From contig JAHYJO010000001.1 in the NCBI GenBank assembly GCA_019429125.1, positions 7,088 to 71,087 on the forward strand: a stretch of 64,000 bases of DNA. The letters run 5' to 3'. The translations under genes and the position numbers were made by a program. The notes under the pieces were generated by a model that saw only the letters and a program-made list of their open reading frames with translations, had not been told where the DNA came from and did not search any database. This DNA comes from Nanobdellati archaeon. Lineage in GTDB: Archaea; EX4484-52; GLR71. Of the stretch, positions 1 through 64,000 are shown piece after piece. The stretch's first letter is position 1. The number at the start of each line of letters is the position of its first letter.

Positions 1-3000
1 TATGCGGTTGGGCCACAAAAGTGGAAATATGGACTTCTTAATAATCCTGCATATAATTCAACAAATTCTACTGAATTTTATTATAATATAACAACTGCAC
101 CGCTTGTGGTTATGCTTGAATCTCCTATAGGAGGTATTACATTTGAGAAAGGAGTGAACAATATTCTTCTTCGTGGTAATGTTAGTGATGATTGTGGTCT
201 TGTTAAAGGCGCTAACGTTGAAATTAATATTGTTAAAGATGAGACGACGTATGCAACGTGTAATCCTGCTGGGGACGAAAATACAGGGTGGTATAATTGT
301 ACAATTGTTAATACCACCCATAATACATGGCCAGTTGGTCTGTATAATATTACAATGAAAGCAGATAAAAAGTATTATAATGATTCTGAAATGTTAGTTG
401 TGGAAAATGCTTTCCGGCTTGTTATAAGACCTATATTGTCAAATCCTACTGCAACATCAATACAGGGTGGAAGTGTAGGTGGTTGGGGTGAGTTATGGGA
501 TTTTACTGTGGATATATCAGATCCAGATGGTGACAGTTCAAATGTATCATTTTGGATAAATCTAACGGGGTCATGGGAATTTATGGATTCAGTTATTTGG
601 GCACAAGGAAATCCTACTATAACTTTTTCAGGTAAGACATTTTCTTGTGCAGATGCGTTGGATCTTGGTGTGAAACAATATAAGTTCAATGTATCTGATG
701 ATTATAATTATACGAGTAATATTACATCAACAATGACAATTGAAAAAGATGATGTTTTTGTAAATCCAACAGCTACTGGAGGTCAGAGTGTTGACAGGAA
801 TGGTACTGTTACAATACTTCTTCAGACACAGATAATGGATATGGATAAAGCATATGCACCTGTAGGGTCTGGTGTGGATGGTATGACTTGGGTTACTGTT
901 AATGGTAGTGATCTTAGCAGTTATGATGGTGGTTATGGATTGCAGACAGATGCAAGTGGATATTTAAATTATAATTTTGATATAAACTGTTCTTATACAA
1001 CAGGTCAGCATGCATGGAAAGGTGGAACTTTTGCTAGTGTATGTTATAAGGACTCTATATCATCTACTATGTACTTTGATTCGTTAGGTAAATTATATAC
1101 TGATATTGAATTACCTGTGAATGGTTCAAATTATGGGACGGGTACACAAATAATAATGAGAGCTAATGTGACAAGTGAATGTGTTAATGAAGGTCTTATT
1201 GATTCTGAAGTGAAAGGGTTTGAATTTAAGAGTCCGTCTTCGTCATGGTATGGATGTTCACCTATAAATGAAGAGGAAGGTCTTGATACAGGATGGTATA
1301 ATTGTACTTGGGATTCAACATTTAAACAGCCCGGTAATTGGACAATAAGGACAAATGCGTCAAATGATACCTATTATACTGCAGTCAATACATGGGTTGA
1401 TTATTTTGAACTTCTTAATAATCCACCTAGTTATTCAGATATGAATGTTACACCAGATGCTGGTGCTTGGGGTACAGTTTATACTTTCAGTGTCAATTTC
1501 ACTGATTCTGATGCGGATACAGTTGATTGCGACCTTTATGTTACAACTGATAATGGTGCTACATGGAAACTCCGAAATTCAACAACACTTACAAGTCCTG
1601 CAGTTTGTAACTTGACTGTATCTGATTTTGATTGTGGGGATATTGGTAATGATAACTTTTTCAAGTTCGGTCTTGATGATGGTTATAATACAATAAATAC
1701 TACAAATATGAGTGGACCAAATATTACAGTTGATAATATTGAGATAATCTATGTTTATGGAAATGATAAAGATGTCAACAGGTCATATGGAATATTACCT
1801 CTTAAAGTTTATGTCAATGATACAACAAAAGGTAGTTTTGTGTCACCTAATGTGCCTGTATATTTCAATATAACAACTGATGGCGTTGCTTATAATTTAG
1901 AGGGTTCAAATGTAACGGTAAATGGTAACTCTACATATTCATTTATACCATCATGTTCATATTATGAAGGTGAACAGACTTGGTATGCTGAAGTGAATGA
2001 TTCTTGTTATATTCCAAAAAATACAACTGAATATAATCTGACAGTCTATGGTACATTAACTAATACACTTGATATACCAAATGGGGTTGAATATTTACCT
2101 AATAATAATATCACACTTCGTGCAAATGTTACAAGTGACTGTCCTGCAGAAGTCATGAATGATACGGATGTAACTTTCAGATATTTCAGGACTGGATATT
2201 CAAATACATGTACTGTTGAAAATGAATCTACAAGCTATTATAATTGTACATTTAATAACACTGGAATGTCACCTGGATATTATGATTTTGAAATGAATTC
2301 ATCAAAATCATTTTATAATACTGATTCAAGAGTATTTTCATATGTATATGGTATTTCATCTTTCTGGCTTGAGACTTTGCCTGTTCTTACAACACCAACT
2401 GTAAGTCCAGGTGTTGGTGGATGGGGGGAAACATTCTATTTCACTACAAATGCAACAGATAGAGATTTGGATACAATGACTGTCAGATTATGGTTGCGAA
2501 AGAAACCAGCCGGAAGTTGGGTTCAGAAGAATATAACAACGGTTCAAGGTATTAATCAGACCGTAAACCTATCTACAAGATTCCCAAGTGGAGGGGATAT
2601 GGGTGACTGGGAATTTAATTTTACAGTTACTGCAGATGATTCTTGGGATGTATATGGGACACAAAATGTATCGTTTACAGTTGAGGCAAATGATGTACGA
2701 ATTGAAATAATTTCTGGAAATGATTCTATTGTCAATAGATCTAGTCTTCCTGGCAACAGTAATCCTAATGTGACTTTTGGTGTGCGTGTCTTTGATGATG
2801 ATCTTAATGCACTCATTCCGTATTCTATAACTACAAGATTTTATGTGACAAAAGACGGTAGTAATTTCACGATATTGGCAACGCCACAAAATGAGACCAG
2901 TGAATTTTACGTCACACTAAATCCCGATTGCAGTTATGGTATAGGTCCTCAGATGTGGAAAGCATCAAGTGTCTTTTCAATGAACAGTTGGTATAAGCGG

Positions 3001-6000
3001 ATAAATACTTCAGATCAATATTTTAACATTACAACGGTTCCTCTGTCTACAGAGATATCTGAACCAGCAGGGATTACAACAGTCCGTGATATGGATAATA
3101 TATTGCTTCGTGCTAATGTAACAGATGAATGTGGTCTTGTAGTAGGTGCTAGTCCTGTAATTGTAGTTGAGAGATTAACAGTACCTTATTTTACTTGCCC
3201 AACAGATGGTTCTTTACAGTATGAAGGAAATGGATATTATAATTGTACAGTTCCGGCTGCATCAATGTCTGGTTGGCCAACAGGAAATTACGATGTCAAG
3301 ATTGATTCTTCAAAAGTATATTATAATTCATCTGAGACAAATATTAAAAATAATGCGTTCCGTCTTGTGACTGTGCCTAAAGTTGATAATACTGTCATAA
3401 CGTCTTTGAGTGCTACTGGTTCATCTGATTTCGGTTGGGGTGAAGACTGGACATTTACAGTTGATGTACTTGATGAAGATAATGATAATGTCAATGTATA
3501 TCTTTGGGCTAACCTTACTGGTAATTGGGAACTTTTGGATTCAACAACATGTACAAATTGTGGTGGAAGTACGCACACAATAGAATTTACAGGTCTTAAA
3601 TTCTTATGTACTCATATAGGTAACCGTGATTTCAAGTTCAATGTGTCTGATGATTATAGTTATACAAATGAGACAGTAGGTACATTTGATATAATAAAAG
3701 ATGATACAGTCACATATTATGGTATGGTTGGTGATTCATCACAGATTGATAGGGAAGGAAATGATGTTGAAATATTTTCTGTAAGAGTACGAGATATTGA
3801 TTTCAATGCTTATGTAGGTACAACAATACCTAATGCTACTGGTAAAATATTTGTGACAACAGATGGTGTAAGTTATGATGCTGGAACACAAAATCAGACA
3901 GATGTTTCTGGATATTTGTATTATACATTTAATCCAGATTGCAATTATCTTGTAGGTGCACAGAAATGGTATGGTGGACCAAGAGGTGATTCATGTTATA
4001 TGGATTCAGATTCATCAATGTTTGATACGACCATAACAGGACAGCTGAAGAGTTCAATTACAAATCCTGCATACAGTTCAAGTGTTCTTGTAGGTGATAT
4101 AGTTAATCTTAATTCAAGTGTATTTGATGAGTGTTTTGTGCCTGTGTCAGGTGTAACTATAACTCATCAGGCAGGTCCATTATCTGTTGACTTTGAAGAC
4201 ATTACACCAGTATCTGATGCAGGTGACGGATATTATAATTCTACTTGGGACACCATGTTCCATCAAGGTGGCAATTGGAGTTTTATGCTAAATGCCAGTA
4301 AGATTAATTATTATAGTAATTCAACAGTGTATGAGGAATGGTTATATCTGGATAATACTCCTCCTGTTGTTGAAAATTTCACTGTATCACCTACTATTGA
4401 AGGTTGGGGTCATGTATACACTTATGATGCACAGATGTACGATATACAACAGGATAATATCACTTGTGATCTTTATGTAAGTACAGATAATGGTGTGTCT
4501 TGGGTATTGAAAAATAGTACATTCATTGAGACTGTTTCAACTTTAGGTGTGGCTAATTGTACATTGTCATTATCTAACTTTGATTGTTCTGAAATTGGTA
4601 CTGATAATCAGTATAAGTTCCAGATAGATGATGGTACAAATGTATTTAATACAAGTTCAATATCTGGACCAAATATTACAAAAGATACGGTGTCTATTGA
4701 TTATGTTTTCGGTAATGATTCAATTGTCAACAGGTCTGGTAGTCAGACTACTTTATTTTCTGCACGAGTTCTTGATTCTGATAAGGGAAGTATACCAGTA
4801 ATGACCGGTTCTTCAGTCACTTTCTGGACAACTTATGATAATGTGGTTTATGATTTAGGATATGTAATATCAACTAATAGTACTGGTTATGCAAATTATA
4901 ATTTCAATCCGGTATGCAATCCTGTAAAGTATGAGGTTGGATTACAATATTGGAGTGCTGGCGTGACTGATTCTTGTTATAGCAGTATCAATACAAGCAG
5001 TAATTATACAACTATAATCTATGGTTCAATGGATAATCAGATATTATTACCTCTTGGAACTAAGTTTATTTCAGGGATAGATAATGTTACAATTAGGTCA
5101 AATGTTACAAGTGATTGCAGTGTCGAGGAGACTATGAATGAAACACTTGTAAATTTCACAATGACTTCACTTTATACCGGGACACCTTACGGTTGTACAA
5201 CTGAAGTGTATAATGAATCAACCGGGTATTATAATTGTACATTTGAGACTGTGGGAAAAGAGCCTCGTGAATATAACATAACTATGAATGCAACAAAAGA
5301 GTATTATATTACTAATATTACAACGATGACATATTTAGCTAGTGTGTCATCATTCCGTATAGAAAATGTTCCTTTCATGACAGCACCTGTTGTAAGTCCT
5401 GGTGTTGGTGGATGGGGTGAAACATTCTTTTTTACTACAAATGTGACTGATGCAGATAATGATAGTATGACTGTCAGATTATGGTTGCGAAAGATTTCGG
5501 GTGGTAGTTGGGTTCAGAAGAATATAACAACGGTTCAAGGTATTAATCAGACTGTTAATCTTTCAACAACATTTGTAAGCGGTAATGATATTGGTGACTG
5601 GGAATTTAATTTCACAGTGACTGCAGATGACTCTTGGGATGTTTATGGAACTGAGAATGTATCATTTATTGTGGAACCAAATGATGTACGGATTGAAATA
5701 ATTTCAGGAAATGATTCAATAGTTAACAGGTCAAGTCTGCCTGGTAACAGCAATCCTAATGTGACTTTTGTCGTAAAGATATATGATGATGACAGAAATG
5801 TTTTAATTAATATTCCGATACAAACACGATTTTATGTTACAAAAGATGGTAGTAATTTTGTGACACTTGGAGATATATCAAACAATAGCGGATATTTCTT
5901 TGCGACTCTTAATCCTGATTGCACATATGCTGTAGGTCCACAGATGTGGAAAGTAGCAAGTGTATTTTCAGGGAGCAGTTGGTATAAATTGGCAAATTCA

Positions 6001-9000
6001 TCAAATCTGAATTTTAACATAACTACAATACCTTTAGCTACGGAACTTTCAGAACCGTTTGGTATTACAAGAGTTCGTAGTGTGGATGATATATTGCTCC
6101 GTGCTAATGTTACAGATGAGTGCGGTCTTGTGTCTGGTGCAAGTCTTGAATTTTTTGTAGACCAGTCAGCAATACCTTATTTTACATGTCCATCAGACAG
6201 TACATTAAATGATGAAAATGATGGGTATTATAATTGCACAATACCTGCTGAATCTACGTCTGGTTGGTCAACAGGGGATTATAATATAAATTATACTGTA
6301 TCAAAAGTGTATTACAATTCATCAGATATTATCATGGAAAATGATGCATTCCGTCTTGTTACAGTTCCTCAAGTAAGCAATCCAGTAATTACTACTTTGA
6401 CTTCTATAGGTTATTCTGATTTTGGATGGGGTGAGGACTGGACATTTGAGGTTGATGTTTTAGATTCTGATCAGGACAATGTCAATGTGTATCTATGGGT
6501 AAACCTTACTGGAGAATGGGAACTTTTGGATTCAACAGTCTGTACAAATTGTGGAACTACACAAACAATCAGTTTTGGAGGTCATGGCTTTTCATGTAGT
6601 AATATAGGTAATCGTGATTTTAAGTTCAATGTGTCTGATGATTATTCATACACGAATTATACTGTTGGTACATTTGACATAATAAAGGATGATACTATAA
6701 CATATTATGGTGGTCTGGGAGATTTATCACAGATAGATAGGGAAGGTAGTGATTTTGAGACTCTTACAGTACAAATATTTGATGCTGATTATAATGATTA
6801 TGTAGGTTCTTCAATCCCTATTGCTACTGGGAAAATATTTGTGACTACAGATGGTGTAAATTATGATATAGGAACATCAAATCAGACAGATGCTTCGGGG
6901 TACCTGTATTATATGTTTAATCCAGATTGCTCATATCTTGTAGGAAATCAAAAGTGGAAAGGTGGGTCAAAAGGTGATGCATGTTATGTAGATTCGGATT
7001 CATCAATGTTTGATATGACTATAACAGGACAGCTGAAGAGTTCAATTACAAATCCCGTATACAGTTCAAGTGTACTTGTGGGAGATAGCATAAATTTAAA
7101 TGCAAGTATATTTGATGAGTGTCTTATACTGGTACCTGGTGTAACTATAACTCATCAGGCGGTTTCACCATCTCTTGAATTTGAAGAGATTTTACCTGTA
7201 TCAGATTCCGGTGTAGGATATTATAATTCTACATTTGATACTATGTTCCATCAAGGTGGCAATTGGAGCTTTATGATAAATTCCAGTAAGGTTAATTATT
7301 ACAGTAATTCAACGTTGTTTTCTAATTGGACATACTTGAATAATACACCACCTACTGTTGAAAACTTTACAGTGTCGCCAGATGAGGATGGTTGGGGGCG
7401 TGTCTACAGTTATGAGGCACAAATCTTTGATACTCAGATGGATAATATAACTTGTGACCTTTATGTAAGCACAAATGGTGGTGCAATTTGGACACTTAAA
7501 AACAGTACATTTATTGAGACTGTTCCAACATCCGGATTTGCAAATTGTATATTATCATTATCTAATTTTGATTGTTCTGAAATTGGTACAGATAATTTGT
7601 ATAAATTCCAGATATTTGATGGTACAAATAAGTTTAACACCAGCGAGATATCTGGACCAAATCTTACAAAAGATACGGTGTCTATTGATTATGTATTCGG
7701 TAATGATTCAATTGTCAACAGGTCTGGTAGTCAGACTACTTTATTTTCTGCACGAGTTCTTGATTCTGATAAGGGAAGTATACCAGTAATGACCGGTTCT
7801 TCAGTCACTTTCTGGACAACTTATGATAATGTGAATTATAATACTGGAAGTGTGATATCAACAAATTCTACAGGTTATGCAACATATCAGTTTAATCCAA
7901 CTTGCAGTCCTGTAAATTATGAGGTTGGTCCACAGTATTGGAAAGCAGGTGTTACTGATTCTTGTTATGCACAGATAAATTTCACTCAAGATAATTATAC
8001 AACAACTGTTATGGGGGATATTATTAATACTATTGAAAATCCATTTTATGGTACAGAATATTTGCGTGGTGAGAATGTAACTGTAAGAAGTATATCTACA
8101 CCAACAATAATGGATGATTGTACTGCGAGTCTTTTAAATATTGATAATAGTATAATATTTTATAATGAGAATGGTGTGGCTAATTATTCCTGTATTACTA
8201 ATGAGGTTGGCGGAGGATATTACGAGTGCATAAGAAATACTACAGATATGGTTGCTAGATGGTATGATACTGAGATGGTATCATGGGAAACATATTATAA
8301 TAACGGGACTGTACTTCTACAAAATCATATATTTGTAAAGACAGCACCTAATATGACTGATGAAACTGCAATTACAAGTGTTGGAGGATGGGGTGAAACA
8401 TTCTATTTCTCTGTCAATGTGACTGATGAGGATTTAGATAATGTTACATTGAATCTGTATATAAAAAATACTGCATCAGGACCATTTGGTATTTGGGGCG
8501 CACCTAAAAACAGCACTATTCTTTATAGTCCTCAAGGAGAATATGCAGTATTGTCATGGAGTGATGCGCCTTATTGTACTATCGGCACTTGGGAATATAA
8601 ATTTGAAGCAATAGATACACATGGAGATACAACATTTACAGATGCACATAATTTCACGATTGAAAAGGATGATGTTGAAGTTCTATATTCTGTGGGTGAT
8701 GGCTCTTATGTTTGGAGGAATGGGTCTGATAGTACAACATTAACATTGGATATTGTTGATTCTGATAGAGGTAACATCTCTGTTGGGACAGGTACTTCTG
8801 CACGGTTCTGGGTGACTACAAATGCAAATGATTCTAGTTCATGGGATCTTGGAAAAGATACGGCAACATTGGAGGGGGCAATAGAATATTACTTTATGAA
8901 TCAGTTCCCTGATGGAGGTCAAAAATGTGATTATACTGTCGGTATCCAGAAATGGAAAGGCGGGACATTAAATGATATCTGTTATAAGGATCAGAATTCG

Positions 9001-12000
9001 ACGGAATATGATTTGTCTGTAAATTCAAGTTTGGTGCCTAACATAACAAATGTATACAGCCAGGGATATTTGAGAGGGGATTATATACCACTTCTTACAT
9101 CTGTAACAGATGATTGTGGTTCTGTTTCGAATGTTACACTATCATATGCTCTTTTGAACATGCCAAACCAGTATGTTTGTAGCAAACAAAGCAATGTGGG
9201 GTGGAATGAGAGTGATGGGGATTATAATTGCACTTGGGATTCTACAAACAAACCATATAAATGGTATAATGTTATTGCAACAGTTTCAAAAGAATTTTTT
9301 GTAACTAATATGACTTCAGGTAATGATAGGTTCTTTTTAGGTGTAACACCACAGCTTGATTCGTTAGCTGTAGCTCCTAAGATTGGTGGTTGGGGAGAAA
9401 ATCATCAGTTTAGTGTAAGGTTAACAAGTTTTGATCTTGCAACAAATAATGTATCATTGTGGAAAAGTTTTGATAATGTGTCTTGGGACCTTGTTAACTG
9501 GCAGACTGTTATTATGCCTATAGGCCAGTGGGTATATTTCAATGAAAGGTTCACATGTAATGATTACCTTACACCACCATCAGGTCTGAATTATTATAAG
9601 ATAATATCTAAAAATGTTTTCGGGTTCAGTACTGAAACGCCAGTATATAATTATACGCTTAATTATGATAATGTTACTTTGAGTATAACTCCTGCAAGCA
9701 ACGATACTGTTCGTCGACTGGGAGTGACAAATGCGTTATTTGAGGCAAGAATATATGATACTGACTATGGTATTTATCAGAATAATACAGATGCTAACAT
9801 ATGGGTCACAAAAGATGGTAGTGTATTTGATTATAATGAGTCCTGTTCATCTCTTGATGGTTATTGCAGAATAAATTATGACCCTCAATGTGATAGTGAT
9901 GCAGGAGTGCAGAAATGGAAGATAGAAGTGTATGATTTATGTTATCAGAATATCAATTCAACAAATGTCACAGTATCTGTAATTGGGCAACTGTACAGTA
10001 ATGTAGCCAGTCCAGAACAAAATGATATCCTTAACTTAAATACGACTATCAACTTAAATACAACTGTCTATGATGAGTGTGGTAATAATATAGTTGATGC
10101 ATCTGTTTATTGGTATAATAGTGTTCCTGTATCTATTGCTTCAGGATATGATACAACCTGGAATGTTCCATTAAGCTATACAAAAGGTCCAGAGAGTATA
10201 ATTACAAATTCAACTAGGCAATATTATGATAATGGTACAAATATGACTGATGTCTATGTGTATGGTTGGAGCATAATATCATCAATGTCACCACTTGACC
10301 TTTCAAGTTATCTTGCAGGATATGATGTGCCTGTACAATGTACTGTGACTGATGCCAATACTACTAGCAACCTTACGAATTATAATGTAAGCTTTTACAA
10401 AAATGATGTGTTCCAGGATTCAAATATGACCGATTCAAACGGGACTGCTGTATGGACTTGGGTTACTGATTTAGAACCTTATGGTTGGTATAACCTTAGT
10501 TGCATGATATCAAATGATGATACTTTGTATTATACTCCTGCAGTGGCTCAGATGAATACTACTGTTAGAGTGAACAGAACATTGATGATACAAAGTATAG
10601 TACTTTCTAATCCCGACATTTATCGGAATGATTCATTTGCACCTTATGATACAAACATAACTGTCAATATATATGATGCACTATTTGGGCCTGCAGATAA
10701 TGCAGATGTATGGTTCTATAATTCAACTGGATTTATAGACAATTGTACAACTGATGTGGCTGGCAATTGTTATATCAGTTATAATGCGCCTGATAATATT
10801 ACACCTCAAGGATATGCGGTCTATGTCAATTCAACAAAAGCTGGGCTTGAAGATTCAATAACTGACAATACAATAATAGGTGTATACGGTATATATTATA
10901 TCAACATTACGGAACCTGATAATGGTAGTTCTTGGAGTAAGGCAATAATATTAAACCTTTCATCGTATATTGAAAATGAGAATGGATATGTTGATACTGC
11001 AACTGTTAATTGGTATATTGATTCTGGATTTGTTGCAACTGGACAAAATACTACATCTCCACTTATTTCACAGTTGCCGGGACCTAAAATATTGCAATCA
11101 AATGCTACACGACCATATTATATTACGGGTACTGATAATATCTTATTGAATATAAATGGTCTTGTTGATGTCATGTGGTGGTATCCTCTTAACGGTTCCA
11201 AACAAGCATATCCTGGGTCTTTTGATGTCCAGTGTCTTGTGAAAGATAACACATCTGGTGTGTCGGTTGTAGGTTATGCTGTGGATTTCTGGTACTGGAA
11301 CGGTTCAGATTATGTTTATAATGGGACCTATACAACAAATGAATTAGGTATTGCTGGTTATACATGGTATCCTGAATCAAAAGGTGTTCTTGATTTCAAG
11401 TGTAATATAACAGATAATGCTACTGTGTTTTATTCGCCAAACATTGGTGACGATATTGCCACAATAATAGTTGAGGATATAAATCCACCTGTTATATCTA
11501 ATGTGAGCATAATTCTAAATAGTACACTTGAAGCAAATCTTAATTATACAAATATAACTGCTGTTGTGATAGATGATGTGTTTGTATATTCAGTTATTGC
11601 GAGCATTACTCTTCCTAACGGTACAATAGTTAACGAAACTATGAGTAATGTATTCAATGATACTTATCGTGTTGAATATTTACCCCCTGTCGGTGGAAAT
11701 TATTCAGTAGATATAGTTGCAAGTGATTCTCCACCTGAAAATAATACCAATATTGTGTATGCTGGAGATTTTTCAGTATGGGGTACGGCGGATATTATTG
11801 GGGAGAGGACAGATGAATATGTAGCATTTGGTATAACTCAAGTATCTGATGAATCATTTGTGTTGACTGTAAATGCAACAAATAATGGTCCTGCAACAGC
11901 TTATGATGTGTCAATAACAGTTTTAGAAGACCCTATCGGTACTGTGACTTATAATACAACAAATTATGAGTGTGGTAATTTGAGTGTAGGGGTAATGTGT

Positions 12001-15000
12001 TCAAGGGATTTCCTTGTGACAGTACCTTCAAAGACTGCTCCGCAACTTATAACGGTATACAGTACAATATGGTGGGATAATCCTGATAAGACACCTAATT
12101 CAACAGTTGGTATTACTTTAATTGATGTTGCATCAAATCCTGTAGTAGATATACTTGAGATATTTATACAAAATCAGACAAAACATGGAGAAACAACAAT
12201 AATAGGAACATTGACTGTAAGTTCAGCAGGAAATGATTATGTAGATAATATTGTATTATCTAAAGTAGGAATTATATTAGATCTTTCGTGTCCATTATGT
12301 AACTTGACAATGTCAAAACAAGTTGAAGAGACATTACCTGCCGGAGAATTTTTCACATCTGTAATATCAATAGATGTTCCATATGGTCAGAGTGCAGGGG
12401 ATTATTGGACATATATATCTGCTAAATCAGATAATGCAGCACAGGATTTGGTTATTGTTAATGCAACTGTACCACTTGATGTCACTTGGGAAAGAGAACC
12501 GTCCACCTTTGGAACGATTCTTGCTCTTGTAAATACAACTACTACTCAAATTGGTGTTATTTCTACTAAGAATAATGGTAATTCTGAACGAAATTTGATT
12601 GTTCAATCTGGTGGTAATGGTTCATTATTTATTACAAAAAGTCCAAACTCATCCTCATTGGGCATTGGTGCTTCAAGAAATGTAACTCTTAATTATTCTA
12701 TTCCTGCGCTAACAACGCAGGGTATGTATTATGTACAGATACACATAAGGGAATCATCAGCTAATCCATCTGATGCAATTACTGATTTCTGGCTCAATGT
12801 GACTGACTTACCTCCTGTAATATCTAATGTGTCTATCAAGCCTCGCGGGTATGAACCCGATGTAGGATATTCAAATATATCTGCTGTGGTGATAGATAAT
12901 GTTTTAGTCTCACATGTATGGTTGAATTCAACAAAGCCAAACGGTACAGATGAGATATATTATTTTACTTTGAATGGAAGTGATGCTTATCTTAATTACA
13001 GTGAGAATGAGACTGGAGTTCATAAGGTTGTTATATGTGCAAATGATTCTGCAAATCTTATCAGTTGCACTATGATTTATGATATTAGTGTTATGGTTAA
13101 TACAACAGTTGTTACAGAAACAAACATAACTAATACAACAATTTATGGTATCATGCTTGATACGGGACTTAATGTATCATTTAATTTCACAACACTTAAT
13201 GATGGGTATTCAAGAGCACTTGATGTAAATACATCTGTTTTGTATCCAGTTTTATGGAATGTGTCACCATCAGAGTTTAATATGGGTGACATAATTTTGA
13301 TGCCTTATCAAGGTGAAGCATTACTTTTAATACCCGCTGATGTTATTGGTGAGTATTATATTAATTTTACATCTAACTGGACTAATTATGACGGTTCAAA
13401 TGATACACTTATGACACCTATAAGGATTGTAATCGGGTCTAATCCTGCACTTAATGTAACTGATATGCCTGCGTCATTTGTGATTGAAAGCGGTAAAACT
13501 CTAAGTACTAATTTGACTTTGAAGTCAATTGGTAATGATATTGCAAAAAGTATAGCGTTTAATTGTACGGAGGGGGTTGTATGTTCTGAGTTTAATGTAT
13601 CTTTCAATCCACTAGTAATAGTAAATTTAACTAAAGGCAACAGTACGAATTTCACAATTAATATATCCGTTCCGCTTGGGTATTTAGCGGGGGTATATGA
13701 TGGTGTATTTACTGTATATGAATCAAAGACAAATTTATCTGTGAATATCACCGTTGTAATTCCTGCTAACTTGACATGGGAACATAATCCTGTCATAATC
13801 TCAAAAAATGTAATTGCAAATAGGACTGGTAATTTTGGTTCTGTCAGAGTGTCCAACATGGGCAATATACCTTTGACAGTTTCGGCAATATCTACAAATA
13901 CAACAATTTTTACAATAAATGAGAGTAGTATTAATTTGCCATTGGGAGATTACTATGATGCCATGATTAATTATAGTGCACCCGAAGTATTCAGCCTTGT
14001 CACATATTCAGCATATTTCAGGACAACTAATATAACAGCTTTACCTTCTGATAGGGAAACATTCTTGAATATAACTATATATCCATTGTATTTAGATATA
14101 ATTACTCCAACAACTGTGGTTCCTAAACTAAATGTCTCAAAAGGCAAAAATATAACTGCAATATTTAATCTTACTTATAGTCTTGTGCCTGTTTCTGAGA
14201 ATGTTACATGGCAGATAAATCTGACAAAGGATAGCACATCTTTTTCAGTAAATATTACACCTGAAAATATTAATTATTCAGCAATATCTGGTCTTTGGAC
14301 AATTAATTTCACCGCACCTGATATCCTTGCAGGAGTTGCTTATGACCTTGTTGCAATTGTATTTGATGAGATAAATAATATTGAGATAATTTCGGTTGAG
14401 AAAAAGGCAATAATTTATACAGATACAATTCCACCACTACTTTTTGTTGATTTATTTTCAAATATAATTAATGGTAGTGTTATACCAATTTATGTAAATA
14501 CAACAGACGTTGGTGGTATGGATTATGTGTCAGTTGAAATAACAACACCAAATGGTACTATTTTTGCATATAATGCAACTCTTTTAGATTCTGTTGGAAA
14601 TGATTATTTCTATAATCTTGACTTTATAGAAACATCAGTTTTGGGTGCTTATCCTGTAGCTATAAGTGCGTATGATCTTTCAAGTAATGTAAATACTACA
14701 AATGTAATATTCAATGCTTATCTACCTTCATATTTCAGAGGTTATTCTTATGATCTTGAAAGTGTGGATAATGAAACAGTAGTCTCTGCAGAATTCAAGT
14801 TGTATAAACATGATGAATCTGTATTGATGCATAATTTTTGGTCAGATAATGTGACTGGTCTTTATAATGAAAGTGTGTATGTCCGGTTATATGATGTCGT
14901 TGTTGACGTATTGAATTTGACTTTAACTTTCGATGATTTCAGTATGCCTCTTGGTGGAATTTTCAATCCATTGGTGTTTGGTGATATACCAATTGCACTT

Positions 15001-17355
15001 ATCGGTGCAGGACCTAAGAAAGCAGTATATATTGATAGTGCTATGAATTCAAATCCAAATATAGTATTTGATTATTCTCCATATGTTGATTTGATTGCAA
15101 GCGATATTGCGGTCTATAATTGTGATGATTGGGCTATAAAAACAGGATGTTTAAATCAATGGATAAGAAAGAATGTTACTGTTGATACTAATTTACGAAC
15201 TGTCACAATTGATACTATAAGTCCGACTGGTGCATATGCATTGGCACAATATATATGTGGGAATAAGATTTGTGAGGATGATTATGGCGAATCTAATTCA
15301 ATATGCCCAACTGATTGTAAGATAGATGTACCGTCATTGCCTCCTATGCCTGCACAACCAACATCAGGTGGTGGTAGTGGTTCTGGGACTGGTGCGGGTG
15401 AGGGACAAGGTCGTGAAACGGGTGCAGGTGCAGGAGGTATAGATAAGGACAGTTCAGATATAGATGGCAAAGGAGGAGAATTAGTTCCTATTGAGATAAA
15501 ATCTACACTACTTTACATAACTTTAGCTCCAGGTGAAAAATCAATACATTCAATTGAGATAAAAAATAATCAGGATAAGAAAGTAACATCACAGTTAAGT
15601 GTGGATGGACTTGTCTGGGACTTGATTCAGCTTGAGAAAACTGAGATAAAAGTGGATGAGAAATCAACTGAAAATGTAAAAATATCTGCATATGTATTGC
15701 CATCTACAATGCCAGGTATTTATACTGGTGATATAGTTGTTAAAACAGGGACTATGGTATATAGGACTCCTGTCACAGTAAAGGTTGAAATTAAAAAGGA
15801 AGCGCTTTTAGATGTCATAATTGAGACATTGTCAAGTGTGGTCAAGCCCGGTGAAGATGTAAAATTCATGGTTACTGTCAAGAATATGGGTGAGACTGAG
15901 ACTGTTGAAGACATAACACTTGAATATGTCATCAAGAGTCTTTCAAATAATACTATCATTACGACATATACCGAGACACTTGCAGTCAATAAATCATTAT
16001 CATTTGTCAAATCATTAAATATACCTAATAATACAAAAGAAGAACGGTATGTCATAACTTTAAATGCAAGATATGCAAATGCTGAAAAGTTTGCAACATC
16101 TTCTGACGTTGTTGATGTAAGCACACAACCATGGCCTATAGTCCTTCTTCTTAGATTGTTTAAGAGTTGGGTAACTTATGTCATATTATTAGTTGTATTG
16201 CCAATTCTTTATTTCGGACGAAAAGCATATCTATCATATCTCGACAAGAAAAAGAAGGGCGCGAGATATATATTCCCTATGGACTATTCAAAACTGCCAC
16301 AGAAAGGTGAAGAAAGTGTTAAGGTCGGTAAGATTGCAGAAACAGATATCAATGCATACATTAATATCAAGAACTTGACTATGCACTCAATTGCAGCAGG
16401 TGGTACTGGTTCTGGTAAGAGTGTAACTGCAATGTCAACGGCTGAAGAGTTATTAGACCTTGGCATCCCTGTTGTAGTATTTGACCCTACAGCACAGTGG
16501 AGTGGGTTTATGAGACCATGTAAAGATCCGCACATGCTTGAATTATATGCTAAGTATGGGCTTAAGCCTGAAAATGCAAAATCATATAAGACAAATATCA
16601 TTGTTGTTGAGAGCGCAGACAGCCTTACTGATGCAGAAATAGATATACGACAATATATGAAACCTGGTGAAATCACAGTATTTGTAATGAGCAAGTTGAG
16701 TTCATCAGAGCTTGATAAGTTTGTAAGAAGGACTATTAAGAGCATATTTAGCATACAGTGGCCTGAAGCGAAGACTTTGAGAGTTCTTATTGTGTATGAT
16801 GAGATGCACAGACTGCTACCTAAGTATGGCGGTAAGGGTGGATATCTTGAACTGGAACGTGGATGCCGTGAATTTAGGAAATGGGGTCTTGGTCTGTTTA
16901 TGATATCTCAGGTATTGGCGGATTTCAAGGGTGCTATAAAAGCTAATGTCGCAAATGAGATCCAATTAAGGACAAAGTATAATGGAGATATACAGCGTAT
17001 CAAACAAAGGTATGGTCCGGATTATGCTATGCGGGTGGCAAAACTTACTGTCGGTGCAGGGCTGATACAGAACCCTGAGTATAATGAAGGTAAACCATGG
17101 TTTATTCAATTCAGACCACTTTTGCATGATACTGGAAGATTAAGCAATGAAGAGCTTGATGTTTATATGGGTTTGAAAAAATCAATTGATGAGATTGCTT
17201 CAAAAGTTGCTAAGATGAAAGCAAAAGGTATGGATACATATGACATTGATATTGAAGTCAATATGGCACGTACTAAACTGCAACAGGGTGTGTTCAAGAT
17301 GGCTGAGACATATATACAGTCGCTTAAAGCAAGGTTGTCGTCAATGGCAGTATGA
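1..17355 (+). CDS. Giant repetitive cell-surface glycoprotein, 5'-truncated by the window edge. Extracellular region of more than 5,300 aa, C-terminal TM anchor, cytoplasmic HerA/FtsK-like ATPase domain.
   Basis: Uninterrupted frame-1 ORF from nt 1 (the track M at 106 is internal; upstream codons continue the repeat motif YAVGPQKWKYG) to TGA at 17353-17355. Very dense NxS/T sequons and paired Cys motifs (DDCGLV, WYNCT, DSCY). Modular repeats. C-terminal hydrophobic span followed by Walker A/B motifs. Confidence 0.85.
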   Translation, partial: YAVGPQKWKYGLLNNPAYNSTNSTEFYYNITTAPLVVMLESPIGGITFEKGVNNILLRGNVSDDCGLVKGANVEINIVKDETTYATCNPAGDENTGWYNCTIVNTTHNTWPVGLYNITMKADKKYYNDSEMLVVENAFRLVIRPILSNPTATSIQGGSVGGWGELWDFTVDISDPDGDSSNVSFWINLTGSWEFMDSVIWAQGNPTITFSGKTFSCADALDLGVKQYKFNVSDDYNYTSNITSTMTIEKDDVFVNPTATGGQSVDRNGTVTILLQTQIMDMDKAYAPVGSGVDGMTWVTVNGSDLSSYDGGYGLQTDASGYLNYNFDINCSYTTGQHAWKGGTFASVCYKDSISSTMYFDSLGKLYTDIELPVNGSNYGTGTQIIMRANVTSECVNEGLIDSEVKGFEFKSPSSSWYGCSPINEEEGLDTGWYNCTWDSTFKQPGNWTIRTNASNDTYYTAVNTWVDYFELLNNPPSYSDMNVTPDAGAWGTVYTFSVNFTDSDADTVDCDLYVTTDNGATWKLRNSTTLTSPAVCNLTVSDFDCGDIGNDNFFKFGLDDGYNTINTTNMSGPNITVDNIEIIYVYGNDKDVNRSYGILPLKVYVNDTTKGSFVSPNVPVYFNITTDGVAYNLEGSNVTVNGNSTYSFIPSCSYYEGEQTWYAEVNDSCYIPKNTTEYNLTVYGTLTNTLDIPNGVEYLPNNNITLRANVTSDCPAEVMNDTDVTFRYFRTGYSNTCTVENESTSYYNCTFNNTGMSPGYYDFEMNSSKSFYNTDSRVFSYVYGISSFWLETLPVLTTPTVSPGVGGWGETFYFTTNATDRDLDTMTVRLWLRKKPAGSWVQKNITTVQGINQTVNLSTRFPSGGDMGDWEFNFTVTADDSWDVYGTQNVSFTVEANDVRIEIISGNDSIVNRSSLPGNSNPNVTFGVRVFDDDLNALIPYSITTRFYVTKDGSNFTILATPQNETSEFYVTLNPDCSYGIGPQMWKASSVFSMNSWYKRINTSDQYFNITTVPLSTEISEPAGITTVRDMDNILLRANVTDECGLVVGASPVIVVERLTVPYFTCPTDGSLQYEGNGYYNCTVPAASMSGWPTGNYDVKIDSSKVYYNSSETNIKNNAFRLVTVPKVDNTVITSLSATGSSDFGWGEDWTFTVDVLDEDNDNVNVYLWANLTGNWELLDSTTCTNCGGSTHTIEFTGLKFLCTHIGNRDFKFNVSDDYSYTNETVGTFDIIKDDTVTYYGMVGDSSQIDREGNDVEIFSVRVRDIDFNAYVGTTIPNATGKIFVTTDGVSYDAGTQNQTDVSGYLYYTFNPDCNYLVGAQKWYGGPRGDSCYMDSDSSMFDTTITGQLKSSITNPAYSSSVLVGDIVNLNSSVFDECFVPVSGVTITHQAGPLSVDFEDITPVSDAGDGYYNSTWDTMFHQGGNWSFMLNASKINYYSNSTVYEEWLYLDNTPPVVENFTVSPTIEGWGHVYTYDAQMYDIQQDNITCDLYVSTDNGVSWVLKNSTFIETVSTLGVANCTLSLSNFDCSEIGTDNQYKFQIDDGTNVFNTSSISGPNITKDTVSIDYVFGNDSIVNRSGSQTTLFSARVLDSDKGSIPVMTGSSVTFWTTYDNVVYDLGYVISTNSTGYANYNFNPVCNPVKYEVGLQYWSAGVTDSCYSSINTSSNYTTIIYGSMDNQILLPLGTKFISGIDNVTIRSNVTSDCSVEETMNETLVNFTMTSLYTGTPYGCTTEVYNESTGYYNCTFETVGKEPREYNITMNATKEYYITNITTMTYLASVSSFRIENVPFMTAPVVSPGVGGWGETFFFTTNVTDADNDSMTVRLWLRKISGGSWVQKNITTVQGINQTVNLSTTFVSGNDIGDWEFNFTVTADDSWDVYGTENVSFIVEPNDVRIEIISGNDSIVNRSSLPGNSNPNVTFVVKIYDDDRNVLINIPIQTRFYVTKDGSNFVTLGDISNNSGYFFATLNPDCTYAVGPQMWKVASVFSGSSWYKLANSSNLNFNITTIPLATELSEPFGITRVRSVDDILLRANVTDECGLVSGASLEFFVDQSAIPYFTCPSDSTLNDENDGYYNCTIPAESTSGWSTGDYNINYTVSKVYYNSSDIIMENDAFRLVTVPQVSNPVITTLTSIGYSDFGWGEDWTFEVDVLDSDQDNVNVYLWVNLTGEWELLDSTVCTNCGTTQTISFGGHGFSCSNIGNRDFKFNVSDDYSYTNYTVGTFDIIKDDTITYYGGLGDLSQIDREGSDFETLTVQIFDADYNDYVGSSIPIATGKIFVTTDGVNYDIGTSNQTDASGYLYYMFNPDCSYLVGNQKWKGGSKGDACYVDSDSSMFDMTITGQLKSSITNPVYSSSVLVGDSINLNASIFDECLILVPGVTITHQAVSPSLEFEEILPVSDSGVGYYNSTFDTMFHQGGNWSFMINSSKVNYYSNSTLFSNWTYLNNTPPTVENFTVSPDEDGWGRVYSYEAQIFDTQMDNITCDLYVSTNGGAIWTLKNSTFIETVPTSGFANCILSLSNFDCSEIGTDNLYKFQIFDGTNKFNTSEISGPNLTKDTVSIDYVFGNDSIVNRSGSQTTLFSARVLDSDKGSIPVMTGSSVTFWTTYDNVNYNTGSVISTNSTGYATYQFNPTCSPVNYEVGPQYWKAGVTDSCYAQINFTQDNYTTTVMGDIINTIENPFYGTEYLRGENVTVRSISTPTIMDDCTASLLNIDNSIIFYNENGVANYSCITNEVGGGYYECIRNTTDMVARWYDTEMVSWETYYNNGTVLLQNHIFVKTAPNMTDETAITSVGGWGETFYFSVNVTDEDLDNVTLNLYIKNTASGPFGIWGAPKNSTILYSPQGEYAVLSWSDAPYCTIGTWEYKFEAIDTHGDTTFTDAHNFTIEKDDVEVLYSVGDGSYVWRNGSDSTTLTLDIVDSDRGNISVGTGTSARFWVTTNANDSSSWDLGKDTATLEGAIEYYFMNQFPDGGQKCDYTVGIQKWKGGTLNDICYKDQNSTEYDLSVNSSLVPNITNVYSQGYLRGDYIPLLTSVTDDCGSVSNVTLSYALLNMPNQYVCSKQSNVGWNESDGDYNCTWDSTNKPYKWYNVIATVSKEFFVTNMTSGNDRFFLGVTPQLDSLAVAPKIGGWGENHQFSVRLTSFDLATNNVSLWKSFDNVSWDLVNWQTVIMPIGQWVYFNERFTCNDYLTPPSGLNYYKIISKNVFGFSTETPVYNYTLNYDNVTLSITPASNDTVRRLGVTNALFEARIYDTDYGIYQNNTDANIWVTKDGSVFDYNESCSSLDGYCRINYDPQCDSDAGVQKWKIEVYDLCYQNINSTNVTVSVIGQLYSNVASPEQNDILNLNTTINLNTTVYDECGNNIVDASVYWYNSVPVSIASGYDTTWNVPLSYTKGPESIITNSTRQYYDNGTNMTDVYVYGWSIISSMSPLDLSSYLAGYDVPVQCTVTDANTTSNLTNYNVSFYKNDVFQDSNMTDSNGTAVWTWVTDLEPYGWYNLSCMISNDDTLYYTPAVAQMNTTVRVNRTLMIQSIVLSNPDIYRNDSFAPYDTNITVNIYDALFGPADNADVWFYNSTGFIDNCTTDVAGNCYISYNAPDNITPQGYAVYVNSTKAGLEDSITDNTIIGVYGIYYINITEPDNGSSWSKAIILNLSSYIENENGYVDTATVNWYIDSGFVATGQNTTSPLISQLPGPKILQSNATRPYYITGTDNILLNINGLVDVMWWYPLNGSKQAYPGSFDVQCLVKDNTSGVSVVGYAVDFWYWNGSDYVYNGTYTTNELGIAGYTWYPESKGVLDFKCNITDNATVFYSPNIGDDIATIIVEDINPPVISNVSIILNSTLEANLNYTNITAVVIDDVFVYSVIASITLPNGTIVNETMSNVFNDTYRVEYLPPVGGNYSVDIVASDSPPENNTNIVYAGDFSVWGTADIIGERTDEYVAFGITQVSDESFVLTVNATNNGPATAYDVSITVLEDPIGTVTYNTTNYECGNLSVGVMCSRDFLVTVPSKTAPQLITVYSTIWWDNPDKTPNSTVGITLIDVASNPVVDILEIFIQNQTKHGETTIIGTLTVSSAGNDYVDNIVLSKVGIILDLSCPLCNLTMSKQVEETLPAGEFFTSVISIDVPYGQSAGDYWTYISAKSDNAAQDLVIVNATVPLDVTWEREPSTFGTILALVNTTTTQIGVISTKNNGNSERNLIVQSGGNGSLFITKSPNSSSLGIGASRNVTLNYSIPALTTQGMYYVQIHIRESSANPSDAITDFWLNVTDLPPVISNVSIKPRGYEPDVGYSNISAVVIDNVLVSHVWLNSTKPNGTDEIYYFTLNGSDAYLNYSENETGVHKVVICANDSANLISCTMIYDISVMVNTTVVTETNITNTTIYGIMLDTGLNVSFNFTTLNDGYSRALDVNTSVLYPVLWNVSPSEFNMGDIILMPYQGEALLLIPADVIGEYYINFTSNWTNYDGSNDTLMTPIRIVIGSNPALNVTDMPASFVIESGKTLSTNLTLKSIGNDIAKSIAFNCTEGVVCSEFNVSFNPLVIVNLTKGNSTNFTINISVPLGYLAGVYDGVFTVYESKTNLSVNITVVIPANLTWEHNPVIISKNVIANRTGNFGSVRVSNMGNIPLTVSAISTNTTIFTINESSINLPLGDYYDAMINYSAPEVFSLVTYSAYFRTTNITALPSDRETFLNITIYPLYLDIITPTTVVPKLNVSKGKNITAIFNLTYSLVPVSENVTWQINLTKDSTSFSVNITPENINYSAISGLWTINFTAPDILAGVAYDLVAIVFDEINNIEIISVEKKAIIYTDTIPPLLFVDLFSNIINGSVIPIYVNTTDVGGMDYVSVEITTPNGTIFAYNATLLDSVGNDYFYNLDFIETSVLGAYPVAISAYDLSSNVNTTNVIFNAYLPSYFRGYSYDLESVDNETVVSAEFKLYKHDESVLMHNFWSDNVTGLYNESVYVRLYDVVVDVLNLTLTFDDFSMPLGGIFNPLVFGDIPIALIGAGPKKAVYIDSAMNSNPNIVFDYSPYVDLIASDIAVYNCDDWAIKTGCLNQWIRKNVTVDTNLRTVTIDTISPTGAYALAQYICGNKICEDDYGESNSICPTDCKIDVPSLPPMPAQPTSGGGSGSGTGAGEGQGRETGAGAGGIDKDSSDIDGKGGELVPIEIKSTLLYITLAPGEKSIHSIEIKNNQDKKVTSQLSVDGLVWDLIQLEKTEIKVDEKSTENVKISAYVLPSTMPGIYTGDIVVKTGTMVYRTPVTVKVEIKKEALLDVIIETLSSVVKPGEDVKFMVTVKNMGETETVEDITLEYVIKSLSNNTIITTYTETLAVNKSLSFVKSLNIPNNTKEERYVITLNARYANAEKFATSSDVVDVSTQPWPIVLLLRLFKSWVTYVILLVVLPILYFGRKAYLSYLDKKKKGARYIFPMDYSKLPQKGEESVKVGKIAETDINAYINIKNLTMHSIAAGGTGSGKSVTAMSTAEELLDLGIPVVVFDPTAQWSGFMRPCKDPHMLELYAKYGLKPENAKSYKTNIIVVESADSLTDAEIDIRQYMKPGEITVFVMSKLSSSELDKFVRRTIKSIFSIQWPEAKTLRVLIVYDEMHRLLPKYGGKGGYLELERGCREFRKWGLGLFMISQVLADFKGAIKANVANEIQLRTKYNGDIQRIKQRYGPDYAMRVAKLTVGAGLIQNPEYNEGKPWFIQFRPLLHDTGRLSNEELDVYMGLKKSIDEIASKVAKMKAKGMDTYDIDIEVNMARTKLQQGVFKMAETYIQSLKARLSSMAV
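4681..4845 (+). repeat. 165-nt tract nearly identical (1 mismatch) to 7669-7833, inside otherwise ~85-88% identical repeat units.
   Basis: Direct comparison. aaagatacggtgtctattgattatgt(t/a)ttcggtaatgattcaattgtcaacaggtctggtagtcagactactttattttctgcacgagttcttgattctgataagggaagtataccagtaatgaccggttcttcagtcactttctggacaacttatgataatgtg occurs at both sites. Confidence 0.85.
7669..7833 (+). repeat. Second copy of the near-identical 165-nt tract (partner of 4681-4845). The offset equals the super-repeat period of 2,988 nt.
   Basis: Same as above. Confidence 0.85.
15337..15480 (+). other. Pro/Gly/Ser/Thr-rich low-complexity linker (SLPPMPAQPTSGGGSGSGTGAGEGQGRETGAGAGG) between the repeat ectodomain and the membrane-proximal domains. 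It is preceded by a small Cys cluster (CGNKICEDDYGESNSICPTDC).
   Basis: Read from the translation. The antisense ORF at 15282-15470 is its shadow. Confidence 0.6.
16132..16215 (+). other. Predicted single transmembrane anchor of the giant protein (WPIVLLLRLFKSWVTYVILLVVLPILYF), followed by a basic stretch (GRKAYLSYLDKKKKGAR).
   Basis: 28-residue hydrophobic stretch followed by K/R-rich residues (positive-inside rule), placing the downstream ATPase in the cytoplasm. Confidence 0.6.
16380..17352 (+). other. C-terminal FtsK/HerA-superfamily (DUF87/VirB4/TraG-like) P-loop ATPase domain fused to the giant surface protein.
   Basis: Walker A AAGGTGSGKS (nt 16399-16422), then VVVFDPTAQW, Walker B LRVLIVYDEMHRLLP (DE at 16798-16803), then ERGCREFRKWGLGLFMISQ (RKxG...SQ arginine-finger region). 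Order and spacing are typical of the HerA/VirB4 clade. Confidence 0.7.
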
Positions 17356-17392
17356 TATATCTAATGATAAATAGGACTATGATTAAAATATA

Positions 17393-19399
17393 ATGGCAGG
17401 TGATAATGTGACTAAGAAAAAAGGTAATGCTAAAGAAAGTGAATTTATGGGCATGAGCTTGGATGGTCTTCAGGATAAGAAAAAAGAGATTAAGGAATTT
17501 CTTGCATCTTTAGAAAATGATTATCGTAATGCAACTATTTCTGAAAAAAGTTATAAGCATACAAAAGAGGTCAATCTTAAAATGATGGAAGATTTAAAAC
17601 AACAGCTTGCCGATTTTGGCATAACTGATTCTGATGATGATGTCATTACAACTCCTGCAGGTGACGACAAAACAACTATTGGGACTTCTGAGGTAGCTGT
17701 GTCTGCGAGTCCTGTCAGTAATGGGGGGAGCGTTTCTGGTAATAGTGATGTAGCTGATAATGTTTCAGTTGATAATGTGGCAGCTAATAATGTGCCTCTT
17801 AGTTCTGAACCTTATTCACAGAGTACACAGAGTGCTGGAGCTTCAGAGGGATTGAATAGTTCAGATGAATCTGAACATATAATCAATAAAGATACCAAAG
17901 GGTTGTCTTTAGTAGATAAGTTAAAGCAGTATGTGGAATTATCAAATGCGGTCGCTGCTAAAAATACCAACAAATCCGGAAATGTATCCAGCAATCAGCC
18001 AGTTCAATCTGTTGCAGAGACTACACCTCAAGTTAGTCAGGTTCCAGTTGCGCCCGTGCAGAATGTTGAGTTATTGATGCAAAAGTTTTCTGAAAAAGTT
18101 AATGTGGATTTGGAACGTATCAAAGCCAATCTTGATTCCTTTAAAGAGATGCGTGCGTCAACAGATGAACATATGCAGACAGTTACAGAAGGGCTTACCG
18201 AACTTAGGACTACAGTATTTCAGAGAGAGGCGGGAATAAAAGAGCAAGAGATGCGGTTTACAAGAGTTAAAGAGCTTGTGGATGATATTGAACCTGAAAA
18301 GATAAATAAAGAGTTTATGAAACGTGATAAGTTTACATCTGAGATGGAGATACGTATTGAGAAACTTGAAGTCAAGATTGAGGATATCATAAAAACTATA
18401 AAGCATACAGATGGTCTGTTGAAAAGTATGGGAAATCTTGAAAATATAGCAAATATAGACCATAAGATTGCAAATAAAATGGAACATGTAAGTGAGACTG
18501 AAAAATCTATGGTTCATCTTTCTTCAAAAATGGAAAAGATGTTTATGAGTCTAAATGAAAAACTTGAAAATTTTGATGTTTATGAAGCAAGACAGGATAA
18601 TATGAATGAGATAATGAATGATATGCTTAAGAATGTGGATCAGCTTGGTGTCAAATTTGAGAGTTATATCGATAAGAAAGATATGTTCAAAGTTAAAAAC
18701 GATATGGATTCTTTGTCTGAAAAAATTGAGATGATGATGGGTATATTGAAAAAAGCAGTGCCGTTTGCAGAAGCTGAAATTCCAAAAGAACTTCAGGAAC
18801 TTGAAGATCAACGGGAGGATATAGAGAGTCTTCTGTCTACACTTGCGCAGGAACATAAGAAGAAACAGATATCTGATAAGGAGTATATGAATATCAAGAA
18901 GAAAAATGATGTAGCTCTGGATAATATTAAAGTAGAAATAAACAAAATTATGAAAAAAATGATTAAAAACGAATCAAGTAGCAAGTCTTTGTCATCAAAA
19001 CAGACTAAAGATGCAAAAGATAAAGTAGGAGATTCTGCTGTTGAAAAAGTAGGAGATGCTGAAATGTCTGAAACGGTTGAGATTGAGGTTGGTGTAGATA
19101 AAGGTATTACTGATTCAGATGAAATAAAAATTAATGATGATTTAATAGAGGTGGAGGGGAGTCCTAAAGATAATGGTCTTGAGAAAGCAGATGAAAAAGA
19201 ATCGTTCGAGTCTAATAAGTCTGAATCAGTGCAAGATGCTGTCAAGCCTGTTGATAATGGTGCGGGCAAGGTTAAAGAAAATATGAGTGAAAAGATTGAT
19301 GTCAATGATCCTCTTATTATTGAACTTGAGGAATCACTTGCGCAAGGTTTAATATCTCAAGAGACATATGATAAAACAAAAAAATTGATAATAGGTTGA
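17393..19399 (+). CDS. 668-aa cytoplasmic coiled-coil protein, acidic, with an S/T/N-rich low-complexity segment. No TM. Tightly linked between the two giant surface-protein genes.
   Basis: ATG 38 nt after the giant ORF stop. Long E/K-rich heptad-like regions. Stop lies 5 nt before the next gene start. Confidence 0.7.
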   Translation: MAGDNVTKKKGNAKESEFMGMSLDGLQDKKKEIKEFLASLENDYRNATISEKSYKHTKEVNLKMMEDLKQQLADFGITDSDDDVITTPAGDDKTTIGTSEVAVSASPVSNGGSVSGNSDVADNVSVDNVAANNVPLSSEPYSQSTQSAGASEGLNSSDESEHIINKDTKGLSLVDKLKQYVELSNAVAAKNTNKSGNVSSNQPVQSVAETTPQVSQVPVAPVQNVELLMQKFSEKVNVDLERIKANLDSFKEMRASTDEHMQTVTEGLTELRTTVFQREAGIKEQEMRFTRVKELVDDIEPEKINKEFMKRDKFTSEMEIRIEKLEVKIEDIIKTIKHTDGLLKSMGNLENIANIDHKIANKMEHVSETEKSMVHLSSKMEKMFMSLNEKLENFDVYEARQDNMNEIMNDMLKNVDQLGVKFESYIDKKDMFKVKNDMDSLSEKIEMMMGILKKAVPFAEAEIPKELQELEDQREDIESLLSTLAQEHKKKQISDKEYMNIKKKNDVALDNIKVEINKIMKKMIKNESSSKSLSSKQTKDAKDKVGDSAVEKVGDAEMSETVEIEVGVDKGITDSDEIKINDDLIEVEGSPKDNGLEKADEKESFESNKSESVQDAVKPVDNGAGKVKENMSEKIDVNDPLIIELEESLAQGLISQETYDKTKKLIIG

Positions 19400-19404
19400 T
19401 TTGA

Positions 19405-22400
19405 TTGTCGGTAAAAGCTAACAAACAGTGGCATATTTATGTAGTAATTGCAGTGTTAGCTTTAATGTTTTTTTCAAATTCAGTAATGGCATCTTTTGAT
19501 TCTTATTGGTTTGATACGGATTGGCATTTCAGGACGAATTTTACAATAAATAATACGGATTATGATAGGGACTATTGGCCTGTTGAACTTGATATAAATT
19601 TTACAGATATAATGCTTCAATCGGGTAAAAATGGCACATTTGATAATGAGTCAATTAGGGTTATTGAACATGATTTTAGTGGGGCTGTATTGTTTGAACA
19701 TCCTTTTCAGTTTGATAATAAAATTGGGTTTAATGTTAGTACGAATGCGGTAGGAACTATTGTTTTTCTTTTGAATGGGACAACAAATGCTAATCAGATA
19801 AGATATATTTATGTATATTTTGATACTGTCGAAAATACTGTCAAGGTGCCTGTTTCATATTCAACAAATCTTGTGTATTCTTGGGACGGTGAGGAAGCGC
19901 ATGTCAATAATAGTCTGTTTAATATGAAGATTGATACACTTAGGGGTGAAAATACATCAGGTATATATGATATTTATTCGAATAACATAATATTTTCTAC
20001 TTCTTCTACAAATAAAACAAAGGAATATACACAATTTTCAAATGGGACAGATATTTTTTCATTTGATTTTAGAAATAATGCTACATTTTCTGGTGGAAAT
20101 ATAAAAAGAGTTATGGAGCAGACAGGTGTTGAGACTTTATGGAATAATCCTGGTTTAGTTACTGGTTTTGGGTTTATGAAAAAAAGGTATATATTTTATG
20201 AAAATACATCATGGATAAAGATTGAACAAAATTATACAAATGTTGGTGTGTCATCAGTGACTCGAAATTCCACAAGTGCGGGAGCGTTATCTGTGAATGA
20301 TATTTCAACAGATGAATTTAATGGACCATTTAGGTTTGGAGATATGACTAATCCAATGTCTTGGTATGGCGCATCAGATGGTAGTCGTGGTCTTGGTCTG
20401 ATAAATTTTAATTATAGTTCTAATGCAAATTTTTATGTAAAAAATGATACAATTTTAGATCGTATGGGAATTCATCTTGACCCTGTTGTAATTATACCTA
20501 ATGAATCTGTAACTAATACAGTCATAATGCAGTTTAACGGAATTAATTATAATCAGGCAATGCTTGAATCACTTAGGAATCAGATGGCATATCCACCAAT
20601 AATTGTTCTGGAAAATAATCAATTCATTCCTGTGACTATTGTTCCAAAAATAAATTATTCAATCTATAATAGAAATGATTCAGTGCTTATAATTGCAAAT
20701 GTAACTTCAGATAAGTATAATGTTATCACATCAATGAATGCTACAGTTGATATAGGTACTGCATCTACATCTGATGATATTTTGATTAGCCTCTACGATG
20801 ATGGGTTATCTTTACATGGAGATGAGGTTGCTTATGATGGCATTTTTTCTAATATCTTTAATCCCTCTGAGAACAGTATAATAGGGGTATGGGACGTTAC
20901 TGTTCGTGCATTTGACTCTTTTGATGTAGTTCTCAATGAAGTGAATGTGTCGTTTAATGTAAGTGATATGTATAATGTGTCAATAAACATATCAAACCCG
21001 TCAGGTCTCGTTGATAGGGTTATATATGTGATTATAACTGTTCTGAATATAAGGGATGAATATATAGGTGGTGTATCTTTCAATTGTACTTATGGTGCTG
21101 GATTGCTGACAAATATAACAGATTATGATAACGGTACATATATACTTAATTTCACTGCACCGTCAATAACTGGTAATTATATTCTTGGTTGTAATGGTAC
21201 TAAGTTCAATAATATGGGGAATGACTCACAGTTTTTCAATACTGAAACGAGTGAGACAACAATTGCACTTGCGGTATCTCCACAGAATTATACTTCAGAT
21301 AATATTTCTCTATTAGTAGGTGATTATTTTGAAATAAGTGTGAATGCAACAGATGTTGGAGGGGCTAATGCAAAATATGTAAACATATCGTTGTCACTAC
21401 CTGTTAATTTAACTGCTAATTCTACTTTTGAATCTTGTGGTGATGTTTTTATGAATTTATCATGTGTTAAGGATTTCAATATAAGTATAATTAATGGTAC
21501 TGTTTCTGGAAATTATACTATAAATGTAAGTGCTACATGGTTGAACCCAAATCTTCTTACTAATTCCACTAATATTTCATTTATAACGTATGTCTATTCA
21601 AATCCTGTAATTGATATTTTGGGTGGCGGTTTAACAGGGGTTGTACCTGATGGTAAAAATGTAACATTGGGTAGTTTTAATGTGGATTCAATCGGTAATA
21701 GTGATCTTACAAACATAACATTTAATGTATCTGGTATTTCTGATTTTATTGTAATATTTAGTCCCAAAAATATATCATCATTATCTTTTGGGAGTTCACA
21801 GCCAGTCTCTGTTGAAGTTATAGTGCCACAGGATTATGTGTCGGGTAATTATTCAGGCATAATAAATATTAGTTCTGATAATGGTGGATGGAAAACTGTA
21901 GAATTGAACTTGACTGTGCCGGGAACAACTATAATATCATTACATAAAACTCCAGATAATTATACCTCTTCAATAATCTCTTTGTATTCTGGGGATTCAT
22001 TTGATGTGGATGCAATCATGACTAATGATGGTATTTCAGATGCAAAGGATGTAAATATTACATTATCTATGCCTCAGAATCTTAGTGCTAATTCAACATT
22101 TGAGCAATGTGGGCGTGTAAATGATAGTGGTTATTGTACAGAACAGTTTAACATAACAATTAGTGCGTTTACAGTTCCTGGAAATTATACTTTTAACATG
22201 ACATCAACATGGGTCAATCCTGATTTATCAACAGATTCTGTCTTATTGAATTTTACCGTTCAGGTAGTATCTAATCCAATTATTGATGTTATAGGGAACA
22301 TTTCAACCGAACTGCCTGACAATTCATTTGTTGCTGCTGGAAATTTTACTATATATTCAATAGGTAATTATAACCTTACAAACATAACATTTGATGTTAT

Positions 22401-25326
22401 TGGGCTTTCAGGTTTTAATGTTACGTTTAATCCAGTTAATGTATCTGATCTTGGAGCTATTTTGTCTCGTTTGATTTATGTTAATGTTTCTGTACCATTT
22501 GCTCAGTCTCCAGGAAATTATACAGGCTTAATAAATATTACTTCTGTAGATGGGGGATATGATACTGTTGAGATTAATGTAAGTGTCGTGACTAGAAAAG
22601 CTTGGGATGTTACACCTAAAACTTGTCTCCGGTCTGAGAATCCTGATACAGGTACCGTGTGTCTTGTCAGTATCATGAATACTGGGAATGTTCCGTTAAA
22701 TTTTACGATTAATCCTGTGGAAATTAATTATACTTCTGTAAATGAAACAAACATGACTGTGTTAAAGGATTCAATATATGTGGTTGAGTTTTTGTATAAT
22801 GTAACAAATGTGACCCGGACATTTTATTATGAGAATTATACGATTAATGTGAATGATGTTGATGTTTTTCCGCAATATTATGATTTTAATATTACGCTTG
22901 TCCCTTATGTTGAGCCTTTATTTTCTGTAAATTTGAGTGAAGTTGTAGCTCAACAGGATACGAGCATTGAAATATTTGTAAATATAACTGACAGGTCTAC
23001 AACTGGTATAAATTGGACAAGGTTGAATGTTACACTGCCAAATGGTACGGTTGAGACTTTTAATATGTCACTTGTTTCGATAAATGGTACAGATAGCTTA
23101 TGGTTCTTTAATTATTCTGGAAACATGTCTGATTTTGTTAATTATACAGATGGCAATGTGTCGCTTAATATTTCTAATTATACAGGTACTACTCTTGCAC
23201 GAGGTATATATAATATGACTATTTCATCACAGGATAATACTGGTGTAATTGGGTTATATAGTAGTAATTTTAAAATATATACAACTTTTGTTATAGGGTT
23301 TACTCCAGGGTCAACAAAGTATTATCAAGGTTCTTTAGGTATGATATATTATACTGTTACAGATACGAATGGGGATGCTATTGAAGGCGCTAATGTTACG
23401 ATATCACTTAAAGATCCAAATGGTTATGTGATATATATTGAGAATTTTATGATGGATTCAACAGGACAAGTGTCACCTGTGCCGACATTTTCTATCGCTA
23501 ATGATGCAACAGTTGGTATTTATAATTTTACTGCGGAAATGACTTATTATGATACTGTCTTGGAGACGAATGTGACAGTTGTTGATAATTCAACGTTTAT
23601 ATTACAATCGGGAAGTTCAGGTGGAGGTGGCGGTCTCACGGCAGACATTGATACGGGAGTATTGTGGTATCCTGATAATGTTATGCGCTTTGAGATGTGG
23701 TTCTCTTATGCAGGCAATGTCACAGAACCAGATAACATGACACTTTTTGTATATGATCCTGCTGAAAATCTATATTTTAATATAAATCTGAATGATACAA
23801 ATAATACTGCGCCCGGACTATATCATTATAAATTTGCAATGCCCATGAGTTCGGCGTCAGGGTATTACTATGCTATTCTTACTGCATCAAAAGAGGGTTT
23901 TGTAAGTCAAAAAGTGAAACCATTTAGGGTGTCTAAAGGAGGACCGTATGATGTCCGTGTGATGTTAATACCACCTAATGAGGTTGAGCGTCAGGATTAC
24001 GTCAATTTCAATCTATATATAGAGAATATGGGTGAGGTTACTCAAGATGTATATATTGATTATTGGGTGTCTTTTGGGAATGATACTTATTATTATAACA
24101 GTGAGGCGGTTCTTACTCCTGCTGGTGTAAATGTTACTATTACACGAAGTGCATACATATTTTCAAATCAGCCATTAGGTATAACTACTCTTAATGTTAT
24201 GGCAACATATGATAGTGTACAACCACCTATCATTTCAAATACTACTTTTGAAGTGATTGAAGATGAAATTGTGATTCCACGAAAACCGGATATTCCAGAA
24301 GTATCACCACCATTACCTACTGGGTGGCCTGAGATACCTGACAATATCGGTGGAGGAAGCAGTTTTCAACCCAATTCTGAATTTGATGAGGAATACAGCA
24401 TCGATATTGATACATACAATAAAGAAATAAATATCGTGAAAGGATGGACAGATATAAGCGGGATCCGTGTGAGAAATAATGGTTTGGATACAATTAATAA
24501 TATCACTCTGGAACTGACCGGCATACCTATGTCATGGTTTAATATAACACCTAATATGTATGAGACGATACCCTCGGGAAACAGTACCTTATTCCTTATT
24601 GAATACAGTGTGCCTAAAGATGCGAATTCAGGTGTGTATCCTTTTAATCTCATTGCAATATCTAATGAGATATCATCTAGTAAGATGGGGCGACTTATTG
24701 TGTTTACATCTATTGAAGAGTTGATAAGGCATGATATAGTCAATTTAAAGATTGAGATAAGTAAGATTGAAGAAGATATATATTTCTCTCAACGTATAGG
24801 GAAAGAGGTTTCACATATATGGAACACGGTTGATCAGGCATGGTCTGAACTTGTCCTTGCGGAAGAAAATGCAGATGCTAAATTATTTGATGATGCACTC
24901 CAGAATATACAGGTGGTTTCTGGACTTGTAAAAAGAGCTAAGATGCTTCTTGAGACATCATCAAAAATTGAAGATCTTGATGATGGGAATATTTGGATTA
25001 CTGCTTTGAAAGTGTTAGTTGTTATGGGGCTATTTGCGCTGGTCAGTGTATGGTGGATACGTAAAAAGGATAAGTTCAAGCTAAAAAAATCATTGAATAA
25101 ATTTAAGAAAAAAACATTGAGTAAAGAGGAGATTGAGATACGTCAAAAAGAGTTAATTTATGATAAAACTAAAATTCAAAGAGTATTGAAGCTTTTAGAG
25201 CGTGAGTCCAAAGATGGAACAATAAATAAAGATGCGTATGATGAATTAAAGAATATTAACGATAAAAAGTTATCTGCAATTGATAAAAAAATAAAAAGTT
25301 TGGGCGCCAATAAAGGAAGCAAATGA
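19405..25326 (+). CDS. 1,973-aa secreted surface glycoprotein with an N-terminal signal peptide, tandem ~210-aa Cys-containing modules, and a C-terminal TM anchor plus short cytoplasmic K/E-rich coiled-coil tail.
   Basis: TTG start 5 nt after the upstream stop. Signal peptide MSVKANKQWHIYVVIAVLALMFFSNSVMA. Many NxS/T sequons. Duplicated module (...NLTANSTFESCGDVFMNLSCVKDFNISI... / ...NLSANSTFEQCGRVNDSGYCTEQFNITIS...). TM ALKVLVVMGLFALVSVWWIRKK near the C-terminus. Confidence 0.8.
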   Translation: MSVKANKQWHIYVVIAVLALMFFSNSVMASFDSYWFDTDWHFRTNFTINNTDYDRDYWPVELDINFTDIMLQSGKNGTFDNESIRVIEHDFSGAVLFEHPFQFDNKIGFNVSTNAVGTIVFLLNGTTNANQIRYIYVYFDTVENTVKVPVSYSTNLVYSWDGEEAHVNNSLFNMKIDTLRGENTSGIYDIYSNNIIFSTSSTNKTKEYTQFSNGTDIFSFDFRNNATFSGGNIKRVMEQTGVETLWNNPGLVTGFGFMKKRYIFYENTSWIKIEQNYTNVGVSSVTRNSTSAGALSVNDISTDEFNGPFRFGDMTNPMSWYGASDGSRGLGLINFNYSSNANFYVKNDTILDRMGIHLDPVVIIPNESVTNTVIMQFNGINYNQAMLESLRNQMAYPPIIVLENNQFIPVTIVPKINYSIYNRNDSVLIIANVTSDKYNVITSMNATVDIGTASTSDDILISLYDDGLSLHGDEVAYDGIFSNIFNPSENSIIGVWDVTVRAFDSFDVVLNEVNVSFNVSDMYNVSINISNPSGLVDRVIYVIITVLNIRDEYIGGVSFNCTYGAGLLTNITDYDNGTYILNFTAPSITGNYILGCNGTKFNNMGNDSQFFNTETSETTIALAVSPQNYTSDNISLLVGDYFEISVNATDVGGANAKYVNISLSLPVNLTANSTFESCGDVFMNLSCVKDFNISIINGTVSGNYTINVSATWLNPNLLTNSTNISFITYVYSNPVIDILGGGLTGVVPDGKNVTLGSFNVDSIGNSDLTNITFNVSGISDFIVIFSPKNISSLSFGSSQPVSVEVIVPQDYVSGNYSGIINISSDNGGWKTVELNLTVPGTTIISLHKTPDNYTSSIISLYSGDSFDVDAIMTNDGISDAKDVNITLSMPQNLSANSTFEQCGRVNDSGYCTEQFNITISAFTVPGNYTFNMTSTWVNPDLSTDSVLLNFTVQVVSNPIIDVIGNISTELPDNSFVAAGNFTIYSIGNYNLTNITFDVIGLSGFNVTFNPVNVSDLGAILSRLIYVNVSVPFAQSPGNYTGLINITSVDGGYDTVEINVSVVTRKAWDVTPKTCLRSENPDTGTVCLVSIMNTGNVPLNFTINPVEINYTSVNETNMTVLKDSIYVVEFLYNVTNVTRTFYYENYTINVNDVDVFPQYYDFNITLVPYVEPLFSVNLSEVVAQQDTSIEIFVNITDRSTTGINWTRLNVTLPNGTVETFNMSLVSINGTDSLWFFNYSGNMSDFVNYTDGNVSLNISNYTGTTLARGIYNMTISSQDNTGVIGLYSSNFKIYTTFVIGFTPGSTKYYQGSLGMIYYTVTDTNGDAIEGANVTISLKDPNGYVIYIENFMMDSTGQVSPVPTFSIANDATVGIYNFTAEMTYYDTVLETNVTVVDNSTFILQSGSSGGGGGLTADIDTGVLWYPDNVMRFEMWFSYAGNVTEPDNMTLFVYDPAENLYFNINLNDTNNTAPGLYHYKFAMPMSSASGYYYAILTASKEGFVSQKVKPFRVSKGGPYDVRVMLIPPNEVERQDYVNFNLYIENMGEVTQDVYIDYWVSFGNDTYYYNSEAVLTPAGVNVTITRSAYIFSNQPLGITTLNVMATYDSVQPPIISNTTFEVIEDEIVIPRKPDIPEVSPPLPTGWPEIPDNIGGGSSFQPNSEFDEEYSIDIDTYNKEINIVKGWTDISGIRVRNNGLDTINNITLELTGIPMSWFNITPNMYETIPSGNSTLFLIEYSVPKDANSGVYPFNLIAISNEISSSKMGRLIVFTSIEELIRHDIVNLKIEISKIEEDIYFSQRIGKEVSHIWNTVDQAWSELVLAEENADAKLFDDALQNIQVVSGLVKRAKMLLETSSKIEDLDDGNIWITALKVLVVMGLFALVSVWWIRKKDKFKLKKSLNKFKKKTLSKEEIEIRQKELIYDKTKIQRVLKLLERESKDGTINKDAYDELKNINDKKLSAIDKKIKSLGANKGSK

Positions 25327-25338
25327 TTAGTGTTTTTT

Positions 25339-25683
25339 TCATTGTTTACACAGATTAACAATTGCTAACTTTTTTCTCATCTCAGATTTATATTCTCTTT
25401 TTTCAAAAAACATAATTAAGAATATAAGACACATAAAGATAGTTAATATCAGTATGTTTATAGTATGATTAATAAGGTCATTTATTGTGTGGTATATAGC
25501 ACCTTCGTCTGTGGAACATAATGTTTTTCCGTTCTGCATGGCAAAGGAATACTCGATTGATGAAGTGCCTTCGAAATCGTTGCAGATGTCTGCGTGTATG
25601 GATTCATGAAAATATGTTTGTGTAGAATTGATGAATATGAATATGATGAGTATTACAAGTATCTCTTTTGAAAATTGTTTCAT
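25339..25683 (-). CDS. Small hypothetical membrane protein (114 aa) with N- and C-terminal hydrophobic segments.
   Basis: ORF with two hydrophobic stretches. No recognisable family. Confidence 0.35.
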   Translation of the reverse strand: MKQFSKEILVILIIFIFINSTQTYFHESIHADICNDFEGTSSIEYSFAMQNGKTLCSTDEGAIYHTINDLINHTINILILTIFMCLIFLIMFFEKREYKSEMRKKLAIVNLCKQ

Positions 25684-25756
25684 AAATATCTTTTAATAGT
25701 ATGGTGCTTAAATAGGTGTATGTTTTTTGTATGATTGATAAATCCTATAATTATTT

Positions 25757-26791
25757 TTGTGGATTATTATGTTGTGGAGTCAGATGAGGTTAAGATATTT
25801 TAAAAAACAATTCTGCTTGGGCAGTCTTATTATATATGTTAGTTTTATGGTATGTTTATTCATCTTTACTAATCCAATTTATGCAAAAGAACTTCAGGTT
25901 GGTGTGTCTCCTTTAATGCTTGATCTTGGAACTGTGAAAAAAGGAGAAAGTGTTGTGGGGTCATTTTTTATTGTGACGTCATCACAAGATGATATTATTG
26001 TGAAATTAAAATCATCACGTTCTAATTTTGATTTCTTTAAAAAACCTATAAATATAGATATTGTTAATTATGTGTCTGAAGAAGATAGTTCCGGATGGGT
26101 TTATTTTCCTGAGAATCCATATGTTCTCAAATCTACAGAGTATGTGTTAAATACCAAAGGCGGAACAATATCTGATTGGAAAAATGTTAATTTTGTGTTG
26201 AATGTCCCTGAGGATGCTGAGTCATGCTATCATGCATTTAAGATTGAACCTACACCTTATACAACAAAAGAAGAGGCTAGTTCTGTAAGTATTGTTGCAA
26301 TGGTAACGATTACTGTGAAATTTCAGGTTGCTGGTGGATGTGAGGTCAATGGAAATATATTGGATGTCATGCAGGATACTTCAAGTAAATATATTGATTT
26401 AGGTGTATATTTTAAGAATACAGGTAATGCAACGTTTTCAGCGTATAGTCCTGACGTGATGATATTTTATGAGAATGGCACATTGCTTGATAAGCAACGT
26501 TCGGGATATGCTTATTTTACTCCTGGAGATATTGGTGTGTTGAATGCACGGTTTGATCCAAAAAAGATTGTTCCTGGTAATTATATTGTAAATACTACAG
26601 TATTATATGGTGCTAATACAACATCAAAACAAGTGCCACTTACTATTGAAAGATCAGTGGTTGCAAAAATATCGACAGTAGTTTCAAAGACACCTGATGG
26701 TACTGATAATACTTTTTGGATATTGCTACTTGCAATAATTCTGATAATTGTTGGCGCCTATAAATTCTATAAGGTCGAAGATAAAAGATAA
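25757..26791 (+). CDS. Exported protein (344 aa) with an N-terminal signal anchor and a C-terminal TM (FWILLLAIILIIVGAYKFY). Hypothetical surface protein.
   Basis: ORF with hydrophobic N-terminus, NxS/T sequons and a C-terminal hydrophobic helix followed by a basic tail. Confidence 0.6.
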   Translation: MWIIMLWSQMRLRYFKKQFCLGSLIIYVSFMVCLFIFTNPIYAKELQVGVSPLMLDLGTVKKGESVVGSFFIVTSSQDDIIVKLKSSRSNFDFFKKPINIDIVNYVSEEDSSGWVYFPENPYVLKSTEYVLNTKGGTISDWKNVNFVLNVPEDAESCYHAFKIEPTPYTTKEEASSVSIVAMVTITVKFQVAGGCEVNGNILDVMQDTSSKYIDLGVYFKNTGNATFSAYSPDVMIFYENGTLLDKQRSGYAYFTPGDIGVLNARFDPKKIVPGNYIVNTTVLYGANTTSKQVPLTIERSVVAKISTVVSKTPDGTDNTFWILLLAIILIIVGAYKFYKVEDKR

Positions 26792-26799
26792 ATGCTAAT

Positions 26800-26890
26800 A
26801 GATGTTAATAGATGATAATCTAGAATAATTGATGATAATTGATGATAATTGATGATAATTGATGATAATTGATGATAATTGATGATATAT
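26800..26890. repeat. 10-bp tandem repeat: (gatgataatt) x5 perfect at 26831-26880, plus degenerate flanking copies, about 9 units in all.
   Basis: Directly visible. Starts about 10 nt after the stop of the 25757-26791 gene. Non-coding. Confidence 0.9.
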
Positions 26891-27218
26891 CTATATTTTT
26901 TTGGTTTTTGTTAATTATTATTTTATTCAAACTTTGACATTTCTGACTTTTTTGTTTTTTATCGTTTTTTAAACACCTGAATTGGACAGATATTAGTACA
27001 GTACTAGATTGCGTTTTTTATGTTTTTTAACTTATTTTTCAATACCTCATTTGACAATTTGTATTCATAAATCAAAATATGTTATTAGGGGTTTGATATA
27101 TATTGAAATTCCGATTTAATCTATAATAAAAATTAAGAAAATTCATAAAAAGTAGCCAAATGAATTTGACAGTTGGGCTAAAATTTAAAAAAATGATTAA
27201 ACAAATAGATATTTATTC

Positions 27219-27475
27219 GTACTTGTTTAGCAAAAAAATAATCGGCATACTACGATCATCATGATGTGATTTACATACATTATACTTTTTATAAAATCAA
27301 TAGCTACAGCTTGAAAATGTGTAGTTAATTTTTGTTAAAAAATATTTACTCCTTTTTTGTAAAATCGATAGCTTGCAAGTAACGTAGAAAATTATAACTT
27401 AAAAATATTTCAACAAATAATGACCGTATCAAAAAAATCGTAAGCAAGTAAGACAAAATTTAGCTAAACAAGTAC
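27219..27475. mobile_element. 257-bp MITE-like non-autonomous element, copy 1. It has perfect 13-bp terminal inverted repeats GTACTTGTTTAGC/GCTAAACAAGTAC and is flanked by a perfect 8-bp direct duplication ATTTATTC.
   Basis: TIR at 27219-27231 and 27463-27475. ATTTATTC at 27211-27218 and 27476-27483. 97% identical to the second copy at 63509-63765. No ORF. Confidence 0.7.
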
Positions 27476-27676
27476 ATTTATTCTTATTTTTTACCATAAA
27501 TTAACTTATTTTTAGTCAAAAAGAAAGAAAATTATATGGAAAATGGAAGTAAAGTACTAAAAATAGCTAACTGTCAAATAGATATTCTGAATGAAATAGT
27601 TAACAAACTGTCAAACTTAGGTTTCATCTCTAGTTCAGTGGGTAATGTGGGCTCTTGAGAGCAATTATTATGAACC

Positions 27677-27684
27677 TATATAAG
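27677..27684 (+). promoter_or_regulatory. Candidate archaeal TATA box (tatataag) about 32-39 nt upstream of the ATG at 27716. This implies a leaderless or very short-leader transcript.
   Basis: TATA-like octamer at appropriate spacing. Inference only. Confidence 0.35.
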
Positions 27685-27715
27685 TACTTAAAACCAATAA
27701 TATTTTGTGTTCTCT

Positions 27716-28264
27716 ATGAAAAAACAGTCAAAAAACTCAAAAAAAATAAATTTAATTAAATCTTTACCAATAATCATGCTTGCTGTATTGATTGTTTCTT
27801 TGTTTGCTATCGTTTTTCATACACCCTCCTTTGAATCTGATAATCCTGTTAAGAATCATACTGTGCTGTATGAGGAAGGTATGTTTTACACTTATGAGAT
27901 TAATAAGTATCCCACTTCTGTGGAGATAAGTGATATTGATGAACGTAACCTGTCTGTTGGTTTTTCACTTGAGACATCAAGTCTTAATTTCGGGGTAGTT
28001 CCTACAGGAGGGAATATGGGTAAGAGGTTTTTGACTTTAAAGAATACGCAGGACAGTAAAGCAAAGATGATGTTTGTGGTATATGGTGGTATATCTCCTC
28101 TGATAAAGTTTAATGATAACGAATTTTATCTTTTGCCCGAAGTTCTTAAAGACATTGAGATTGTGCTTGAGACAAAACAGGACACAATGGTTGGTAATTA
28201 TTCTGGTGAAATTAATATTGTTGTCAAAAGGTCAAAATATGAATTTTTAGAATGGTTGTTATGA
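27716..28264 (+). CDS. Hypothetical exported or membrane-anchored protein (about 182 aa). First of an eight-gene same-strand run of exported-protein genes (27716-36405).
   Basis: N-terminal basic region plus hydrophobic helix (LPIIMLAVLIVSLFAIVF). ATG at 27716 is preferred over the track's GTG at 27707. Confidence 0.5.
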   Translation: MKKQSKNSKKINLIKSLPIIMLAVLIVSLFAIVFHTPSFESDNPVKNHTVLYEEGMFYTYEINKYPTSVEISDIDERNLSVGFSLETSSLNFGVVPTGGNMGKRFLTLKNTQDSKAKMMFVVYGGISPLIKFNDNEFYLLPEVLKDIEIVLETKQDTMVGNYSGEINIVVKRSKYEFLEWLL

Positions 28265-28272
28265 GGGTGTAG

Positions 28273-29091
28273 TTGATGCTTAAGGATAAATATTTTTCAT
28301 TTTATTATGTTTCTGTTATTTTGTTATCTATATTTTTTTTATGTACTTCTTTGGTGTACAGTGCGGAAATAAATGTTAATGTGGCTGAACATTTAGATAC
28401 TGTATTAAAAGAGATTGATTGCTGCAAGTTAAATGATAAAGTAATGACTGCCAGTTTTGATGTGTTTAATTCCGGAAGTATTGCATATGCTGCGCGCATA
28501 AGGCTTGATGTGTTTGATGAGGATAATGATAAGAAGATTACATCTGTTTGGAGTAGCAGTTCCGAATTTAATCCTGGACAGAGAGATAGCATCAGTCTTT
28601 ATTGGTATGAGCCGTCAGACACTACACGTATTGCAAAAGTAAGACTTTATAGGGGATATGATATTTTAAATCTTGAAGAGATTACTTGGCGGTTTAATAA
28701 GTCAGTTGAATCTCAATTATCAAAAGGGTTCGGAGAGTTTGCAGATTCTGATAATATTTTTGGAAATATTAATTTTGAGGATGTTCGGGTTTATGAGCAT
28801 AATATAAGATTTAAGATAACAGCAGATGAAGACATTGAAAAAGTAATAGTCTATCCAGTACAATACAAAGAGGGATGGATTTTTGAACAGACTGTTGTAG
28901 AGGATGTCATTGCGGATAAACCAAGAATTGTGGATGTCAATTATGATACTGGTTTTTTCTATGAAAATGAAATAACGTTGGTTGCGGTAAGTTCTGATGG
29001 CGAATATTACGGTGAACAGAAGGTGTTACTTAAGAAAGAGTCAGGTATCCGAAAATGGTTGAATCTTTTTGTAGATATGTTGAAGATATAA
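28273..29091 (+). CDS. Hypothetical secreted protein (272 aa) with a signal peptide.
   Basis: Signal-like N-terminus (VILLSIFFLCTSLVYSAEIN). Starts 9 nt after the upstream stop. Confidence 0.55.
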   Translation: MMLKDKYFSFYYVSVILLSIFFLCTSLVYSAEINVNVAEHLDTVLKEIDCCKLNDKVMTASFDVFNSGSIAYAARIRLDVFDEDNDKKITSVWSSSSEFNPGQRDSISLYWYEPSDTTRIAKVRLYRGYDILNLEEITWRFNKSVESQLSKGFGEFADSDNIFGNINFEDVRVYEHNIRFKITADEDIEKVIVYPVQYKEGWIFEQTVVEDVIADKPRIVDVNYDTGFFYENEITLVAVSSDGEYYGEQKVLLKKESGIRKWLNLFVDMLKI

Positions 29092-29097
29092 TATGGG

Positions 29098-31929
29098 ATG
29101 CTTAAGGAGATTTGTATGAAATTTGGATATGTATGTTTTATTGTTTTTATCTCCTTGTTATCTTTAGGAAATTGTGTGTATGCAGTGCCAGTATTGAATG
29201 ATTTATCTGTTCAGAATCAAGAAATTTGGCTTGGTGAAACAGAGATAATATTTGTAAATTGTACAGATGATAATCAGATTGTATCTGAGGTGTATGCAGA
29301 TATAAGTACAACGAGCGCATTGTATCCCGGTAATTCTTTCTTGTTGGATGCAGACGGTACTTATTATTTGCCTGTGTCTACATCTTTACAGTCTAATTTC
29401 AATAAGGTTGGTATCTTTGATGTGGTGGTCTATTGTCGGAATGAGAATGGGGATTCTGTAAATTCGTCCATATCATTTACTGTCTCAAATTTGAGTCTTG
29501 AGATTAGTAGTATGTCATCTTCTGTATATATCGGAGACATAGCGGAGATTAATCTTTTTGTCAAGAAAGATGGAAGTTCAATAAGTTCTGATGTCATTGA
29601 TTTTGAGGTGTTTTATGCAGGCAAAACAATATCTTTATTGTCACCACCTTATTATGATTTTGAAAAAGGGTGGGTATTAAGATACTCTACTGCTACTTTT
29701 GTGGCTGGGACTTATACATTTTCTATTGTTGCAAATTATTCTGGTAGTGAGATTGAGGCAACTAAAGGAGTAAGTATATATAATCCTGTTGATTTTTCAA
29801 TAGTTAATGTTGGTTCTTCATGGATTTCAATAGAAGAGACTGTCACTGTCTCGGTGAAAGCAACTGAGAGAGGTAATCCTATAAAAATAGATGAAAATAA
29901 GATGTCTGTACGTATCGATTCAACAACTGTAAGTAGCTTTGAGGTATTGGCGGCGTCAACAAGTAATGTTTATGATATAATATTTACAGCACCATCATTG
30001 TCTTCTGGAAAACATACACTTAAAGTATATTTTAAGTATGAGAATGATTCATTATATGATTCTGAGAATGTAATATATGTAATATCTGCTTCAGGGGTCA
30101 TGTTTATTGAAACAGATAATACTCATGTGGTTGACTTAAAGTTTAAGTCAGATAAAATAACCAAAGATGTGCGGACGGATAATAAAGGGAAATATTTGTT
30201 ATCTTTTCCTCCTGATGTTTATAATATAGAAATTAAAGATAGTTTTTTTACGCTTGGTATATCTAATGTGGAAATAGATGAGTTTGATGATGCGATAAAA
30301 TATCAGTATCTCCCAACATCATATGTGGATGGGATTTCGGGGAGTGGTATATTTTATTATGGTATTGCATCTGAACTGGATTATGATTATCTCAGTCTGA
30401 AATTAAAGTATGATTCAAGTAAGATTCATGATATTTCTTTGCTTGAAGTATATGTATGTACTGATTGGGATACTGGAAATAAGAAATGTCTCTCTGAATG
30501 GAATGTTATTGATTCTGAGATTGACAGTTTGAGGAAAACTGCAACAATTAGTCAGGCAGTGCTTAATGCAGCATATATAGTTGGAAATATTGATTCGTTG
30601 AATGTTGCAGGAACCATTGAAAAGGCGATATATAATATTAATGATGAGATAAAGATAACAGGACTTAGTCAGGACACTGCAAAAAATGTGGTTTCTGATG
30701 TAACATTTGATGCATATATTTCAGGAACATCTATTGAAGCTTCAGGTGTGTCTGATTCAAAAGGATTGTTCTCATTCAGTATTTCAAATCCAAAAGATGA
30801 AGGCAATTATACTCTTATCATAAATGCATCTAAAGATCCGTTTTTATCGGCACAAAAAAAAATTTATTTTGAGGTCTTGAAGAGAAAAGATGTGGCTATT
30901 GTCAGTCCTGATACAATCCGTTTGTATCCGGGGGATTCGTCGGAGGTTGAATTTTTAATAATAAATACGGGAGAATCTGCTCTGTCAAATATGTCTGTAT
31001 CATTGAATGGTTTACCATCGAGTTATTATCAGATGATATATCCGGATAATATCTTGAATCTGAAAGAATCTGAAGAGAGCTCAATTATTGTTTATTTTGA
31101 TATACCTATTAATGCGTCAAAAGAGATGATTAGTGTGTCATTTGAACTATCAGGGTCTGGGATATCTAAGAAACAAAATGTTGTTATGAATATATTTGCG
31201 CCAAAAAATGATAGTTTAGGGGTAATATCTGCATCTTTATCTGAATCATCAATGTCTGATAATAATTACGGTTTTTTTTCTTTGGATAAATTATCATTAT
31301 TTAGTATGCCTACAGGGAATTCTATTGCACTTTTGGCATCAGGTGAAACCATATATGTGTTCTTGTTTGCGATGTTAAGTTTTTCAACTGCATTCTTATT
31401 TAGGAAACGAAGGTTGACAAATGTATACAGCAACAGATTAAGGGAAAGTAACAGATTGCTCATATTTGAGATAAGAAAGCATATGTTTAAGGTGACGGGT
31501 TCTGATACTATTGATAATTTTAATGTGTGCGGTTGGGGTAGAAGATATGAACAACATAAAAAGCATACAAAAACAAATATGAATATGAATATGAATATGA
31601 ATATGAATATGAATACGGATAATGATATAAATACAAATACAAATAAATCAACAAGTGATATTTCAACAAGATTAGAGAGGGCGATTGTAGCGTCGTGTCC
31701 TGTGGATAAGAGAGTTATTGAACCGAACATTGAATCTGATACAAGATTAGACAAGAAGAAAGACTTAAAATTAGATTTGATCTCTGACATATATGACAAT
31801 CTGAATAAAGATTCAAATGAGAAAAAAGGATTAGATAATTCTGGAGATATAGAGAAATCAGAGGACAATGATGATGTCGATTCAAGCATGAGTGGTGAAG
31901 AATCAGAAACGAAGGTGTTGGAAAATTGA
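29098..31929 (+). CDS. 943-aa secreted glycoprotein with a signal peptide, a C-terminal TM (IYVFLFAMLSFSTAFLF), and a cytoplasmic tail containing an (NM)n / N-T-rich low-complexity tract.
   Basis: Signal peptide MLKEICMKFGYVCFIVFISLLSLGNCVYA. Many sequons. TM near residue 750. The tail includes an NMNMNMNMNMNMNTDNDINTNTN segment. Confidence 0.75.
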   Translation: MLKEICMKFGYVCFIVFISLLSLGNCVYAVPVLNDLSVQNQEIWLGETEIIFVNCTDDNQIVSEVYADISTTSALYPGNSFLLDADGTYYLPVSTSLQSNFNKVGIFDVVVYCRNENGDSVNSSISFTVSNLSLEISSMSSSVYIGDIAEINLFVKKDGSSISSDVIDFEVFYAGKTISLLSPPYYDFEKGWVLRYSTATFVAGTYTFSIVANYSGSEIEATKGVSIYNPVDFSIVNVGSSWISIEETVTVSVKATERGNPIKIDENKMSVRIDSTTVSSFEVLAASTSNVYDIIFTAPSLSSGKHTLKVYFKYENDSLYDSENVIYVISASGVMFIETDNTHVVDLKFKSDKITKDVRTDNKGKYLLSFPPDVYNIEIKDSFFTLGISNVEIDEFDDAIKYQYLPTSYVDGISGSGIFYYGIASELDYDYLSLKLKYDSSKIHDISLLEVYVCTDWDTGNKKCLSEWNVIDSEIDSLRKTATISQAVLNAAYIVGNIDSLNVAGTIEKAIYNINDEIKITGLSQDTAKNVVSDVTFDAYISGTSIEASGVSDSKGLFSFSISNPKDEGNYTLIINASKDPFLSAQKKIYFEVLKRKDVAIVSPDTIRLYPGDSSEVEFLIINTGESALSNMSVSLNGLPSSYYQMIYPDNILNLKESEESSIIVYFDIPINASKEMISVSFELSGSGISKKQNVVMNIFAPKNDSLGVISASLSESSMSDNNYGFFSLDKLSLFSMPTGNSIALLASGETIYVFLFAMLSFSTAFLFRKRRLTNVYSNRLRESNRLLIFEIRKHMFKVTGSDTIDNFNVCGWGRRYEQHKKHTKTNMNMNMNMNMNMNTDNDINTNTNKSTSDISTRLERAIVASCPVDKRVIEPNIESDTRLDKKKDLKLDLISDIYDNLNKDSNEKKGLDNSGDIEKSEDNDDVDSSMSGEESETKVLEN
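31575..31614 (+). repeat. Hexanucleotide microsatellite (AATATG)n, about 6-7 units, in-frame within the 29098-31929 CDS. It encodes the (NM)n segment.
   Basis: Directly visible. The unit length of 6 preserves the reading frame on expansion or contraction. Confidence 0.85.
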
Positions 31930-34411
31930 AAGGAAAAGATATCTTATTTTTTTGATGTTGGTATTTATTTTTCTGTTGCCGTTAATTTATTCACTTCAGC
32001 AGAATTTTATAATTAATGGTAATTTTACATCTGGAAGTTCTTTAGGATGGACTTATTCTGAAGAGGATTTGTCGGGTGTTGGGTCCTCAAATTTTAATGT
32101 GTCTGGTGGTAATGATGATTCTGGAGTATGGTATCTTGAAGTCAATGATAGTCTGTCTGATATAGGGTATAATGTTACCAGCAACTTGACTAATGATGGA
32201 GGATTGTGGTTAAATTCTGGTACTGTTGTTTCTGCTACGGTGCCATTCTCTTATAAACAGACCTGGACAATATCTGCACCTACAGTAAATCTTATTAAGG
32301 TGTTTTTGGTAAAACCTGACAGTTCAGAAGTCATTCTTTTTTCACGTTCGTCAATAGTTGATGATGCTTCATATATGACAGAATCAATAGATGTAGGTAT
32401 TAATAATTTCTCAGACAGTGGGGTGTATAAATTAAAACTGTATAATTATGTTGAGACGTCAGTTTCTGATGTGCTTATTATTCGGAACTTTTGGGACGAT
32501 ATTGATCTTGTTGTGGTATATCAGGATGAGGTGGTGCCAGAGATTACGGTGCAGTCGCCACTGAACAAATCTTATGATAATGATTCAGTATGGGCTAACT
32601 TAACATTGAATGAGGATGGTTCATGGTGTGGATATTCGCTTGACGGTGCAGTAAATATCACTATGTCAAATACATCAGGCAACTGGAACAGTCTTGTTGG
32701 TGGATTGTCTGAGGGTGCACATAAAATTACGTTTTCGTGTAATGATACGGTAGGCAATATGAATACATCTGAAGTCATTGTATATTTTACTGTTGATACG
32801 ACATATCCTCAATATGCATATAATAGTACAAATTCTACGGAAATTGGAAGTTATGTCCTTTTCAGTTTATATTGGACTGACAATTCAGTTTCAGGGTACA
32901 TATTCTCGTTTGATAATGGTACTGGTACATTTGTGAATGACAGTTATGTCAATATGGCTGGTGTTTCTGTTTGGTCAAATGTTAGTAAGCAGATTAATTC
33001 AACTGTTGGTGCACTCATACAGTGGCGCGTGTATGCAAATGATACGGGGGGAAATATGAATGCATCTGAAATATATAGTTTTTATACAGTTGATTCTGAG
33101 GCTCCGGAGATTACGGTGCATTCGCCACAGAATAAATCGTATGGTGCTGATTCAGTATGGGCTAACTTAACATTGAATAAGGCTGGTTCATGGTGCGGAT
33201 ATTCTCTTGATGGGAGGCTAAATGTCACTATGTCAAATACATCAGGCAACTGGAACAGTCTTGTTGAAGGATTGTCTGAATTGACACATAACATTACTTT
33301 CTCATGCAATGATACCTTAGGCAATATGAATACATCTGAGGTCATTGTATATTTTACTGTAGATACTATTAAACCTACATTGTATGTCTACTCACCTGAT
33401 AATATCTCATATACTACAAAATTAATTAATCTGACTGTGGGTGCGGATGAGACTATAGATACTTGGCAATACAGTCTTAATGGTATGACAAATGTGATGT
33501 TTTCACCAAATACAACAATAATTATGCTTGCTGGAGTCAATAACATAACAGTCTATGCTAATGATACTTCCGGAAATATGAATAGTACTGTGGTTTACTT
33601 TTTATTAAATACGACGCTTGAGGTTGAACTTGTGGAACCAAGCACTATCTTTGTTACAAATATCATAAAAGGTACACAATTCATCATAAATGCAACTGTC
33701 ATATGTAGGGAAGGTGATTGTGGGGATGTGTCTGCTACGGTGCGATATAATGAGACATCAGTCAATCCGGATACAGCAGTCAATATAACTGTGGGTGCTG
33801 AACCATTCTTTATTGATGAAGCATCACCAGTATCTACAAAATCTTGTTCTACAAATCCATTGTCTGAAAATGAATATTGCAATGTGTCTTGGGTGATTAA
33901 TGCGACTGATTCAGGTCTTGATTTATGGAAATTTGATGTCAATTTCAGTTCTGATACGGGTTGGACGACAATCAATAATACATTATTTTCTGAGATTTCA
34001 GTTGTACCGTGTGTTGTTGATTTTACTGTTACTTGGACATCTATAGATTTTGATAAGGCTCTAGTGCCTAATACATATCAAAATCCTGCAGTAGGCAATG
34101 ATGGTAATATTTATAACATAACAATCAATGATGGCAGTTGTAATACGGATGTGTATATTAAGGGTACGGATATGGTGGGTGAGGATACCAATAATATTCT
34201 GGGTGCAGGGAACCTTACATGGAGCAACAGTTCTAATTTGTATAGCACTTCATATAATATGACCGAAATATATATGCCATTGAAGTTTGATGTGCAGTCA
34301 TCTACAAATATTACTACATGGTACTGGATTGATATACCACCAATATTTGCTGAGAGCTATAATGGGACTGTATATATACAAGGTGTTAAAAATGGGGATC
34401 CACAACCGTAG
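31892..34411 (+). CDS. 839-aa secreted glycoprotein with three tandem ~190-aa Ig-like modules. The start overlaps the upstream gene by 38 nt; an alternative start is at 31955.
   Basis: K/R-rich N-region plus hydrophobic core (LIFLMLVFIFLLPLIYS). Dense sequons. Internal tandem duplication. Confidence 0.7.
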   Translation: MVKNQKRRCWKIERKRYLIFLMLVFIFLLPLIYSLQQNFIINGNFTSGSSLGWTYSEEDLSGVGSSNFNVSGGNDDSGVWYLEVNDSLSDIGYNVTSNLTNDGGLWLNSGTVVSATVPFSYKQTWTISAPTVNLIKVFLVKPDSSEVILFSRSSIVDDASYMTESIDVGINNFSDSGVYKLKLYNYVETSVSDVLIIRNFWDDIDLVVVYQDEVVPEITVQSPLNKSYDNDSVWANLTLNEDGSWCGYSLDGAVNITMSNTSGNWNSLVGGLSEGAHKITFSCNDTVGNMNTSEVIVYFTVDTTYPQYAYNSTNSTEIGSYVLFSLYWTDNSVSGYIFSFDNGTGTFVNDSYVNMAGVSVWSNVSKQINSTVGALIQWRVYANDTGGNMNASEIYSFYTVDSEAPEITVHSPQNKSYGADSVWANLTLNKAGSWCGYSLDGRLNVTMSNTSGNWNSLVEGLSELTHNITFSCNDTLGNMNTSEVIVYFTVDTIKPTLYVYSPDNISYTTKLINLTVGADETIDTWQYSLNGMTNVMFSPNTTIIMLAGVNNITVYANDTSGNMNSTVVYFLLNTTLEVELVEPSTIFVTNIIKGTQFIINATVICREGDCGDVSATVRYNETSVNPDTAVNITVGAEPFFIDEASPVSTKSCSTNPLSENEYCNVSWVINATDSGLDLWKFDVNFSSDTGWTTINNTLFSEISVVPCVVDFTVTWTSIDFDKALVPNTYQNPAVGNDGNIYNITINDGSCNTDVYIKGTDMVGEDTNNILGAGNLTWSNSSNLYSTSYNMTEIYMPLKFDVQSSTNITTWYWIDIPPIFAESYNGTVYIQGVKNGDPQP
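32533..33672 (+). repeat. Intragenic tandem duplication with a ~570-bp period, two well-conserved copies (roughly 88% nt identity), followed by a third diverged copy.
   Basis: tcagtatgggctaacttaacattgaat... recurs at ~32590 and ~33160. Antisense ORFs 32572-32778 and 33082-33345 are near-identical shadows of each other. Confidence 0.8.
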
Positions 34412-35069
34412 TCTTATATTATTTGCAATGTTGTTTGCGTTATTATTAGTGGAACCTGTGTGTGCATTCAATCTTGGTACTTTACAGAAAACTACAAGTT
34501 ATAATGTCACTTCTGGGGAGACTGTTCAATTTGATATTTTATTCTGGAACACGGAAGCTATAGGTTATAATTTACAATTGGAAATTGTTCACGTACCTAA
34601 AGATTGGGTTGTAATCTCTGACCCTTCTATGTTTTATCTTGATAATAATTATTCGGGTAAGATTGAACATATGTATATTTCCCGACTTAAGAAAACTGTT
34701 AATGCAGCTTTAGTAAATGTTTATGTTTATGTTCCTAAATCAGAAAAGTTGGGTAAATATACTGTGGTGTTGAAAGCTGTGGCAGGTGAGGGGGATTCTA
34801 TATCTGGTTTTTCGTTGAGGCAGGAACGCACTTTCTTTTTTGATGTCTATGTGACAGAAGATTTATATCTGGACGCACACAATGATGAAATAGAATCAAA
34901 AAGTGTTTCTATAGATATAAAGCCTATTATTAACCATAAAAAAAGCGATGTATTGTATAGGGGTTCAGAACGACCTGTTAGTATATTTCAATATATGAAG
35001 GGTGTTATTTTTTTGTTGATAATTATAATGATTTTATGGATTGCACGGAGGATATATGAATATGATTGA
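34392..35069 (+). CDS. Hypothetical exported protein (about 225 aa) with a signal peptide and a C-terminal TM (VIFLLIIIMILWIARRIY).
   Basis: ATG at 34392 gives signal peptide MGIHNRSLILFAMLFALLLVEPVCA. It overlaps the previous gene by 20 nt in another frame, so the track start at 34287 was not used. Confidence 0.6.
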   Translation: MGIHNRSLILFAMLFALLLVEPVCAFNLGTLQKTTSYNVTSGETVQFDILFWNTEAIGYNLQLEIVHVPKDWVVISDPSMFYLDNNYSGKIEHMYISRLKKTVNAALVNVYVYVPKSEKLGKYTVVLKAVAGEGDSISGFSLRQERTFFFDVYVTEDLYLDAHNDEIESKSVSIDIKPIINHKKSDVLYRGSERPVSIFQYMKGVIFLLIIIMILWIARRIYEYD

Positions 35070-36405
35070 CAAGAAATATTTTATCTTTCTGTTTGGAATT
35101 ATTGGTCTTCTTATTATAATACAGGTTCAGTCATCAATTCTTGAATCCTCCATAACTGGAAATCTATTATTGAGTGAGGTAAATGTTTCTATAAATGCCT
35201 ATGATAATGGTAAGGTTAGCATCTTGAATTATTCCGATAGGATTGAACAGTATTCAAAGTTAGTTATAGGTGCTGAATTTTTAAATACTGGGAGCACTTC
35301 ATATTCAAAAAGTTTGTTATTGCAGATTGGTACTTATGATGAGAATATGACTATTAGTGCAAACCGTACGGGAACTACAATAGTTATGAAACCAGGGGAT
35401 AGAAGTTTTGATAAATTGACATACACACCGTTATATTATGGATTTTATTGGATGCATTTGATAGTTTCTTATGGGAATAAGACTGCGGATGCGTGGGGGA
35501 CATTTTATGTTGATCCATATTATATCATAGTTATTCCGCCTAATGTAACTGAGGGTGAACCAGGGGGTCCTCTTGATGTAGAAGATACAACAGGTGGCGA
35601 TGGTGATGGTTTAAGTATGGGTGGTGGTGGTGATGATGTGGTTCTGTCTGCGTTATTGGATTCAGGTATATATGATACGGGTCGGATATTGGTCACACTT
35701 TCACATCCAGATAAGATTTCTGTTAGACCTGGGCAATCTTCTGTAGTCTATGTTATTGTCAATAATACGGGGACTATGACGCTTAGGAGGATGATGCTCT
35801 TACCGCGTATTATTGGAAATATTAAGATTGAAGCACAACCTATGAATATCCAGACATTGAAAGGTGGGCAATCTGCAATCTTTATGATTACTCTTGATGT
35901 GCCTTATGATATTTATAATCGTACATATCCATTGGATTTCAAGGTTTTATTTGATAAGGATAGTAGGGCGGGACATATTGATGTTGAAGTGGGACCTGGA
36001 AACCTTGAGGATGATCTTTTAAATATCATACTTAATTATAGGTATATTATAACAAGGCTTACAAGTGAAAGGGATAAACTTTATTTTGAGGGAAAAAATA
36101 CAACACTTCTTGATGAATACATATCTGATGCAGATTATGATTTGGTAATTGCAAAAGAGAATTATGATCTGGGTGATTATGGTCCTGTACGTGAATATCT
36201 TAATGAAACACTGAATCATCTTGAGGATGCTGTTCTTGAACTTGCCAGTCTAAGAAAATCTGATACATTTGTCCTGTTTGCTACCAATGTCTGGTTCTTG
36301 ATAGTGCTGATGATTATAATATCTATTGTGATAGCTGAGGTCTATATGCATAAACGAAAGCATAAGAAATATATTAAATATGAAGGCGAAGATGCGATTG
36401 TTTAG
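35041..36405 (+). CDS. Hypothetical exported protein (454 aa) with a signal peptide, a Gly/Asp-rich segment and a C-terminal TM anchor (WFLIVLMIIISIVIAEVY, followed by KRKHKK).
   Basis: Signal peptide (FIFLFGIIGLLIIIQVQSS). Overlaps the upstream gene. A likely alternative start is MNMIDKK at 35056. Confidence 0.65.
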   Translation: MHGGYMNMIDKKYFIFLFGIIGLLIIIQVQSSILESSITGNLLLSEVNVSINAYDNGKVSILNYSDRIEQYSKLVIGAEFLNTGSTSYSKSLLLQIGTYDENMTISANRTGTTIVMKPGDRSFDKLTYTPLYYGFYWMHLIVSYGNKTADAWGTFYVDPYYIIVIPPNVTEGEPGGPLDVEDTTGGDGDGLSMGGGGDDVVLSALLDSGIYDTGRILVTLSHPDKISVRPGQSSVVYVIVNNTGTMTLRRMMLLPRIIGNIKIEAQPMNIQTLKGGQSAIFMITLDVPYDIYNRTYPLDFKVLFDKDSRAGHIDVEVGPGNLEDDLLNIILNYRYIITRLTSERDKLYFEGKNTTLLDEYISDADYDLVIAKENYDLGDYGPVREYLNETLNHLEDAVLELASLRKSDTFVLFATNVWFLIVLMIIISIVIAEVYMHKRKHKKYIKYEGEDAIV

Positions 36406-36785
36406 GGTTTTTATTTTAAGTCGTATCTTTTCCGTCTTTTTGTATTTATTTACCGATTGAGTCGTTTAATCAGTGTGTTTGATTTTGGTGGTTTTTTTAT
36501 TTTTCTATTGGTTGGTTTATTCTAACTCGTTATTTGGTCTGTTTTATTTGTTTGGTTATTGGGTTCTTGTTGTTTATATTTTGGTATTAATTTAATACTA
36601 TTTATTTTGTTACAGAAATAGATTCATGAGTGGAGTGGTAAATTAAGCATTGTTAAATGTTTTTGGTTTGGCAGGGGGGGGTAATATGTTTGTTTGAGGA
36701 AAGAGAACAAATTAATTAAATTGGATTATAGATTTTGTGTTTTGAATAAAAATGAGATAAAAAGAAAAAGAATTTTAAAAAATAA

Positions 36786-36816
36786 AAATGAACCTGACGG
36801 GGATTCAGGTTCATTT
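36786..36816 (-). terminator. Intrinsic-terminator-like hairpin (12-bp perfect stem aaatgaacctga/tcaggttcattt, 7-nt loop cggggat). On the minus strand it is followed by a T-rich tract (TTATTTTTTAAAATT). It lies 10 nt downstream of the stop of the minus-strand gene 36827-37723, between convergent genes.
   Basis: Stem complementarity and the T-tract checked directly. Confidence 0.6.
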
Positions 36817-36826
36817 ATTACTGTAA

Positions 36827-37723
36827 TTAATATGATGCAACGATTGTTAGTGTTCCTGAAGTTGTGTCTCCGTAAGGGATTCCATTTGGTACTGATGCAT
36901 ATATACTAATTGCGTCTTCTGATCCGGGTATAAGATTATCAGTTATTAAACTTCCACTATTATCACAGTTTGGAAATTGACTTGACATATCATATTTATA
37001 GAGGTATATCTTATCACAAGTATTTGCTGTTGCAATGCAGTATCCTACAAGTGGTCCAGTGGAACATGTAAAGGTTCCCCAGGTAGTGCCTGGTGTAACA
37101 GTAGTACAAGTAGATGCTCCAACTGTTATATCACGATTTAAAGTTGTGTCATTTTCAGGTATAGAACTTATTTGAAATATCGTACCGGTATTATTACATA
37201 CTCCATCTGTTCCATTTTCAACTTTCCATAAATATTCATTACCTGTTGAGTTTCGGTACCACCCGTGAGCAAAAGCATTTGTGTTCTCATTAATATTTAA
37301 TTCTTCTCCAGTTAGTATTGATGAAAGGTTCCATTCAAGACGGCCTGCGTGTGAATGTGCGGAGTCTGTTGAATTCTTTACAAATATAAGACCTGCAGCA
37401 GAATAAGCAGTTACATCTGCTGTTGGTAGTGGGTTTGTTGATTCTACTGTGATTGTATCTGTAGTCATGTATATACCACTAACATTTACTGATCCTGTAT
37501 TTTTGATAATTATATATTCTGAAGCGCCATTTGAACCTGGTTGTAGCAGTGTCCAGTTTATGACATTTGGACTTACAACTATTGTCCCAACAGCTGATAT
37601 ATTAATATTTACAGTTACAGTATCATTTGTATCTACTGCAAATGTGATAGGACCATTTATTAGGGTCAAAAGAATTATTGCCAATGCAAGGGGCATTATG
37701 TATTTTTTATTCATATTAATCAC
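36827..37723 (-). CDS. Hypothetical secreted protein (298 aa) with a signal peptide, a Cys-rich C-terminal half and sequons.
   Basis: N-terminus MINMNKKYIMPLALAIILLTLINGPITFA. ORF ends 10 nt before the hairpin. Confidence 0.6.
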   Translation of the reverse strand: MINMNKKYIMPLALAIILLTLINGPITFAVDTNDTVTVNINISAVGTIVVSPNVINWTLLQPGSNGASEYIIIKNTGSVNVSGIYMTTDTITVESTNPLPTADVTAYSAAGLIFVKNSTDSAHSHAGRLEWNLSSILTGEELNINENTNAFAHGWYRNSTGNEYLWKVENGTDGVCNNTGTIFQISSIPENDTTLNRDITVGASTCTTVTPGTTWGTFTCSTGPLVGYCIATANTCDKIYLYKYDMSSQFPNCDNSGSLITDNLIPGSEDAISIYASVPNGIPYGDTTSGTLTIVASY

Positions 37724-37870
37724 TTGTCTAAATGTTTTTATAGTTTTATTTTGTGATCATGTCGTATATATGTCTTTCGGTTATATGGCACTGTTCAAAA
37801 AGTGAGTGAGTTTTGAGGATATATCTGATAATGTCTTTTTGCGAGTATCATATATTCTGGTGTTATTATT

Positions 37871-39070
37871 TCACATTTTAAAAAAGAATATGATTGTCGG
37901 AATTATCAGGCAACCCATTAACATTGATCTTCTTGCGCCTATTGTCTGCGCATATATGCCTAAGGAGGTTGACGTTATAAGAAGTATGAGTCCTGTTATA
38001 CTTGTGAAAATTATTGTCATAAGAGTAAGAAGAATGATTATTGAGGTACCTAAGATTCTGTAGTCTATCTTTTCTATGATGGTTGTTGCTATCTTTCCGA
38101 TTTTCATTGTTAGTATTGCTGACAGTCCGGCTGACAGGAATGCTACACCAATAAATATTGATAATGTGTTTTTTGTTAGGTCTCCTATTATTGAGTCAAC
38201 CGCTATTGCCACACCTGATCTTGCGTTACCTATTAGGTATATCGCTATAAATGACAGGATTATGTCAATTGTTCCGATTGTGCCGACGGCTATTATGAAG
38301 TTTTTTGCGCCTTTTATCTTTCCTATGTGTTGGACAAGCATTGCTGACTGGGAGGAGCCAAGACCGGGGATTATGCCTGCTACAAGGCCACCTGCAAACC
38401 CTGCAAAGGAGCTTTTGATTGTTCCTTTTGTTTTTATCTTTATTTTTGTGTTTTGTTTTGGTATTTTTGATTTGTTTTCAAGACTCATCAGTATGTTGCT
38501 TATGCCGAAAAGGCCAGCAAAGAGTGGGAATAAGGTGTAGTTTGAGTTTATCATGTGTAAATCAAGGGTTATGGTGCCTAATATCCCTGATAATATGAAA
38601 ATTAAAAGCGATCTTTTCCAGTTGCTACTTCTTGAGATTATGAATGTTATTGCAAGGACTAAAATGTAGGGGATTGATGGTTTTATTGTCTTGTATGCAG
38701 GAGTTACAAGGTCTGCAATCGTTATGAGGAATATCATAAGTATTATCATACCTAAAAGACCACCAATGACTGATAATGCCAGTGCTTCATATCCTTTTCC
38801 TTTAAACAGCATCAGGTGAGTGGGTAGTGTTGTCAAGGCTGTTGCCGGGTCGGGTGCACCGAAAAAGATTGAAGGGATGAAATCCATGAATGAGTGGGTT
38901 GTGCTCATGGTTATTATGAAACAGCTTAAAAGAAGCGGGTCTGTGTCGTAGGTTCTGTGGACTGCGAGCGCAAGGATTGCAATCGTGTTTATGTGAAGGC
39001 CAGGTGTGAGTCCTGTTACTGTTCCAGTTAGGATTCCAGCGATTGAGAATAAGAGTATTAGTTCAAGCAT
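37871..39070 (-). CDS. Polytopic membrane protein, TctA-family (DUF112)-like permease.
   Basis: 399 aa, highly hydrophobic throughout. N-terminal MLELILLFSIAGILTGTVTGLTPGLHINTIAILALAV resembles the TctA/DUF112 signature. Confidence 0.6.
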   Translation of the reverse strand: MLELILLFSIAGILTGTVTGLTPGLHINTIAILALAVHRTYDTDPLLLSCFIITMSTTHSFMDFIPSIFFGAPDPATALTTLPTHLMLFKGKGYEALALSVIGGLLGMIILMIFLITIADLVTPAYKTIKPSIPYILVLAITFIISRSSNWKRSLLIFILSGILGTITLDLHMINSNYTLFPLFAGLFGISNILMSLENKSKIPKQNTKIKIKTKGTIKSSFAGFAGGLVAGIIPGLGSSQSAMLVQHIGKIKGAKNFIIAVGTIGTIDIILSFIAIYLIGNARSGVAIAVDSIIGDLTKNTLSIFIGVAFLSAGLSAILTMKIGKIATTIIEKIDYRILGTSIIILLTLMTIIFTSITGLILLITSTSLGIYAQTIGARRSMLMGCLIIPTIIFFFKM

Positions 39071-39293
39071 TTAATTAATTTGGTTGGATATGTGGGTTAT
39101 AAATTGGTAAACACTTAAGAGGGTGAATTTGAGGAGATGGATAGGTCTGTTTTTACAGTCTTTGCAAATTGTATCTTTACAAGTTTTTGTGTATAGATAA
39201 TCTTATTTATTGAGGAGCGGTCTTATCTTGTTTGTTATGTCTTCTGATTTTTCTATTAATTGTCATCTTGTTTGTTATAATTTTTATAGAAAT

Positions 39294-41075
39294 TTAAAGT
39301 TCCTCATCATGTGTTCGAGTATATCTGTTCCAAACTGTCCTGAATATTTTTGAGTCTTTTATCAGGTCGGCAAATGATCCGTTTGCAATAACTTTTCCGT
39401 CATGGAAATAGTATATCATGTCAAACATGGGCAGGAGATGAAGCCTGTGGATGGATGATATGATTGTCCTGTCACTGAATTCATTGAATATATTTTTGTA
39501 GATGTCAATTTCGTTTTTTGAGTCCACACTGCTAGTTGGCTCGTCAAGTAATATGATTGATTTGTCTTTACAGGCCATAAGACCTCGTGCTAGTGCAAGG
39601 CGCTGTTTCTCGCCACCACTTAAATTGACGCCTTTTTCAACAATTGAAGATTCTAGTTTATTTGGTAGGCGCTCGAGGACATCTGTGAAACGGGCCAGGT
39701 CTGTGTATTTTTTTATTTCTTCTTTGCTGTGTTTTACACCCATCGTTATGTTCTCTTTTATGGTTGTTGAAAATATTTCTGGGTCTTGTGGGATGAGCGC
39801 AATTGATGAGCTTATGTCTCTGAAATTGTTTTTAAGGTGTTTTCCGTCAACTGATAAGTCTACATGTTGAGGTCTATATAATTGCCGTATAATTTTTAGT
39901 AATGTGGTCTTTCCGCTACCGCTCTCACCTATGAGCGCTATCCTTTTTCCGTTCTCAATCGATAAAGATATGTTGTCTAGGTGCTGGTCGCAACATTCTT
40001 TATTGCTGTATGAGAATGTCAGGTTTTCTATTTTTAGTTCTTGCCAGTCTTTTTTTATCAGTTTAATTTCATGAACCTTTATCTTTTCAAATTCGTCTGA
40101 TATCTCCTCAGCATTCATGACTGCAGTTCTTTCACGGACTATATCACCGTAGCGGTAGGCGAACCTGAAAAATAGTTGGTTTATCTTGTTCACATAGCCG
40201 TAAAGTGCGAATATGCTACCTACAAGCACTGTCGTGCCGGACCTTAAGCTGAAATATATGTAAGTTGCAAGGACTAGAAATTTCATTAGCGATGTGCATG
40301 TGGATACGAGGAACCATTTGGTCTCGTTTAATTTATGGTTTCGTACGAAAAGTTTGAAAGGTTCCATGATGCTTTTAAATACTGATTTTGAAATTAGGTT
40401 TTCAGTACGCAATATTATAACTGTTGTTATGTTGCTTATGGTGTCATATATCTTTTCGGATATTTTGTTTTCAGAATGGTTCAATTTTATATATTGTTTT
40501 ATGAGTGTCTTGTCAAATTTGAGAATTATGTTTAAGGTTATTATTACTATGAAAAGTACGATGTAGCTTGAATGAAGATTGAAATATATAAGCGCTATGT
40601 AGGAACCTATGAATCTTATAAGTGTCTCTATAACTTCATAGGTGTTTGAGGAATATTTGTATAGTGCGTCTGTGGACTTATTGATTTTATCTATGGTGTC
40701 TCCTGAATGATGGTCTGTGTGCCATTTTGCATGTAAGGACATTGTGCCGTTAAGAAGGTATTTTTTGTAGTTTGCGCGAACCAAAAATGCGTTTCTGTAT
40801 TCTAGGATACGGGCGGGACCGTGGAATATCCAGAATATGATGGAAAGTACTACGAAGAGGAACAAGTAAAATATGATAGTGTTAAAGTTGGTTGCGCTCA
40901 ATCCTTCGAGCTGTATAGTATTTAGGATTTTTGCGATTAGTAAAGGTTCAATCAGGTTCAGTATGTTTGCGATTATGAACATTATAAAATAGAGGATTAC
41001 CTGTTTTCTGTTGCCTTTTGAGTATTTCCACATGGTGCGGGTGAGGTAGATTACTGGGTTGTCTTTTATGGCCAT
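39294..41075 (-). CDS. ABC transporter, fused N-terminal permease and C-terminal ATP-binding domain (exporter type).
   Basis: About 6 TM helices, then Walker A GESGSGKTT, ABC signature LSGGEKQRLALAR, Walker B ILLDEPTSSVD. Confidence 0.85.
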   Translation of the reverse strand: MAIKDNPVIYLTRTMWKYSKGNRKQVILYFIMFIIANILNLIEPLLIAKILNTIQLEGLSATNFNTIIFYLFLFVVLSIIFWIFHGPARILEYRNAFLVRANYKKYLLNGTMSLHAKWHTDHHSGDTIDKINKSTDALYKYSSNTYEVIETLIRFIGSYIALIYFNLHSSYIVLFIVIITLNIILKFDKTLIKQYIKLNHSENKISEKIYDTISNITTVIILRTENLISKSVFKSIMEPFKLFVRNHKLNETKWFLVSTCTSLMKFLVLATYIYFSLRSGTTVLVGSIFALYGYVNKINQLFFRFAYRYGDIVRERTAVMNAEEISDEFEKIKVHEIKLIKKDWQELKIENLTFSYSNKECCDQHLDNISLSIENGKRIALIGESGSGKTTLLKIIRQLYRPQHVDLSVDGKHLKNNFRDISSSIALIPQDPEIFSTTIKENITMGVKHSKEEIKKYTDLARFTDVLERLPNKLESSIVEKGVNLSGGEKQRLALARGLMACKDKSIILLDEPTSSVDSKNEIDIYKNIFNEFSDRTIISSIHRLHLLPMFDMIYYFHDGKVIANGSFADLIKDSKIFRTVWNRYTRTHDEEL

Positions 41076-41178
41076 GTTTTATAATTTGTATTTTGGTTTA
41101 AATATATTTGTATATTGTTTTGTTTTTTGAGGGTTTTTACAAAATTAATTTAAAACTATGTTACCATTTTAATATTAA

Positions 41179-41526
41179 GTGATAATTATGATGCCAGGAA
41201 TGAATCCGAAACAGATGAAAAACATGATGAAGCAGATGGGTATGCAGATGGTTGAGATAAAGGCGTCTGAAGTTGTAATCAAGTGCGCAGACAAAGAAAT
41301 AATAATAATAAATCCGCAGGTTTCAAAAGTTAAGGCAATGGGTCAGGAAACGTTTCAGATTGTAGGTGACATCTCTGAAAGGTCTTTTGTGCCTGTCGAA
41401 AAGTTTACGCAGTCGGATGTCCATATAGTTGTTGATCAGACTGGGGTTTCTGAAGAGAAAGCGCGCACAGCACTTGAAGAGACAGACGGTGACCTTGCGG
41501 AAGCCATAATGAAAGTTCAGGAATAA
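41179..41526 (+). CDS. nac: Nascent polypeptide-associated complex protein (archaeal NAC-alpha).
   Basis: 115 aa. MPGMNPKQMKNMMKQMGMQM... NAC domain plus C-terminal UBA-like EEKARTALEETDGDLAEAIMKVQE. Confidence 0.75.
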   Translation: MIIMMPGMNPKQMKNMMKQMGMQMVEIKASEVVIKCADKEIIIINPQVSKVKAMGQETFQIVGDISERSFVPVEKFTQSDVHIVVDQTGVSEEKARTALEETDGDLAEAIMKVQE

Positions 41527-41818
41527 ATTTGATTGTGATTTGAGTGAGTGGTTTAAAGGCTAGTGTATATGGGTTTGTTCGCGGACCTTCTGGTATGGTT
41601 GATTCAATAACTGATGAGGATATCAATAAGTATCTGGAATGTGGGACTGATTTTTATTTAAAGGTCAGGTGTTATCTTGACAGGTGTCTTGGAATACCTT
41701 TAGTTACTATATATGATTCTCCGAAAATATATGAAGCAATAAAAGATTGTTGAGATTCTGATTTATTTAGGTATTGATTTAAATATTTTAGGAGATATAC
41801 TGTATTATTGGTGATGAT

Positions 41819-42190
41819 ATGGATGTTGTATGTACTGAGGAGTTAACATTAAAAGAAGCATATATGCAGGATCTTGGATATTCAACTAAGGGTGCTGTGT
41901 CTCAATATGCTGTTGATTATTCTTGTGCTATGCCTTGTTTTCAATCGCGAGATAAACAAGAATATAGTGGGGAATCTGTCTGGTTTGAAATTCCGATGTG
42001 TCCAGAGACTTTTGAAGATGCATACACACGAGAATATTTAGACTCTTTATTACCTTATCAATCTGAAGAGTATTGGTCAAAATTTATGCCTTTGCTTTTG
42101 GAGGAGATAAGACAGAATATATGCGATGCTACTGAAAGAGCTGAAAAATGGCAAAATAATGCTCTTCCATATTCTGTTAGGTGTGGTTAG
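41819..42190 (+). CDS. Hypothetical protein (123 aa).
   Basis: ORF only. Confidence 0.35.
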   Translation: MDVVCTEELTLKEAYMQDLGYSTKGAVSQYAVDYSCAMPCFQSRDKQEYSGESVWFEIPMCPETFEDAYTREYLDSLLPYQSEEYWSKFMPLLLEEIRQNICDATERAEKWQNNALPYSVRCG

Positions 42191-42500
42191 AAATAATCAT
42201 GTTTTATATATAATCATTCTTTTAATTATCTTAGTCTTTACAAAATTATTTTTTCTCTTTAAGTTTTGATATTGTTGTTCTTTTATGTGTTCTAGAAAGG
42301 TTATTAAGTGTTTATACACCATTATATTGTAGTTTAAGGGGTGAATTTGTATGTCAAAACACGATATTCCAAAGAATCCGTTAGTAACTGCGGTTATGGA
42401 TTTGACTAATTATTGAATTAAACAGTTAAATGTTGGTCATAATAATACAATAGGGATTGTTTTAGACCAACAACGACAATTTATAGACGGATTATTTAAG

Positions 42501-43130
42501 TTGTCTAATCAAATCAATAAATATAATGAGAACCTAGATGCATCTCTTTTGATTAAAGGCGAAAGTCCCATTTATATTGCATCTTTGTGTGATAGTGCAA
42601 ATAAAAAATTAGCTTATTTAGAATTTGATAAAAAACGTGAATACAATTCTTTTGATTCAATCCCTTTGGTAATCAATGCGGGATTGTCTGCTGTTTTTAA
42701 CAGTGTTAATCTTGATGAACTTTATATTACAATAAAGAAAGAGCTATGTTACAGTGGGGATTATTATGTTGATGAGCCTGCTGAAATAATTGAACATAAA
42801 GAACCTCAAGATATTCCAATATTTAAGTTACTGGATGAGCTTTGTTTGTATATTGATAATTATTCTAATACTGATGATAAATTTGAGAATGTTGTAAATC
42901 ATTTGGGTGCTGGGTTTTCATTTAATTTAGATATGAGCCTGTATCTGCAGGCAATTTTAAAGGAGTATGATATGGATTTGATATCAATTGTGGGGTCTGT
43001 TGATAAAAAAGAATTGTATATAAAATTGACTAATCGGGATTATGAAATGATTAGGGAGTTGTTTAAGGTATCTAATGAAAATGACTTTAGTAATTTTAAT
43101 ATTATTTTGTATAAAGAAAGGTTCAAGTAG
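42501..43130 (+). CDS. Hypothetical protein (209 aa), TTG start.
   Basis: ORF only. No in-frame ATG upstream. Confidence 0.4.
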   Translation: MSNQINKYNENLDASLLIKGESPIYIASLCDSANKKLAYLEFDKKREYNSFDSIPLVINAGLSAVFNSVNLDELYITIKKELCYSGDYYVDEPAEIIEHKEPQDIPIFKLLDELCLYIDNYSNTDDKFENVVNHLGAGFSFNLDMSLYLQAILKEYDMDLISIVGSVDKKELYIKLTNRDYEMIRELFKVSNENDFSNFNIILYKERFK

Positions 43131-43133
43131 TTT

Positions 43134-43784
43134 TTATCTTAATTTTCTTTTTACTATCTTTGTCCTTGTGAAATCTTCTCGAGCGCGTTCGTCAAGTTTA
43201 GATATTATCATCCTCTTGTCATTGTTGAGGGATGGGATGATGTAGTCTTCAAGCGCTGTTACCTTGCGTCTTGTATTTGCAATCTCTTTCTTTAATATTC
43301 TTGAGTTTGAGTCGATTTCGCCAACTTTTAGAATTAATGGTAAAGTATCCTCAAAAAGTGTTGCTGTGCCGTCAAGCGTGGCATCTGAGTCTGTGATGCT
43401 ATAGCCACGTTCAAGGATTTTTCTTGAGTAGTCGGGGGCATTGATCTTTAACAGGTTGACACCCATTATTTTTTTTTCTGTGAGGTCTGTGTTTTTTGCT
43501 TTCTGGACGGATGCACCCAAGTATCGTGTCTCTATGTGACCTAAGCTTACTTGCGCATCTTTTAATATGTTAAATGCTTCAGTCATCTTTTTTTGCATGG
43601 TTTCTTTTTTTTGTATACTGTCTTTTGACATTGAGAAATATTCAAGTATTAATGCTTCGTTTTTTTCTTCAAGAAGTGTGTGGCCGGTTCTGCTCAGGTC
43701 AAGTGTTTCACTTATTCGTTTTAGTTCAGTTCGTGTAGGTTTTGATTGTTCTCTAATCATGTCGTTCATACCAGAATCTTTCAA
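43134..43784 (-). CDS. atpD: A/V-type ATP synthase subunit D.
   Basis: 216 aa. N-terminal ...PTRTELKRISETLDLSRTGHTLLEEKNEALILEY pattern. Overlaps atpB. Confidence 0.8.
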   Translation of the reverse strand: MKDSGMNDMIREQSKPTRTELKRISETLDLSRTGHTLLEEKNEALILEYFSMSKDSIQKKETMQKKMTEAFNILKDAQVSLGHIETRYLGASVQKAKNTDLTEKKIMGVNLLKINAPDYSRKILERGYSITDSDATLDGTATLFEDTLPLILKVGEIDSNSRILKKEIANTRRKVTALEDYIIPSLNNDKRMIISKLDERAREDFTRTKIVKRKLR

Positions 43785-45108
43785 TTATGTCTTTGTCAAT
43801 TTTTGTTAGTTCTTCTTTTGGAAGAATCTTCAGTAGTTTCCAGCCAAGGTCAAGGGTGTCTCTAATACTTCTTTTTTGGTTCTGGCTTATGAATTCCCTG
43901 TCAATTGCGGTCTTGAATTTGAGATATTTTTTGTCAATGTCAGTTAGTGCGTCTTCACCTATTATGGCTTTTAATTGTTCAAGTTTTTTTCCTCGCGTGT
44001 AGAATGCATAAATTTGGTCTGATACAGCTTTATGGTCTTCTCGTGTCTTATCTAATCCTATGCCATGGTGCATCATTCTTGAAAGTGAGGGTATGATATC
44101 TATCGGAGGGAAGATGTTTTGCCTGTGAAGAGCGGGTGATAAGAGTATCTGGCCTTCTGTGATGTATCCTGTTAAATCAGGTATGGGGTGCGTGATGTCA
44201 CCTTCGGGCATGGTGAGAATAGGAATCTGGGTAATTGAACCTTTCTTGTCTTTTATTCTGCCTGTTCTTTCATAGATTGATGCTAAGTCTGAATAAAGGT
44301 ATGGAGGGTAACCTCGTCTGCTTGGTACTTCTTCTTTTGATGCGGATATCTCTCTTAGTGCATTTGCGTAGTTTGTCATGTCTGAAAGTATGACCACTAC
44401 GTTTCGGTCTTGTTCCCATGCGAAATATTCGGCAGTTGCAAGTGCTGCGCGAGGGGTGACTATACGTTCTATTACAGGGTCGCCTGCAAGGTTGGCAAAG
44501 ACTATTATGTTTTCCAGCGCTCCTGTCTTTTCAAATTCTGAGACAAAATAGTTCAGTTCGTCATTTGTGACGCCTATTGCTGCAAATATTACAAGATCAG
44601 ATTTTATGTTTTTGGCTATGTCTGCGGCTAGCTTGTTGTGGGGCATGCCGTTCTCTGAGAAGATGGGCAGTTTCTGTCCTCTGACAAGACTTAAGAGTCC
44701 GTCAATTGAGGACAGACCTGTTTCTATGAATTTGTTGGGTACATCGCGCGAGGAGGGGTTTATAGGGTTGCCGTTTATGCTTATTTTTTGGTTAGGTATG
44801 AATTTCATACTTTTTGGTCTTCCAAGACCGTCAAAGATGCCACCTACCATGTCAGGCCCCACACCAATTGTGAAACTTTTGCCTAAGAACCGTATCTTTG
44901 TGCCTTTGGTGTCAATGTCTTGCGTGCCTTCAAAGACTTCGATTATTGCCAAGTCATCTTTTAGTTCAAGTACCTGCCCAGTACGTTCTGTGCCGTCTTC
45001 AAGTATGATCTTGACCAGTTCATGGTATCTTGCGCCGTTTATGCCTTCGGCTATAATCAGAGGTCCTGCAACTTTAGTTATGGTCTCGTATTCTTTCAAG
45101 TTATTCAC
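43753..45108 (-). CDS. atpB: A/V-type ATP synthase subunit B.
   Basis: 451 aa. Typical B-subunit sequence (…TKVAGPLIIAEG…, SRRGYPPYLYSDLASIYERTG). Confidence 0.9.
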   Translation of the reverse strand: MNNLKEYETITKVAGPLIIAEGINGARYHELVKIILEDGTERTGQVLELKDDLAIIEVFEGTQDIDTKGTKIRFLGKSFTIGVGPDMVGGIFDGLGRPKSMKFIPNQKISINGNPINPSSRDVPNKFIETGLSSIDGLLSLVRGQKLPIFSENGMPHNKLAADIAKNIKSDLVIFAAIGVTNDELNYFVSEFEKTGALENIIVFANLAGDPVIERIVTPRAALATAEYFAWEQDRNVVVILSDMTNYANALREISASKEEVPSRRGYPPYLYSDLASIYERTGRIKDKKGSITQIPILTMPEGDITHPIPDLTGYITEGQILLSPALHRQNIFPPIDIIPSLSRMMHHGIGLDKTREDHKAVSDQIYAFYTRGKKLEQLKAIIGEDALTDIDKKYLKFKTAIDREFISQNQKRSIRDTLDLGWKLLKILPKEELTKIDKDIIERFWYERHD

Positions 45109-46837
45109 CTTTATCTAAAAGGTCGTCAAGGTCTATCATGTCGGTTTTACCTAACAGTGTTTCTTCAATTTTTCGTGTTAGTGCGCCAAATTCGTATCTT
45201 TTTTCAAATTTCATGCCGGCAATATTTTCAATGAGGTCTGTGTCTAATATATCTTTTAATTCTTTGTCGTGTTCAAGTGCTATAAGTCCCATTTCATAGT
45301 AGATTGCAAATATCTTTAGCATCTCGTATTGCTTATCAAATCTACAGTACATGTCAACTTCGTGGAATGCGCTCTGTTGTAGGAAATTTTCGCGGAACAG
45401 TTCTGCAACTTTTAATAAGAACCGGTCTTTGTCTTCCAAGCCTTCATAACCTACAAGACGGACTATTTTTTCCAGTTCTTTTTCGTTTTGTAGTATTGTC
45501 ATGAGTAAGTCTCGTAGTTCTGACCAGTCTTCGTAATTGTCGTCATTTATCTTTTTTAGGTCGTCTGTGTAATGTGAATAGCTTTCAAGCCAGTCAATGG
45601 CTGGGTAGTGGCGCATGTAGGCAAGGTCGCTTCTTAGTGCCCAGAAACAGCGGGTTATACTTTTTGTGGCCTGAACTACAGGTTCTGAAAAGTCACCTCC
45701 TGGGGGGGATACTGTACCCATGATGGTTAGGCTGCCAACGTTATCGTTTAATGTTTTTACAATGCCTGACCGTTCATAGAATGATGTTATTTTAGAGGCA
45801 AGGTATGCAGGATAACCTTCGTCACCAGGCATTTCTTCAAGCATGCCTGATATTTCTCTGACTGCTTCGGCCCAACGTGATGTTGAGTCAGCAATGAGTA
45901 GAACGTTTAAGCCCATGTCACGGTAATATTCGCCTATTGTTGTTGCAAGGTATATGCTTGAGATTCTGGCTGAGACTGGCATGTTTGAGGTGTTTGCAAT
46001 TATTATGCTTCTTTCCATTATGCTTTTTCCGGTTTTAATATCTTTTATTTTCGGGAAGCTTGAGAGGACGTCTGCACATTCGTTGCCACGCTCACCAACA
46101 AGTGCCATGATGACTATGTCGGCGTCTGCGAATTTGGCTATGGTCTGTGTGGTTATGGTCTTTCCACAACCGAACCCGCCAGGGATTGCGGCACAACCAC
46201 CTTTTGCGATGGGAAACATGGTGTCTATTACTCTCTGACCTGTAATTAGCATGTCTTTCGGTGTATATTTTTTCTTGAATGGTCTTTTTGTGTAGACGGG
46301 CCAGGTGATCTGCATGGTAAGGTCTAATGTCTTGTCTTTGGTTTTTAATGTTCCGAAAATGTCTGTCACTGTGTAATTGCCGTCTTTTATTTTTATTGTG
46401 CCATCAGTTGTCGCAAATATCTTGTGGGTGATGTTGTCTGTCTCTTTTACTTCAGCTATTATGTCGCCTTTGTTTACGGGACCGTCTTTTGTTTTTTTAA
46501 GGTTCCATATTGTTTTTTGGTTTAGTGGGTCTTTTGAAATGCCTTTTTCTATGAATTGGTTCATGTCTTTCAGTGGTCTTTGGAGACCGTCAAATATACT
46601 TCCTATTAGTCCCGGGCCTAAAGTTGCGGTAATCTGTGTGCCTACTGATTTTACAGGGTCACCAATTTTTAGTCCGTCTGTCTCTTCAAATGCCTGGATT
46701 ATGGCTTTACTATTTTCTAGTTTTATGATTTCACCTATCAGTTTCTCGTTTCCTATGAGTACTTTTGAGTTCATCTTTGCGTTTTCAAGGTCTCTTGCTT
46801 CAATTATGTGACCTGCAATCCGTGTTATTTTTCCCAT
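45101..46837 (-). CDS. atpA: A/V-type ATP synthase catalytic subunit A.
   Basis: 578 aa. P-loop GGFGCGKT and typical A-subunit conservation. 8-nt overlap with atpB. Confidence 0.9.
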   Translation of the reverse strand: MGKITRIAGHIIEARDLENAKMNSKVLIGNEKLIGEIIKLENSKAIIQAFEETDGLKIGDPVKSVGTQITATLGPGLIGSIFDGLQRPLKDMNQFIEKGISKDPLNQKTIWNLKKTKDGPVNKGDIIAEVKETDNITHKIFATTDGTIKIKDGNYTVTDIFGTLKTKDKTLDLTMQITWPVYTKRPFKKKYTPKDMLITGQRVIDTMFPIAKGGCAAIPGGFGCGKTITTQTIAKFADADIVIMALVGERGNECADVLSSFPKIKDIKTGKSIMERSIIIANTSNMPVSARISSIYLATTIGEYYRDMGLNVLLIADSTSRWAEAVREISGMLEEMPGDEGYPAYLASKITSFYERSGIVKTLNDNVGSLTIMGTVSPPGGDFSEPVVQATKSITRCFWALRSDLAYMRHYPAIDWLESYSHYTDDLKKINDDNYEDWSELRDLLMTILQNEKELEKIVRLVGYEGLEDKDRFLLKVAELFRENFLQQSAFHEVDMYCRFDKQYEMLKIFAIYYEMGLIALEHDKELKDILDTDLIENIAGMKFEKRYEFGALTRKIEETLLGKTDMIDLDDLLDKGE

Positions 46838-46850
46838 CGGTATTTCCTCA

Positions 46851-47048
46851 TCAATCTAGTTTGATTATAATTTTCCCCTCATCTTCAAGAGTTTCCAGTT
46901 CTTCGGTGAATCTGTCTGCATTAGTCTTGTCTACTATGAATATCTTTTCATCTTTTGCGTCTTTAGGGTTGTCGTAACTGTTTTTAATGCCTGCAAGGTT
47001 GAAACCGGTGACGGTATCTTTAGTGCCTATAATGCATATCATTTCCAA
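46851..47048 (-). CDS. atpF: A/V-type ATP synthase subunit F (short, 65 aa).
   Basis: N-terminal ICIIGTKDTVTGFNLAGI motif. Overlaps atpC. Confidence 0.6.
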   Translation of the reverse strand: MEMICIIGTKDTVTGFNLAGIKNSYDNPKDAKDEKIFIVDKTNADRFTEELETLEDEGKIIIKLD

Positions 47049-47845
47049 ACACTTCTTAAAACGCTCTTTATTAGTTTTGTTTCCATCTCTTTTCTGAACA
47101 TGAACTCAATGTAGAGGCCGATGCCGAATGGGTCAGACATTAGTTGCTGTCTTGCGCGGGCTTCAAGAGTTTTTTGTGAGGTATTTTCGTTGTTATCCTT
47201 GTTGAAGAGGTATGGCTCGGCGCAGTCTTTGCCCAACCTTGATATTGTTTTTTGGTCTATCATTTGTTTGTATGTTTTCACGAAATTTCGGATAGGCTCG
47301 GTTGATATCTTTTCAAGTTCTGCCATGTATCTTTTGTCTAGTGCGTGTTCAAGGTCGGATATTTTTTGTGTCTTTTTATAATTTGTCAAACCTTCCTTAT
47401 ATGCTTGATACCAGAGGGTGTCTTCAAGGCTATTTTCTAGTGTGTTTAGGTCTTTTAGGGTGTCTGAGATATTGTAGATTGCGCCGTAAGCGGTTAGGTC
47501 TTTTTGTATTTGGGTTATGGGTATGTTTGCGCTTAGGCCACGGATTATCAGTTTCAAGTTTTGGAGATCAAATCTGATTAGGTATCGTTTGAAGTCGTCA
47601 GAGTAGCGTTTAGGTAGAAATCCTGTTACTTTGATTAGGTTTTGTATGAGCGCATTGTTTAGGTTTGCTTCAATTTCTTCTAGGTCAGTTGAGGCAAACA
47701 TGGATTCGTATGTTGTGTCTTCAAGGTGTGTGATTAGTTCTTCTTTGGATTTTGCTGTCTGGGTTTCGGTTTTTGTTTCTGGTTTTAAGAGTTTGGAACG
47801 TAGGACGCGGACTCTTGCCGATGCGTATTCAAGGTCAAATATCAT
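47039..47845 (-). CDS. atpC: A/V-type ATP synthase subunit C (268 aa, shorter than typical).
   Basis: Position in the operon and general helical C-subunit-like sequence. Confidence 0.55.
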   Translation of the reverse strand: MIFDLEYASARVRVLRSKLLKPETKTETQTAKSKEELITHLEDTTYESMFASTDLEEIEANLNNALIQNLIKVTGFLPKRYSDDFKRYLIRFDLQNLKLIIRGLSANIPITQIQKDLTAYGAIYNISDTLKDLNTLENSLEDTLWYQAYKEGLTNYKKTQKISDLEHALDKRYMAELEKISTEPIRNFVKTYKQMIDQKTISRLGKDCAEPYLFNKDNNENTSQKTLEARARQQLMSDPFGIGLYIEFMFRKEMETKLIKSVLRSVWK

Positions 47846-48022
47846 GTGTATCTTAAGAATTAATTGGGGGCGGGTGGTATATATAGGGGGTGTGGTTTGG
47901 CATTGTTTAAGATATGAGTGATTTTGAATATTTTTTAATATTGTTTGTTTATAAACTTTTTCAAGGTTCTAAGTTTACTAAAGTAGTATTGAAATAGGGG
48001 TATCAAATAGGTAGATATCTTT

Positions 48023-48679
48023 ATGAGCAATATAAATATTATCATTTATAAGATTAAAATGATAATCAATGGTATGATTAAAGCAATCATATTTGATTTT
48101 GATGGTGTTATACATGATACTTTTGAGTTTCATAGGTCTAAATTGAAAGAGTTTACAGGGCATGAGGTATCAGAAAAAAGTTATAGGGATATTCATGACG
48201 GTAATTTCTATGAGCATAAAGGTAATGCGTTTACAAATACTGACTGGGATGGGTATGTTAAGTTTATACATCTTGAACAATCGGCACTGAAGATAAAGGT
48301 TGATATTCGGCAAGTGCTGATTGAATTGAATAAAAAGTATGAACTTTTTATCATATCGTCTGGGTGCGCAAAAAATATTTCTGCTTATCTTGGTAATAAT
48401 GGTATATCGAAGATATTTACTGAGGTTTTAGGTTTTGAGAATCATAGATCTAAAGTTGAGAAGTTCAAGATGTTGTTTGATAAGTATAGACTTTGTCATG
48501 ATAATTGCATATTTATAACTGATACGTTGGGCGACATACTGGAAGCCAACAAGGTTGGTGTTGAGACTGTAGCTGTTGATTTTGGGTTCCACTCTAAAGA
48601 ACGGTTAGAAAAAGGAAATCCATATAAGATTATTTCTTGTTTCAGGGAGATTATACCTGTTATTGATGCTGGTTTCTGA
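48023..48679 (+). CDS. HAD-superfamily hydrolase (phosphatase or beta-phosphoglucomutase-like).
   Basis: Motif I IIFDFDGVIHDT, plus downstream HAD motifs. Confidence 0.7.
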   Translation: MSNINIIIYKIKMIINGMIKAIIFDFDGVIHDTFEFHRSKLKEFTGHEVSEKSYRDIHDGNFYEHKGNAFTNTDWDGYVKFIHLEQSALKIKVDIRQVLIELNKKYELFIISSGCAKNISAYLGNNGISKIFTEVLGFENHRSKVEKFKMLFDKYRLCHDNCIFITDTLGDILEANKVGVETVAVDFGFHSKERLEKGNPYKIISCFREIIPVIDAGF

Positions 48680-48917
48680 AATTTAAACATTTTTCACTAA
48701 ATAATATCATTTTTTAAAATTATTCTGTGCTTATTAACTACGTATGGATAAAATATTGAAAAAGTATATGAGTCAGGTTGTGATTGAAAATGCGGGGCCT
48801 GATACAACTGATAATGATGAGTTGGGTACTGATTATATATGTATGATTTTACGGATTCCTATAGCTATGCTTACTGAATATTAAAAGAATAAAAGAGAGG
48901 TTAAAGGTTCTCCTGAT

Positions 48918-49172
48918 TTGGTAGGATTTTGGAAAGATACGGGATTTTATGAGAAGTTGTGCATTATTGCAGAATGTGATTATAGGTATAATTTTGCAAT
49001 TGATGCTTTGGAATTTTTAGGTGGTGAAGTTAGTGGTAAATATCTTGGGATTTTAAATGATAAAACATTACGTGTGGAAATATGTGAGGAATGGTCTGAG
49101 GATTATAGATGTGCTTACACTTTAGATTCTTATCAAAAAACTTTTGATTATTTTGAAGAAGAGTTGTTTTAA
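48918..49172 (+). CDS. Hypothetical protein (84 aa).
   Basis: ORF only. Confidence 0.3.
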   Translation: MVGFWKDTGFYEKLCIIAECDYRYNFAIDALEFLGGEVSGKYLGILNDKTLRVEICEEWSEDYRCAYTLDSYQKTFDYFEEELF

Positions 49173-49375
49173 TTCTAGTTCTGGGCACTTTAAGAACTAT
49201 ATGGTTTCTAAAAAGGTTGTATAGTCTTTTATGTGCATACATATGGTTAAAAATTTAAAAAAGATTGATTTGCATAATAATTAGAATGTATATTTAAAAG
49301 TATTAGATTAGTTTTGTTCAGCATCAAATATACAGATGCTTAGAACCGATTTATATTTTAAATTATAGATATCAT

Positions 49376-50044
49376 TTAAATTATATCTATTTGATACTTT
49401 GCATTTTTATATACAATATCTTTGTATGCTATTGCATCTTCTTCTCTTGTGAAATACTGTGGAAAACTATTTATTTTTGGATTAAGATTTATGCCACCTG
49501 AATCAAGGCTGAATGTCTTATCTTTTTCAGAAGATAATATGTCTAAATCTTTAAGATGTAAAATGATTTGTGTATATAATTTAGAACCTGAGTATTTTTG
49601 AGTATCTATTGAATCTATAAGTTTCCATTTAACAGTTGCTTCTCCTTTATTAAATATTATAGGTTCTTTAACATCATTATATATTTTTTTGAATTCATCT
49701 ATGATTGATTGACAGCATTTTGTATCTATATCAATTCCACTATAGAAGGGGTTATAAAATGGTGGAGGGGTTTGGGTTTCATATTGTTTGGGTATTGGTA
49801 TGTTTAGTTCCTGTTCAAGATATAAAATTATTCTGTTATATAATTCGTTTGGGTCTGTCTGGTCTTTAAGCTCTATAGAATCTATTAGTTTCCAGTCAAC
49901 AATTGCTTTTCCTTTATCGAAGGTTATAGGTTCTGTGACATTATCATATATATTTTTGATGTTATCTAATACTGATTTACAACATGTTTTTTGTGTTGAA
50001 ATTCCGCAGTATATACTAATACTGGGCTTATATTTTTGAGGCAT
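49376..50044 (-). CDS. Hypothetical protein (222 aa) composed of two tandem ~80-aa CC-motif domains.
   Basis: Internal repeat: ...CCKSVLDNIKNIYDNVTEPITFDKGKAIVDWKLIDSIEL... and ...CCQSIIDEFKKIYNDVKEPIIFNKGEATVKWKLIDSIDT... Confidence 0.5.
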   Translation of the reverse strand: MPQKYKPSISIYCGISTQKTCCKSVLDNIKNIYDNVTEPITFDKGKAIVDWKLIDSIELKDQTDPNELYNRIILYLEQELNIPIPKQYETQTPPPFYNPFYSGIDIDTKCCQSIIDEFKKIYNDVKEPIIFNKGEATVKWKLIDSIDTQKYSGSKLYTQIILHLKDLDILSSEKDKTFSLDSGGINLNPKINSFPQYFTREEDAIAYKDIVYKNAKYQIDII

Positions 50045-50056
50045 ATATTAATTAGA

Positions 50057-50338
50057 TTAATTTAAATATAAAAATGTTTTGTATGTATTTGATTTATTTT
50101 TTATATTTTTGCAACAGTATTGTTTATGATGTTTGTTGATGCATATAAGATTATTAATGCAACTCATAAGAATACCAAGATAAAGAATGTTTTTTTCTAA
50201 GCTCATATCTTTTTTTAAAAGCAGTAGGAAGTATGCTATGCTGCTACCTATTGCCGGGCCAACTGGGTCGAAGAACAATCCTGCAACAGGTAACAATGCA
50301 TATAGATAATTGTATCTGTTGTTATTTTTATTTATCAT
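50057..50338 (-). CDS. Small hypothetical protein (93 aa), possibly membrane.
   Basis: ORF only. Confidence 0.25.
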   Translation of the reverse strand: MINKNNNRYNYLYALLPVAGLFFDPVGPAIGSSIAYFLLLLKKDMSLEKNILYLGILMSCINNLICINKHHKQYCCKNIKNKSNTYKTFLYLN

Positions 50339-50381
50339 ATTGTGTATTTAGGTGATTTGTGTTTATATGTTGTAGAAAATG

Positions 50382-50933
50382 TTAATTGTTGAGCATTTCT
50401 GCAATGCGTTTTTCTAGATTTTCTCGTTTTTTTTCAAGGTGCAGGTCAAAACTTTTGTTGATGTGTACTTTTTTGTCTGTGAATATGAATCCACCTATGA
50501 TGTCTGTGTGTGTTGGTTTTATCTTTTTTTTTGTGAGCATGTCTTCAGCTTTCTTGTCACCTTTTTTTATTGATACAGTCATGCCTTTTTTGTAGTTGTC
50601 ATTGAATGTTTTTTCAAGAAATGAGTCATAACTTTTAGATGTTATGAATTTTATTATGCTGTCATCTATCAATTTGTCAATCAGTTCTTTTCGTCGTTCC
50701 ATTATCTTTAGTTTTTGTTTGAGGCGCGCACGACCAAGCATCTGTTTTTCGGTTGTAAGGATATCTGTTTCAGATTCTTCTTTAATTTTTTGTTCTTCTT
50801 TTGCCATACTGGTTGCAAGGTCAAGCTTTATCAGGTTCAACTTTTCTGTGTTTTGGTGCTGTATCTGGTATATTTTTTCATCTGCTTCTCTTTTTATTTC
50901 AGAGAGGAGATCTTCGGCATGCATAGGAGTCAC
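50382..50933 (-). CDS. atpE: A/V-type ATP synthase subunit E.
   Basis: 183 aa, charged helical N-terminus. Fits E subunits in size and composition. Positioned in the canonical order between K and C. Confidence 0.65.
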   Translation of the reverse strand: MTPMHAEDLLSEIKREADEKIYQIQHQNTEKLNLIKLDLATSMAKEEQKIKEESETDILTTEKQMLGRARLKQKLKIMERRKELIDKLIDDSIIKFITSKSYDSFLEKTFNDNYKKGMTVSIKKGDKKAEDMLTKKKIKPTHTDIIGGFIFTDKKVHINKSFDLHLEKKRENLEKRIAEMLNN

Positions 50934-51061
50934 TATATTATTTGTGGTGTTTTCTGTATATATAGGTTGTATTGGTTATGGTTTTTTTTGATTTGTAGTG
51001 GGTGGGAAGTAGTGAAAAGAATAAGGTTTTTAAAGATTTATATTATATTAATTGATATTGA

Positions 51062-51724
51062 TTGGTGATTGTTTTGAGTGATACTGACGATAAATGGGAT
51101 AGTTCAGAACTTGGAGATTATATGCATAATTTAAGTAATATGGTAAACTTTCTGATTAAAGAACATTTAAAGACATATTATCCTCCTGGAGGTTTACAAT
51201 TTTCAGATTTATCTATAGATCTAAAGATGGAGCCTAAACCTATTATTCAAAATACATATGAGTCACATCAAAAGAATATTTCTTATGAACAGGTTAAATT
51301 GAGTATATATGCAATTACTGAATGGTATAATTTATTTACAACAGTACTTGAGGCAGATGATGTTGAGACTATTTATGGCATGATTGGTTTTGATGAGTCG
51401 TCAGATTATTCAAATCTTGAGAAGGTTGTAGGGACTGATAAGATAACTACATTTGATATGTTTAATTATTTAGACCCTATAGATGTTGAAGAAAGTAAGT
51501 ATGATGGGTATTTATCTGATATGTTTAATCATTCTGATTTAAAAATAGTTGTAGATAGTGATTATTCTGAACCCCATAAGAATTGTATTTGTTTTAATCT
51601 TTTTCCACAGGACTGTTCAAAAAATATTTTAGTTATTTATCGAGTTGATACATGTGATGTGTTTGTGAATACTAGGGGTTATACTAATCTGAATCCAAAT
51701 TATATAATTGATAAGTTTTTCTGA
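51062..51724 (+). CDS. Hypothetical protein (220 aa).
   Basis: ORF only. Confidence 0.4.
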   Translation: MVIVLSDTDDKWDSSELGDYMHNLSNMVNFLIKEHLKTYYPPGGLQFSDLSIDLKMEPKPIIQNTYESHQKNISYEQVKLSIYAITEWYNLFTTVLEADDVETIYGMIGFDESSDYSNLEKVVGTDKITTFDMFNYLDPIDVEESKYDGYLSDMFNHSDLKIVVDSDYSEPHKNCICFNLFPQDCSKNILVIYRVDTCDVFVNTRGYTNLNPNYIIDKFF

Positions 51725-51737
51725 GGGTTTAAGTTTC

Positions 51738-51977
51738 TCAAACTGTCACCAATCCGAAACCGAATGCTATCAGAATTATTGCAATTGCAAACCCGTAAAG
51801 TGCTTGAGTCTCTGTTAATACAGCCATGGCAATGGATTTCCCAAATAGTTTTTCATTTTCTGCGGTTGCACCAATTGCTGCCGCTACTGCTTTGCCCTGG
51901 CCTATGCCTGACCCGGCAGCGGCAAAACCTACTGCGATTCCTGCGCCAATTGCTATTAGACCAATCTGTTCAAGCAT
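51738..51977 (-). CDS. atpK: A/V-type ATP synthase proteolipid subunit K (c), copy with the conserved ion-binding Glu (…LTETQALYG…).
   Basis: 79 aa, two TM helices, GSGIGQG loop, E in the E-x-x-A-(I/L)-Y-G motif (codon gag). Confidence 0.85.
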   Translation of the reverse strand: MLEQIGLIAIGAGIAVGFAAAGSGIGQGKAVAAAIGATAENEKLFGKSIAMAVLTETQALYGFAIAIILIAFGFGLVTV

Positions 51978-51992
51978 TTTTTATCATCTCTA

Positions 51993-52247
51993 TTAAATAA
52001 TTATGAGGCCGAAGCCGAAAGCAATCAATATGAAGGCGATTGCAAAACCGTAGAGCGCCTGGGTCTGGACAAGGACCGACATCGCAAGCATCTTTCCGAA
52101 TGCGTTCTGGTTCTTGGCTGTCCTCTCTATCGCTTCTCGTGTGGTTGTCCCTTGACCTATGCCTGATCCGGCAGATGCTACACCCACTGCAATTGCAGCG
52201 CCAATGGCTATAAGTCCAAGAGCTGCAAATTGTGTTTCAGCTATCAT
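51993..52247 (-). CDS. atpK: A/V-type ATP synthase proteolipid subunit K paralog with Gln replacing the conserved ion-binding Glu (…LVQTQALYG…).
   Basis: 84 aa. Aligns along its full length with the neighbouring copy. Codon cag at the position of gag. Confidence 0.85.
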   Translation of the reverse strand: MIAETQFAALGLIAIGAAIAVGVASAGSGIGQGTTTREAIERTAKNQNAFGKMLAMSVLVQTQALYGFAIAFILIAFGFGLIII

Positions 52248-52322
52248 ATAGATTACTACCTGATTATTTTTTGGTGTTATATGTATAAATAAGTTATAAC
52301 AAAAAGAAAATAAAAAATATTT

Positions 52323-52700
52323 TTATCTTGCAGTTTCGTCAGATTCCATAAGGCCTAATACATTCCCTTCAGGGTCCCTGAATACGGCCATGTAACCGAT
52401 GGTCGGGATGGGGGTCTTGGGCATGAGTATTGTGCCATGGTTATCTTTTATTTTCGTTATGTAGATGTTAATTGAAAAAACCTCAATTGTGTTTCTTGCC
52501 AGATTAGCATCTTTTTCTCTTTTTACTAATCCACCATCTATGCCAGGCATATCTGGATTACCTGTCATGATCTGCCAGTATTCCATAGGGCCTTTCCATT
52601 TCTTAAATGTCCAGCCGAAGACATCTTTATAGAATTTTATGGCTCTTTCTGGTGTCTCTGTATCTATCTCAAAGTGAACAACTCTTGGCATTTTTATCAC
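52323..52700 (-). CDS. VOC / glyoxalase-bleomycin-resistance family protein.
   Basis: 125 aa. MIKMPRVVHFEIDTETPERAIKFYKDVFGW... is typical of the VOC fold. Confidence 0.65.
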   Translation of the reverse strand: MIKMPRVVHFEIDTETPERAIKFYKDVFGWTFKKWKGPMEYWQIMTGNPDMPGIDGGLVKREKDANLARNTIEVFSINIYITKIKDNHGTILMPKTPIPTIGYMAVFRDPEGNVLGLMESDETAR

Positions 52701-52931
52701 CTTTTATCAAGTTAATTAAGGTTATAATATATATTATGTAATATATATTCCAACGTATATAAACGTGTATTTATTATCTTGTTTGAAATATAGCAAACTC
52801 CGAAAGTAATTTCGTATTTGTATCAAATATTTATGTTATGGATACCTTTTTTTCAGAAAATTAATTGAAAAACATTGTTGGTTTGCTATAATTTAATCTT
52901 ATTATTTTGTTAGTATGTAGGACTAATTGAT

Positions 52932-53687
52932 ATGGAGTCTGTTTTTTTTGTAAAGATTAAATGTAATATTTATATTATGTCGTTTTCAAATAAATGTATG
53001 CGATATTCAATTGTGGGTAAAGATTTTGTCATTTGCAGTGATATGGATAAGTTATTGATTGATAGTGGTTTTATCTGTGACAATGATAATCCTGAGGTTG
53101 TATTTTCGTGTGGTGGCGATGGGGCTATACTTGTCTCTGAAAGATTGTATCCTGGAATTCCTAAAGTAACAATTAGATATAGTGACATGGGGCATAAATG
53201 CGTATTTGATAAGGCTGATATTGAAAATGTTATTGAGTGCATAAAAAATAATGATTATAAAATTCGTGAATATATAAAACTTGAAGCTGTCTGTGACGGT
53301 GAAAAAGGTGTGGCATCAAATGAGGTGCAGGTACATAACAAGAGACCCACACGGGCTGTAAGGTTCAATGTCTATGTCAACGGCAAGATTTTATATGATA
53401 ATGTCGTAGGGGATGGTATTGTAATTTCTACTCCTTTCGGGGCGAGCGCATATTACAGGTCTGTTGGTGGCAAACAGTTTGATAAAGGGATTGGTATTGC
53501 ACTGAACAATCCGGTCGACAAGAAATCTAGTATGGTTGTTTCAGATTCGTCTGTGATTGAGATTGAGATGTTGCGAGAAGTTGGGCAGGTATTTTGTGAC
53601 AATCATTGTGAGGGTATGATGCTTCTTGCGCCGGGTAAAAAGGTATTTATTAAGAAATCTGAGGGGACTGCTAAATTTATTGTTTGA
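52932..53687 (+). CDS. ppnK: NAD kinase.
   Basis: GGDGAIL motif and NVVGDGIVISTPFGASAYYRSVGG (NAD-kinase DGxxxxTPxGSTAY-like). Confidence 0.8.
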   Translation: MESVFFVKIKCNIYIMSFSNKCMRYSIVGKDFVICSDMDKLLIDSGFICDNDNPEVVFSCGGDGAILVSERLYPGIPKVTIRYSDMGHKCVFDKADIENVIECIKNNDYKIREYIKLEAVCDGEKGVASNEVQVHNKRPTRAVRFNVYVNGKILYDNVVGDGIVISTPFGASAYYRSVGGKQFDKGIGIALNNPVDKKSSMVVSDSSVIEIEMLREVGQVFCDNHCEGMMLLAPGKKVFIKKSEGTAKFIV

Positions 53688-53735
53688 TTTTTAAAGGATT
53701 TATTCATTTTTATATTGTTATAGGGTGTTGATTTT

Positions 53736-54923
53736 ATGGCTGAAGATATTTATCAAAGATCGTTGGATGCGCACAAGCGCGCTAAAGGTAAGATTGCAAT
53801 ACTGCCTAAGATGCCGGTTGCTACAAAAAATGATTTGTCTATAGCTTATACGCCGGGTGTTGCTGAACCTTGCAGGCAGATACATAAAAATTCTGGTTTG
53901 GTTTATGATTATACATCAAAAGGTAATCTTGTGGCTGTCGTGACAGATGGTAGTGCGGTTTTAGGTCTCGGTAACATTGGGCCATTGGCTGCTCTGCCGG
54001 TCATGGAAGGTAAATCTATTCTTTTTAAGGCGTTTGGTGACGTTGATGCGATACCAATTTGTCTTGATACACAAGATGTTGATGAGATTGTTAAGACTGT
54101 TAAGTTAATCGCGCCAACATTTGGTGGTATCAATCTTGAGGATATATCTGCACCGCGATGTTTTGAGGTTGAGAGTCAGCTTAAGGCTGAGCTTGATATA
54201 CCAGTGTTCCATGATGATCAGCACGGAACGGCTATTGTTGTACTTGCTGCGCTTATTAATGCGTCAAAGGTTGTGGGTAAAGATATACATAAGATGAATA
54301 TTGTCATGTCTGGGGCAGGGGCTGCGGGCATAGCTATAGCTAATATTCTTTTGGATTATAGTATCGGTGACATGATTGTGTGCGATTCTGTGGGTGCAAT
54401 TTATTTAGGCCGAAAAGATAATATGAACACTGAGAAGGAAATTTTGGCAAAGATTACGAATCGCGGTCTTAAAGACGGTAAACTTGGTTCTGTAATTTCA
54501 GGTGCTGATGTCTTTATAGGCGTATCAAAACCAGGTGTCCTCACAAAAGAGATGGTTGCAACTATGGCAACTGACGCTATCGTATTTGCTATGGCTAATC
54601 CTGTGCCTGAAATTATGCCGGATGTTGCAAAAGAAGCAGGCGCAAAAGTTGTGGGCACTGGTCGGTCGGATTTTCCTAATCAGATAAACAATGTATTAGC
54701 GTTTCCTGGTATATTTCGCGGTGCATTGGACGTGCGCGCAAGCGACATAAATAGTGAGATGAATCTTGCGGCTGCAATGGCTATTGCTGGTCTTGTTGAT
54801 GATTCAAAGTTAGATGCTGAGCATGTTATTCCTTTGGCGACAGATAAGAATGTTGCAAAAGCTGTTGCAAAAGCTGTGTCTGTAGCAGCAAGAAAAAGTG
54901 GGGTTGCTCGGGTTTTGGATTGA
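53736..54923 (+). CDS. NAD(P)-dependent malic enzyme (short archaeal/bacterial type).
   Basis: 395 aa. YTPGVAEPC, Rossmann GAGAAGIA, VFHDDQHGTA, ANPVPE motifs. Confidence 0.85.
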   Translation: MAEDIYQRSLDAHKRAKGKIAILPKMPVATKNDLSIAYTPGVAEPCRQIHKNSGLVYDYTSKGNLVAVVTDGSAVLGLGNIGPLAALPVMEGKSILFKAFGDVDAIPICLDTQDVDEIVKTVKLIAPTFGGINLEDISAPRCFEVESQLKAELDIPVFHDDQHGTAIVVLAALINASKVVGKDIHKMNIVMSGAGAAGIAIANILLDYSIGDMIVCDSVGAIYLGRKDNMNTEKEILAKITNRGLKDGKLGSVISGADVFIGVSKPGVLTKEMVATMATDAIVFAMANPVPEIMPDVAKEAGAKVVGTGRSDFPNQINNVLAFPGIFRGALDVRASDINSEMNLAAAMAIAGLVDDSKLDAEHVIPLATDKNVAKAVAKAVSVAARKSGVARVLD

Positions 54924-54973
54924 TTTGTGGATGATGGTATTTTTTTAGTTTTTTATTCATTTTAAGTTATAAT

Positions 54974-55843
54974 GTGTGGTTTATTTTATATTTTATCTTG
55001 TGTAAAATTAGAGTTATGTCTGTTAAAGCGTCAGATTATAGTATTGAGTATTCATTAGTTGATGGGATGCCTACTCATAATATTTTTATCCGGCTTAATG
55101 ATACTTTTGCAGATTATTTAAAAAACTCGTATTATCCTAATAATAAGGATAAGTATGATGAAATTGCATTGAATGCTATGAAAATCAATAATTGTTCTGA
55201 AGATAATATTGATATCATTGAAAACAAAAGTGTATGTAATTGGGAGGGTGGAGTATTAGATAATATAATGTTTCCAGTAGGCAGTGCTGTTAGTTTAGTG
55301 ATTGAATATAATACTGATTTTGGAACAATATATAGGTCACATAATGTGGATAATATTTCCAAGATGTCTGTTCTTATGACTGTCATTACAAATTATCTTT
55401 CAAATATGAGCATGTCTTTTGAACATTTTAAGTCTGGTGAGCGAGGGAATTATAAGATTTGGTATAATATAAATGATAAGACACCCTATCATGATATTTC
55501 TGTAGAGATTTCGGATGATTTTCTAGAATCATTGAAATATTTAGATGTGAATAAAAAATATTATGATAAAATTGCTATTGATGCTATGAAAATTTGTGGC
55601 GTAGATAAAATCTTTATAGATGCTGCAGAAGTTACAGAGGTTTGTGATTGGGATGATGGGTTATTAAAACATATTATCTTGCCTTATAGGGATGCAACTG
55701 AATTGGTTCTTGAATTTGATACACCTTATGGGAATGTTTATAAATCACATAATGTGAATGGTTACGTACAGATGGCTGTTCTTATGACAGTAATTACAAA
55801 TTATTTTTCTGATATGGATTTGATATTATCACGTGATTTTTAG
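54974..55843 (+). CDS. Hypothetical protein (289 aa) made of two tandem ~140-aa domains.
   Basis: Internal repeat: ...YDEIALNAMKINNCSEDNIDIIENKSVCNWEGGVLDNIMFP...SVLMTVITNYLSNM and ...YDKIAIDAMKICGVDKIFIDAAEVTEVCDWDDGLLKHIILP...AVLMTVITNYFSDM. Confidence 0.5.
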   Translation: MWFILYFILCKIRVMSVKASDYSIEYSLVDGMPTHNIFIRLNDTFADYLKNSYYPNNKDKYDEIALNAMKINNCSEDNIDIIENKSVCNWEGGVLDNIMFPVGSAVSLVIEYNTDFGTIYRSHNVDNISKMSVLMTVITNYLSNMSMSFEHFKSGERGNYKIWYNINDKTPYHDISVEISDDFLESLKYLDVNKKYYDKIAIDAMKICGVDKIFIDAAEVTEVCDWDDGLLKHIILPYRDATELVLEFDTPYGNVYKSHNVNGYVQMAVLMTVITNYFSDMDLILSRDF

Positions 55844-56200
55844 GGATTTATTTTTTATTCGTGATTGAATTTCTTTCTTATTGAAAGGATTATAAAGCCG
55901 TATTTTTCTATATCTTCTTTTGTGTGATATTTCTCCATGTCTTTTGTGTTGAACTTGTAGAGAATCTCACAGTCTTGGGTCTTGTCTGTAAGTGTATCTG
56001 TTCCGTTTTTTTGTTCTTTCAATACTAATGTGTCGTCTTCTTTGCAATCAAAATCTGCAAGTCTTACTTCAAATCGTTTTGCGCTCTCACTAATTGCATT
56101 GAAATATTTTTATTAAACCATTTTTTCAATTTTCATAGTTTTCACTTTTATATTTATTATTTCTTATTTTGATTTGTGGTATTATCTTTATTACTTGTAA

Positions 56201-57991
56201 TTATCTACTATATTTGTTCTTGTTCTCTAACGGTTTGAATTCTTCACCGCCTGATTCGTAGAATCTTTCAAAGAATTCCACATAGTGTAATCGCATTGAA
56301 TGGACAAATGCGCTCACAACGTTTAATGCCATGTTTAAGCTGTGGCCGATAACAAAGACTAGTCCTGCAAGGATGATTGATAATTTTGCGGCTGCAGTCA
56401 CACCCATGTTTATCACGAACTGGAGCCAGGAGGTTGCAACGGCCAAGGCCATAAGACGTATGTAGGATATCCAGGATCCGAAAAATGAGGGTACTGATAA
56501 TATCCCTGTTGGGCCGTCTTTTGATCTGTAGATGATGGTTGCTATTATTAATATGCATCCGATTGATTTAGGTATTCCTTGTCCTATGACTAGTATTGTT
56601 ACTCCTATTTCAAGCGATACCCAGGATAGGGGGTCAAGGATATTTTTGCTTTTTGATTTTATCTTTGAATATAGGTCAAGCGCTAGGCCGAAATTTATGT
56701 GGACTAGACCTATAGCTAAAGATACTTTTAAGATGGTTATTGGGTCGCGGAGCGCGTCAAAAACTGAGACGAAACCTAAGAAGTCACCGAATATGCTCCC
56801 GAAAATGAGACCTGCAAAAATTGTTGCGACAGAAGACACTATCATAATATAGGATAATGCTTTGAGATCTTTGTCGTCTGTCTTTAAATATGCGAAAAGC
56901 GATGCTGCAAGGAGTATGAGACCGTAGGCCATATCTGTCAACATTATCGCGAAAAATATTGGGAATGCGACGGCGATAAATATTGTGGGGTCAATGCCTT
57001 CATATTCTGGAAGGCCGAACCATCTTGTCAATTTTTCAAAAGGTTGCGCAAAATTCGGGTTTTTCAGTTTTATTGGTGGTTCTGTTTTTGGTTTTTGTGT
57101 GTATACTACTATGTTTTCTATAGTTTCAAGCTCTTTTATGTTTGTAGTGGGTATCCAGCCTCGTAAGACAAATGTCTTTTCTGTATGGTTCAATAGTTTT
57201 TCTTTTGAAAGGCGGGTTTTTATGTTTTCCCATCGCTCTTCGTAGGCTAGGATTTTGTTTTTTTCTTTTTGAATAAGTTTTTCTGATTCTTTTATTTTGA
57301 GCGTCTCTTTGTCTATGGTGTCTAGTTCTGTTTTGGTTTCTTTTATGTTATCTTTTATTGTTTTTGTTGCGTCTATTTTTTCAAGATACATGTATTTTTT
57401 AATATCAATCCAGATCTCTTTTTTTGCTATGAATATGATATATTTCGTATCTTCTGTTTCATCTATGACCTTTAGGTCGCAGTTATCTTTTATCTTGTCA
57501 AAATCTTTTGTTTTGACTGATGCTATTGAACTTATGTATTTTTTTGTATCTGAAAATGCATTGTCTTTTATGTTGACGTGTGCGAAATGGTTTAAGAAAT
57601 CTAGTTTTTTTTCTGTTGCATTTTTTTTGTCACTAAATATTTTTTCACTTTCAAGGATGTTTTTTGCATTTTTAAATAGTGGTTCTATGTATATTTTTGA
57701 TACTGTTGCAAAAGCTATGTCTTCTGTTTCTGGTATTTGTATTATTTTTGTATCTTTTTTAAATATGTTCTTTTTTGTGTCAAGTACTTTTTTAATCGTT
57801 CTTATATGGTCAAGATTTATGACTGTCTCGTGTATGAGTTCTTTTGGTGTTTCTAAATTGCCTGTATTTTCCGTTTTGGTCAAGTGTATGGTGCCTAAAT
57901 GTTGCAATCTTTTCAAGATATCATCTTTCTCCTTTCGTAGCCCAAGGATGTATATCTCTTCCATCTTTTCGGGTCTGAACATAAATATCAC
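56201..57991 (-). CDS. atpI: A/V-type ATP synthase subunit I (a-subunit).
   Basis: 596 aa. MIFMFRPEKMEEIYILGL N-terminus, soluble coiled N-half, polytopic C-half. Confidence 0.8.
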   Translation of the reverse strand: MIFMFRPEKMEEIYILGLRKEKDDILKRLQHLGTIHLTKTENTGNLETPKELIHETVINLDHIRTIKKVLDTKKNIFKKDTKIIQIPETEDIAFATVSKIYIEPLFKNAKNILESEKIFSDKKNATEKKLDFLNHFAHVNIKDNAFSDTKKYISSIASVKTKDFDKIKDNCDLKVIDETEDTKYIIFIAKKEIWIDIKKYMYLEKIDATKTIKDNIKETKTELDTIDKETLKIKESEKLIQKEKNKILAYEERWENIKTRLSKEKLLNHTEKTFVLRGWIPTTNIKELETIENIVVYTQKPKTEPPIKLKNPNFAQPFEKLTRWFGLPEYEGIDPTIFIAVAFPIFFAIMLTDMAYGLILLAASLFAYLKTDDKDLKALSYIMIVSSVATIFAGLIFGSIFGDFLGFVSVFDALRDPITILKVSLAIGLVHINFGLALDLYSKIKSKSKNILDPLSWVSLEIGVTILVIGQGIPKSIGCILIIATIIYRSKDGPTGILSVPSFFGSWISYIRLMALAVATSWLQFVINMGVTAAAKLSIILAGLVFVIGHSLNMALNVVSAFVHSMRLHYVEFFERFYESGGEEFKPLENKNKYSR

Positions 57992-58311
57992 TTTTTATCT
58001 TCTGTGTTAAGGTATTTTATTATGAAGGTGAGTAGTTCTTTCTTTTTGTCTTTATAGTTCTCTTCAAGTAGCCTTATGTTTTTGTCTGTCTCCTTGTTCA
58101 TTGCGTGTATCTCGTTTTCAACAAGTTTCAATCGTTCTGCCTTTTCTATCTCTATCTTTGTCTTGACAGTTTTTTTGTGCTCTTTAAGTTTTTTTATATT
58201 TGTTATCTTTTCAGATTTCAATCTAAGGTTCCAGCTTTTTTCAAGGAGAGTTATGTTTTTCTCCATTTTATTTTCAGTTTCTGTGATTTTTTCTATGGTG
58301 CGCTCTATCAT
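57988..58311 (-). CDS. atpH: A/V-type ATP synthase subunit H (107-aa coiled-coil).
   Basis: K/E-rich coiled coil. 4-nt overlap with atpI. First in the canonical H-I-K-E-C-F-A-B-D order. Confidence 0.6.
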   Translation of the reverse strand: MIERTIEKITETENKMEKNITLLEKSWNLRLKSEKITNIKKLKEHKKTVKTKIEIEKAERLKLVENEIHAMNKETDKNIRLLEENYKDKKKELLTFIIKYLNTEDKK

Positions 58312-58414
58312 AGTTCTTATTTTGGTGGCTTGTGTATATATTGGTTAATGGGTTTATTATTTTTGTGCACATCAAGATGGTAACTTATTTATACGCATGT
58401 GATAAATATGTGTT

Positions 58415-59155
58415 GTGTCTATTATGGCTTTTTACAATGTCATATTTTACAGTGTGCTTGCTGCCATTATTACAGTAGCTTCAGCTGGTATATTTTTGCA
58501 TTATAAAAAGTGGACACGTCAAAATCTTGTATTCCTCATATCTTTTGCATCTGGGTTTTTGCTTTCTGTGGCATTTATTCATCTGATTCCTGAAGCTATT
58601 GAACTTGCAGGGAGCAATTCAATGCTTGTTCTTCTTTCGGGGTTTTTTTTGATATATTTTTTAGAGAAGACTATAATGATTCATTCATGTGTTGAGGCGG
58701 GAGAAGAGAAGTGCGATGTGCATAAGATGGGTATGGGTGCATTGATTGGGCTTTCGCTTCACTCTGTTTTTGACGGGATTGCAATCGGTGCCGGTTTTGA
58801 GGTGAGTAACACAATTGGTCTAATTGCAGCAATCGGTGTACTGATACATAAGCTTCCTGAAGGTCTTTCGATTATGAGTGTCATGCTTGCGGCAGACTAC
58901 AAGGAGAAGCAGGCTATGTTGCGCGTGGTATTGATTGCGTTCGGGACGCCAGTAGGTGCATTGATATCATATTTTTTGCTTGCTGGTATAGTGCCGTTTT
59001 TTATTGGTTATGCACTTGCGTTCTCTGCCGGGACTTTCATATATATAGCGGCATCAGACCTTATTCCGCAGACACATGACTGCAAAAGCATAAATACGCT
59101 TGTCATGTTTGCATTTGGGATAATTACATTGTTGTCTGTTATGGTGCTTTTTTGA
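58415..59155 (+). CDS. ZIP-family divalent metal transporter.
   Basis: 246 aa, polytopic. HSVFDGIAIG and HKLPEG motifs. Confidence 0.8.
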   Translation: MSIMAFYNVIFYSVLAAIITVASAGIFLHYKKWTRQNLVFLISFASGFLLSVAFIHLIPEAIELAGSNSMLVLLSGFFLIYFLEKTIMIHSCVEAGEEKCDVHKMGMGALIGLSLHSVFDGIAIGAGFEVSNTIGLIAAIGVLIHKLPEGLSIMSVMLAADYKEKQAMLRVVLIAFGTPVGALISYFLLAGIVPFFIGYALAFSAGTFIYIAASDLIPQTHDCKSINTLVMFAFGIITLLSVMVLF

Positions 59156-59202
59156 GAAATTGAGATGAAAAAACAAGAAAAACTGTATTTATTTTTATTT
59201 GT

Positions 59203-59373
59203 CTATTTTATAATGCAGTTTGCGGGACAGATATCTATACAGTCGCCACAGTCTATGCATTTTTTTGCGTTAACCACAGGACCTTTGTCACCCTCAACTA
59301 AAGCGCCATGTACACATGTGCTGACACAGGCCATGCATTGCATACAATCATCAAGATTTATTTTTACTGCCAT
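59203..59373 (-). CDS. Small 2x[4Fe-4S] ferredoxin (56 aa). Not in the supplied ORF track because it is under 60 aa.
   Basis: Manual translation of the minus strand: MAVKINLDDCMQCMACVSTCVHGALVEGDKGPVVNAKKCIDCGDCIDICPANCIIK. Two CxxCxxCxxxC(P) clusters. The track ORF on the + strand at 59165-59410 is its shadow. Confidence 0.65.
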   Translation of the reverse strand: MAVKINLDDCMQCMACVSTCVHGALVEGDKGPVVNAKKCIDCGDCIDICPANCIIK

Positions 59374-59711
59374 AATATTCACATCTATATTTTTATTTTA
59401 TTGTTTTTGATTTATATTTATTTATTGTTGTGATTTATATATTTTATAGTTTTGATGTTCTTTGATGTTTTGTTCTGTGGGTGTTATTTTTTTGTATTTA
59501 TTGGTTGTTATTTGTTATTTATTTTTTTTATTTTTATTTTTATTTTTATTTTTAGAATCGGTATATTTGTCAGATGAACTACTAATAGATGAACCTTAAT
59601 TCAGATACATTTATATCCATTTCGTAATAAATATATTTTCCAATCAATATCCTTTTTAATCTTTCCCTACAAATATCTTTTACTTTTGGAAGTAGTTTGT
59701 ATTATCTGAAA

Positions 59712-59719
59712 TTTTATAG
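59712..59719 (+). promoter_or_regulatory. Candidate TATA box (ttttatag) about 25 nt upstream of the nrdD-like ATG at 59741. A leaderless transcript is inferred.
   Basis: Spacing only. Confidence 0.3.
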
Positions 59720-59740
59720 ATTTTATATATGGTGGATTAG

Positions 59741-61741
59741 ATGGCTGGTAAAAAAAATAATGATTCTGAAGACAAGACACTTTTTGTGAGGACAAGCGAT
59801 GATGACATAAGGTCATGGGATAAGATGTTTATTGTTAAGTCACTTGTTGCTGAAGTAGGTATGCCCGAACCTGACGCACTTAAAGTGGCGATTGATGTTG
59901 AGTTTTTCATTAAACATTCTAATCTTAAATTCGTGTCGGCACCACTTGTCCGTGAGATAACAAATACCAAGCTTCTAGAGCATGGGTATGAGACTTATAG
60001 GAAAAGGTATACGCGTCTCGGTCTGCCACTAAATGACATGACTGATCTTTTTTTCAATAGTAATAAGGAAAATTCAAATGTGCATCATTCTTCTGAAGCT
60101 ATAAATATGACAATATCTGGCATTGCAAAGAAAGAGTATGCGCTTTTAAATGTGTTTTCAGATGATGTTGCGACTGCACATCAGAACGGTACGATTCATC
60201 TTCATGATCTTGACTTTATTGATAGGCCATACTGTACTGGCAACTCTGTTGAGTACCTTAAAAAGTTCGGGCTTGTCATGGATGGTCGCGGTAACCTTAC
60301 TGTCGCAAAACCTGCCAAGCATGCTGAGGTTCTGATACTTCACCTTACAAAGTTTGCGGCTGCGTTACAGGGTCAGTTTGCAGGGGCTATCGGGTGGGAT
60401 GCAGTCAATCTGTTCCTTGCACCATACCTTGTGGGGATGAAAGAAGATAAGATTAAACAACTTGCGCAGATGATGATATATGAGTTTGCACAGCAGGCAG
60501 TGTCTCGAGGGGGCCAGGTGACTTTCACTGACACCAATTATTTCTGGGAAGTGCCAAAACATTTTATGGATGTGCCCGCAATAGGTCCCGGCGGTAAATT
60601 TACAGGAAACAATTATTCTGAGTATGAAGAGGAATCACAGGCGTTTGCAAAAGCTGCATTTGAAGTGTACCTTAAAGGTGATGCATACGGCAGACCATTC
60701 TTTTTCCCTAAACCGGACCTTCATATAACTGAGAGATTTTTCAAGACGGATAATCATAAGGAGTTCATGGATCTTGCAACTGATGTCGCTACAAAGATGG
60801 GTAATACTTATTTCATATTTGATCGTGGTGATGAAGTTAAGATATCTGAGTGTTGTAGGTTGCAATTCAAGCTTAACGAGACTGATCTTTTGGATGTGAA
60901 GCAGCCGTGGAAGATGCGTTATTCTGCAATGCAGAACGTGACTGTCAACCTGCCAAGGGCGGCTTATTGTTCTCGTGGCAATGAAGAAGTACTTTTTGAA
61001 AAGATTTCCCAGGCTATGGAACTTGCAGCAAAGGCGCACGTGCAGAAAAAGCAGTTTATAGGTAAGATACTTGCTCTTGGTTCTTCAAGCTCTTTACCTA
61101 TACTTACTATGAATCTTGATGGTGAACCATATTATCGTTTTAATCGTGCGTCATTTTTAGTTGGTATGTTGGGTCTAAATGAGCTGGTGCAGTTCATGAC
61201 TGGTAAACAGATGCATGAGACTACTGATGCTTACAAGTATGGGCTTAAGGTAATTGCTTTCATGAGAAAGAAAACGGATGAGTTAGGTAAAAAGTATGGG
61301 ATACACATGCCACTGGAACAGACACCGGCTGAGTCAACTGCATATAGGATGGCAAAACTTGACATGGAACATTATCCTATCCCTACGGCTAAAGTGGTCA
61401 AGGGGCAGATGGGGGTACCTTATATATATTATACCAACTCTACATATTTCAATATTGGTGCACCTATGTCACCTATAGACAGGGTAACAAAGGAAGGAGC
61501 ATTTCATCCCATGATTGATGCGGGCGCAATGACACATGTATGGTTAGGCGAGAGTCAATCTGATCCTCGGTCTCTTACAAATTTTGTTATGAAGACTTTC
61601 AAGAATACTCAGAATACTCAGATTGCTTTTTCACCTGAGATTACATTCTGTAAGACATGCAACAATAAGATGACAGGGCTTAGAGATAGATGTGACAAGT
61701 GCGCAAGTGTCAAGGTTGAAGGGATAACACAATCTAAGTGA
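59741..61741 (+). CDS. nrdD: Anaerobic (class III) ribonucleoside-triphosphate reductase-like protein, with a non-canonical C-terminus.
   Basis: 666 aa. C-terminal Zn-ribbon CKTCNNKMTGLRDRCDKC (CxxC-x10-CxxC). Followed by a thioredoxin-like gene and an NrdG-type activase gene. Confidence 0.6.
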   Translation: MAGKKNNDSEDKTLFVRTSDDDIRSWDKMFIVKSLVAEVGMPEPDALKVAIDVEFFIKHSNLKFVSAPLVREITNTKLLEHGYETYRKRYTRLGLPLNDMTDLFFNSNKENSNVHHSSEAINMTISGIAKKEYALLNVFSDDVATAHQNGTIHLHDLDFIDRPYCTGNSVEYLKKFGLVMDGRGNLTVAKPAKHAEVLILHLTKFAAALQGQFAGAIGWDAVNLFLAPYLVGMKEDKIKQLAQMMIYEFAQQAVSRGGQVTFTDTNYFWEVPKHFMDVPAIGPGGKFTGNNYSEYEEESQAFAKAAFEVYLKGDAYGRPFFFPKPDLHITERFFKTDNHKEFMDLATDVATKMGNTYFIFDRGDEVKISECCRLQFKLNETDLLDVKQPWKMRYSAMQNVTVNLPRAAYCSRGNEEVLFEKISQAMELAAKAHVQKKQFIGKILALGSSSSLPILTMNLDGEPYYRFNRASFLVGMLGLNELVQFMTGKQMHETTDAYKYGLKVIAFMRKKTDELGKKYGIHMPLEQTPAESTAYRMAKLDMEHYPIPTAKVVKGQMGVPYIYYTNSTYFNIGAPMSPIDRVTKEGAFHPMIDAGAMTHVWLGESQSDPRSLTNFVMKTFKNTQNTQIAFSPEITFCKTCNNKMTGLRDRCDKCASVKVEGITQSK

Positions 61742-61885
61742 TGTCTACTGTTAAAAAACATTATTGGTAAAGTAAAGACTGTGATATATATAATTAAAAA
61801 CCTAAAATCTTTTTAAGGTGTGCATGTTATAGATAGTATAATGTAGTATTTTATTTTTATACTAAATTTAAAGAGGTAATATTGT

Positions 61886-62146
61886 ATGGAAATTAAAGTT
61901 TTCTGGCAGGCTAACTGTCCTAATTGTGCTCCCGCAAAACAGCTTGTCCGTGATGTTGTGGGTATTATGGATATTAAAGTTAGGGAATTGGATATTTCTG
62001 ATATCAACGGCATGAGTGAAGCTGCATTCCATGCTGTTATGGGAACACCGACTACAATTGTTGTTGACTCAAATGATTCTGAGATTGCTTCTTGGAGATC
62101 ACAGATTCCGTCTAAAGAGGAGCTTTTGGATGTCATCAGTAACTGA
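61886..62146 (+). CDS. Small thioredoxin/glutaredoxin-fold protein (CPNC active site).
   Basis: 86 aa. MEIKVFWQANCPNCAPAKQLV is typical of archaeal glutaredoxin-like small redox proteins. RBS-like agaggt 8 nt upstream. Confidence 0.7.
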   Translation: MEIKVFWQANCPNCAPAKQLVRDVVGIMDIKVRELDISDINGMSEAAFHAVMGTPTTIVVDSNDSEIASWRSQIPSKEELLDVISN

Positions 62147-62858
62147 AGAGCTTGAGATTTCTGGTTTTTTAGAGACCTCTTTTGTGGACTGGGACGGATT
62201 TATAACGTCTGTCATTTTTTTACCTGGTTGCAATTTAAGATGTCCGTTCTGTCATAATCATGAGCTTATATTTTCTGATAAAAGTCCAGATGATATGAAG
62301 ATTAATTCTCAACTTGTGCTGGATCATTTAAAATATAAGACTAAATGGATAGATGGGCTTACTGTGACTGGGGGGGAACCTACTTTTCATATGACAACAC
62401 TCGTTCCTTTTCTTGAGACTATTAAACAAATGGGTCTTAAGGTCAAGCTTGATACGAATGGTTCTAATCCATATGCGTTAAAAAAACTCATTGATATGAG
62501 TCTTGTGGATTATTTTGCAATGGATGTAAAAACTAGGCTTAATGACTCTGAATATCATAAGGCTACTGGTGTGGATATATCTGTTGACAAGATACGGGAA
62601 AGCATAAGGTTAATAATTAATTCTGGGGTAAATCATGAATTCAGGACTACAGTTGTTCCTACTTTAGTTTCTGTTTCGGATTTGGTATCTATTGCAAAAG
62701 ATCTTAATGGTTGCAGGTTGTATGTTCTTCAAAAGTTTCATAATGAGAATGCATGGAAAGAACCTTTTAAATCATTGGTATCTTATACTGATGATGAAAT
62801 GAAAGTTATGGGTGATGCAATACCTAGGTCTGTGACTGTCAAGCTGAGATTAAGGTGA
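62130..62858 (+). CDS. nrdG: Anaerobic ribonucleotide reductase activating protein (radical SAM).
   Basis: GCNLRCPFCHN (CxxxCxxC) near the N-terminus. The ATG at 62130 overlaps the upstream stop (ATGTCATCAGTAACTGA). The track start at 62016 was not used. Confidence 0.8.
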   Translation: MSSVTEELEISGFLETSFVDWDGFITSVIFLPGCNLRCPFCHNHELIFSDKSPDDMKINSQLVLDHLKYKTKWIDGLTVTGGEPTFHMTTLVPFLETIKQMGLKVKLDTNGSNPYALKKLIDMSLVDYFAMDVKTRLNDSEYHKATGVDISVDKIRESIRLIINSGVNHEFRTTVVPTLVSVSDLVSIAKDLNGCRLYVLQKFHNENAWKEPFKSLVSYTDDEMKVMGDAIPRSVTVKLRLR

Positions 62859-62933
62859 TGTTTTTTGTATTTCTATTTTGTTTTTTGTAATAATTATATA
62901 TGTCTGTAACTAATAAGATATTGTTATAGTTGT

Positions 62934-63491
62934 TTGCTTATGTATCTGGCGTATATCTTACCATTTATTGAATTGGTTGAAAGTCTGCAGCTGTCTGCAA
63001 TACTTTCACAGATATATTTTATTATTTCAGTGCCATTTTTTAATTCAGATATATTGTGGACTGTATTTCCTTTGATTACTACAACTATTATAATTGAACT
63101 TTATTTCGGGTCGCATAAAGAAGAGTCTCTCGGGTGGAACAGTGCAACTGCAAATGGTCTTGTGCTTGTCTATGTTGGCATTAATATTGTAAAAGACCTG
63201 CTTGATTCGGGTGCATTTAATACTGATTTGTTGGGGTCTCAGATTGCTTTGGGTATACTTGGTATGGGTGGTCTTTTGGTTTTTGTAAGTTTTTTCCATA
63301 TATTGCCTAAAGAGATTGCATTTTTTATATCCTCTGGGCTTGTTGTGCATTACCTTGCATTTTTAGGTGTGGTGTTCATATATACGGGTATTGTATATAC
63401 TGAATTGACACTTTATGCAGCTATATTGATATTTGTGGCACTTGTTTTGTTCTTTAATATTGTAAAATATTTTGAGCCTGATTTGGACTGA
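62934..63491 (+). CDS. Hypothetical polytopic membrane protein (185 aa).
   Basis: Several hydrophobic helices. No recognisable family. Confidence 0.45.
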   Translation: MLMYLAYILPFIELVESLQLSAILSQIYFIISVPFFNSDILWTVFPLITTTIIIELYFGSHKEESLGWNSATANGLVLVYVGINIVKDLLDSGAFNTDLLGSQIALGILGMGGLLVFVSFFHILPKEIAFFISSGLVVHYLAFLGVVFIYTGIVYTELTLYAAILIFVALVLFFNIVKYFEPDLD

Positions 63492-63508
63492 GAATTAATA
63501 GATGTTCT

Positions 63509-63765
63509 GTACTTGTTTAGCAAAAAAATAATAGGCATGCTACGACCATTATGATGTAACTTACATACATTATACTTTTTATAAAATCAATAGCTACAGC
63601 TTGAAAATGTGTAGTTAATTTTTGTTAAAAAATATTTACTCCTTTTTTGTAAAATCGATAGCCTGCAAGTAACGTAGAAAATTATAACTTAAAAATATTT
63701 CAACAAATAATGACCCTATCAAAAAAATCGTAAGCAAGTAAGACAAAATTTAGCTAAACAAGTAT
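63509..63765. mobile_element. 257-bp MITE-like element, copy 2. TIR GTACTTGTTTAGC / GCTAAACAAGTAt (12/13). Flanked by GATGTTCT / GAGGTTCT (7/8). Lies 30 bp from the 3' end of tRNA-Ser.
   Basis: About 8 mismatches over 256 aligned bases against copy 1. Flanking 8-mers at 63501-63508 and 63766-63773. Confidence 0.65.
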
Positions 63766-63795
63766 GAGGTTCTTATTTATAATTATTAAAAAAAG

Positions 63796-63881
63796 CGTGG
63801 GGGACGAGATTTGAACTCGTGTGAGTCGAAGACTCAGTAACTTAGCAGGCTACCGCCATGGCCGGGCTAGGCGACCCCCAC
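63796..63881 (-). tRNA. tRNA-Ser (anticodon GCU), class II with a long variable arm, no encoded CCA.
   Basis: Manual fold of the reverse complement. Acceptor GTGGGGG/CCCCCAC, 3-bp D-stem with AGCCCGGCCA D-loop, anticodon stem GTAGC/GTTAC, loop CTGCTAA, variable arm GAGTC-TTC-GACTC, T-arm ACGAG-TTCAAAT-CTCGT, discriminator G. Confidence 0.85.
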
Positions 63882-64000
63882 AAAAAAATATTTGTTTATC
63901 TTTTCTTTTCGAGGCAAAACTTTAAATTCTTGTTTGATTGAAATATATTTACTGAAACAACAAAACTTAATAAAGATTTATATATAATGTGTTATTAAGT

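Follow-up and report, generated by a model that had tools for sequence, protein, structure and literature searches.

Prokaryotic miniature inverted-repeat elements (MITEs) are defined as sequences of 50–800 bp that carry terminal repeats of at least 10–15 bp, are flanked by target-site duplications of 2–10 bp and encode no transposase (PMC11602168). The 2024 NAR census lists 18,091 MITEs in archaea, and the archaeal genomes in which they are densest are DPANN genomes, those of Ca. Altiarchaeum hamiconexum and of a Woesearchaeon (PMC11602168). The view that such elements are barely catalogued in small-genome archaea, expressed in the initial annotation of the DNA studied here, is outdated given this census. 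The SM1–SM4 MITEs of Sulfolobus solfataricus (Redder, She & Garrett 2001), as they are summarised in PMC10969869, are present in 25–44 copies per genome, and their partner insertion sequences have been identified. Here we analyse a repeated 257-bp element of a DPANN archaeon, which is very likely a miniature non-autonomous DNA transposon, that is, a MITE, of a previously unseen sequence family.

Results

The window (the whole 64-kb stretch of DNA that was analysed) belongs to a metagenome-assembled DPANN archaeon with locus tags K0B07_; the proteins encoded next to the two copies of the element are 100% identical to MBW6461426.1 (K0B07_00030) and MBW6461465.1 (K0B07_00225). The nearest relatives are metagenome contigs and metagenome-assembled genomes labelled Aenigmarchaeota, Nanohaloarchaea or just 'archaeon'. 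The window has a GC content of ~34% and contains housekeeping genes, including those for A-type ATP synthase subunits, an ABC transporter, malic enzyme, NrdD with its activase, and a ZIP transporter. One RNA gene was detected in it, tRNA-Ser(GCT) on the minus strand (63795–63881), which is also the sole Rfam match reaching the gathering score.

A giant ORF of 5749 aa (106–17355) contains internal tandem repeats of ~2,991 bp at 74–83% identity and, with the ORFs of 668 and 1973 aa that follow it, makes up a cluster of very large surface-type proteins, which is partly syntenic in two of the relatives' loci (L084 and L086). An ORF of 943 aa (29098–31929) has a run of (Asn-Met)n (NMNMNMNMNMNMN) near its C-terminal low-complexity acidic tail.

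We analysed the ends and the flanks of the element. Copy A (27219–27475, plus strand; repeat family D4) is 257 bp long and non-coding. Its left terminal inverted repeat is an exact match to GTACTTGTTTAGC (27219–27231, plus strand), and its right terminal inverted repeat, GCTAAACAAGTAC (27463–27475, minus strand), is the perfect complement of the left one. The same 8-mer, ATTTATTC, flanks the copy on the left (27211–27218) and on the right (27476–27483), with 8/8 positions matching. The 257-bp length, the perfect 13-bp terminal inverted repeats and the 8-bp duplication given in the initial annotation can thus all be read at copy A. Copy B (63509–63765, plus strand) is also 257 bp long and has the same orientation as copy A. 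Its left repeat (63509–63521, plus strand) is preserved at 13/13 positions and its right repeat (63753–63765, minus strand) at 12/13, the terminal base being mutated: the final base is T in copy B and C in copy A. Copy B is flanked by GATGTTCT on the left (63501–63508) and GAGGTTCT on the right (63766–63773), which match at 7/8 positions and, as had been annotated, differ from the 8-mers around copy A. The distance between the copies, noted before as 36.3 kb, is 36,290 bp. A second copy 97% identical to the first had also been reported; the copy does exist, but its identity, 248 of 257 positions, is 96.5% (97% fits 248/256).

When the two copies were aligned together with 100 nt of flanking DNA on each side, similarity was confined exactly between the inverted-repeat ends and the flanks were unrelated. 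Extended flanking homology, which the initial annotation had named as the mark of a plain duplication, is therefore absent. The window contains two copies of the element, as a sensitive self-BLAST revealed neither a third copy nor a fragment in the 64 kb.

We estimated how often such ends and flanks would be expected by chance. With the base composition of the window, fixed ends would carry a perfect inverted repeat of 13 bp with a probability of 4e-8. A flank match of 8/8 has a probability of 4e-5 with the window composition and 1e-4 with the local AT-rich composition; for a match of at least 7/8 the corresponding values are 8e-4 and 2e-3. The joint probability of the 13-bp inverted repeat and of the 8/8 and 7/8 flank matches is far below 1e-10. 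As judged from these values, the observation of the element is real, and chance falls far short of explaining it.

Nine of the 257 positions distinguish the two copies (3.5% divergence). Six of the nine differences fall into a variable patch at element positions 25–52 (27243–27270 in copy A and 63533–63560 in copy B, plus strand; permutation P ~0.003). The changes in the patch are C>A, A>G, T>C, C>T, G>A and T>C, five of the six being transitions. Simple neutral decay does not explain the clustering of six of the nine differences in 28 nt. We also considered a diversity-generating retroelement, in which the copies would form a template/variable repeat pair. This candidate was rejected: the changes in the patch give no indication of such a retroelement, since they are not confined to adenines, and both copies lie outside genes.

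We compared both loci with those of relatives. Copy B is located between the stop codon of an ORF on the plus strand (62934–63491) and the convergent tRNA-Ser(GCT) gene; it starts 17 nt past the stop codon, is separated from the tRNA's 3′ end by 29 nt and lies outside the T-rich tail of the tRNA. In six relatives' loci (L082, L083 and L096–L099), where the flanking protein is 59–85% identical to that of the window, the stop codon of the ORF is followed by 25–33 nt and then by tRNA-Ser(GCT), with no insertion. The window itself, after subtraction of the element and of one copy of the duplication, has 38 nt at this site. The C-terminus of the ORF (…EPDLD, then the stop codon) and the tRNA are intact beside copy B. 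The copy-B locus is thus a clean occupied-versus-empty comparison, and the search for empty sites proposed in the initial annotation found the site empty at all six loci. No trace of the element was detected in the 51.7 kb of relatives' DNA retrieved.

Copy A lies within an intergenic region of 924 nt, between ORF 25757–26791 and the start codon at 27716, ~195 nt upstream of a conserved promoter block of the next gene. The counterpart of this intergenic region is 124 nt long in L084 and L085 (protein 88% identical) and 115 nt in L086 and L087 (63%), and the element is absent from all four of these loci. However, the copy-A site is not clean as an empty site, because ~575 nt around the element are likewise missing in the relatives; the intergenic DNA common to them and the window is only the last ~75 nt before the start codon. 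The perfect 8-bp duplication at copy A shows that the DNA at this site was in place before the element inserted into it.

The ~575 nt without counterpart in relatives (26796–27210 and 27484–27633) contain no ORF. A nested insertion, with another mobile element enclosing copy A, was considered as the source of this extra DNA and rejected: we found no convincing terminal repeats or duplication, and the window holds no further copy of this DNA. A 10-bp tandem repeat (ATGATAATTG, ~9 units; 26792–26891) follows immediately on the stop codon of ORF 25757–26791; it is absent in relatives, and its unit resembles the coding sequence TGATAATTGTTG 40–50 nt upstream. On the other side of copy A, the ~75 nt upstream of K0B07_00030 (27634–27715; ATG at 27716) are 88–89% identical in relatives, including those in which the protein is only 63% identical; conservation of the leader or promoter of K0B07_00030 thus exceeds that of the gene itself. 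This non-coding stretch includes a TATA-like CTATATAAG ~38 nt before the ATG, and it had no match in Rfam.

We then turned to the interior of the element. It has no coding capacity; the longest stop-to-stop frame among the six frames is 37 codons, in agreement with the earlier statement that there is no ORF. The concatenated open segments of the six frames, which were used as a query in order to catch spurious gene calls within other copies of the element, had no match at E<=10 among 5.8 billion protein clusters. Two similar sub-repeats with TATA-like boxes had been described in the interior. The repeats are real: TTTTTATAAAATCAATAGCT and TTTTTGTAAAATCGATAGCT, 68 nt apart, are identical at 18 of 20 positions, and there is a third, weaker copy. 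A true TATA-like TTTATAAA, however, is present in one sub-repeat only, the other one having TTTGTAAA. The octamer TTTATAAA is rare in the window, with 8 occurrences on both strands together.

Each copy contains three AAAATCRWWAGC motifs, all on the plus strand and spaced by 68 and 73 nt. In copy A they start at 27293, 27361 and 27434 (span 27293–27445), and in copy B the same three start at 63583, 63651 and 63724. All six matches to AAAATCRWWAGC in the 64-kb window lie within the two copies, against 0.2 expected, a count that is descriptive only, since the pattern was derived from the element. These motifs are candidate transposase-binding sites or promoter-proximal repeats. We considered whether the interior originated from an internal tandem duplication of ~70 nt. 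This was rejected, as convincing sharing is limited to the 20-nt motif and the alignment of the three segments is weak; Tandem Repeats Finder reported nothing for the element.

We searched for a transposase that could act on the element and for related sequences elsewhere. No transposase or integrase was found by Pfam or NCBIfam among the 30 ORFs of the window that were scanned, consistent with the earlier claim that no cognate transposase is encoded there. Unscanned ORFs of at least 120 aa that do not overlap a larger ORF are 106–17355 (5749 aa) and 19405–25326 (1973 aa); ORF 62934–63491, also outside the scan, has database relatives without a Pfam domain. When 185,579 species genomes were scanned with TACTTGTTTAGCWAAAWWWT, a degenerate pattern fitting both ends of the element, there were 64 single chance matches in unrelated organisms, none of which extended past ~20–23 nt. 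In the JGI metagenomes the 23-nt end pattern matched 17 loci, all of them by chance, and in viral contigs the end pattern (7 loci) and the internal motif gave chance matches alone. These end scans required exact matches of 20–23 nt, so they would miss a partner that shares just the 13-bp repeat. Collections of plasmids and phages gave no match (blastn, distant mode), and a literature search for the terminal repeat sequence found no paper. With no sequence similarity beyond chance in the collections searched here, the MITE is apparently lineage-specific and apparently a new sequence family.

Several other explanations of the two copies have to be weighed. The copies could be a plain segmental duplication, or a gene conversion, of an intergenic segment whose ends and flanking 8-mers are coincidental, and there are indeed just two copies seen, in the same orientation and on one contig. 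However, similarity halts exactly at the inverted-repeat ends with unrelated flanks on either side, the coincidence of repeats and flank matches has the joint probability given above, and the ancestral copy-B site is empty at six relatives' loci. This explanation is effectively refuted already, and we regard it as extremely improbable. It is also possible to see in the element a structured non-coding RNA gene, or a promoter or regulatory cassette, present in two copies, with the terminal 'inverted repeat' serving as its closing stem. The predicted fold of the complete element is somewhat stronger than that of shuffled sequence, for either strand (z = -2.6), a small hairpin is preserved between the copies through a change from G-U to A-U, and the TATA-like TTTATAAA and the three iterated motifs lie inside. 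The excess in folding, however, comes mostly from the 13-bp terminal stem, sub-regions having z = -1 to -1.5, and a covariance search of 26700–27760 against Rfam 15 gave no match even at E<=10. Furthermore, the element is missing at both loci in all relatives examined and thus is not a conserved gene, and an RNA or a cassette would leave unaccounted for the different 8-bp direct duplication of each copy. A conserved structured RNA had been put forward in the initial annotation as the alternative to a mobile sequence; the Rfam result and the relatives' loci speak against it, and we consider an RNA gene or cassette of this kind very unlikely.

Equally slight, in our opinion, is the chance that the element is mobile but belongs to another class and is no derivative of a DDE insertion sequence, being instead the joined ends of a deleted integrative or casposon-like element, or the substrate of a tRNA-targeting integrase. 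tRNA genes are classic integration targets, and 29 nt separate copy B from the tRNA-Ser 3′ end; also, neither the window nor the database scans yielded a DDE transposase partner. Yet copy B neither overlaps nor duplicates the 3′ end of the tRNA, and copy A is near no tRNA, the sole one in the window being that at 63795–63881. Casposons make duplications of ~14–15 bp, and tyrosine integrases duplicate a specific att core. The hallmark of transposition with staggered cuts, in contrast, is the pairing of short, perfect terminal inverted repeats with a duplication of unrelated sequence whose length is fixed, here at 8 bp. IS200/IS605-derived elements have neither inverted ends nor duplications, and a palindromic element derived from them (PATE/REP-like), which would be marked by hairpins at or near its ends, was ruled out by the terminal inverted repeats, the 8-bp duplication and the interior, which is not palindromic.

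Discussion

The above results indicate that the element is very likely a genuine MITE of an ordinary, well-known kind, and one unsurprising to a specialist. Its length of 257 bp falls within the range of 50–800 bp, its terminal inverted repeats match at 13/13 and 12/13 positions, its target-site duplications differ between the copies, and it is non-coding. The comparison of occupied with empty sites is clean for copy B and not clean for copy A. The unrelated flanks and the relatives' loci without the element support the proposal of the initial annotation that a MITE arrived at these sites by independent transposition. Short perfect terminal inverted repeats, fixed 8-bp duplications, the lack of coding capacity and the empty sites together argue for a transposon whose transposase is provided in trans. 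Weighing against this reading are the small number of documented copies, two, the failure to find a partner in the window or in the end scans, the unclean site of copy A and the clustered differences of the variable patch.

A mechanism can be proposed on this basis. A DDE-type transposase, encoded elsewhere in the genome or since lost, would bind the GTACTTGTTTAGC ends, and it may also recognise the three AAAATCRWWAGC motifs of the interior. The transposase would excise or copy the element (cut-and-paste or copy-in) and insert it where the two strands of the target had been cut 8 bp apart; repair of this stagger would give rise to the target duplication. Both insertions were probably near-neutral, as they are in AT-rich intergenic sites and disrupted none of the adjacent genes, nor the tRNA, nor the conserved promoter downstream. 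Copy B is probably no longer mobilisable, given its mutated end and imperfect duplication. Since the copies diverge by 3.5% and the nearest relatives in the sample (flanking proteins 84–88% identical) have the element at neither locus, the insertions probably postdate the split from these relatives.

Two less ordinary versions of this history can be imagined, though taken together they are improbable. In one, a recently active MITE resides in a reduced, host-dependent genome that lacks any matching transposase, and is moved by a transposase that is supplied from outside or is of an unrecognised type; an outside supply would come from a virus, from a plasmid, or from a host archaeon through the cell–cell contact of a symbiont. 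Alternatively, the element may have been co-opted as a portable cassette carrying a promoter or binding sites, as could be suggested by the three AAAATCRWWAGC motifs and the TATA-like box.

The genomes of DPANN archaea are small and usually regarded as poor in mobile elements. Read as a MITE, the element documents recent transposition in such an archaeon at the level of single bases, through the element itself, its duplication and the relatives' empty sites. Its GTACTTGTTTAGC ends and the 8-bp duplication provide a precise probe for the responsible transposase in this lineage, and the element could act as a strain-level marker in population metagenomics. No concept is altered by the finding: archaeal MITEs are familiar, and bulk catalogues already cover those of DPANN genomes.

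Target-site duplications of 8 bp are typical of IS6/IS26, ISL3, IS256, IS1595 and the ISM1 group, the last being archaeal (Methanobrevibacter smithii). The ends of IS6, ISL3 and IS256 typically begin with GG or GA. The element described here is like all of these families in its 8-bp duplication and short terminal inverted repeats; its ends, unlike those of IS6, ISL3 and IS256, begin with GTAC. These families are compatible with the element by the length of the duplication only, and no family is assigned.

Compared with the archaeal MITEs of the census, those of DPANN genomes included, the element is of the same kind by the same operational definition (PMC11602168). Bulk catalogues of this kind, however, provide no empty-site evidence, which for the present element is available from relatives. 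The element also resembles SM1–SM4, in so far as they are summarised in PMC10969869, in being archaeal, small and non-coding and in having terminal inverted repeats and target duplications. The resemblance to SM1–SM4, which the same summary describes as mobilised in trans by the transposases of resident insertion sequences, is also a functional one. The two differ in that SM1–SM4, again by this summary, have 25–44 copies and partners, while here there are two copies in the window and no partner was found. They differ as well in their hosts: SM1–SM4, in that account, reside in a crenarchaeon rich in insertion sequences, and the element described here resides in a small-genome DPANN archaeon.

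Follow-up and report, generated by a model that had tools for sequence, protein, structure and literature searches.

The window, a 64,000-nt stretch of DNA from a low-GC metagenome-assembled genome of a DPANN archaeon, carries a locus in which three large genes (gA, gB and gC) lie upstream of a series of small genes, g0 to g7. The first gene of what turned out to be a conserved cassette is g0, and an unusually long spacer separates it from g1 in the window. The features are as follows (TM, transmembrane segment):

gA, 106..17355, + strand: 5749 aa as read; the ectodomain is very large and sequon-rich, and after one TM region come a cytoplasmic HerA/DUF87 P-loop ATPase and a helical C-terminal end.
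gB, 17393..19399, + strand: 668 aa without a TM segment; low-complexity, rich in charged residues, with a SHOCT-like motif at the end (by eye).
gC, 19405..25326, + strand: 1973-aa surface protein; signal peptide, TM at about 1863-1881 and a cytoplasmic tail of roughly 90 aa.
g0, 25784..26791, + strand: 335 aa (the ORF opens at 25757); signal peptide, two Ig-like beta-sandwich domains, C-terminal TM and short basic tail.
g0-g1 spacer, 26792..27715, no strand: 924 nt, AT-rich, non-coding; about 100 nt in relatives.
g1, 27716..28264, + strand: 182 aa; N-terminal hydrophobic helix and one conserved beta-rich domain, no C-terminal TM.
g2, 28273..29091, + strand: 272 aa; signal peptide, anchorless.
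g3, 29098..31929, + strand: 943 aa; signal peptide, several Ig-like domains, TM near residue 750 and a 175-aa cytoplasmic tail.
g4, 31892..34411, + strand: 839 aa; signal peptide, anchorless, with repeated Ig-like units and a conserved C-terminal domain.
g5, 34392..35069, + strand: 225 aa; signal peptide, one beta-sandwich and C-terminal TM.
g6, 35062..36405, + strand: 447 aa; N-terminal hydrophobic segment, beta-sandwich 1, Gly/Asp/Pro linker, NEW3/CARDB-like beta-sandwich 2, C-terminal TM and basic tail.
g7, 36827..37714, - strand: 295 aa; signal peptide, anchorless, beta-rich, with conserved cysteines.

The six consecutive + strand ORFs g1-g6 lie where the initial annotation had placed them, and they are real genes, since each has full-length homologues (25-89% identity) within syntenic loci. 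The tight spacing it described is also largely borne out, with gaps of 8 nt between g1 and g2 and 6 nt between g2 and g3, and overlaps of 38 nt between g3 and g4 and 20 nt between g4 and g5. However, the likeliest start of g6 is not 35041 but a conserved ATG at 35062, which makes its overlap with g5 8 nt; an exact-sequence search with g6 and with its NCBI-annotated form found no match. Furthermore, the six-gene boundaries were too narrow, as the unit also includes g0 upstream and g7 downstream on the minus strand. A mobile-element origin of the cassette looks unlikely because its G+C is that of the surroundings, the flanking genes are housekeeping genes and its divergence follows lineage.

We assigned signal and TM segments from hydropathy and alignments. 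An N-terminal hydrophobic segment is present in all six of g1-g6 and is kept in 21-40 homologues per family (6/7 for g4). The six signal peptides proposed earlier thus stand as hydrophobic export segments, but g6 lacks a canonical -3/-1 cleavage site, and the 19-22-residue stretch of g1 suggests, as far as its sequence tells, a signal anchor rather than a signal peptide that is cleaved off. Four of the six proteins had been described as ending in a TM; we found only three (g3, g5 and g6), with none in g1, g2 or g4, and the fourth such protein of the unit is g0 (25784-26791), outside the range then considered. Nor is the end of g3 a short basic tail: its TM near residue 750 is followed by a partly acidic tail of 175 aa. 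The topology is conserved in every family, with a C-terminal TM in g0 (40/41 homologues), g5 (24/24) and g6 (24/24), a TM plus tail in g3 (28/28), solely the N-terminal helix in g1 (40/40), and no anchor in g2, g4 and g7. The anchors are plain TM helices, as had been noted, and a pattern search of all C-termini was negative for PGF-CTERM, PEF-CTERM and LPxTG. Pattern searches also found no Tat, lipobox or clear class III motif in the locus products; a loose class III pattern matched only the N-terminus of g5, otherwise an ordinary signal peptide. On these negative motif searches we rejected type IV pilins, Tat or lipoprotein export and sortase/archaeosortase anchoring.

Exported proteins are concentrated at the locus to a degree not due to chance, as the exported pattern occurs in 9/11 locus genes against 1/19 other ORFs of the window. 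N-glycosylation sequons are enriched as well, at 2.6-3.4 times the expected number in gA (2.8x), gC, g4 (48 sequons, 2.6x) and g6; in the other genes of the window they occur at 0-2.1 times expectation, mostly about 1x or less.

Within the cassette, AlphaFold2 models contain Ig-like beta-sandwiches, and domain paralogy links g0, g2, g3, g5 and g6. The N-terminal domain of g2 is homologous to that of g6 (hhalign probability 95%), the beta-sandwich of g5 is related to the second domain of g0 (hhalign probability 85%), and g3 contains a NEW3/CARDB-like domain homologous to domain 2 of g6. The Ig-like domains of g3 give sub-threshold matches to Big_7, CARDB and CarboxypepD_reg, and the Ig-like units of g4 match Big_13 (E 1.5e-9). 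By eye, the N-terminal domain of g4 has the look of a carbohydrate-binding module, and the beta-rich domain of g1 has ASH/PapD-like motif resemblance; sequence inspection places an apparently helical region of roughly 90 aa ahead of the TM of g6. In g7, the mature N-terminus has an alternating pattern (TVTVNINISAVGTIVVSP) that is among the best conserved stretches of the protein and is without regular sheet structure in the monomer model. The whole family shows 40% mean column identity over 37 diverse sequences, with invariant cysteines. None of g0, g1, g2, g5, g6 and g7 reached the Pfam threshold; NCBIfam returned nothing for g0, g1, g2 and g5 and a chance-level match (E about 0.05) for g6 and g7. 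Sequence and profile searches of g7, g0, g1, g3, g4 and p151 against PDB sequences gave no meaningful match.

Among the large genes, gA combines its ectodomain and a TM region at about residues 5345-5377 with an ATPase identified by a DUF87/HerA domain (E 1.4e-9), HerA and CedD matches in NCBIfam and HerA matches in the PDB; its Walker A (GGTGSGKS) and Walker B (VYDE) motifs can be read directly. The N-terminus of gA is possibly truncated, since there is no signal peptide at the start as read. The gB product has a coiled-coil look by eye and is presumably cytoplasmic, because its sequence is low-complexity and charge-rich; no relative turned up when metagenomes were scanned with gB alone. In gC we found three NEW3 domains together with MG2/CarboxypepD_reg-like and GH123_N-like beta-sandwiches. 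Its length is constant among relatives (1949-1974 aa), and 48/50 homologues have the TM helix.

We analyzed 93 related loci from genomes and metagenomes, 25 of which span at least 12 kb. In about 20 of these 25, the order g0-g6 is kept, even between lineages with no more than 25-40% identity, and each family is found in 19-21 of the 25. The possibility raised earlier that the genes are dispersed in related genomes is thereby contradicted, as they stay together and in order. Genome loci L001-L016 hold g0-g6, g7 and gC together at 25-89% identity, and the adjacency counts are 40 for g0-g1, 39 for g1-g2, 39 for g0-g7 and 39 for g7-gC. In most lineages g7, often tandem-duplicated, lies between gC and g0. 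One group of Aenigmatarchaeota has a rearranged yet complete set on mixed strands (gC, g3, g2, g1, g0, g7, g6, g5, g4). Members of the cassette diverge at similar rates; the cassette is chromosomal and occurs once per locus examined, amid housekeeping genes. The g0 family comprises at least 193 clusters at 50% identity, and carriers are found among the Aenigmatarchaeota and in several further uncultivated lineages.

Co-conservation with the giant ATPase-fusion gene, which the initial annotation had suggested examining, is seen: gC adjoins the cassette in most loci, and gB or the ATPase end of gA lies upstream of gC in five (L035, L049, L061, L065 and L090), with the gA ATPase-end homologue of L065 upstream of gB (E 1.8e-126). 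This link is frequent and not obligatory, since the cassettes of L003 and L097, from one sub-lineage, stand without adjoining giant genes. In many lineages outside the clade of the window, the locus further encodes MinD/ParA ATPases, a small HTH protein and a Ras-like GTPase. The conserved synteny supports the earlier view of a dedicated envelope locus over one of scattered S-layer genes, while a role in attachment is an inference.

Several known systems invite comparison with the locus. SPEARE-type giant surface proteins were described in Nanohaloarchaeota by Hamm et al. 2019 (PMC6642349) and re-analysed later (PMC10266531); similar cytoplasmic domains occur in Aenigmarchaeota and other DPANN, and a role in host contact or secretion has been proposed (PMC6642349, PMC10266531). 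gA has the SPEARE layout, in which adhesion-type beta domains make up an ectodomain thousands of residues long, and the only TM, near the C-terminus, is followed by a HerA/VirB4/TraG-type P-loop ATPase and a helical end; its likeness to SPEARE proteins such as NAR1_1133 and SVXNc_0300 is one of shared architecture only. The downstream neighbour of a SPEARE gene is a second VirB4/TraG ATPase (PMC6642349, PMC10266531), whereas here the non-ATPase gB follows, then gC and the cassette. g0-g7 lie outside what the SPEARE papers describe (PMC6642349, PMC10266531), and the cassette is also found without an adjoining giant gene.

The WxL/Csc cell-surface clusters of Firmicutes include WxLIP, with the layout DUF916-DUF3324-TM (PMC10599100). 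In its model g0 shares this layout, as a signal peptide precedes two Ig-like domains in tandem and a TM lies at the C-terminus, and the predicted two-domain structure resembles WxLIP and PapD-like proteins. PF06030 (WxLIP_PGBD) and PF11797 (WxLIP_HBD) have no match in g0, and no member of the g0 family scores above threshold; sub-threshold WxLIP matches occur in 2/10 distant g0 relatives (P0330, PGBD E 0.024; P0338, HBD E 1.6e-4; domain order correct) and in 0/48 aligned members. No product contains a WxL domain at E<=0.1. The DPANN module also differs from WxL clusters in that these archaea are without peptidoglycan and the module counts far more components and associates with ATPases. Bacterial chaperone-usher pili (PapD/FimC) have an outer-membrane usher and a soluble periplasmic two-domain chaperone; here there is neither an usher nor an outer membrane, and a soluble chaperone is missing because g0 is membrane-tethered. 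Furthermore, the fold of g0 matches PapD/FimC chaperones no better than unrelated ASH domains. Type IV pilus and archaellum systems, with class III signal peptides on their subunits, a PilB/FlaI ATPase and a PilC/FlaJ platform, differ as well, as the locus lacks T2SSE and T2SSF domains and its ATPase is of the HerA/DUF87 type.

From these data we consider it about an even call that g0-g6 and the separately transcribed g7 are a conserved, DPANN-specific module of eight genes whose Sec-exported Ig-like proteins build one surface apparatus. The apparatus is probably undescribed and perhaps serves host contact; the literature searched contains no description of the g7 plus g0-g6 cassette, a coverage that is incomplete and thus no proof of novelty. 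Membrane-tethered Ig-like subunits would form a scaffold outside the membrane, for which g0 is the leading candidate because its layout is that of WxLIP and PapD-like chaperones. Through beta-strand complementation this scaffold may hold the subunits that lack an anchor, g7 foremost, and the conserved N-terminal strand of g7 may let it polymerise; three weak, independent pointers lead from g7 to TasA-type donor-strand fibres. Contact with another cell or surface would fall to the outer, heavily glycosylated parts (g4, gC and gA), energy for transport or assembly would come from the gA ATPase in loci that carry it, and the MinD/ParA and GTPase components would set the machine at one cell site. 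A broader proposal, possible although we are doubtful of it, joins these parts into an undescribed DPANN trans-envelope machine for host attachment and material exchange. There, gA would unite a giant adhesin with a HerA/VirB4-type ATPase, gC would be a second giant anchor, g0-g7 would form the tethered scaffold and a donor-strand tube or fibre, and in most lineages MinD/ParA ATPases and the Ras-like GTPase would position the machine at the contact site.

The same proteins could belong to a housekeeping envelope locus of the S-layer type, in which g7, possibly with g2 and g4, would be the lattice or canopy protein and the TM-tethered proteins, especially g6, would be SlaB-like stalks that fix it to the membrane, with no special role in host contact. 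The crenarchaeal S-layer anchor SlaB has a signal sequence, beta-sandwich domains, a helical stalk and a C-terminal TM, and by sequence inspection g6 shows the same order of parts, with a region that looks helical in place of the stalk. The chromosomal position of the cassette, single at each locus examined and among housekeeping genes of like G+C, would also suit such a role, as would the L003 and L097 cassettes that stand alone without giant genes. However, we detected no sequence similarity between g6 and SlaB, the locus has ATPases, and no large lattice protein of the SlaA kind was identified. Exposed S-layer proteins are usually large and variable, whereas g7 is small and unusually well conserved. 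MinD/ParA, HTH and small GTPase genes in the locus and a neighbouring HerA/VirB4-type ATPase fusion are unexpected for a passive lattice, and eight co-conserved components exceed the needs of known S-layer loci. We therefore regard an S-layer locus as rather unlikely. Donor-strand complementation also builds the filaments of TasA fibres, archaeal bundling pili (AbpA/AbpB) and cannulae (PMC9245690, PMC9674648). The locus might be an operon for a pilus or matrix filament of this type, with g7 polymerising, another exported protein taking the initiator or anchor role of TapA/AbpB, and g0 or g1 serving as membrane-bound PapD-like chaperones. g7 weakly resembles both TasA-type and cannula subunits, all similarities being below significance: g7 scores 19.4 bits against PF12389 (TasA/camelysin; E 0.001), below the cut-off of 22.5, and this family is matched at E<=0.1 in 2/13 g7 homologues. 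On the other hand, g7, with about 270 mature residues, is larger than TasA-type subunits and cysteine-rich, and no TapA or AbpB homologue was identified; we consider a fibre operon of this type unlikely.

Less probable by far is a surface complex for glycan capture or polysaccharide processing, with the NEW3, CBM-like, GH123_N-like, MG2 and CarboxypepD_reg-like domains as binding sites for the carbohydrate to be taken up. Such beta-sandwich modules are non-catalytic and common to many surface proteins, no product contains a catalytic glycoside hydrolase, lyase or esterase domain, and other lineages do not have the transporters in synteny with the cassette. That g1-g6 match nothing above threshold beyond generic Ig-like domains (only Big_13 in g4) leaves a shared function undocumented, and would fit a chance run, or a rapidly evolving island, of secreted proteins that are unrelated and serve no function in common. 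We find this reading scarcely credible: the conserved synteny refutes it, as gene order and membership persist at 25-40% identity while members diverge at similar rates, and the contrast in exported genes between locus and window also argues against it.

How DPANN archaea attach to hosts and take up material from them is a central open question. To our knowledge, only two kinds of candidate have been named so far, the giant proteins of the SPEARE type and genes like those of type IV pili. The locus adds a compact parts list of eight families of small proteins whose topology and order are conserved and which have no Pfam or NCBIfam counterpart; they usually adjoin a SPEARE-like ATPase fusion and, in many lineages, positioning NTPases too. 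It offers testable targets: g7 could be a fibre subunit, with g0 as its tether, and gC a stalk of constant length. A function found for them would have wide reach, because the families are large and spread over Aenigmatarchaeota and other uncultivated lineages.

Two features of the window itself deserve mention. The tail of g3 is 16-84 aa in most homologues and 152-175 aa in the closest relatives of the window, and it contains an (NM)7 repeat; an origin of the long tail as a decayed MinD gene was rejected, as the likeness is confined to a motif of 13-29 residues (xIASxPxDKxV; 0.1 bits, not significant). The three long intergenic gaps of the window, the g0-g1 spacer included, hold no remnants of g7, MinD, HTH, GTPase or cassette genes. 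As a structured RNA the spacer gave a fold z of -1.35, which is not significant, and no Rfam match; it contains a (TGATGATAAT)n tandem repeat at about 26820-26889.

Every gene from 106 to 36405 lies on the + strand of the window (G+C ~34%, archaeal), whose housekeeping genes include A-type ATP synthase subunits and NrdD and whose proteins find their top database matches in a "DPANN group archaeon" MAG (locus tags K0B07_00025 to 00060). Three large genes (gA–gC) at the upstream end and small exported-protein genes (g0–g7) make up the locus:

106–17355, +, gA, 5749 aa
gB, +, 668 aa
gC, +, 1973 aa
25784–26791, +, g0, 335 aa (K0B07_00025)
26792–27715, non-coding AT-rich spacer between g0 and g1, 924 nt
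start 27716, +, g1
start 28273, +, g2
start 29098, +, g3
start 31892, +, g4
start 34392, +, g5
conserved start 35062 (35041 in the initial annotation), +, g6
36827–37714, −, g7, about 295 aa, after g6

The six consecutive ORFs first reported, g1 to g6, are real genes, as full-length homologues of each occur in syntenic loci, and their tight spacing was matched (gaps of 8 and 6 nt, overlaps of 38, 20 and 8 nt; the g5/g6 overlap is 29 nt if the 35041 start is taken and 8 nt with 35062). Antisense ORFs of 95–207 aa inside g3, g4 and g2 (31266–31889, 33595–33975 and 28305–28592, all −) are taken to be artefacts of coding-strand composition; the homologues in syntenic loci belong to the sense-strand genes rather than to these ORFs.

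A g6 search, a scan covering a single genome for each species and a metagenome search using a g7 profile yielded 93 distinct related loci in all, in which genes were mapped by HMM and phmmer. Across the mapped loci, g0–g6 recur with g7 and gC as a single conserved set. Of the 25 loci that span 12 kb or more, 19–21 contain any given family, and adjacency counts are 40 for g0-g1, 39 each for g1-g2, g0-g7 and g7-gC, and 24 for g4-g5. The unit is therefore wider than the six genes originally delimited, taking in g0 and g7. This synteny refutes a chance cluster, to which we assign almost no probability, and the locus is very probably a dedicated, conserved multi-gene surface module. The g0 family alone counts 193 representatives (E ≤ 1e-30, library clustered at 50% identity).

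Read in window orientation, the arrangement seen most often is gA(ATPase end)-gB-gC-(g7 on the other strand)-g0-g1-g2-g3-g4-g5-g6, frequently with a tandem pair of g7 copies. One Aenigmatarchaeota group has the genes shuffled onto both strands yet still clustered; since every member shares 25–43% identity between the window and this rearranged group, the set diverges as a unit. In the window's clade g7 is relocated beyond g6, in either orientation, which fits a segment with g7, tctA and an ABC transporter that appears inverted in a 70%-identity relative (L006, 11411–13126) compared with the window (36827–41075). Meanwhile, two tandem g7 paralogues were seen in L020, L027, L028, L034, L035, L037, L039, L053, L066 and L090, and two adjoining copies (P0032 and P0034) in the NCBI MAG K0B02; such pairs could be major and minor subunits.

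Physical linkage of the module to gC, gB and a SPEARE-like ATPase fusion is common but not universal. The co-conservation with giant genes that had been proposed is indeed frequent: each of the five loci extending that far has gB or the gA ATPase end upstream of gC (E 1.8e-126 for the gA ATPase end in L065). In L003 and L097, however, the eight-gene set is flanked by RNase P/RrnaAD and Pus10/PyrBI genes and no giant gene adjoins it, so the cassette is a separable unit. In gA a single TM region precedes a DUF87/HerA-type ATPase whose Walker motifs are clear. By this layout we liken gA to the SPEARE giant surface proteins of Nanohaloarchaeota, for which the layout has been published; according to one re-analysis, the SPEARE cytoplasmic domain is like the VirB4/TraG ATPases (PMC6642349, PMC10266531). 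The apparent gA start (106) shows no signal peptide, and, going by locus-tag numbering, probably just one gene precedes gA on the contig; the gA N-terminus may thus have been cut off or split by assembly. Repeated domains in the middle of gA are also found in homologues of gC (phmmer, E as low as 1e-57). By eye, the C-termini of gB (19337–19399, ...LAQGLISQETYDKTKKLIIG) and gC (about 25180–25326, ...KDGTINKDAYDELKNINDKKL) end in SHOCT-like motifs on the cytoplasmic side, which have no Pfam match.

Membrane topology, called from hydropathy and checked across homologues, is conserved in the module. An N-terminal hydrophobic segment is present in all six of g1–g6; the long stretch of g1 looks from its sequence like a signal anchor, and g6 has no canonical cleavage site. 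Four C-terminal anchors had been counted within g1–g6, whereas only g3, g5 and g6 have one, g1, g2 and g4 having no C-terminal TM helix by hydropathy; the fourth such protein is g0, just beyond that range. The C-terminal TM recurs in 40 of 41 g0 homologues and in every g5 and g6 homologue (24/24 each), and all 28 g3 homologues have a TM plus a cytoplasmic tail. An N-terminal hydrophobic segment only is found in g1 homologues (40/40) and in nearly all those of g2, g4 and g7. Instead of a short basic tail, g3 bears a partly acidic one of 175 aa with an (NM)7 repeat. The initial reading that sortase or archaeosortase signals are absent was borne out: no PGF-CTERM, PEF-CTERM, LPxTG, Tat, lipobox or clear class III motif was found, and the only match to a loose class III pattern is the g5 N-terminus, a segment that in other respects looks like a normal signal peptide. 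The exported pattern characterizes 9 of 11 locus genes versus 1 of 19 other window ORFs.

No above-threshold Pfam or NCBIfam family was found for g0, g1, g2, g5, g6 or g7. Big_13 Ig-like repeats occur in g4, weak Ig-like matches in g3, and NEW3 with other non-catalytic beta-sandwich domains in gC and gA. Profile-profile comparison links domains as paralogues, matching the N-terminal domains of g2 and g6 (95% probability), a g3 domain with g6 domain 2 (94%) and the g0 C-terminal domain with g5 (85%). N-glycosylation sequons reach 2.6–3.4 times expectation in gA, gC, g4 and g6, an excess that fits an exposed position of these four proteins; the remaining genes of the window have 0–2.1 times, most of them about 1 or below. 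AlphaFold2 gave confident models for two proteins. The g7 mature N-terminus (TVTVNINISAVGTIVVSP), among the best conserved g7 segments, lies outside any regular sheet in the monomer model.

In many lineages the module is physically linked to positioning-type NTPases. Cytoplasmic genes occur in the operon outside the window's clade. There, g3 and g4 are separated by a MinD/ParA ATPase gene (11 of 19 loci showing both), g2 and g3 by a gene for an 80-aa HTH protein or an HTH-MinD fusion (26/33), and gC and gB by genes for a 151-aa protein and a Ras/Arf-like GTPase, often with ParA (5/5). Inside the cassette, such inserted genes were noted in L016 (5223–6170 and 10762–12325) and in many metagenome loci. 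The gC-gB insert, which may be a positioning module, comprises a 151–155 aa protein of no assigned family, the small GTPase and often a ParA/MinD ATPase (L065, 7299–9110; L090, 7478–8676; also L034, L035, L049, L061, L043 and L086). Some Aenigmatarchaeota add an M50B-like membrane metalloprotease (HEFGH motif) and a second MinD, and also an 84-aa protein in the cassette. MinD/ParA, HTH, 151-aa protein, GTPase and M50B-like protease are all absent from the window, with no remnants found. The g3 cytoplasmic tail (residues 769–943, window 31402–31929) spans 152–175 aa in the closest relatives and roughly 20–85 aa elsewhere; the long tail sits where other lineages carry MinD, and its motif AIVASCPVDKRVI resembles the MinD 'pvigvIPeDkkv' segment, a likeness that is not statistically significant (0.1 bits).

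Of the dedicated envelope or attachment locus first suggested, the dedicated, conserved set holds, but no function is demonstrated. That the module is a surface apparatus, with a mechanism we infer, strikes us as an even proposition. Tethered Ig-like proteins would hold anchorless ones through beta-strand complementation, with g0 a WxLIP/PapD-like candidate for the holding role; g7 may form a polymer, contact with another cell would fall to the glycosylated outer parts, and the ATPase would power transport or assembly. Strand exchange between g0 and g7 is itself a doubtful element. An ordinary S-layer-plus-anchor locus is unlikely and a pure TasA-like fibre operon, which partly overlaps with the surface-apparatus reading, slightly more so, while a glycan-capture complex seems quite improbable. 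The cassette is akin to known kinds of surface-assembly loci, and it appears undescribed, as no description of g7 with g0–g6 was found in the literature searched.

The spacer at 26792–27715 separates g0 from g1, where relatives have only about 100 nt. It gave no significant RNA fold, Rfam match or gene remnant; within it lie some seven copies of TGATGATAAT at about 26820–26889 and nested inverted repeats at 27117–27506.

What the first reader, a model, noticed from the sequence alone, without database searches (positions are those of the whole stretch)
51738..52247. Tandem proteolipid (K/c-subunit) paralogues, one lacking the ion-binding carboxylate (Glu->Gln)
The two adjacent 79- and 84-aa genes align over their full length. 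At the conserved E-x-x-A-(I/L)-Y-G motif of TM2, the downstream copy has LTETQALYG (codon gag) and the upstream copy has LVQTQALYG (codon cag). Gln cannot be reversibly protonated or coordinate Na+ like Glu. A hetero-oligomeric c-ring containing inactive protomers would alter the ion/ATP ratio, as described for a few bacteria and archaea with multi-hairpin or mixed rings. Alternatively, one copy is non-functional.
Basis: partly seen in the sequence, partly recalled or inferred. Interest (0 to 1): 0.6.

Follow-up and report, generated by a model that had tools for sequence, protein, structure and literature searches.

The report
Two rotor-ring genes, one ion-blind
A small uncultured DPANN archaeon encodes two adjacent copies of the ATP synthase rotor-ring subunit; the upstream copy has permanently lost the ion-carrying glutamate yet is kept under strong selection, so it looks like an unfused version of the "half the ion sites" rotor of V-type ATPases.

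Summary
Two minus-strand genes, K1 (51993-52247, 84 aa) and K2 (51738-51977, 79 aa), are 68% identical PF00137 proteolipids. K2 has Glu56 (GAG) and K1 has Gln61 (CAG) at the column that aligns with Glu139 of Enterococcus hirae NtpK.

The Gln is not a sequencing error or a sign of decay:
- Six independent assemblies carry the same K1(Q)-K2(E) tandem, all with CAG.
- K1 dN/dS is 0.05-0.14 at dS 0.5-2.
- K1 diverged asymmetrically after the duplication (18-21 unique changes against 1-3 in K2), and 8 of the 15 fixed differences lie at the cytoplasmic loop.

K1 keeps the neighbour-donated Na+ ligands (Leu59, Thr62, Gln63, Tyr66) and K2 keeps Gln27 and Glu56. Together they reproduce the NtpK site from two separate polypeptides. 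K1's "Q....QT" motif matches the inactive hairpin of Acetobacterium woodii c1. All other A-type ATPase genes are present, including subunit I with its Arg.

Most likely K1 is a non-translocating protomer of a mixed K ring that lowers the ion/ATP ratio of a Na+-coupled A-ATPase. This is inferred, not shown, and the stoichiometry is unknown. Hadarchaeia/MSBL1 independently carry stand-alone carboxylate-less K hairpins. I rate it a new variant of a known kind.

The parts
51993..52247 (-). K1: single-hairpin A-type ATPase proteolipid (subunit K/c) paralogue, 84 aa, motif Q32....Q61-T62-Q63...Y66, lacking the ion-binding carboxylate
   Evidence: ORF. PF00137 at 62.9 bits. AF2 helical hairpin with pLDDT 91.4. 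Foldseek match to T. thermophilus K, rmsd 1.2 A, TM 0.8. Orthologues P0002-P0005 and L003 all keep LVQTQALYG. dN/dS 0.05-0.14.
52065..52067 (-). CAG codon for Gln61 of K1, at the position of the ion-binding Glu
   Evidence: Read directly. CAG in 6 of 6 lineages. Aligns to the NtpK Glu139 column and to Gly63 of hairpin 1.
51978..51992 (-). 15-nt K1-K2 spacer (TAGAGATGATAAAAA) with a Shine-Dalgarno-like GAGATGAT; too short for a promoter, so the two genes are inferred to be co-transcribed
   Evidence: The spacer is 9-18 nt in all six lineages.
51738..51977 (-). K2: canonical single-hairpin proteolipid, 79 aa, with the full predicted Na+ motif Q27....E56-T57-Q58...Y61
   Evidence: ORF. PF00137 at 74.3 bits. 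Gln27 and Glu56 align with NtpK Gln110 and Glu139. The protein is 91-100% identical across the six lineages, dN/dS 0-0.065.
51810..51812 (-). GAG codon for Glu56 of K2, the ion-binding carboxylate
56201..57991 (-). Subunit I (a-type stator subunit) with the conserved Arg in WISYIRLMALAVAT
   Evidence: PF01496. Translation. Alignment with relatives.
57988..58311 (-). Putative subunit H, assigned by position only (107 aa, overlaps the start of I by 4 nt)
   Evidence: No family hit. The same 107-aa gene precedes I in L001.
50382..50933 (-). Subunit E (peripheral stalk)
   Evidence: PF01991 at 26.9 bits.
47039..47845 (-). Subunit C (d-type, rotor socket on the K ring); short at 268 aa
   Evidence: PF01992 at 101.9 bits, covering profile positions 2-210 of 339.
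46851..47048 (-). Subunit F; short at 65 aa
   Evidence: ORF. Weak NCBIfam V-type F hits, all below the curated cut-offs.
45101..46837 (-). Catalytic subunit A (P-loop GGFGCGKT)
43753..45108 (-). Subunit B
43134..43784 (-). Subunit D (central stalk)
   Evidence: PF01813 at 136.6 bits.

Best explanation
K1 and K2 arose by a lineage-specific tandem duplication of the single proteolipid gene of an A-type (A1AO) rotary ATPase in a DPANN archaeon. K2 kept the ancestral sequence and the full predicted Na+-binding set (Gln27, Glu56, Thr57, Gln58, Tyr61). K1 diverged quickly, replaced the essential Glu with the permanently neutral, roughly isosteric Gln61, remodelled its cytoplasmic loop, and was then held under purifying selection. 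The most likely mechanism has four parts. (1) Both hairpins assemble into one mixed K ring. (2) K1 fills a ring position and passes the stator Arg of subunit I without taking up or releasing an ion. (3) K1 still donates Leu59 (carbonyl), Thr62, Gln63 and Tyr66 to the Na+ site formed by Gln27 and Glu56 of a neighbouring K2. (4) The ring therefore carries fewer ions per turn than it has hairpins, which lowers the ion/ATP ratio. If K1 and K2 alternate 1:1, the pair is a non-covalent equivalent of the double-hairpin, one-site V-type proteolipid such as E. hirae NtpK, in the same N-to-C order. In an organism of a group that generally lacks respiratory chains, the enzyme would most plausibly work as an ATP-driven Na+ pump with a high 'gear'. 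What is shown: the paralogy, the position and conservation of Gln, selection on both genes, ligand retention, and a complete ATPase gene set. What is inferred: co-assembly, stoichiometry, ion specificity and the direction of operation.
For: Paralogy: 68% identity, E = 2e-29; both PF00137. The Gln sits at the carboxylate column of solved rings. The K1(Q)-K2(E) tandem recurs in six independently assembled lineages, always with CAG. Purifying selection acts on K1 (dN/dS 0.05-0.14) and K2 (0-0.065) at dS 0.5-2. Divergence is asymmetric: 18-21 changes unique to K1 against 1-3 unique to K2, Tajima relative-rate p = 1e-3 to 7e-5. The K1 clade has 100% bootstrap and sits on a long branch within the DPANN K group. 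Of 15 fixed differences, 8 lie in residues 35-47 at the end of helix 1 and the loop. K1 residues Leu59, Thr62, Gln63 and Tyr66 match NtpK Leu61, Thr64, Gln65 and Tyr68, and K2 Gln27 and Glu56 match Gln110 and Glu139 (ligand list from PMC2359735). K1's 'Q....QT' is the motif reported for the non-binding hairpin of A. woodii and C. aceticum c1, against 'Q....ET' for binding hairpins (PMC7911925). In relatives, 24 of 121 fused multi-hairpin K proteins have Gln in the first hairpin followed by Glu hairpins, so a Gln hairpin upstream of Glu hairpins is a recurrent working design. K1 is a confident helical hairpin superposing on ring subunits. Subunits H?, I (Arg present), E, C, F, A (P-loop), B and D are all in the window. 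The 9-18 nt spacer with an SD-like sequence argues for co-expression. Doubling of c followed by loss of one site is the accepted route to lower ion/ATP ratios (PMC9171764). Most DPANN genomes lack electron transport chains (PMC6349945).
Against: There are no expression, proteomic or structural data, so co-assembly is inferred from homology and linkage alone. Stoichiometry is open: in A. woodii, tandem co-transcribed c genes still give a 1:9 ring (PMC9171764), so adjacency does not imply 1:1. K1 evolves several-fold faster than K2, which also fits a looser, accessory role. K1 keeps the helix-1 Gln32 that all 24 fused Gln-type first hairpins have lost; the reason is unexplained and could mean the K1 site still binds something. 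Only six fairly close lineages are known (A subunit about 88% identical within the clade). Neither the JGI metagenome scan nor the GTDB scan found more. Na+ specificity rests on a motif only.
Confidence: 0.66

Rival explanations
1. K1 is a rare, symmetry-breaking ring member, present at one or a few copies per ring like A. woodii c1 or eukaryotic c''. It would serve ring assembly or docking of the central-stalk subunit C rather than halving the ion/ATP ratio. This is a sub-variant of the mixed-ring model with a different stoichiometry and purpose.
For: In A. woodii, tandem c1/c2/c3 genes give a 1:9 ring (PMC9171764). Eight of the 15 fixed K1/K2 differences lie at the end of helix 1 and in the cytoplasmic loop and introduce charges: K1 has TTREAIERTAKxQ where K2 has AVAAAIGATAENE. 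That is the surface that faces the central stalk in A/V-ATPases (established knowledge).
Against: K1 retains every neighbour-donated Na+ ligand in all six lineages. That fits routine pairing with K2 sites, although it does not exclude a low copy number. Sequence alone cannot discriminate.
Confidence: 0.3
2. K1 works outside the rotor ring. It could form its own oligomer or act as an assembly factor, membrane regulator or inhibitor of the ATPase.
For: K1 evolves faster than K2. In Hadarchaeia the analogous carboxylate-less hairpin is encoded about 25 kb from the ATPase operon, between a tRNA synthetase gene and an IF-2B gene. Operon linkage is therefore not required for such genes.
Against: K1 keeps the inner-helix Gly/Ala packing motif, the TQ..Y ligands and almost the whole of helix 2 identical to K2. 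That is expected if it packs against K2 in a ring. It is immediately upstream of K2 with a 9-18 nt spacer in all six lineages. No non-ring role is known for a PF00137 hairpin (own knowledge).
Confidence: 0.1
3. K1 is a non-functional duplicate on its way to loss, or the Gln is a sequencing or assembly artefact.
For: Loss of the essential carboxylate is what an inactivating mutation would look like. K1 evolves faster than K2.
Against: Six independent assemblies carry intact K1 with CAG. dN/dS is 0.05-0.14 while synonymous sites are near saturation. 61 of 84 residues are invariant. The two copies are only 64% identical in DNA, so a collapsed-repeat artefact is excluded.
Confidence: 0.03
4. K1 is still an ion carrier using altered chemistry. 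Either Gln61 is enzymatically deamidated to Glu after translation, or the Gln32/Gln61/Thr62 pocket binds Na+ or water without a carboxylate.
For: K1 keeps the helix-1 Gln32 in all six lineages, whereas all 24 fused Gln-type first hairpins surveyed have replaced it.
Against: The inactive hairpin of A. woodii/C. aceticum c1 also keeps 'Q....QT' and is described as unable to bind H+ or Na+ (PMC7911925). No deamidase candidate was seen next to the genes. An uncharged site has no counter-charge for Na+ and cannot interact electrostatically with the stator Arg (established mechanism).
Confidence: 0.04

Closest known systems
Enterococcus hirae V-type Na+-ATPase NtpK (PDB 2BL2): double-hairpin proteolipid with one Na+ site
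   Same: The order of modules is the same. The first hairpin lacks a carboxylate but supplies Leu61, Thr64, Gln65 and Tyr68; the second supplies Gln110 and Glu139. K1 matches the first set and K2 the second, residue for residue, in gap-free alignments (ligands from PMC2359735). NtpK is the best PDB hit for both proteins.
   Different: NtpK is a single 156-aa polypeptide. Here the two hairpins are separate genes with stop codons between them. NtpK hairpin 1 has Gly at the carboxylate column, where K1 has Gln. NtpK hairpin 1 lacks the helix-1 Gln, which K1 keeps.
Acetobacterium woodii / Clostridium aceticum F1FO hybrid rotor (c1 plus c2/c3; PDB 4BEM)
   Same: A mixed ring is built from products of tandem c genes. 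The inactive hairpin carries 'Q....QT' and the active hairpins 'Q....ET', exactly as in K1 and K2 (PMC7911925; PMC9171764).
   Different: There the inactive hairpin is the second half of a fused V-type-like c1, the enzyme is a bacterial F-type, and the stoichiometry is 1:9. Here the inactive hairpin is a free-standing single-hairpin protein of an archaeal A-type enzyme, and the stoichiometry is unknown.
Archaeal multi-hairpin A1AO proteolipids with reduced numbers of sites (Pyrococcus two hairpins/one site; Methanocaldococcus jannaschii three hairpins/two sites)
   Same: The outcome is the same: fewer carboxylates than hairpins. Relatives retrieved here show the patterns Q-E, Q-E-E, Q-E-E-E and up to Q-E11, with 'QTQ' in the first hairpin. 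The review context is in PMC9171764 and PMC2359735.
   Different: All of those are gene fusions. The P. furiosus and M. jannaschii details are from my own knowledge and were not re-checked here. None of the 24 fused Gln-type first hairpins keeps the helix-1 Gln.
Stand-alone carboxylate-less K hairpins of Hadarchaeia/MSBL1
   Same: These are single-hairpin PF00137 proteins of 76-79 aa with 'PQTQ(V/A)(V/I)YG' in place of 'PETQ'. They coexist with a canonical Glu-type K in the same genome. In GCA_048620715.1, contig JBMCET010000002.1, the Gln-type gene lies at about 70.5 kb and the operon K at about 95.3 kb.
   Different: The origin is independent: the Hadarchaeia Q and E types group together at 92% bootstrap, apart from the DPANN K1/K2. 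The gene is not linked to the ATPase operon. Some members have also lost the helix-1 Gln (P0271 has Ala, P0248 has Met).
Eukaryotic V-ATPase c/c'/c'' ring
   Same: It is a heteromeric proteolipid ring from paralogous genes, with one carboxylate per two or more hairpins. K2 aligns with the carboxylate-bearing second hairpin of the 16-kDa c subunit.
   Different: All eukaryotic members are fused proteins of four or more helices. The relationship to K1/K2 is analogy plus distant homology, not orthology.

Membership tests
ATP synthase subunit c/K proteolipid (Pfam PF00137) | Profile match above the curated gathering score | tested here: met
   K1 scores 62.9 bits and K2 74.3 bits against a cut-off of 24, both over profile positions 1-60 of 60.
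ATP synthase subunit c/K proteolipid (Pfam PF00137) | Two-helix transmembrane hairpin fold | tested here: met
   The AF2 model of K1 has mean pLDDT 91.4, with helices 4-45 and 47-78 and a break at residues 60-61. Foldseek gives rmsd 1.2 A and TM 0.8 to T. thermophilus K, and all top hits are c rings. K2 was not modelled but is 68% identical.
ATP synthase subunit c/K proteolipid (Pfam PF00137) | Ion-binding carboxylate (Glu/Asp) in the middle of helix 2 | tested here: not met
   This row is scored for K1. K1 has Gln61 in all six orthologues. K2 meets the feature: Glu56 aligns with NtpK Glu139. K1 is therefore a family member by homology and fold, but not a functional ion carrier of the canonical kind.
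ATP synthase subunit c/K proteolipid (Pfam PF00137) | Encoded with the other rotary ATPase subunits | tested here: met
   I, E, C, F, A, B and D lie on the same strand within about 15 kb. The cluster is interrupted by unrelated genes.
ATP synthase subunit c/K proteolipid (Pfam PF00137) | Assembles into the membrane rotor ring | not testable with these tools
   This needs purification, MS or cryo-EM, or at least multimer structure prediction, which is not available here.
V-type (16-kDa, double-hairpin) proteolipid | Two hairpins fused in one polypeptide | tested here: not met
   The ORFs are separate. Beyond the K1 stop codon itself, the window spacer TAG AGA TGA TAA AAA holds three further in-frame stops. 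Spacers are 9-18 nt in all lineages.
V-type (16-kDa, double-hairpin) proteolipid | One carboxylate per two hairpins, in the C-terminal hairpin | tested here: met
   This holds at the level of the gene pair: Gln in the upstream gene and Glu in the downstream gene in six of six lineages.
V-type (16-kDa, double-hairpin) proteolipid | The first hairpin still supplies the Thr/Gln/Tyr and backbone ligands to the site | tested here: met
   K1 Leu59, Thr62, Gln63 and Tyr66 correspond to NtpK Leu61, Thr64, Gln65 and Tyr68, and are invariant in K1 orthologues.
F/V hybrid rotor (A. woodii type) | Inactive hairpin with Q....QT alongside active Q....ET hairpins, from tandem genes | tested here: met
   K1 has Gln32....Gln61-Thr62 and K2 has Gln27....Glu56-Thr57. 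The motif definition is from PMC7911925.
F/V hybrid rotor (A. woodii type) | The inactive hairpin is part of a fused c1, in an F1FO enzyme | tested here: not met
   K1 is a free single hairpin. The enzyme is A-type (PF01496 I, PF01992 C, PF01813 D, PF01991 E).
F/V hybrid rotor (A. woodii type) | A mixed ring demonstrated physically | not testable with these tools
   No experimental data are available for this uncultured lineage.
Na+-translocating c/K subunits | Complete ligand set: Gln (helix 1), Glu and Thr/Ser (helix 2), and the stabilising Tyr | tested here: met
   K2 has Gln27, Glu56, Thr57 (plus Gln58) and Tyr61. The criteria are from PMC2359735 and PMC7911925. This predicts Na+ coupling but does not prove it.
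Na+-translocating c/K subunits | Na+-dependent ATPase activity or Na+ protection from DCCD | not testable with these tools
   This is a biochemical assay.

The most novel reading that the evidence does not exclude
K1 and K2 assemble in strict 1:1 alternation, forming a non-covalent V-type proteolipid. This would be a living example of 'duplication and site loss without fusion'. It would show that the drop in ion/ATP ratio that separates V-type from A/F-type rotors can evolve before, and independently of, gene fusion. With the independent Hadarchaeia/MSBL1 case, it would mean that heteromeric single-hairpin rings with silent protomers are an overlooked, recurrent archaeal strategy for tuning the bioenergetic gear ratio.
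Probability: 0.3. Interest if true: 0.78.

Novelty: new variant of a known kind. Interest (0 to 1): 0.6.

Why it matters
The number of ion-carrying carboxylates per rotor turn sets the ion/ATP ratio. That ratio determines whether a rotary ATPase can make ATP at low driving force or pump against steep gradients. [quoted passage not shown] All characterised 'silent' hairpins are covalently tied to an active one, which fixes the stoichiometry.

Here the silent hairpin is a separate, selected gene. This raises three questions that can be tested directly:
- How is ring stoichiometry and order controlled without a covalent link?
- Did site loss precede fusion?
- What is the ATPase for in DPANN archaea, a group that generally lacks respiratory chains?

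There is also a practical point for annotation. Both genes are labelled simply 'V-type ATP synthase subunit K', so such silent paralogues are invisible in current annotation. This includes the Hadarchaeia/MSBL1 ones, one of which is named 'hypothetical protein'.

Tried and rejected
- Exact look-up of K1 in the assembly index found nothing. The identical protein is nevertheless in the protein collection as P0001, 'DPANN group archaeon'.
- The word-indexed search with K1 gave only 6 hits. The K2 search was needed to reach the wider family.
- The all-against-representatives search was dominated by multi-hairpin proteins whose repeated domains add up in score. K1's own family is collapsed into a K2-like 50% cluster (P0009), so that library cannot count Gln-type single hairpins. 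It did reveal P0180 and P0248.
- Three other 'single-hairpin' non-Glu hits (P0249, P0236, P0255) have aberrant C-termini. I rejected them as probable frameshifted or truncated double hairpins.
- The JGI metagenome scan found no close K1 relatives. The GTDB scan found only L003.
- Stop-codon read-through producing a fused K1-K2 was considered, because K2 is in frame with K1 in all lineages. It was rejected as a general mechanism: the window, L001, L003 and L023 spacers contain further in-frame stops.
- The bacterial sigma-70 and terminator scan was uninformative for an archaeon.
- NCBIfam gave only sub-threshold hits to K models, because those equivalog models are built on longer proteins.
- Seven literature searches found no description of a free-standing carboxylate-less K hairpin. 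The library lacks most subscription papers, and Matthies et al. 2014 was not held, so absence of a prior report is not proven.
- The 220-aa ORF on the opposite strand between K2 and E (51062-51724) has no family hit and gave no lead.
Full report
**What is in the sequence.** On the minus strand the window carries two adjacent short ORFs. K1 is 51993-52247 (84 aa) and lies upstream of K2, 51738-51977 (79 aa). They are 68% identical over 75 gap-free residues (E = 2e-29). Both match Pfam PF00137 (ATP synthase subunit C) over the whole model, at 62.9 and 74.3 bits against a cut-off of 24. K2 reads ...AVLTETQALYGF... with GAG for Glu56 (plus strand ctc at 51810-51812). K1 reads ...SVLVQTQALYGF... 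with CAG for Gln61 (ctg at 52065-52067).

**Is the column the ion site?** Yes.
- The best solved-structure match for both proteins is the Na+-binding double-hairpin NtpK of Enterococcus hirae.
- K2 aligns without gaps to NtpK residues 89-153. This places K2 Gln27 on Gln110 and K2 Glu56 on Glu139.
- K1 aligns without gaps both to that second hairpin (Gln61 on Glu139) and to the first hairpin, residues 16-77. In the first-hairpin alignment K1 Leu59, Gln61, Thr62, Gln63 and Tyr66 fall on NtpK Leu61, Gly63, Thr64, Gln65 and Tyr68.
- Mulkidjanian et al. (PMC2359735) list Glu139, Gln110, Thr64, the Leu61 carbonyl and Gln65 as the Na+ ligands, with Tyr68 as the stabilising residue.
- K1 Gln61 also aligns with the Glu of the 'PET' motif of the Thermus thermophilus K subunit.
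- An AlphaFold2 model of K1 is a confident helical hairpin (pLDDT 91.4) with a break at residues 60-61. It superposes on T. thermophilus K at 1.2 A and on F-type c rings.

**Is the Gln real and maintained?** Yes.
- K1 is 100% identical to a protein deposited as 'V-type ATP synthase subunit K [DPANN group archaeon]'. Four further cluster representatives at 83-88% identity all read LVQTQALYG.
- I retrieved their contigs and one GTDB representative: L001, L002, L020/L021, L023/L024 and L003. L003 is a cold-seep MAG; the CSMAG prefix belongs to the cold-seep catalogue of PMC10491686.
- In every case an 82-84-aa Gln-type gene is followed after 9-18 nt by a 79-aa Glu-type gene. All six lineages use CAG.
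- Pairwise dN/dS is 0.05-0.14 for K1 and 0-0.065 for K2, at dS of about 0.5-2. 61 of 84 K1 residues and 72 of 79 K2 residues are invariant.
- The two copies share only 64% DNA identity, so a collapsed-repeat or strain-merging artefact is excluded.
- Among 118 aligned homologues, 112 have Glu. The only Gln-bearing sequences are K1 and its orthologues.

**Origin of the pair.**
- K1 is most similar to its own K2 (66% over the trimmed alignment). It is 58-62% identical to the K proteins of the nearest lineages that show a single K gene (L013, L014/L015, L017).
- K2 is 78-86% identical to those single-K proteins.
- Relative-rate counts give 18-21 changes unique to K1 against 1-3 unique to K2 (p = 1e-3 to 7e-5).
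- In a neighbour-joining tree the K1 orthologues form a 100%-supported clade on a long branch inside the DPANN K group.
- K2 therefore kept the ancestral sequence. K1 changed quickly and was then frozen, which is the signature of neofunctionalisation.
- L017 has an uninterrupted H-I-K-E-C-F-A-B-D operon with one K. L015 has no K gene upstream of its K.
- The catalytic A subunit is about 88% identical within the K1-bearing clade and 52-66% identical to these outgroups. The duplication is therefore younger than that split. A K1 encoded elsewhere in the outgroup genomes cannot be excluded.

**Where K1 differs from K2.**
- Fifteen positions are fixed-different. Eight of them lie in residues 35-47, the end of helix 1 and the cytoplasmic loop.
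- There K1 reads TTREAIERTAKxQ where K2 reads AVAAAIGATAENE, and the charge pattern is inverted.
- The remaining differences include Gly18Ala in the inner-helix packing motif and Thr-Glu to Val-Gln at the site.
- Helix 2 downstream of the site is almost identical in the two proteins.

**Comparison with fused relatives.**
- I scored the carboxylate column in every hairpin of the 150 best representatives. Of 121 multi-hairpin proteins, 24 have Gln in the first hairpin followed by Glu hairpins (patterns Q-E, Q-E-E, Q-E-E-E, up to Q-E11). Another 21 have Gly, as in NtpK.
- A Gln 'blind' hairpin upstream of active hairpins is thus a common, working design when fused.
- None of those 24 keeps the helix-1 Gln, whereas K1 keeps Gln32 in all six lineages.
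- The resulting K1 motif, Q....QT, is the one reported for the non-binding hairpin of the c1 subunit of Acetobacterium woodii and Clostridium aceticum. The binding hairpins there carry Q....ET (PMC7911925).

**The rest of the machine.**
- The window encodes subunit I, with the essential stator Arg in WISYIRLMALAVAT conserved with relatives.
- It also encodes a putative H (assigned by position only), E, a short C (268 aa), a short F (65 aa), A with P-loop GGFGCGKT, B and D.
- These genes are scattered in four minus-strand blocks over about 15 kb, separated by unrelated genes. The layout is shared with L001 and L003.

**Mechanism proposed.**
- Rotary mechanism (established knowledge): each ring carboxylate releases and rebinds an ion at the stator Arg, and it crosses the lipid phase in neutral, ion-bound form.
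- A Gln at that position is always neutral. It can cross both the lipid and the stator interface without carrying an ion. Carboxylate-less hairpins do the same in V-type rings and in A. woodii c1.
- I therefore propose that K1 is a silent protomer of a mixed K1/K2 ring. It still completes the Na+ site of the adjacent K2 through Leu59, Thr62, Gln63 and Tyr66. The ring then translocates fewer Na+ per turn than it has hairpins.
- If the two alternate, the K1-K2 pair is an unfused NtpK in the same module order.
- Litty and Muller (PMC9171764) describe duplication of c followed by loss of one site as the route to fewer ions per ATP while keeping ring size.
- Most DPANN genomes lack electron-transport chains (PMC6349945). 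The simplest physiological reading is therefore an ATP-driven Na+ pump that can build a larger sodium-motive force per ATP.
- Co-assembly, stoichiometry, ion specificity and direction of operation are inferences. In A. woodii, tandem genes give a 1:9 ring, so a low-copy, symmetry-breaking role for K1 is a serious alternative. Its remodelled loop may dock subunit C.

**Rivals.**
- Gene decay or artefact is excluded.
- A role outside the ring is possible but unsupported.
- An altered ion chemistry (deamidation, or carboxylate-free binding) is suggested only by the retained Gln32. It is disfavoured by the A. woodii precedent.

**An independent second case.**
- The representative search revealed full-length single hairpins without the carboxylate in other archaea. 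P0180, P0267, P0271 and P0275 have Gln ('PQTQ'), and P0248 has Met. They are annotated as Hadarchaeia 'subunit K' or as an MSBL1 'hypothetical protein'.
- In three Hadarchaeia MAGs the Gln-type gene stands alone between a tRNA synthetase gene and an IF-2B gene.
- A Glu-type K (P0270) sits in a canonical H-I-K-E-C-F-A-B-D operon. In GCA_048620715.1 it is about 25 kb away on the same contig.
- The Hadarchaeia Gln and Glu types group together (92% bootstrap), apart from the DPANN pair. Silent stand-alone hairpins therefore arose at least twice.

**Novelty.** Heteromeric rings and silent hairpins are known, in V-type c/c'/c'', NtpK, Pyrococcus-type c and A. woodii c1. What I could not find described is a silent hairpin encoded as its own single-hairpin gene in an A-type ATPase and conserved under selection. 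Seven full-text searches found nothing, but the library is incomplete. I rate it a new variant of a known kind, of real interest to bioenergetics and rotary-ATPase evolution but not categorically new.

Noticed in passing
window 43134-58311 (minus strand), compared with L017 3560-11688: The A-type ATPase genes are scattered in four blocks: H?-I; K1-K2; E; C-F-A-B-D. They are separated by unrelated genes, some on the opposite strand: NAD kinase, malic enzyme, a glyoxalase-family gene, a HAD hydrolase and several ORFs with no family hit. L001 and L003 share the layout, whereas the more distant L017 has one uninterrupted H-I-K-E-C-F-A-B-D operon.
   Followed up: partly
K1-K2 spacers: window 51978-51992; L001 5496-5507; L002 5071-5079; L003 8256-8270; L020 555-563; L023 1158-1175: The spacer is 15, 12, 9, 15, 9 and 18 nt, always a multiple of three, so K2 is in frame with K1 in every lineage. 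In L002 and L020 the only in-frame stop is K1's own. In the window, L001, L003 and L023 there are further in-frame stops, so read-through fusion is not general. Whether the frame conservation is chance was not resolved.
   Followed up: partly
L025 6001-6234; L028 4755-4991; L046: Hadarchaeia/MSBL1 carry a stand-alone single-hairpin K paralogue with Gln (or Met) in place of the carboxylate. It is unlinked to the ATPase operon, which has its own Glu-type K on the same contig. This is an independent origin from the DPANN pair.
   Followed up: partly
window 106-17355 and 19405-25326 (plus strand); also 29098-31929 and 31892-34411: There are giant ORFs of 5749 aa and 1973 aa, and further ORFs of 943 and 839 aa. 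Their only hits are weak Ig-like, NEW3, MG2 and CarboxypepD_reg matches. They look like the very large surface or adhesion proteins common in DPANN genomes.
   Followed up: partly
window 49376-50044 (minus strand) and 54974-55843 (plus strand): Two ORFs with no family hit each contain an obvious internal duplication. In the 222-aa protein, '...CCKSVLDNIKNIYDNVTEPITFDKGKAIVDWKLIDSIELKD...' repeats as '...CCQSIIDEFKKIYNDVKEPIIFNKGEATVKWKLIDSIDTQK...'. In the 289-aa protein, '...GTIYRSHNVDNISKMSVLMTVITNYLSNM' repeats as '...GNVYKSHNVNGYVQMAVLMTVITNYFSDM' (translations; no hits).
   Followed up: no
window 47039-47845 and 46851-47048: Subunit C is short: 268 aa, matching only positions 2-210 of the 339-position Pfam model. 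Subunit F is only 65 aa. The single-K relatives also have short C subunits (268-291 aa in L013, L014 and L017), so this is a wider DPANN trait and not tied to K1.
   Followed up: partly
window 51062-51724 (plus strand); L001 5767-6318; L002 5323-5868; L020 807-1352; L014 390-905: A conserved ORF of about 171-220 aa with no family hit lies convergent to K2, immediately downstream of it. It is present in all K1/K2 lineages checked, and a 171-aa opposite-strand ORF sits in the same position in the single-K lineage L014/L015. Homology between these ORFs was judged from position and length only and was not tested.
   Followed up: no
L028 7201-10533: The Hadarchaeia catalytic A subunit is 1110 aa and carries an intein with a LAGLIDADG endonuclease domain.
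   Followed up: no
window 1-64000: GC skew is positive in every 2-kb window (0.075-0.33), whichever strand the genes are on, and G+C is low (28-42%). One tRNA-Ser(GCT) lies at 63795-63881. An anaerobic ribonucleotide reductase NrdD lies at 59741-61741, consistent with an anaerobic lifestyle.
   Followed up: no
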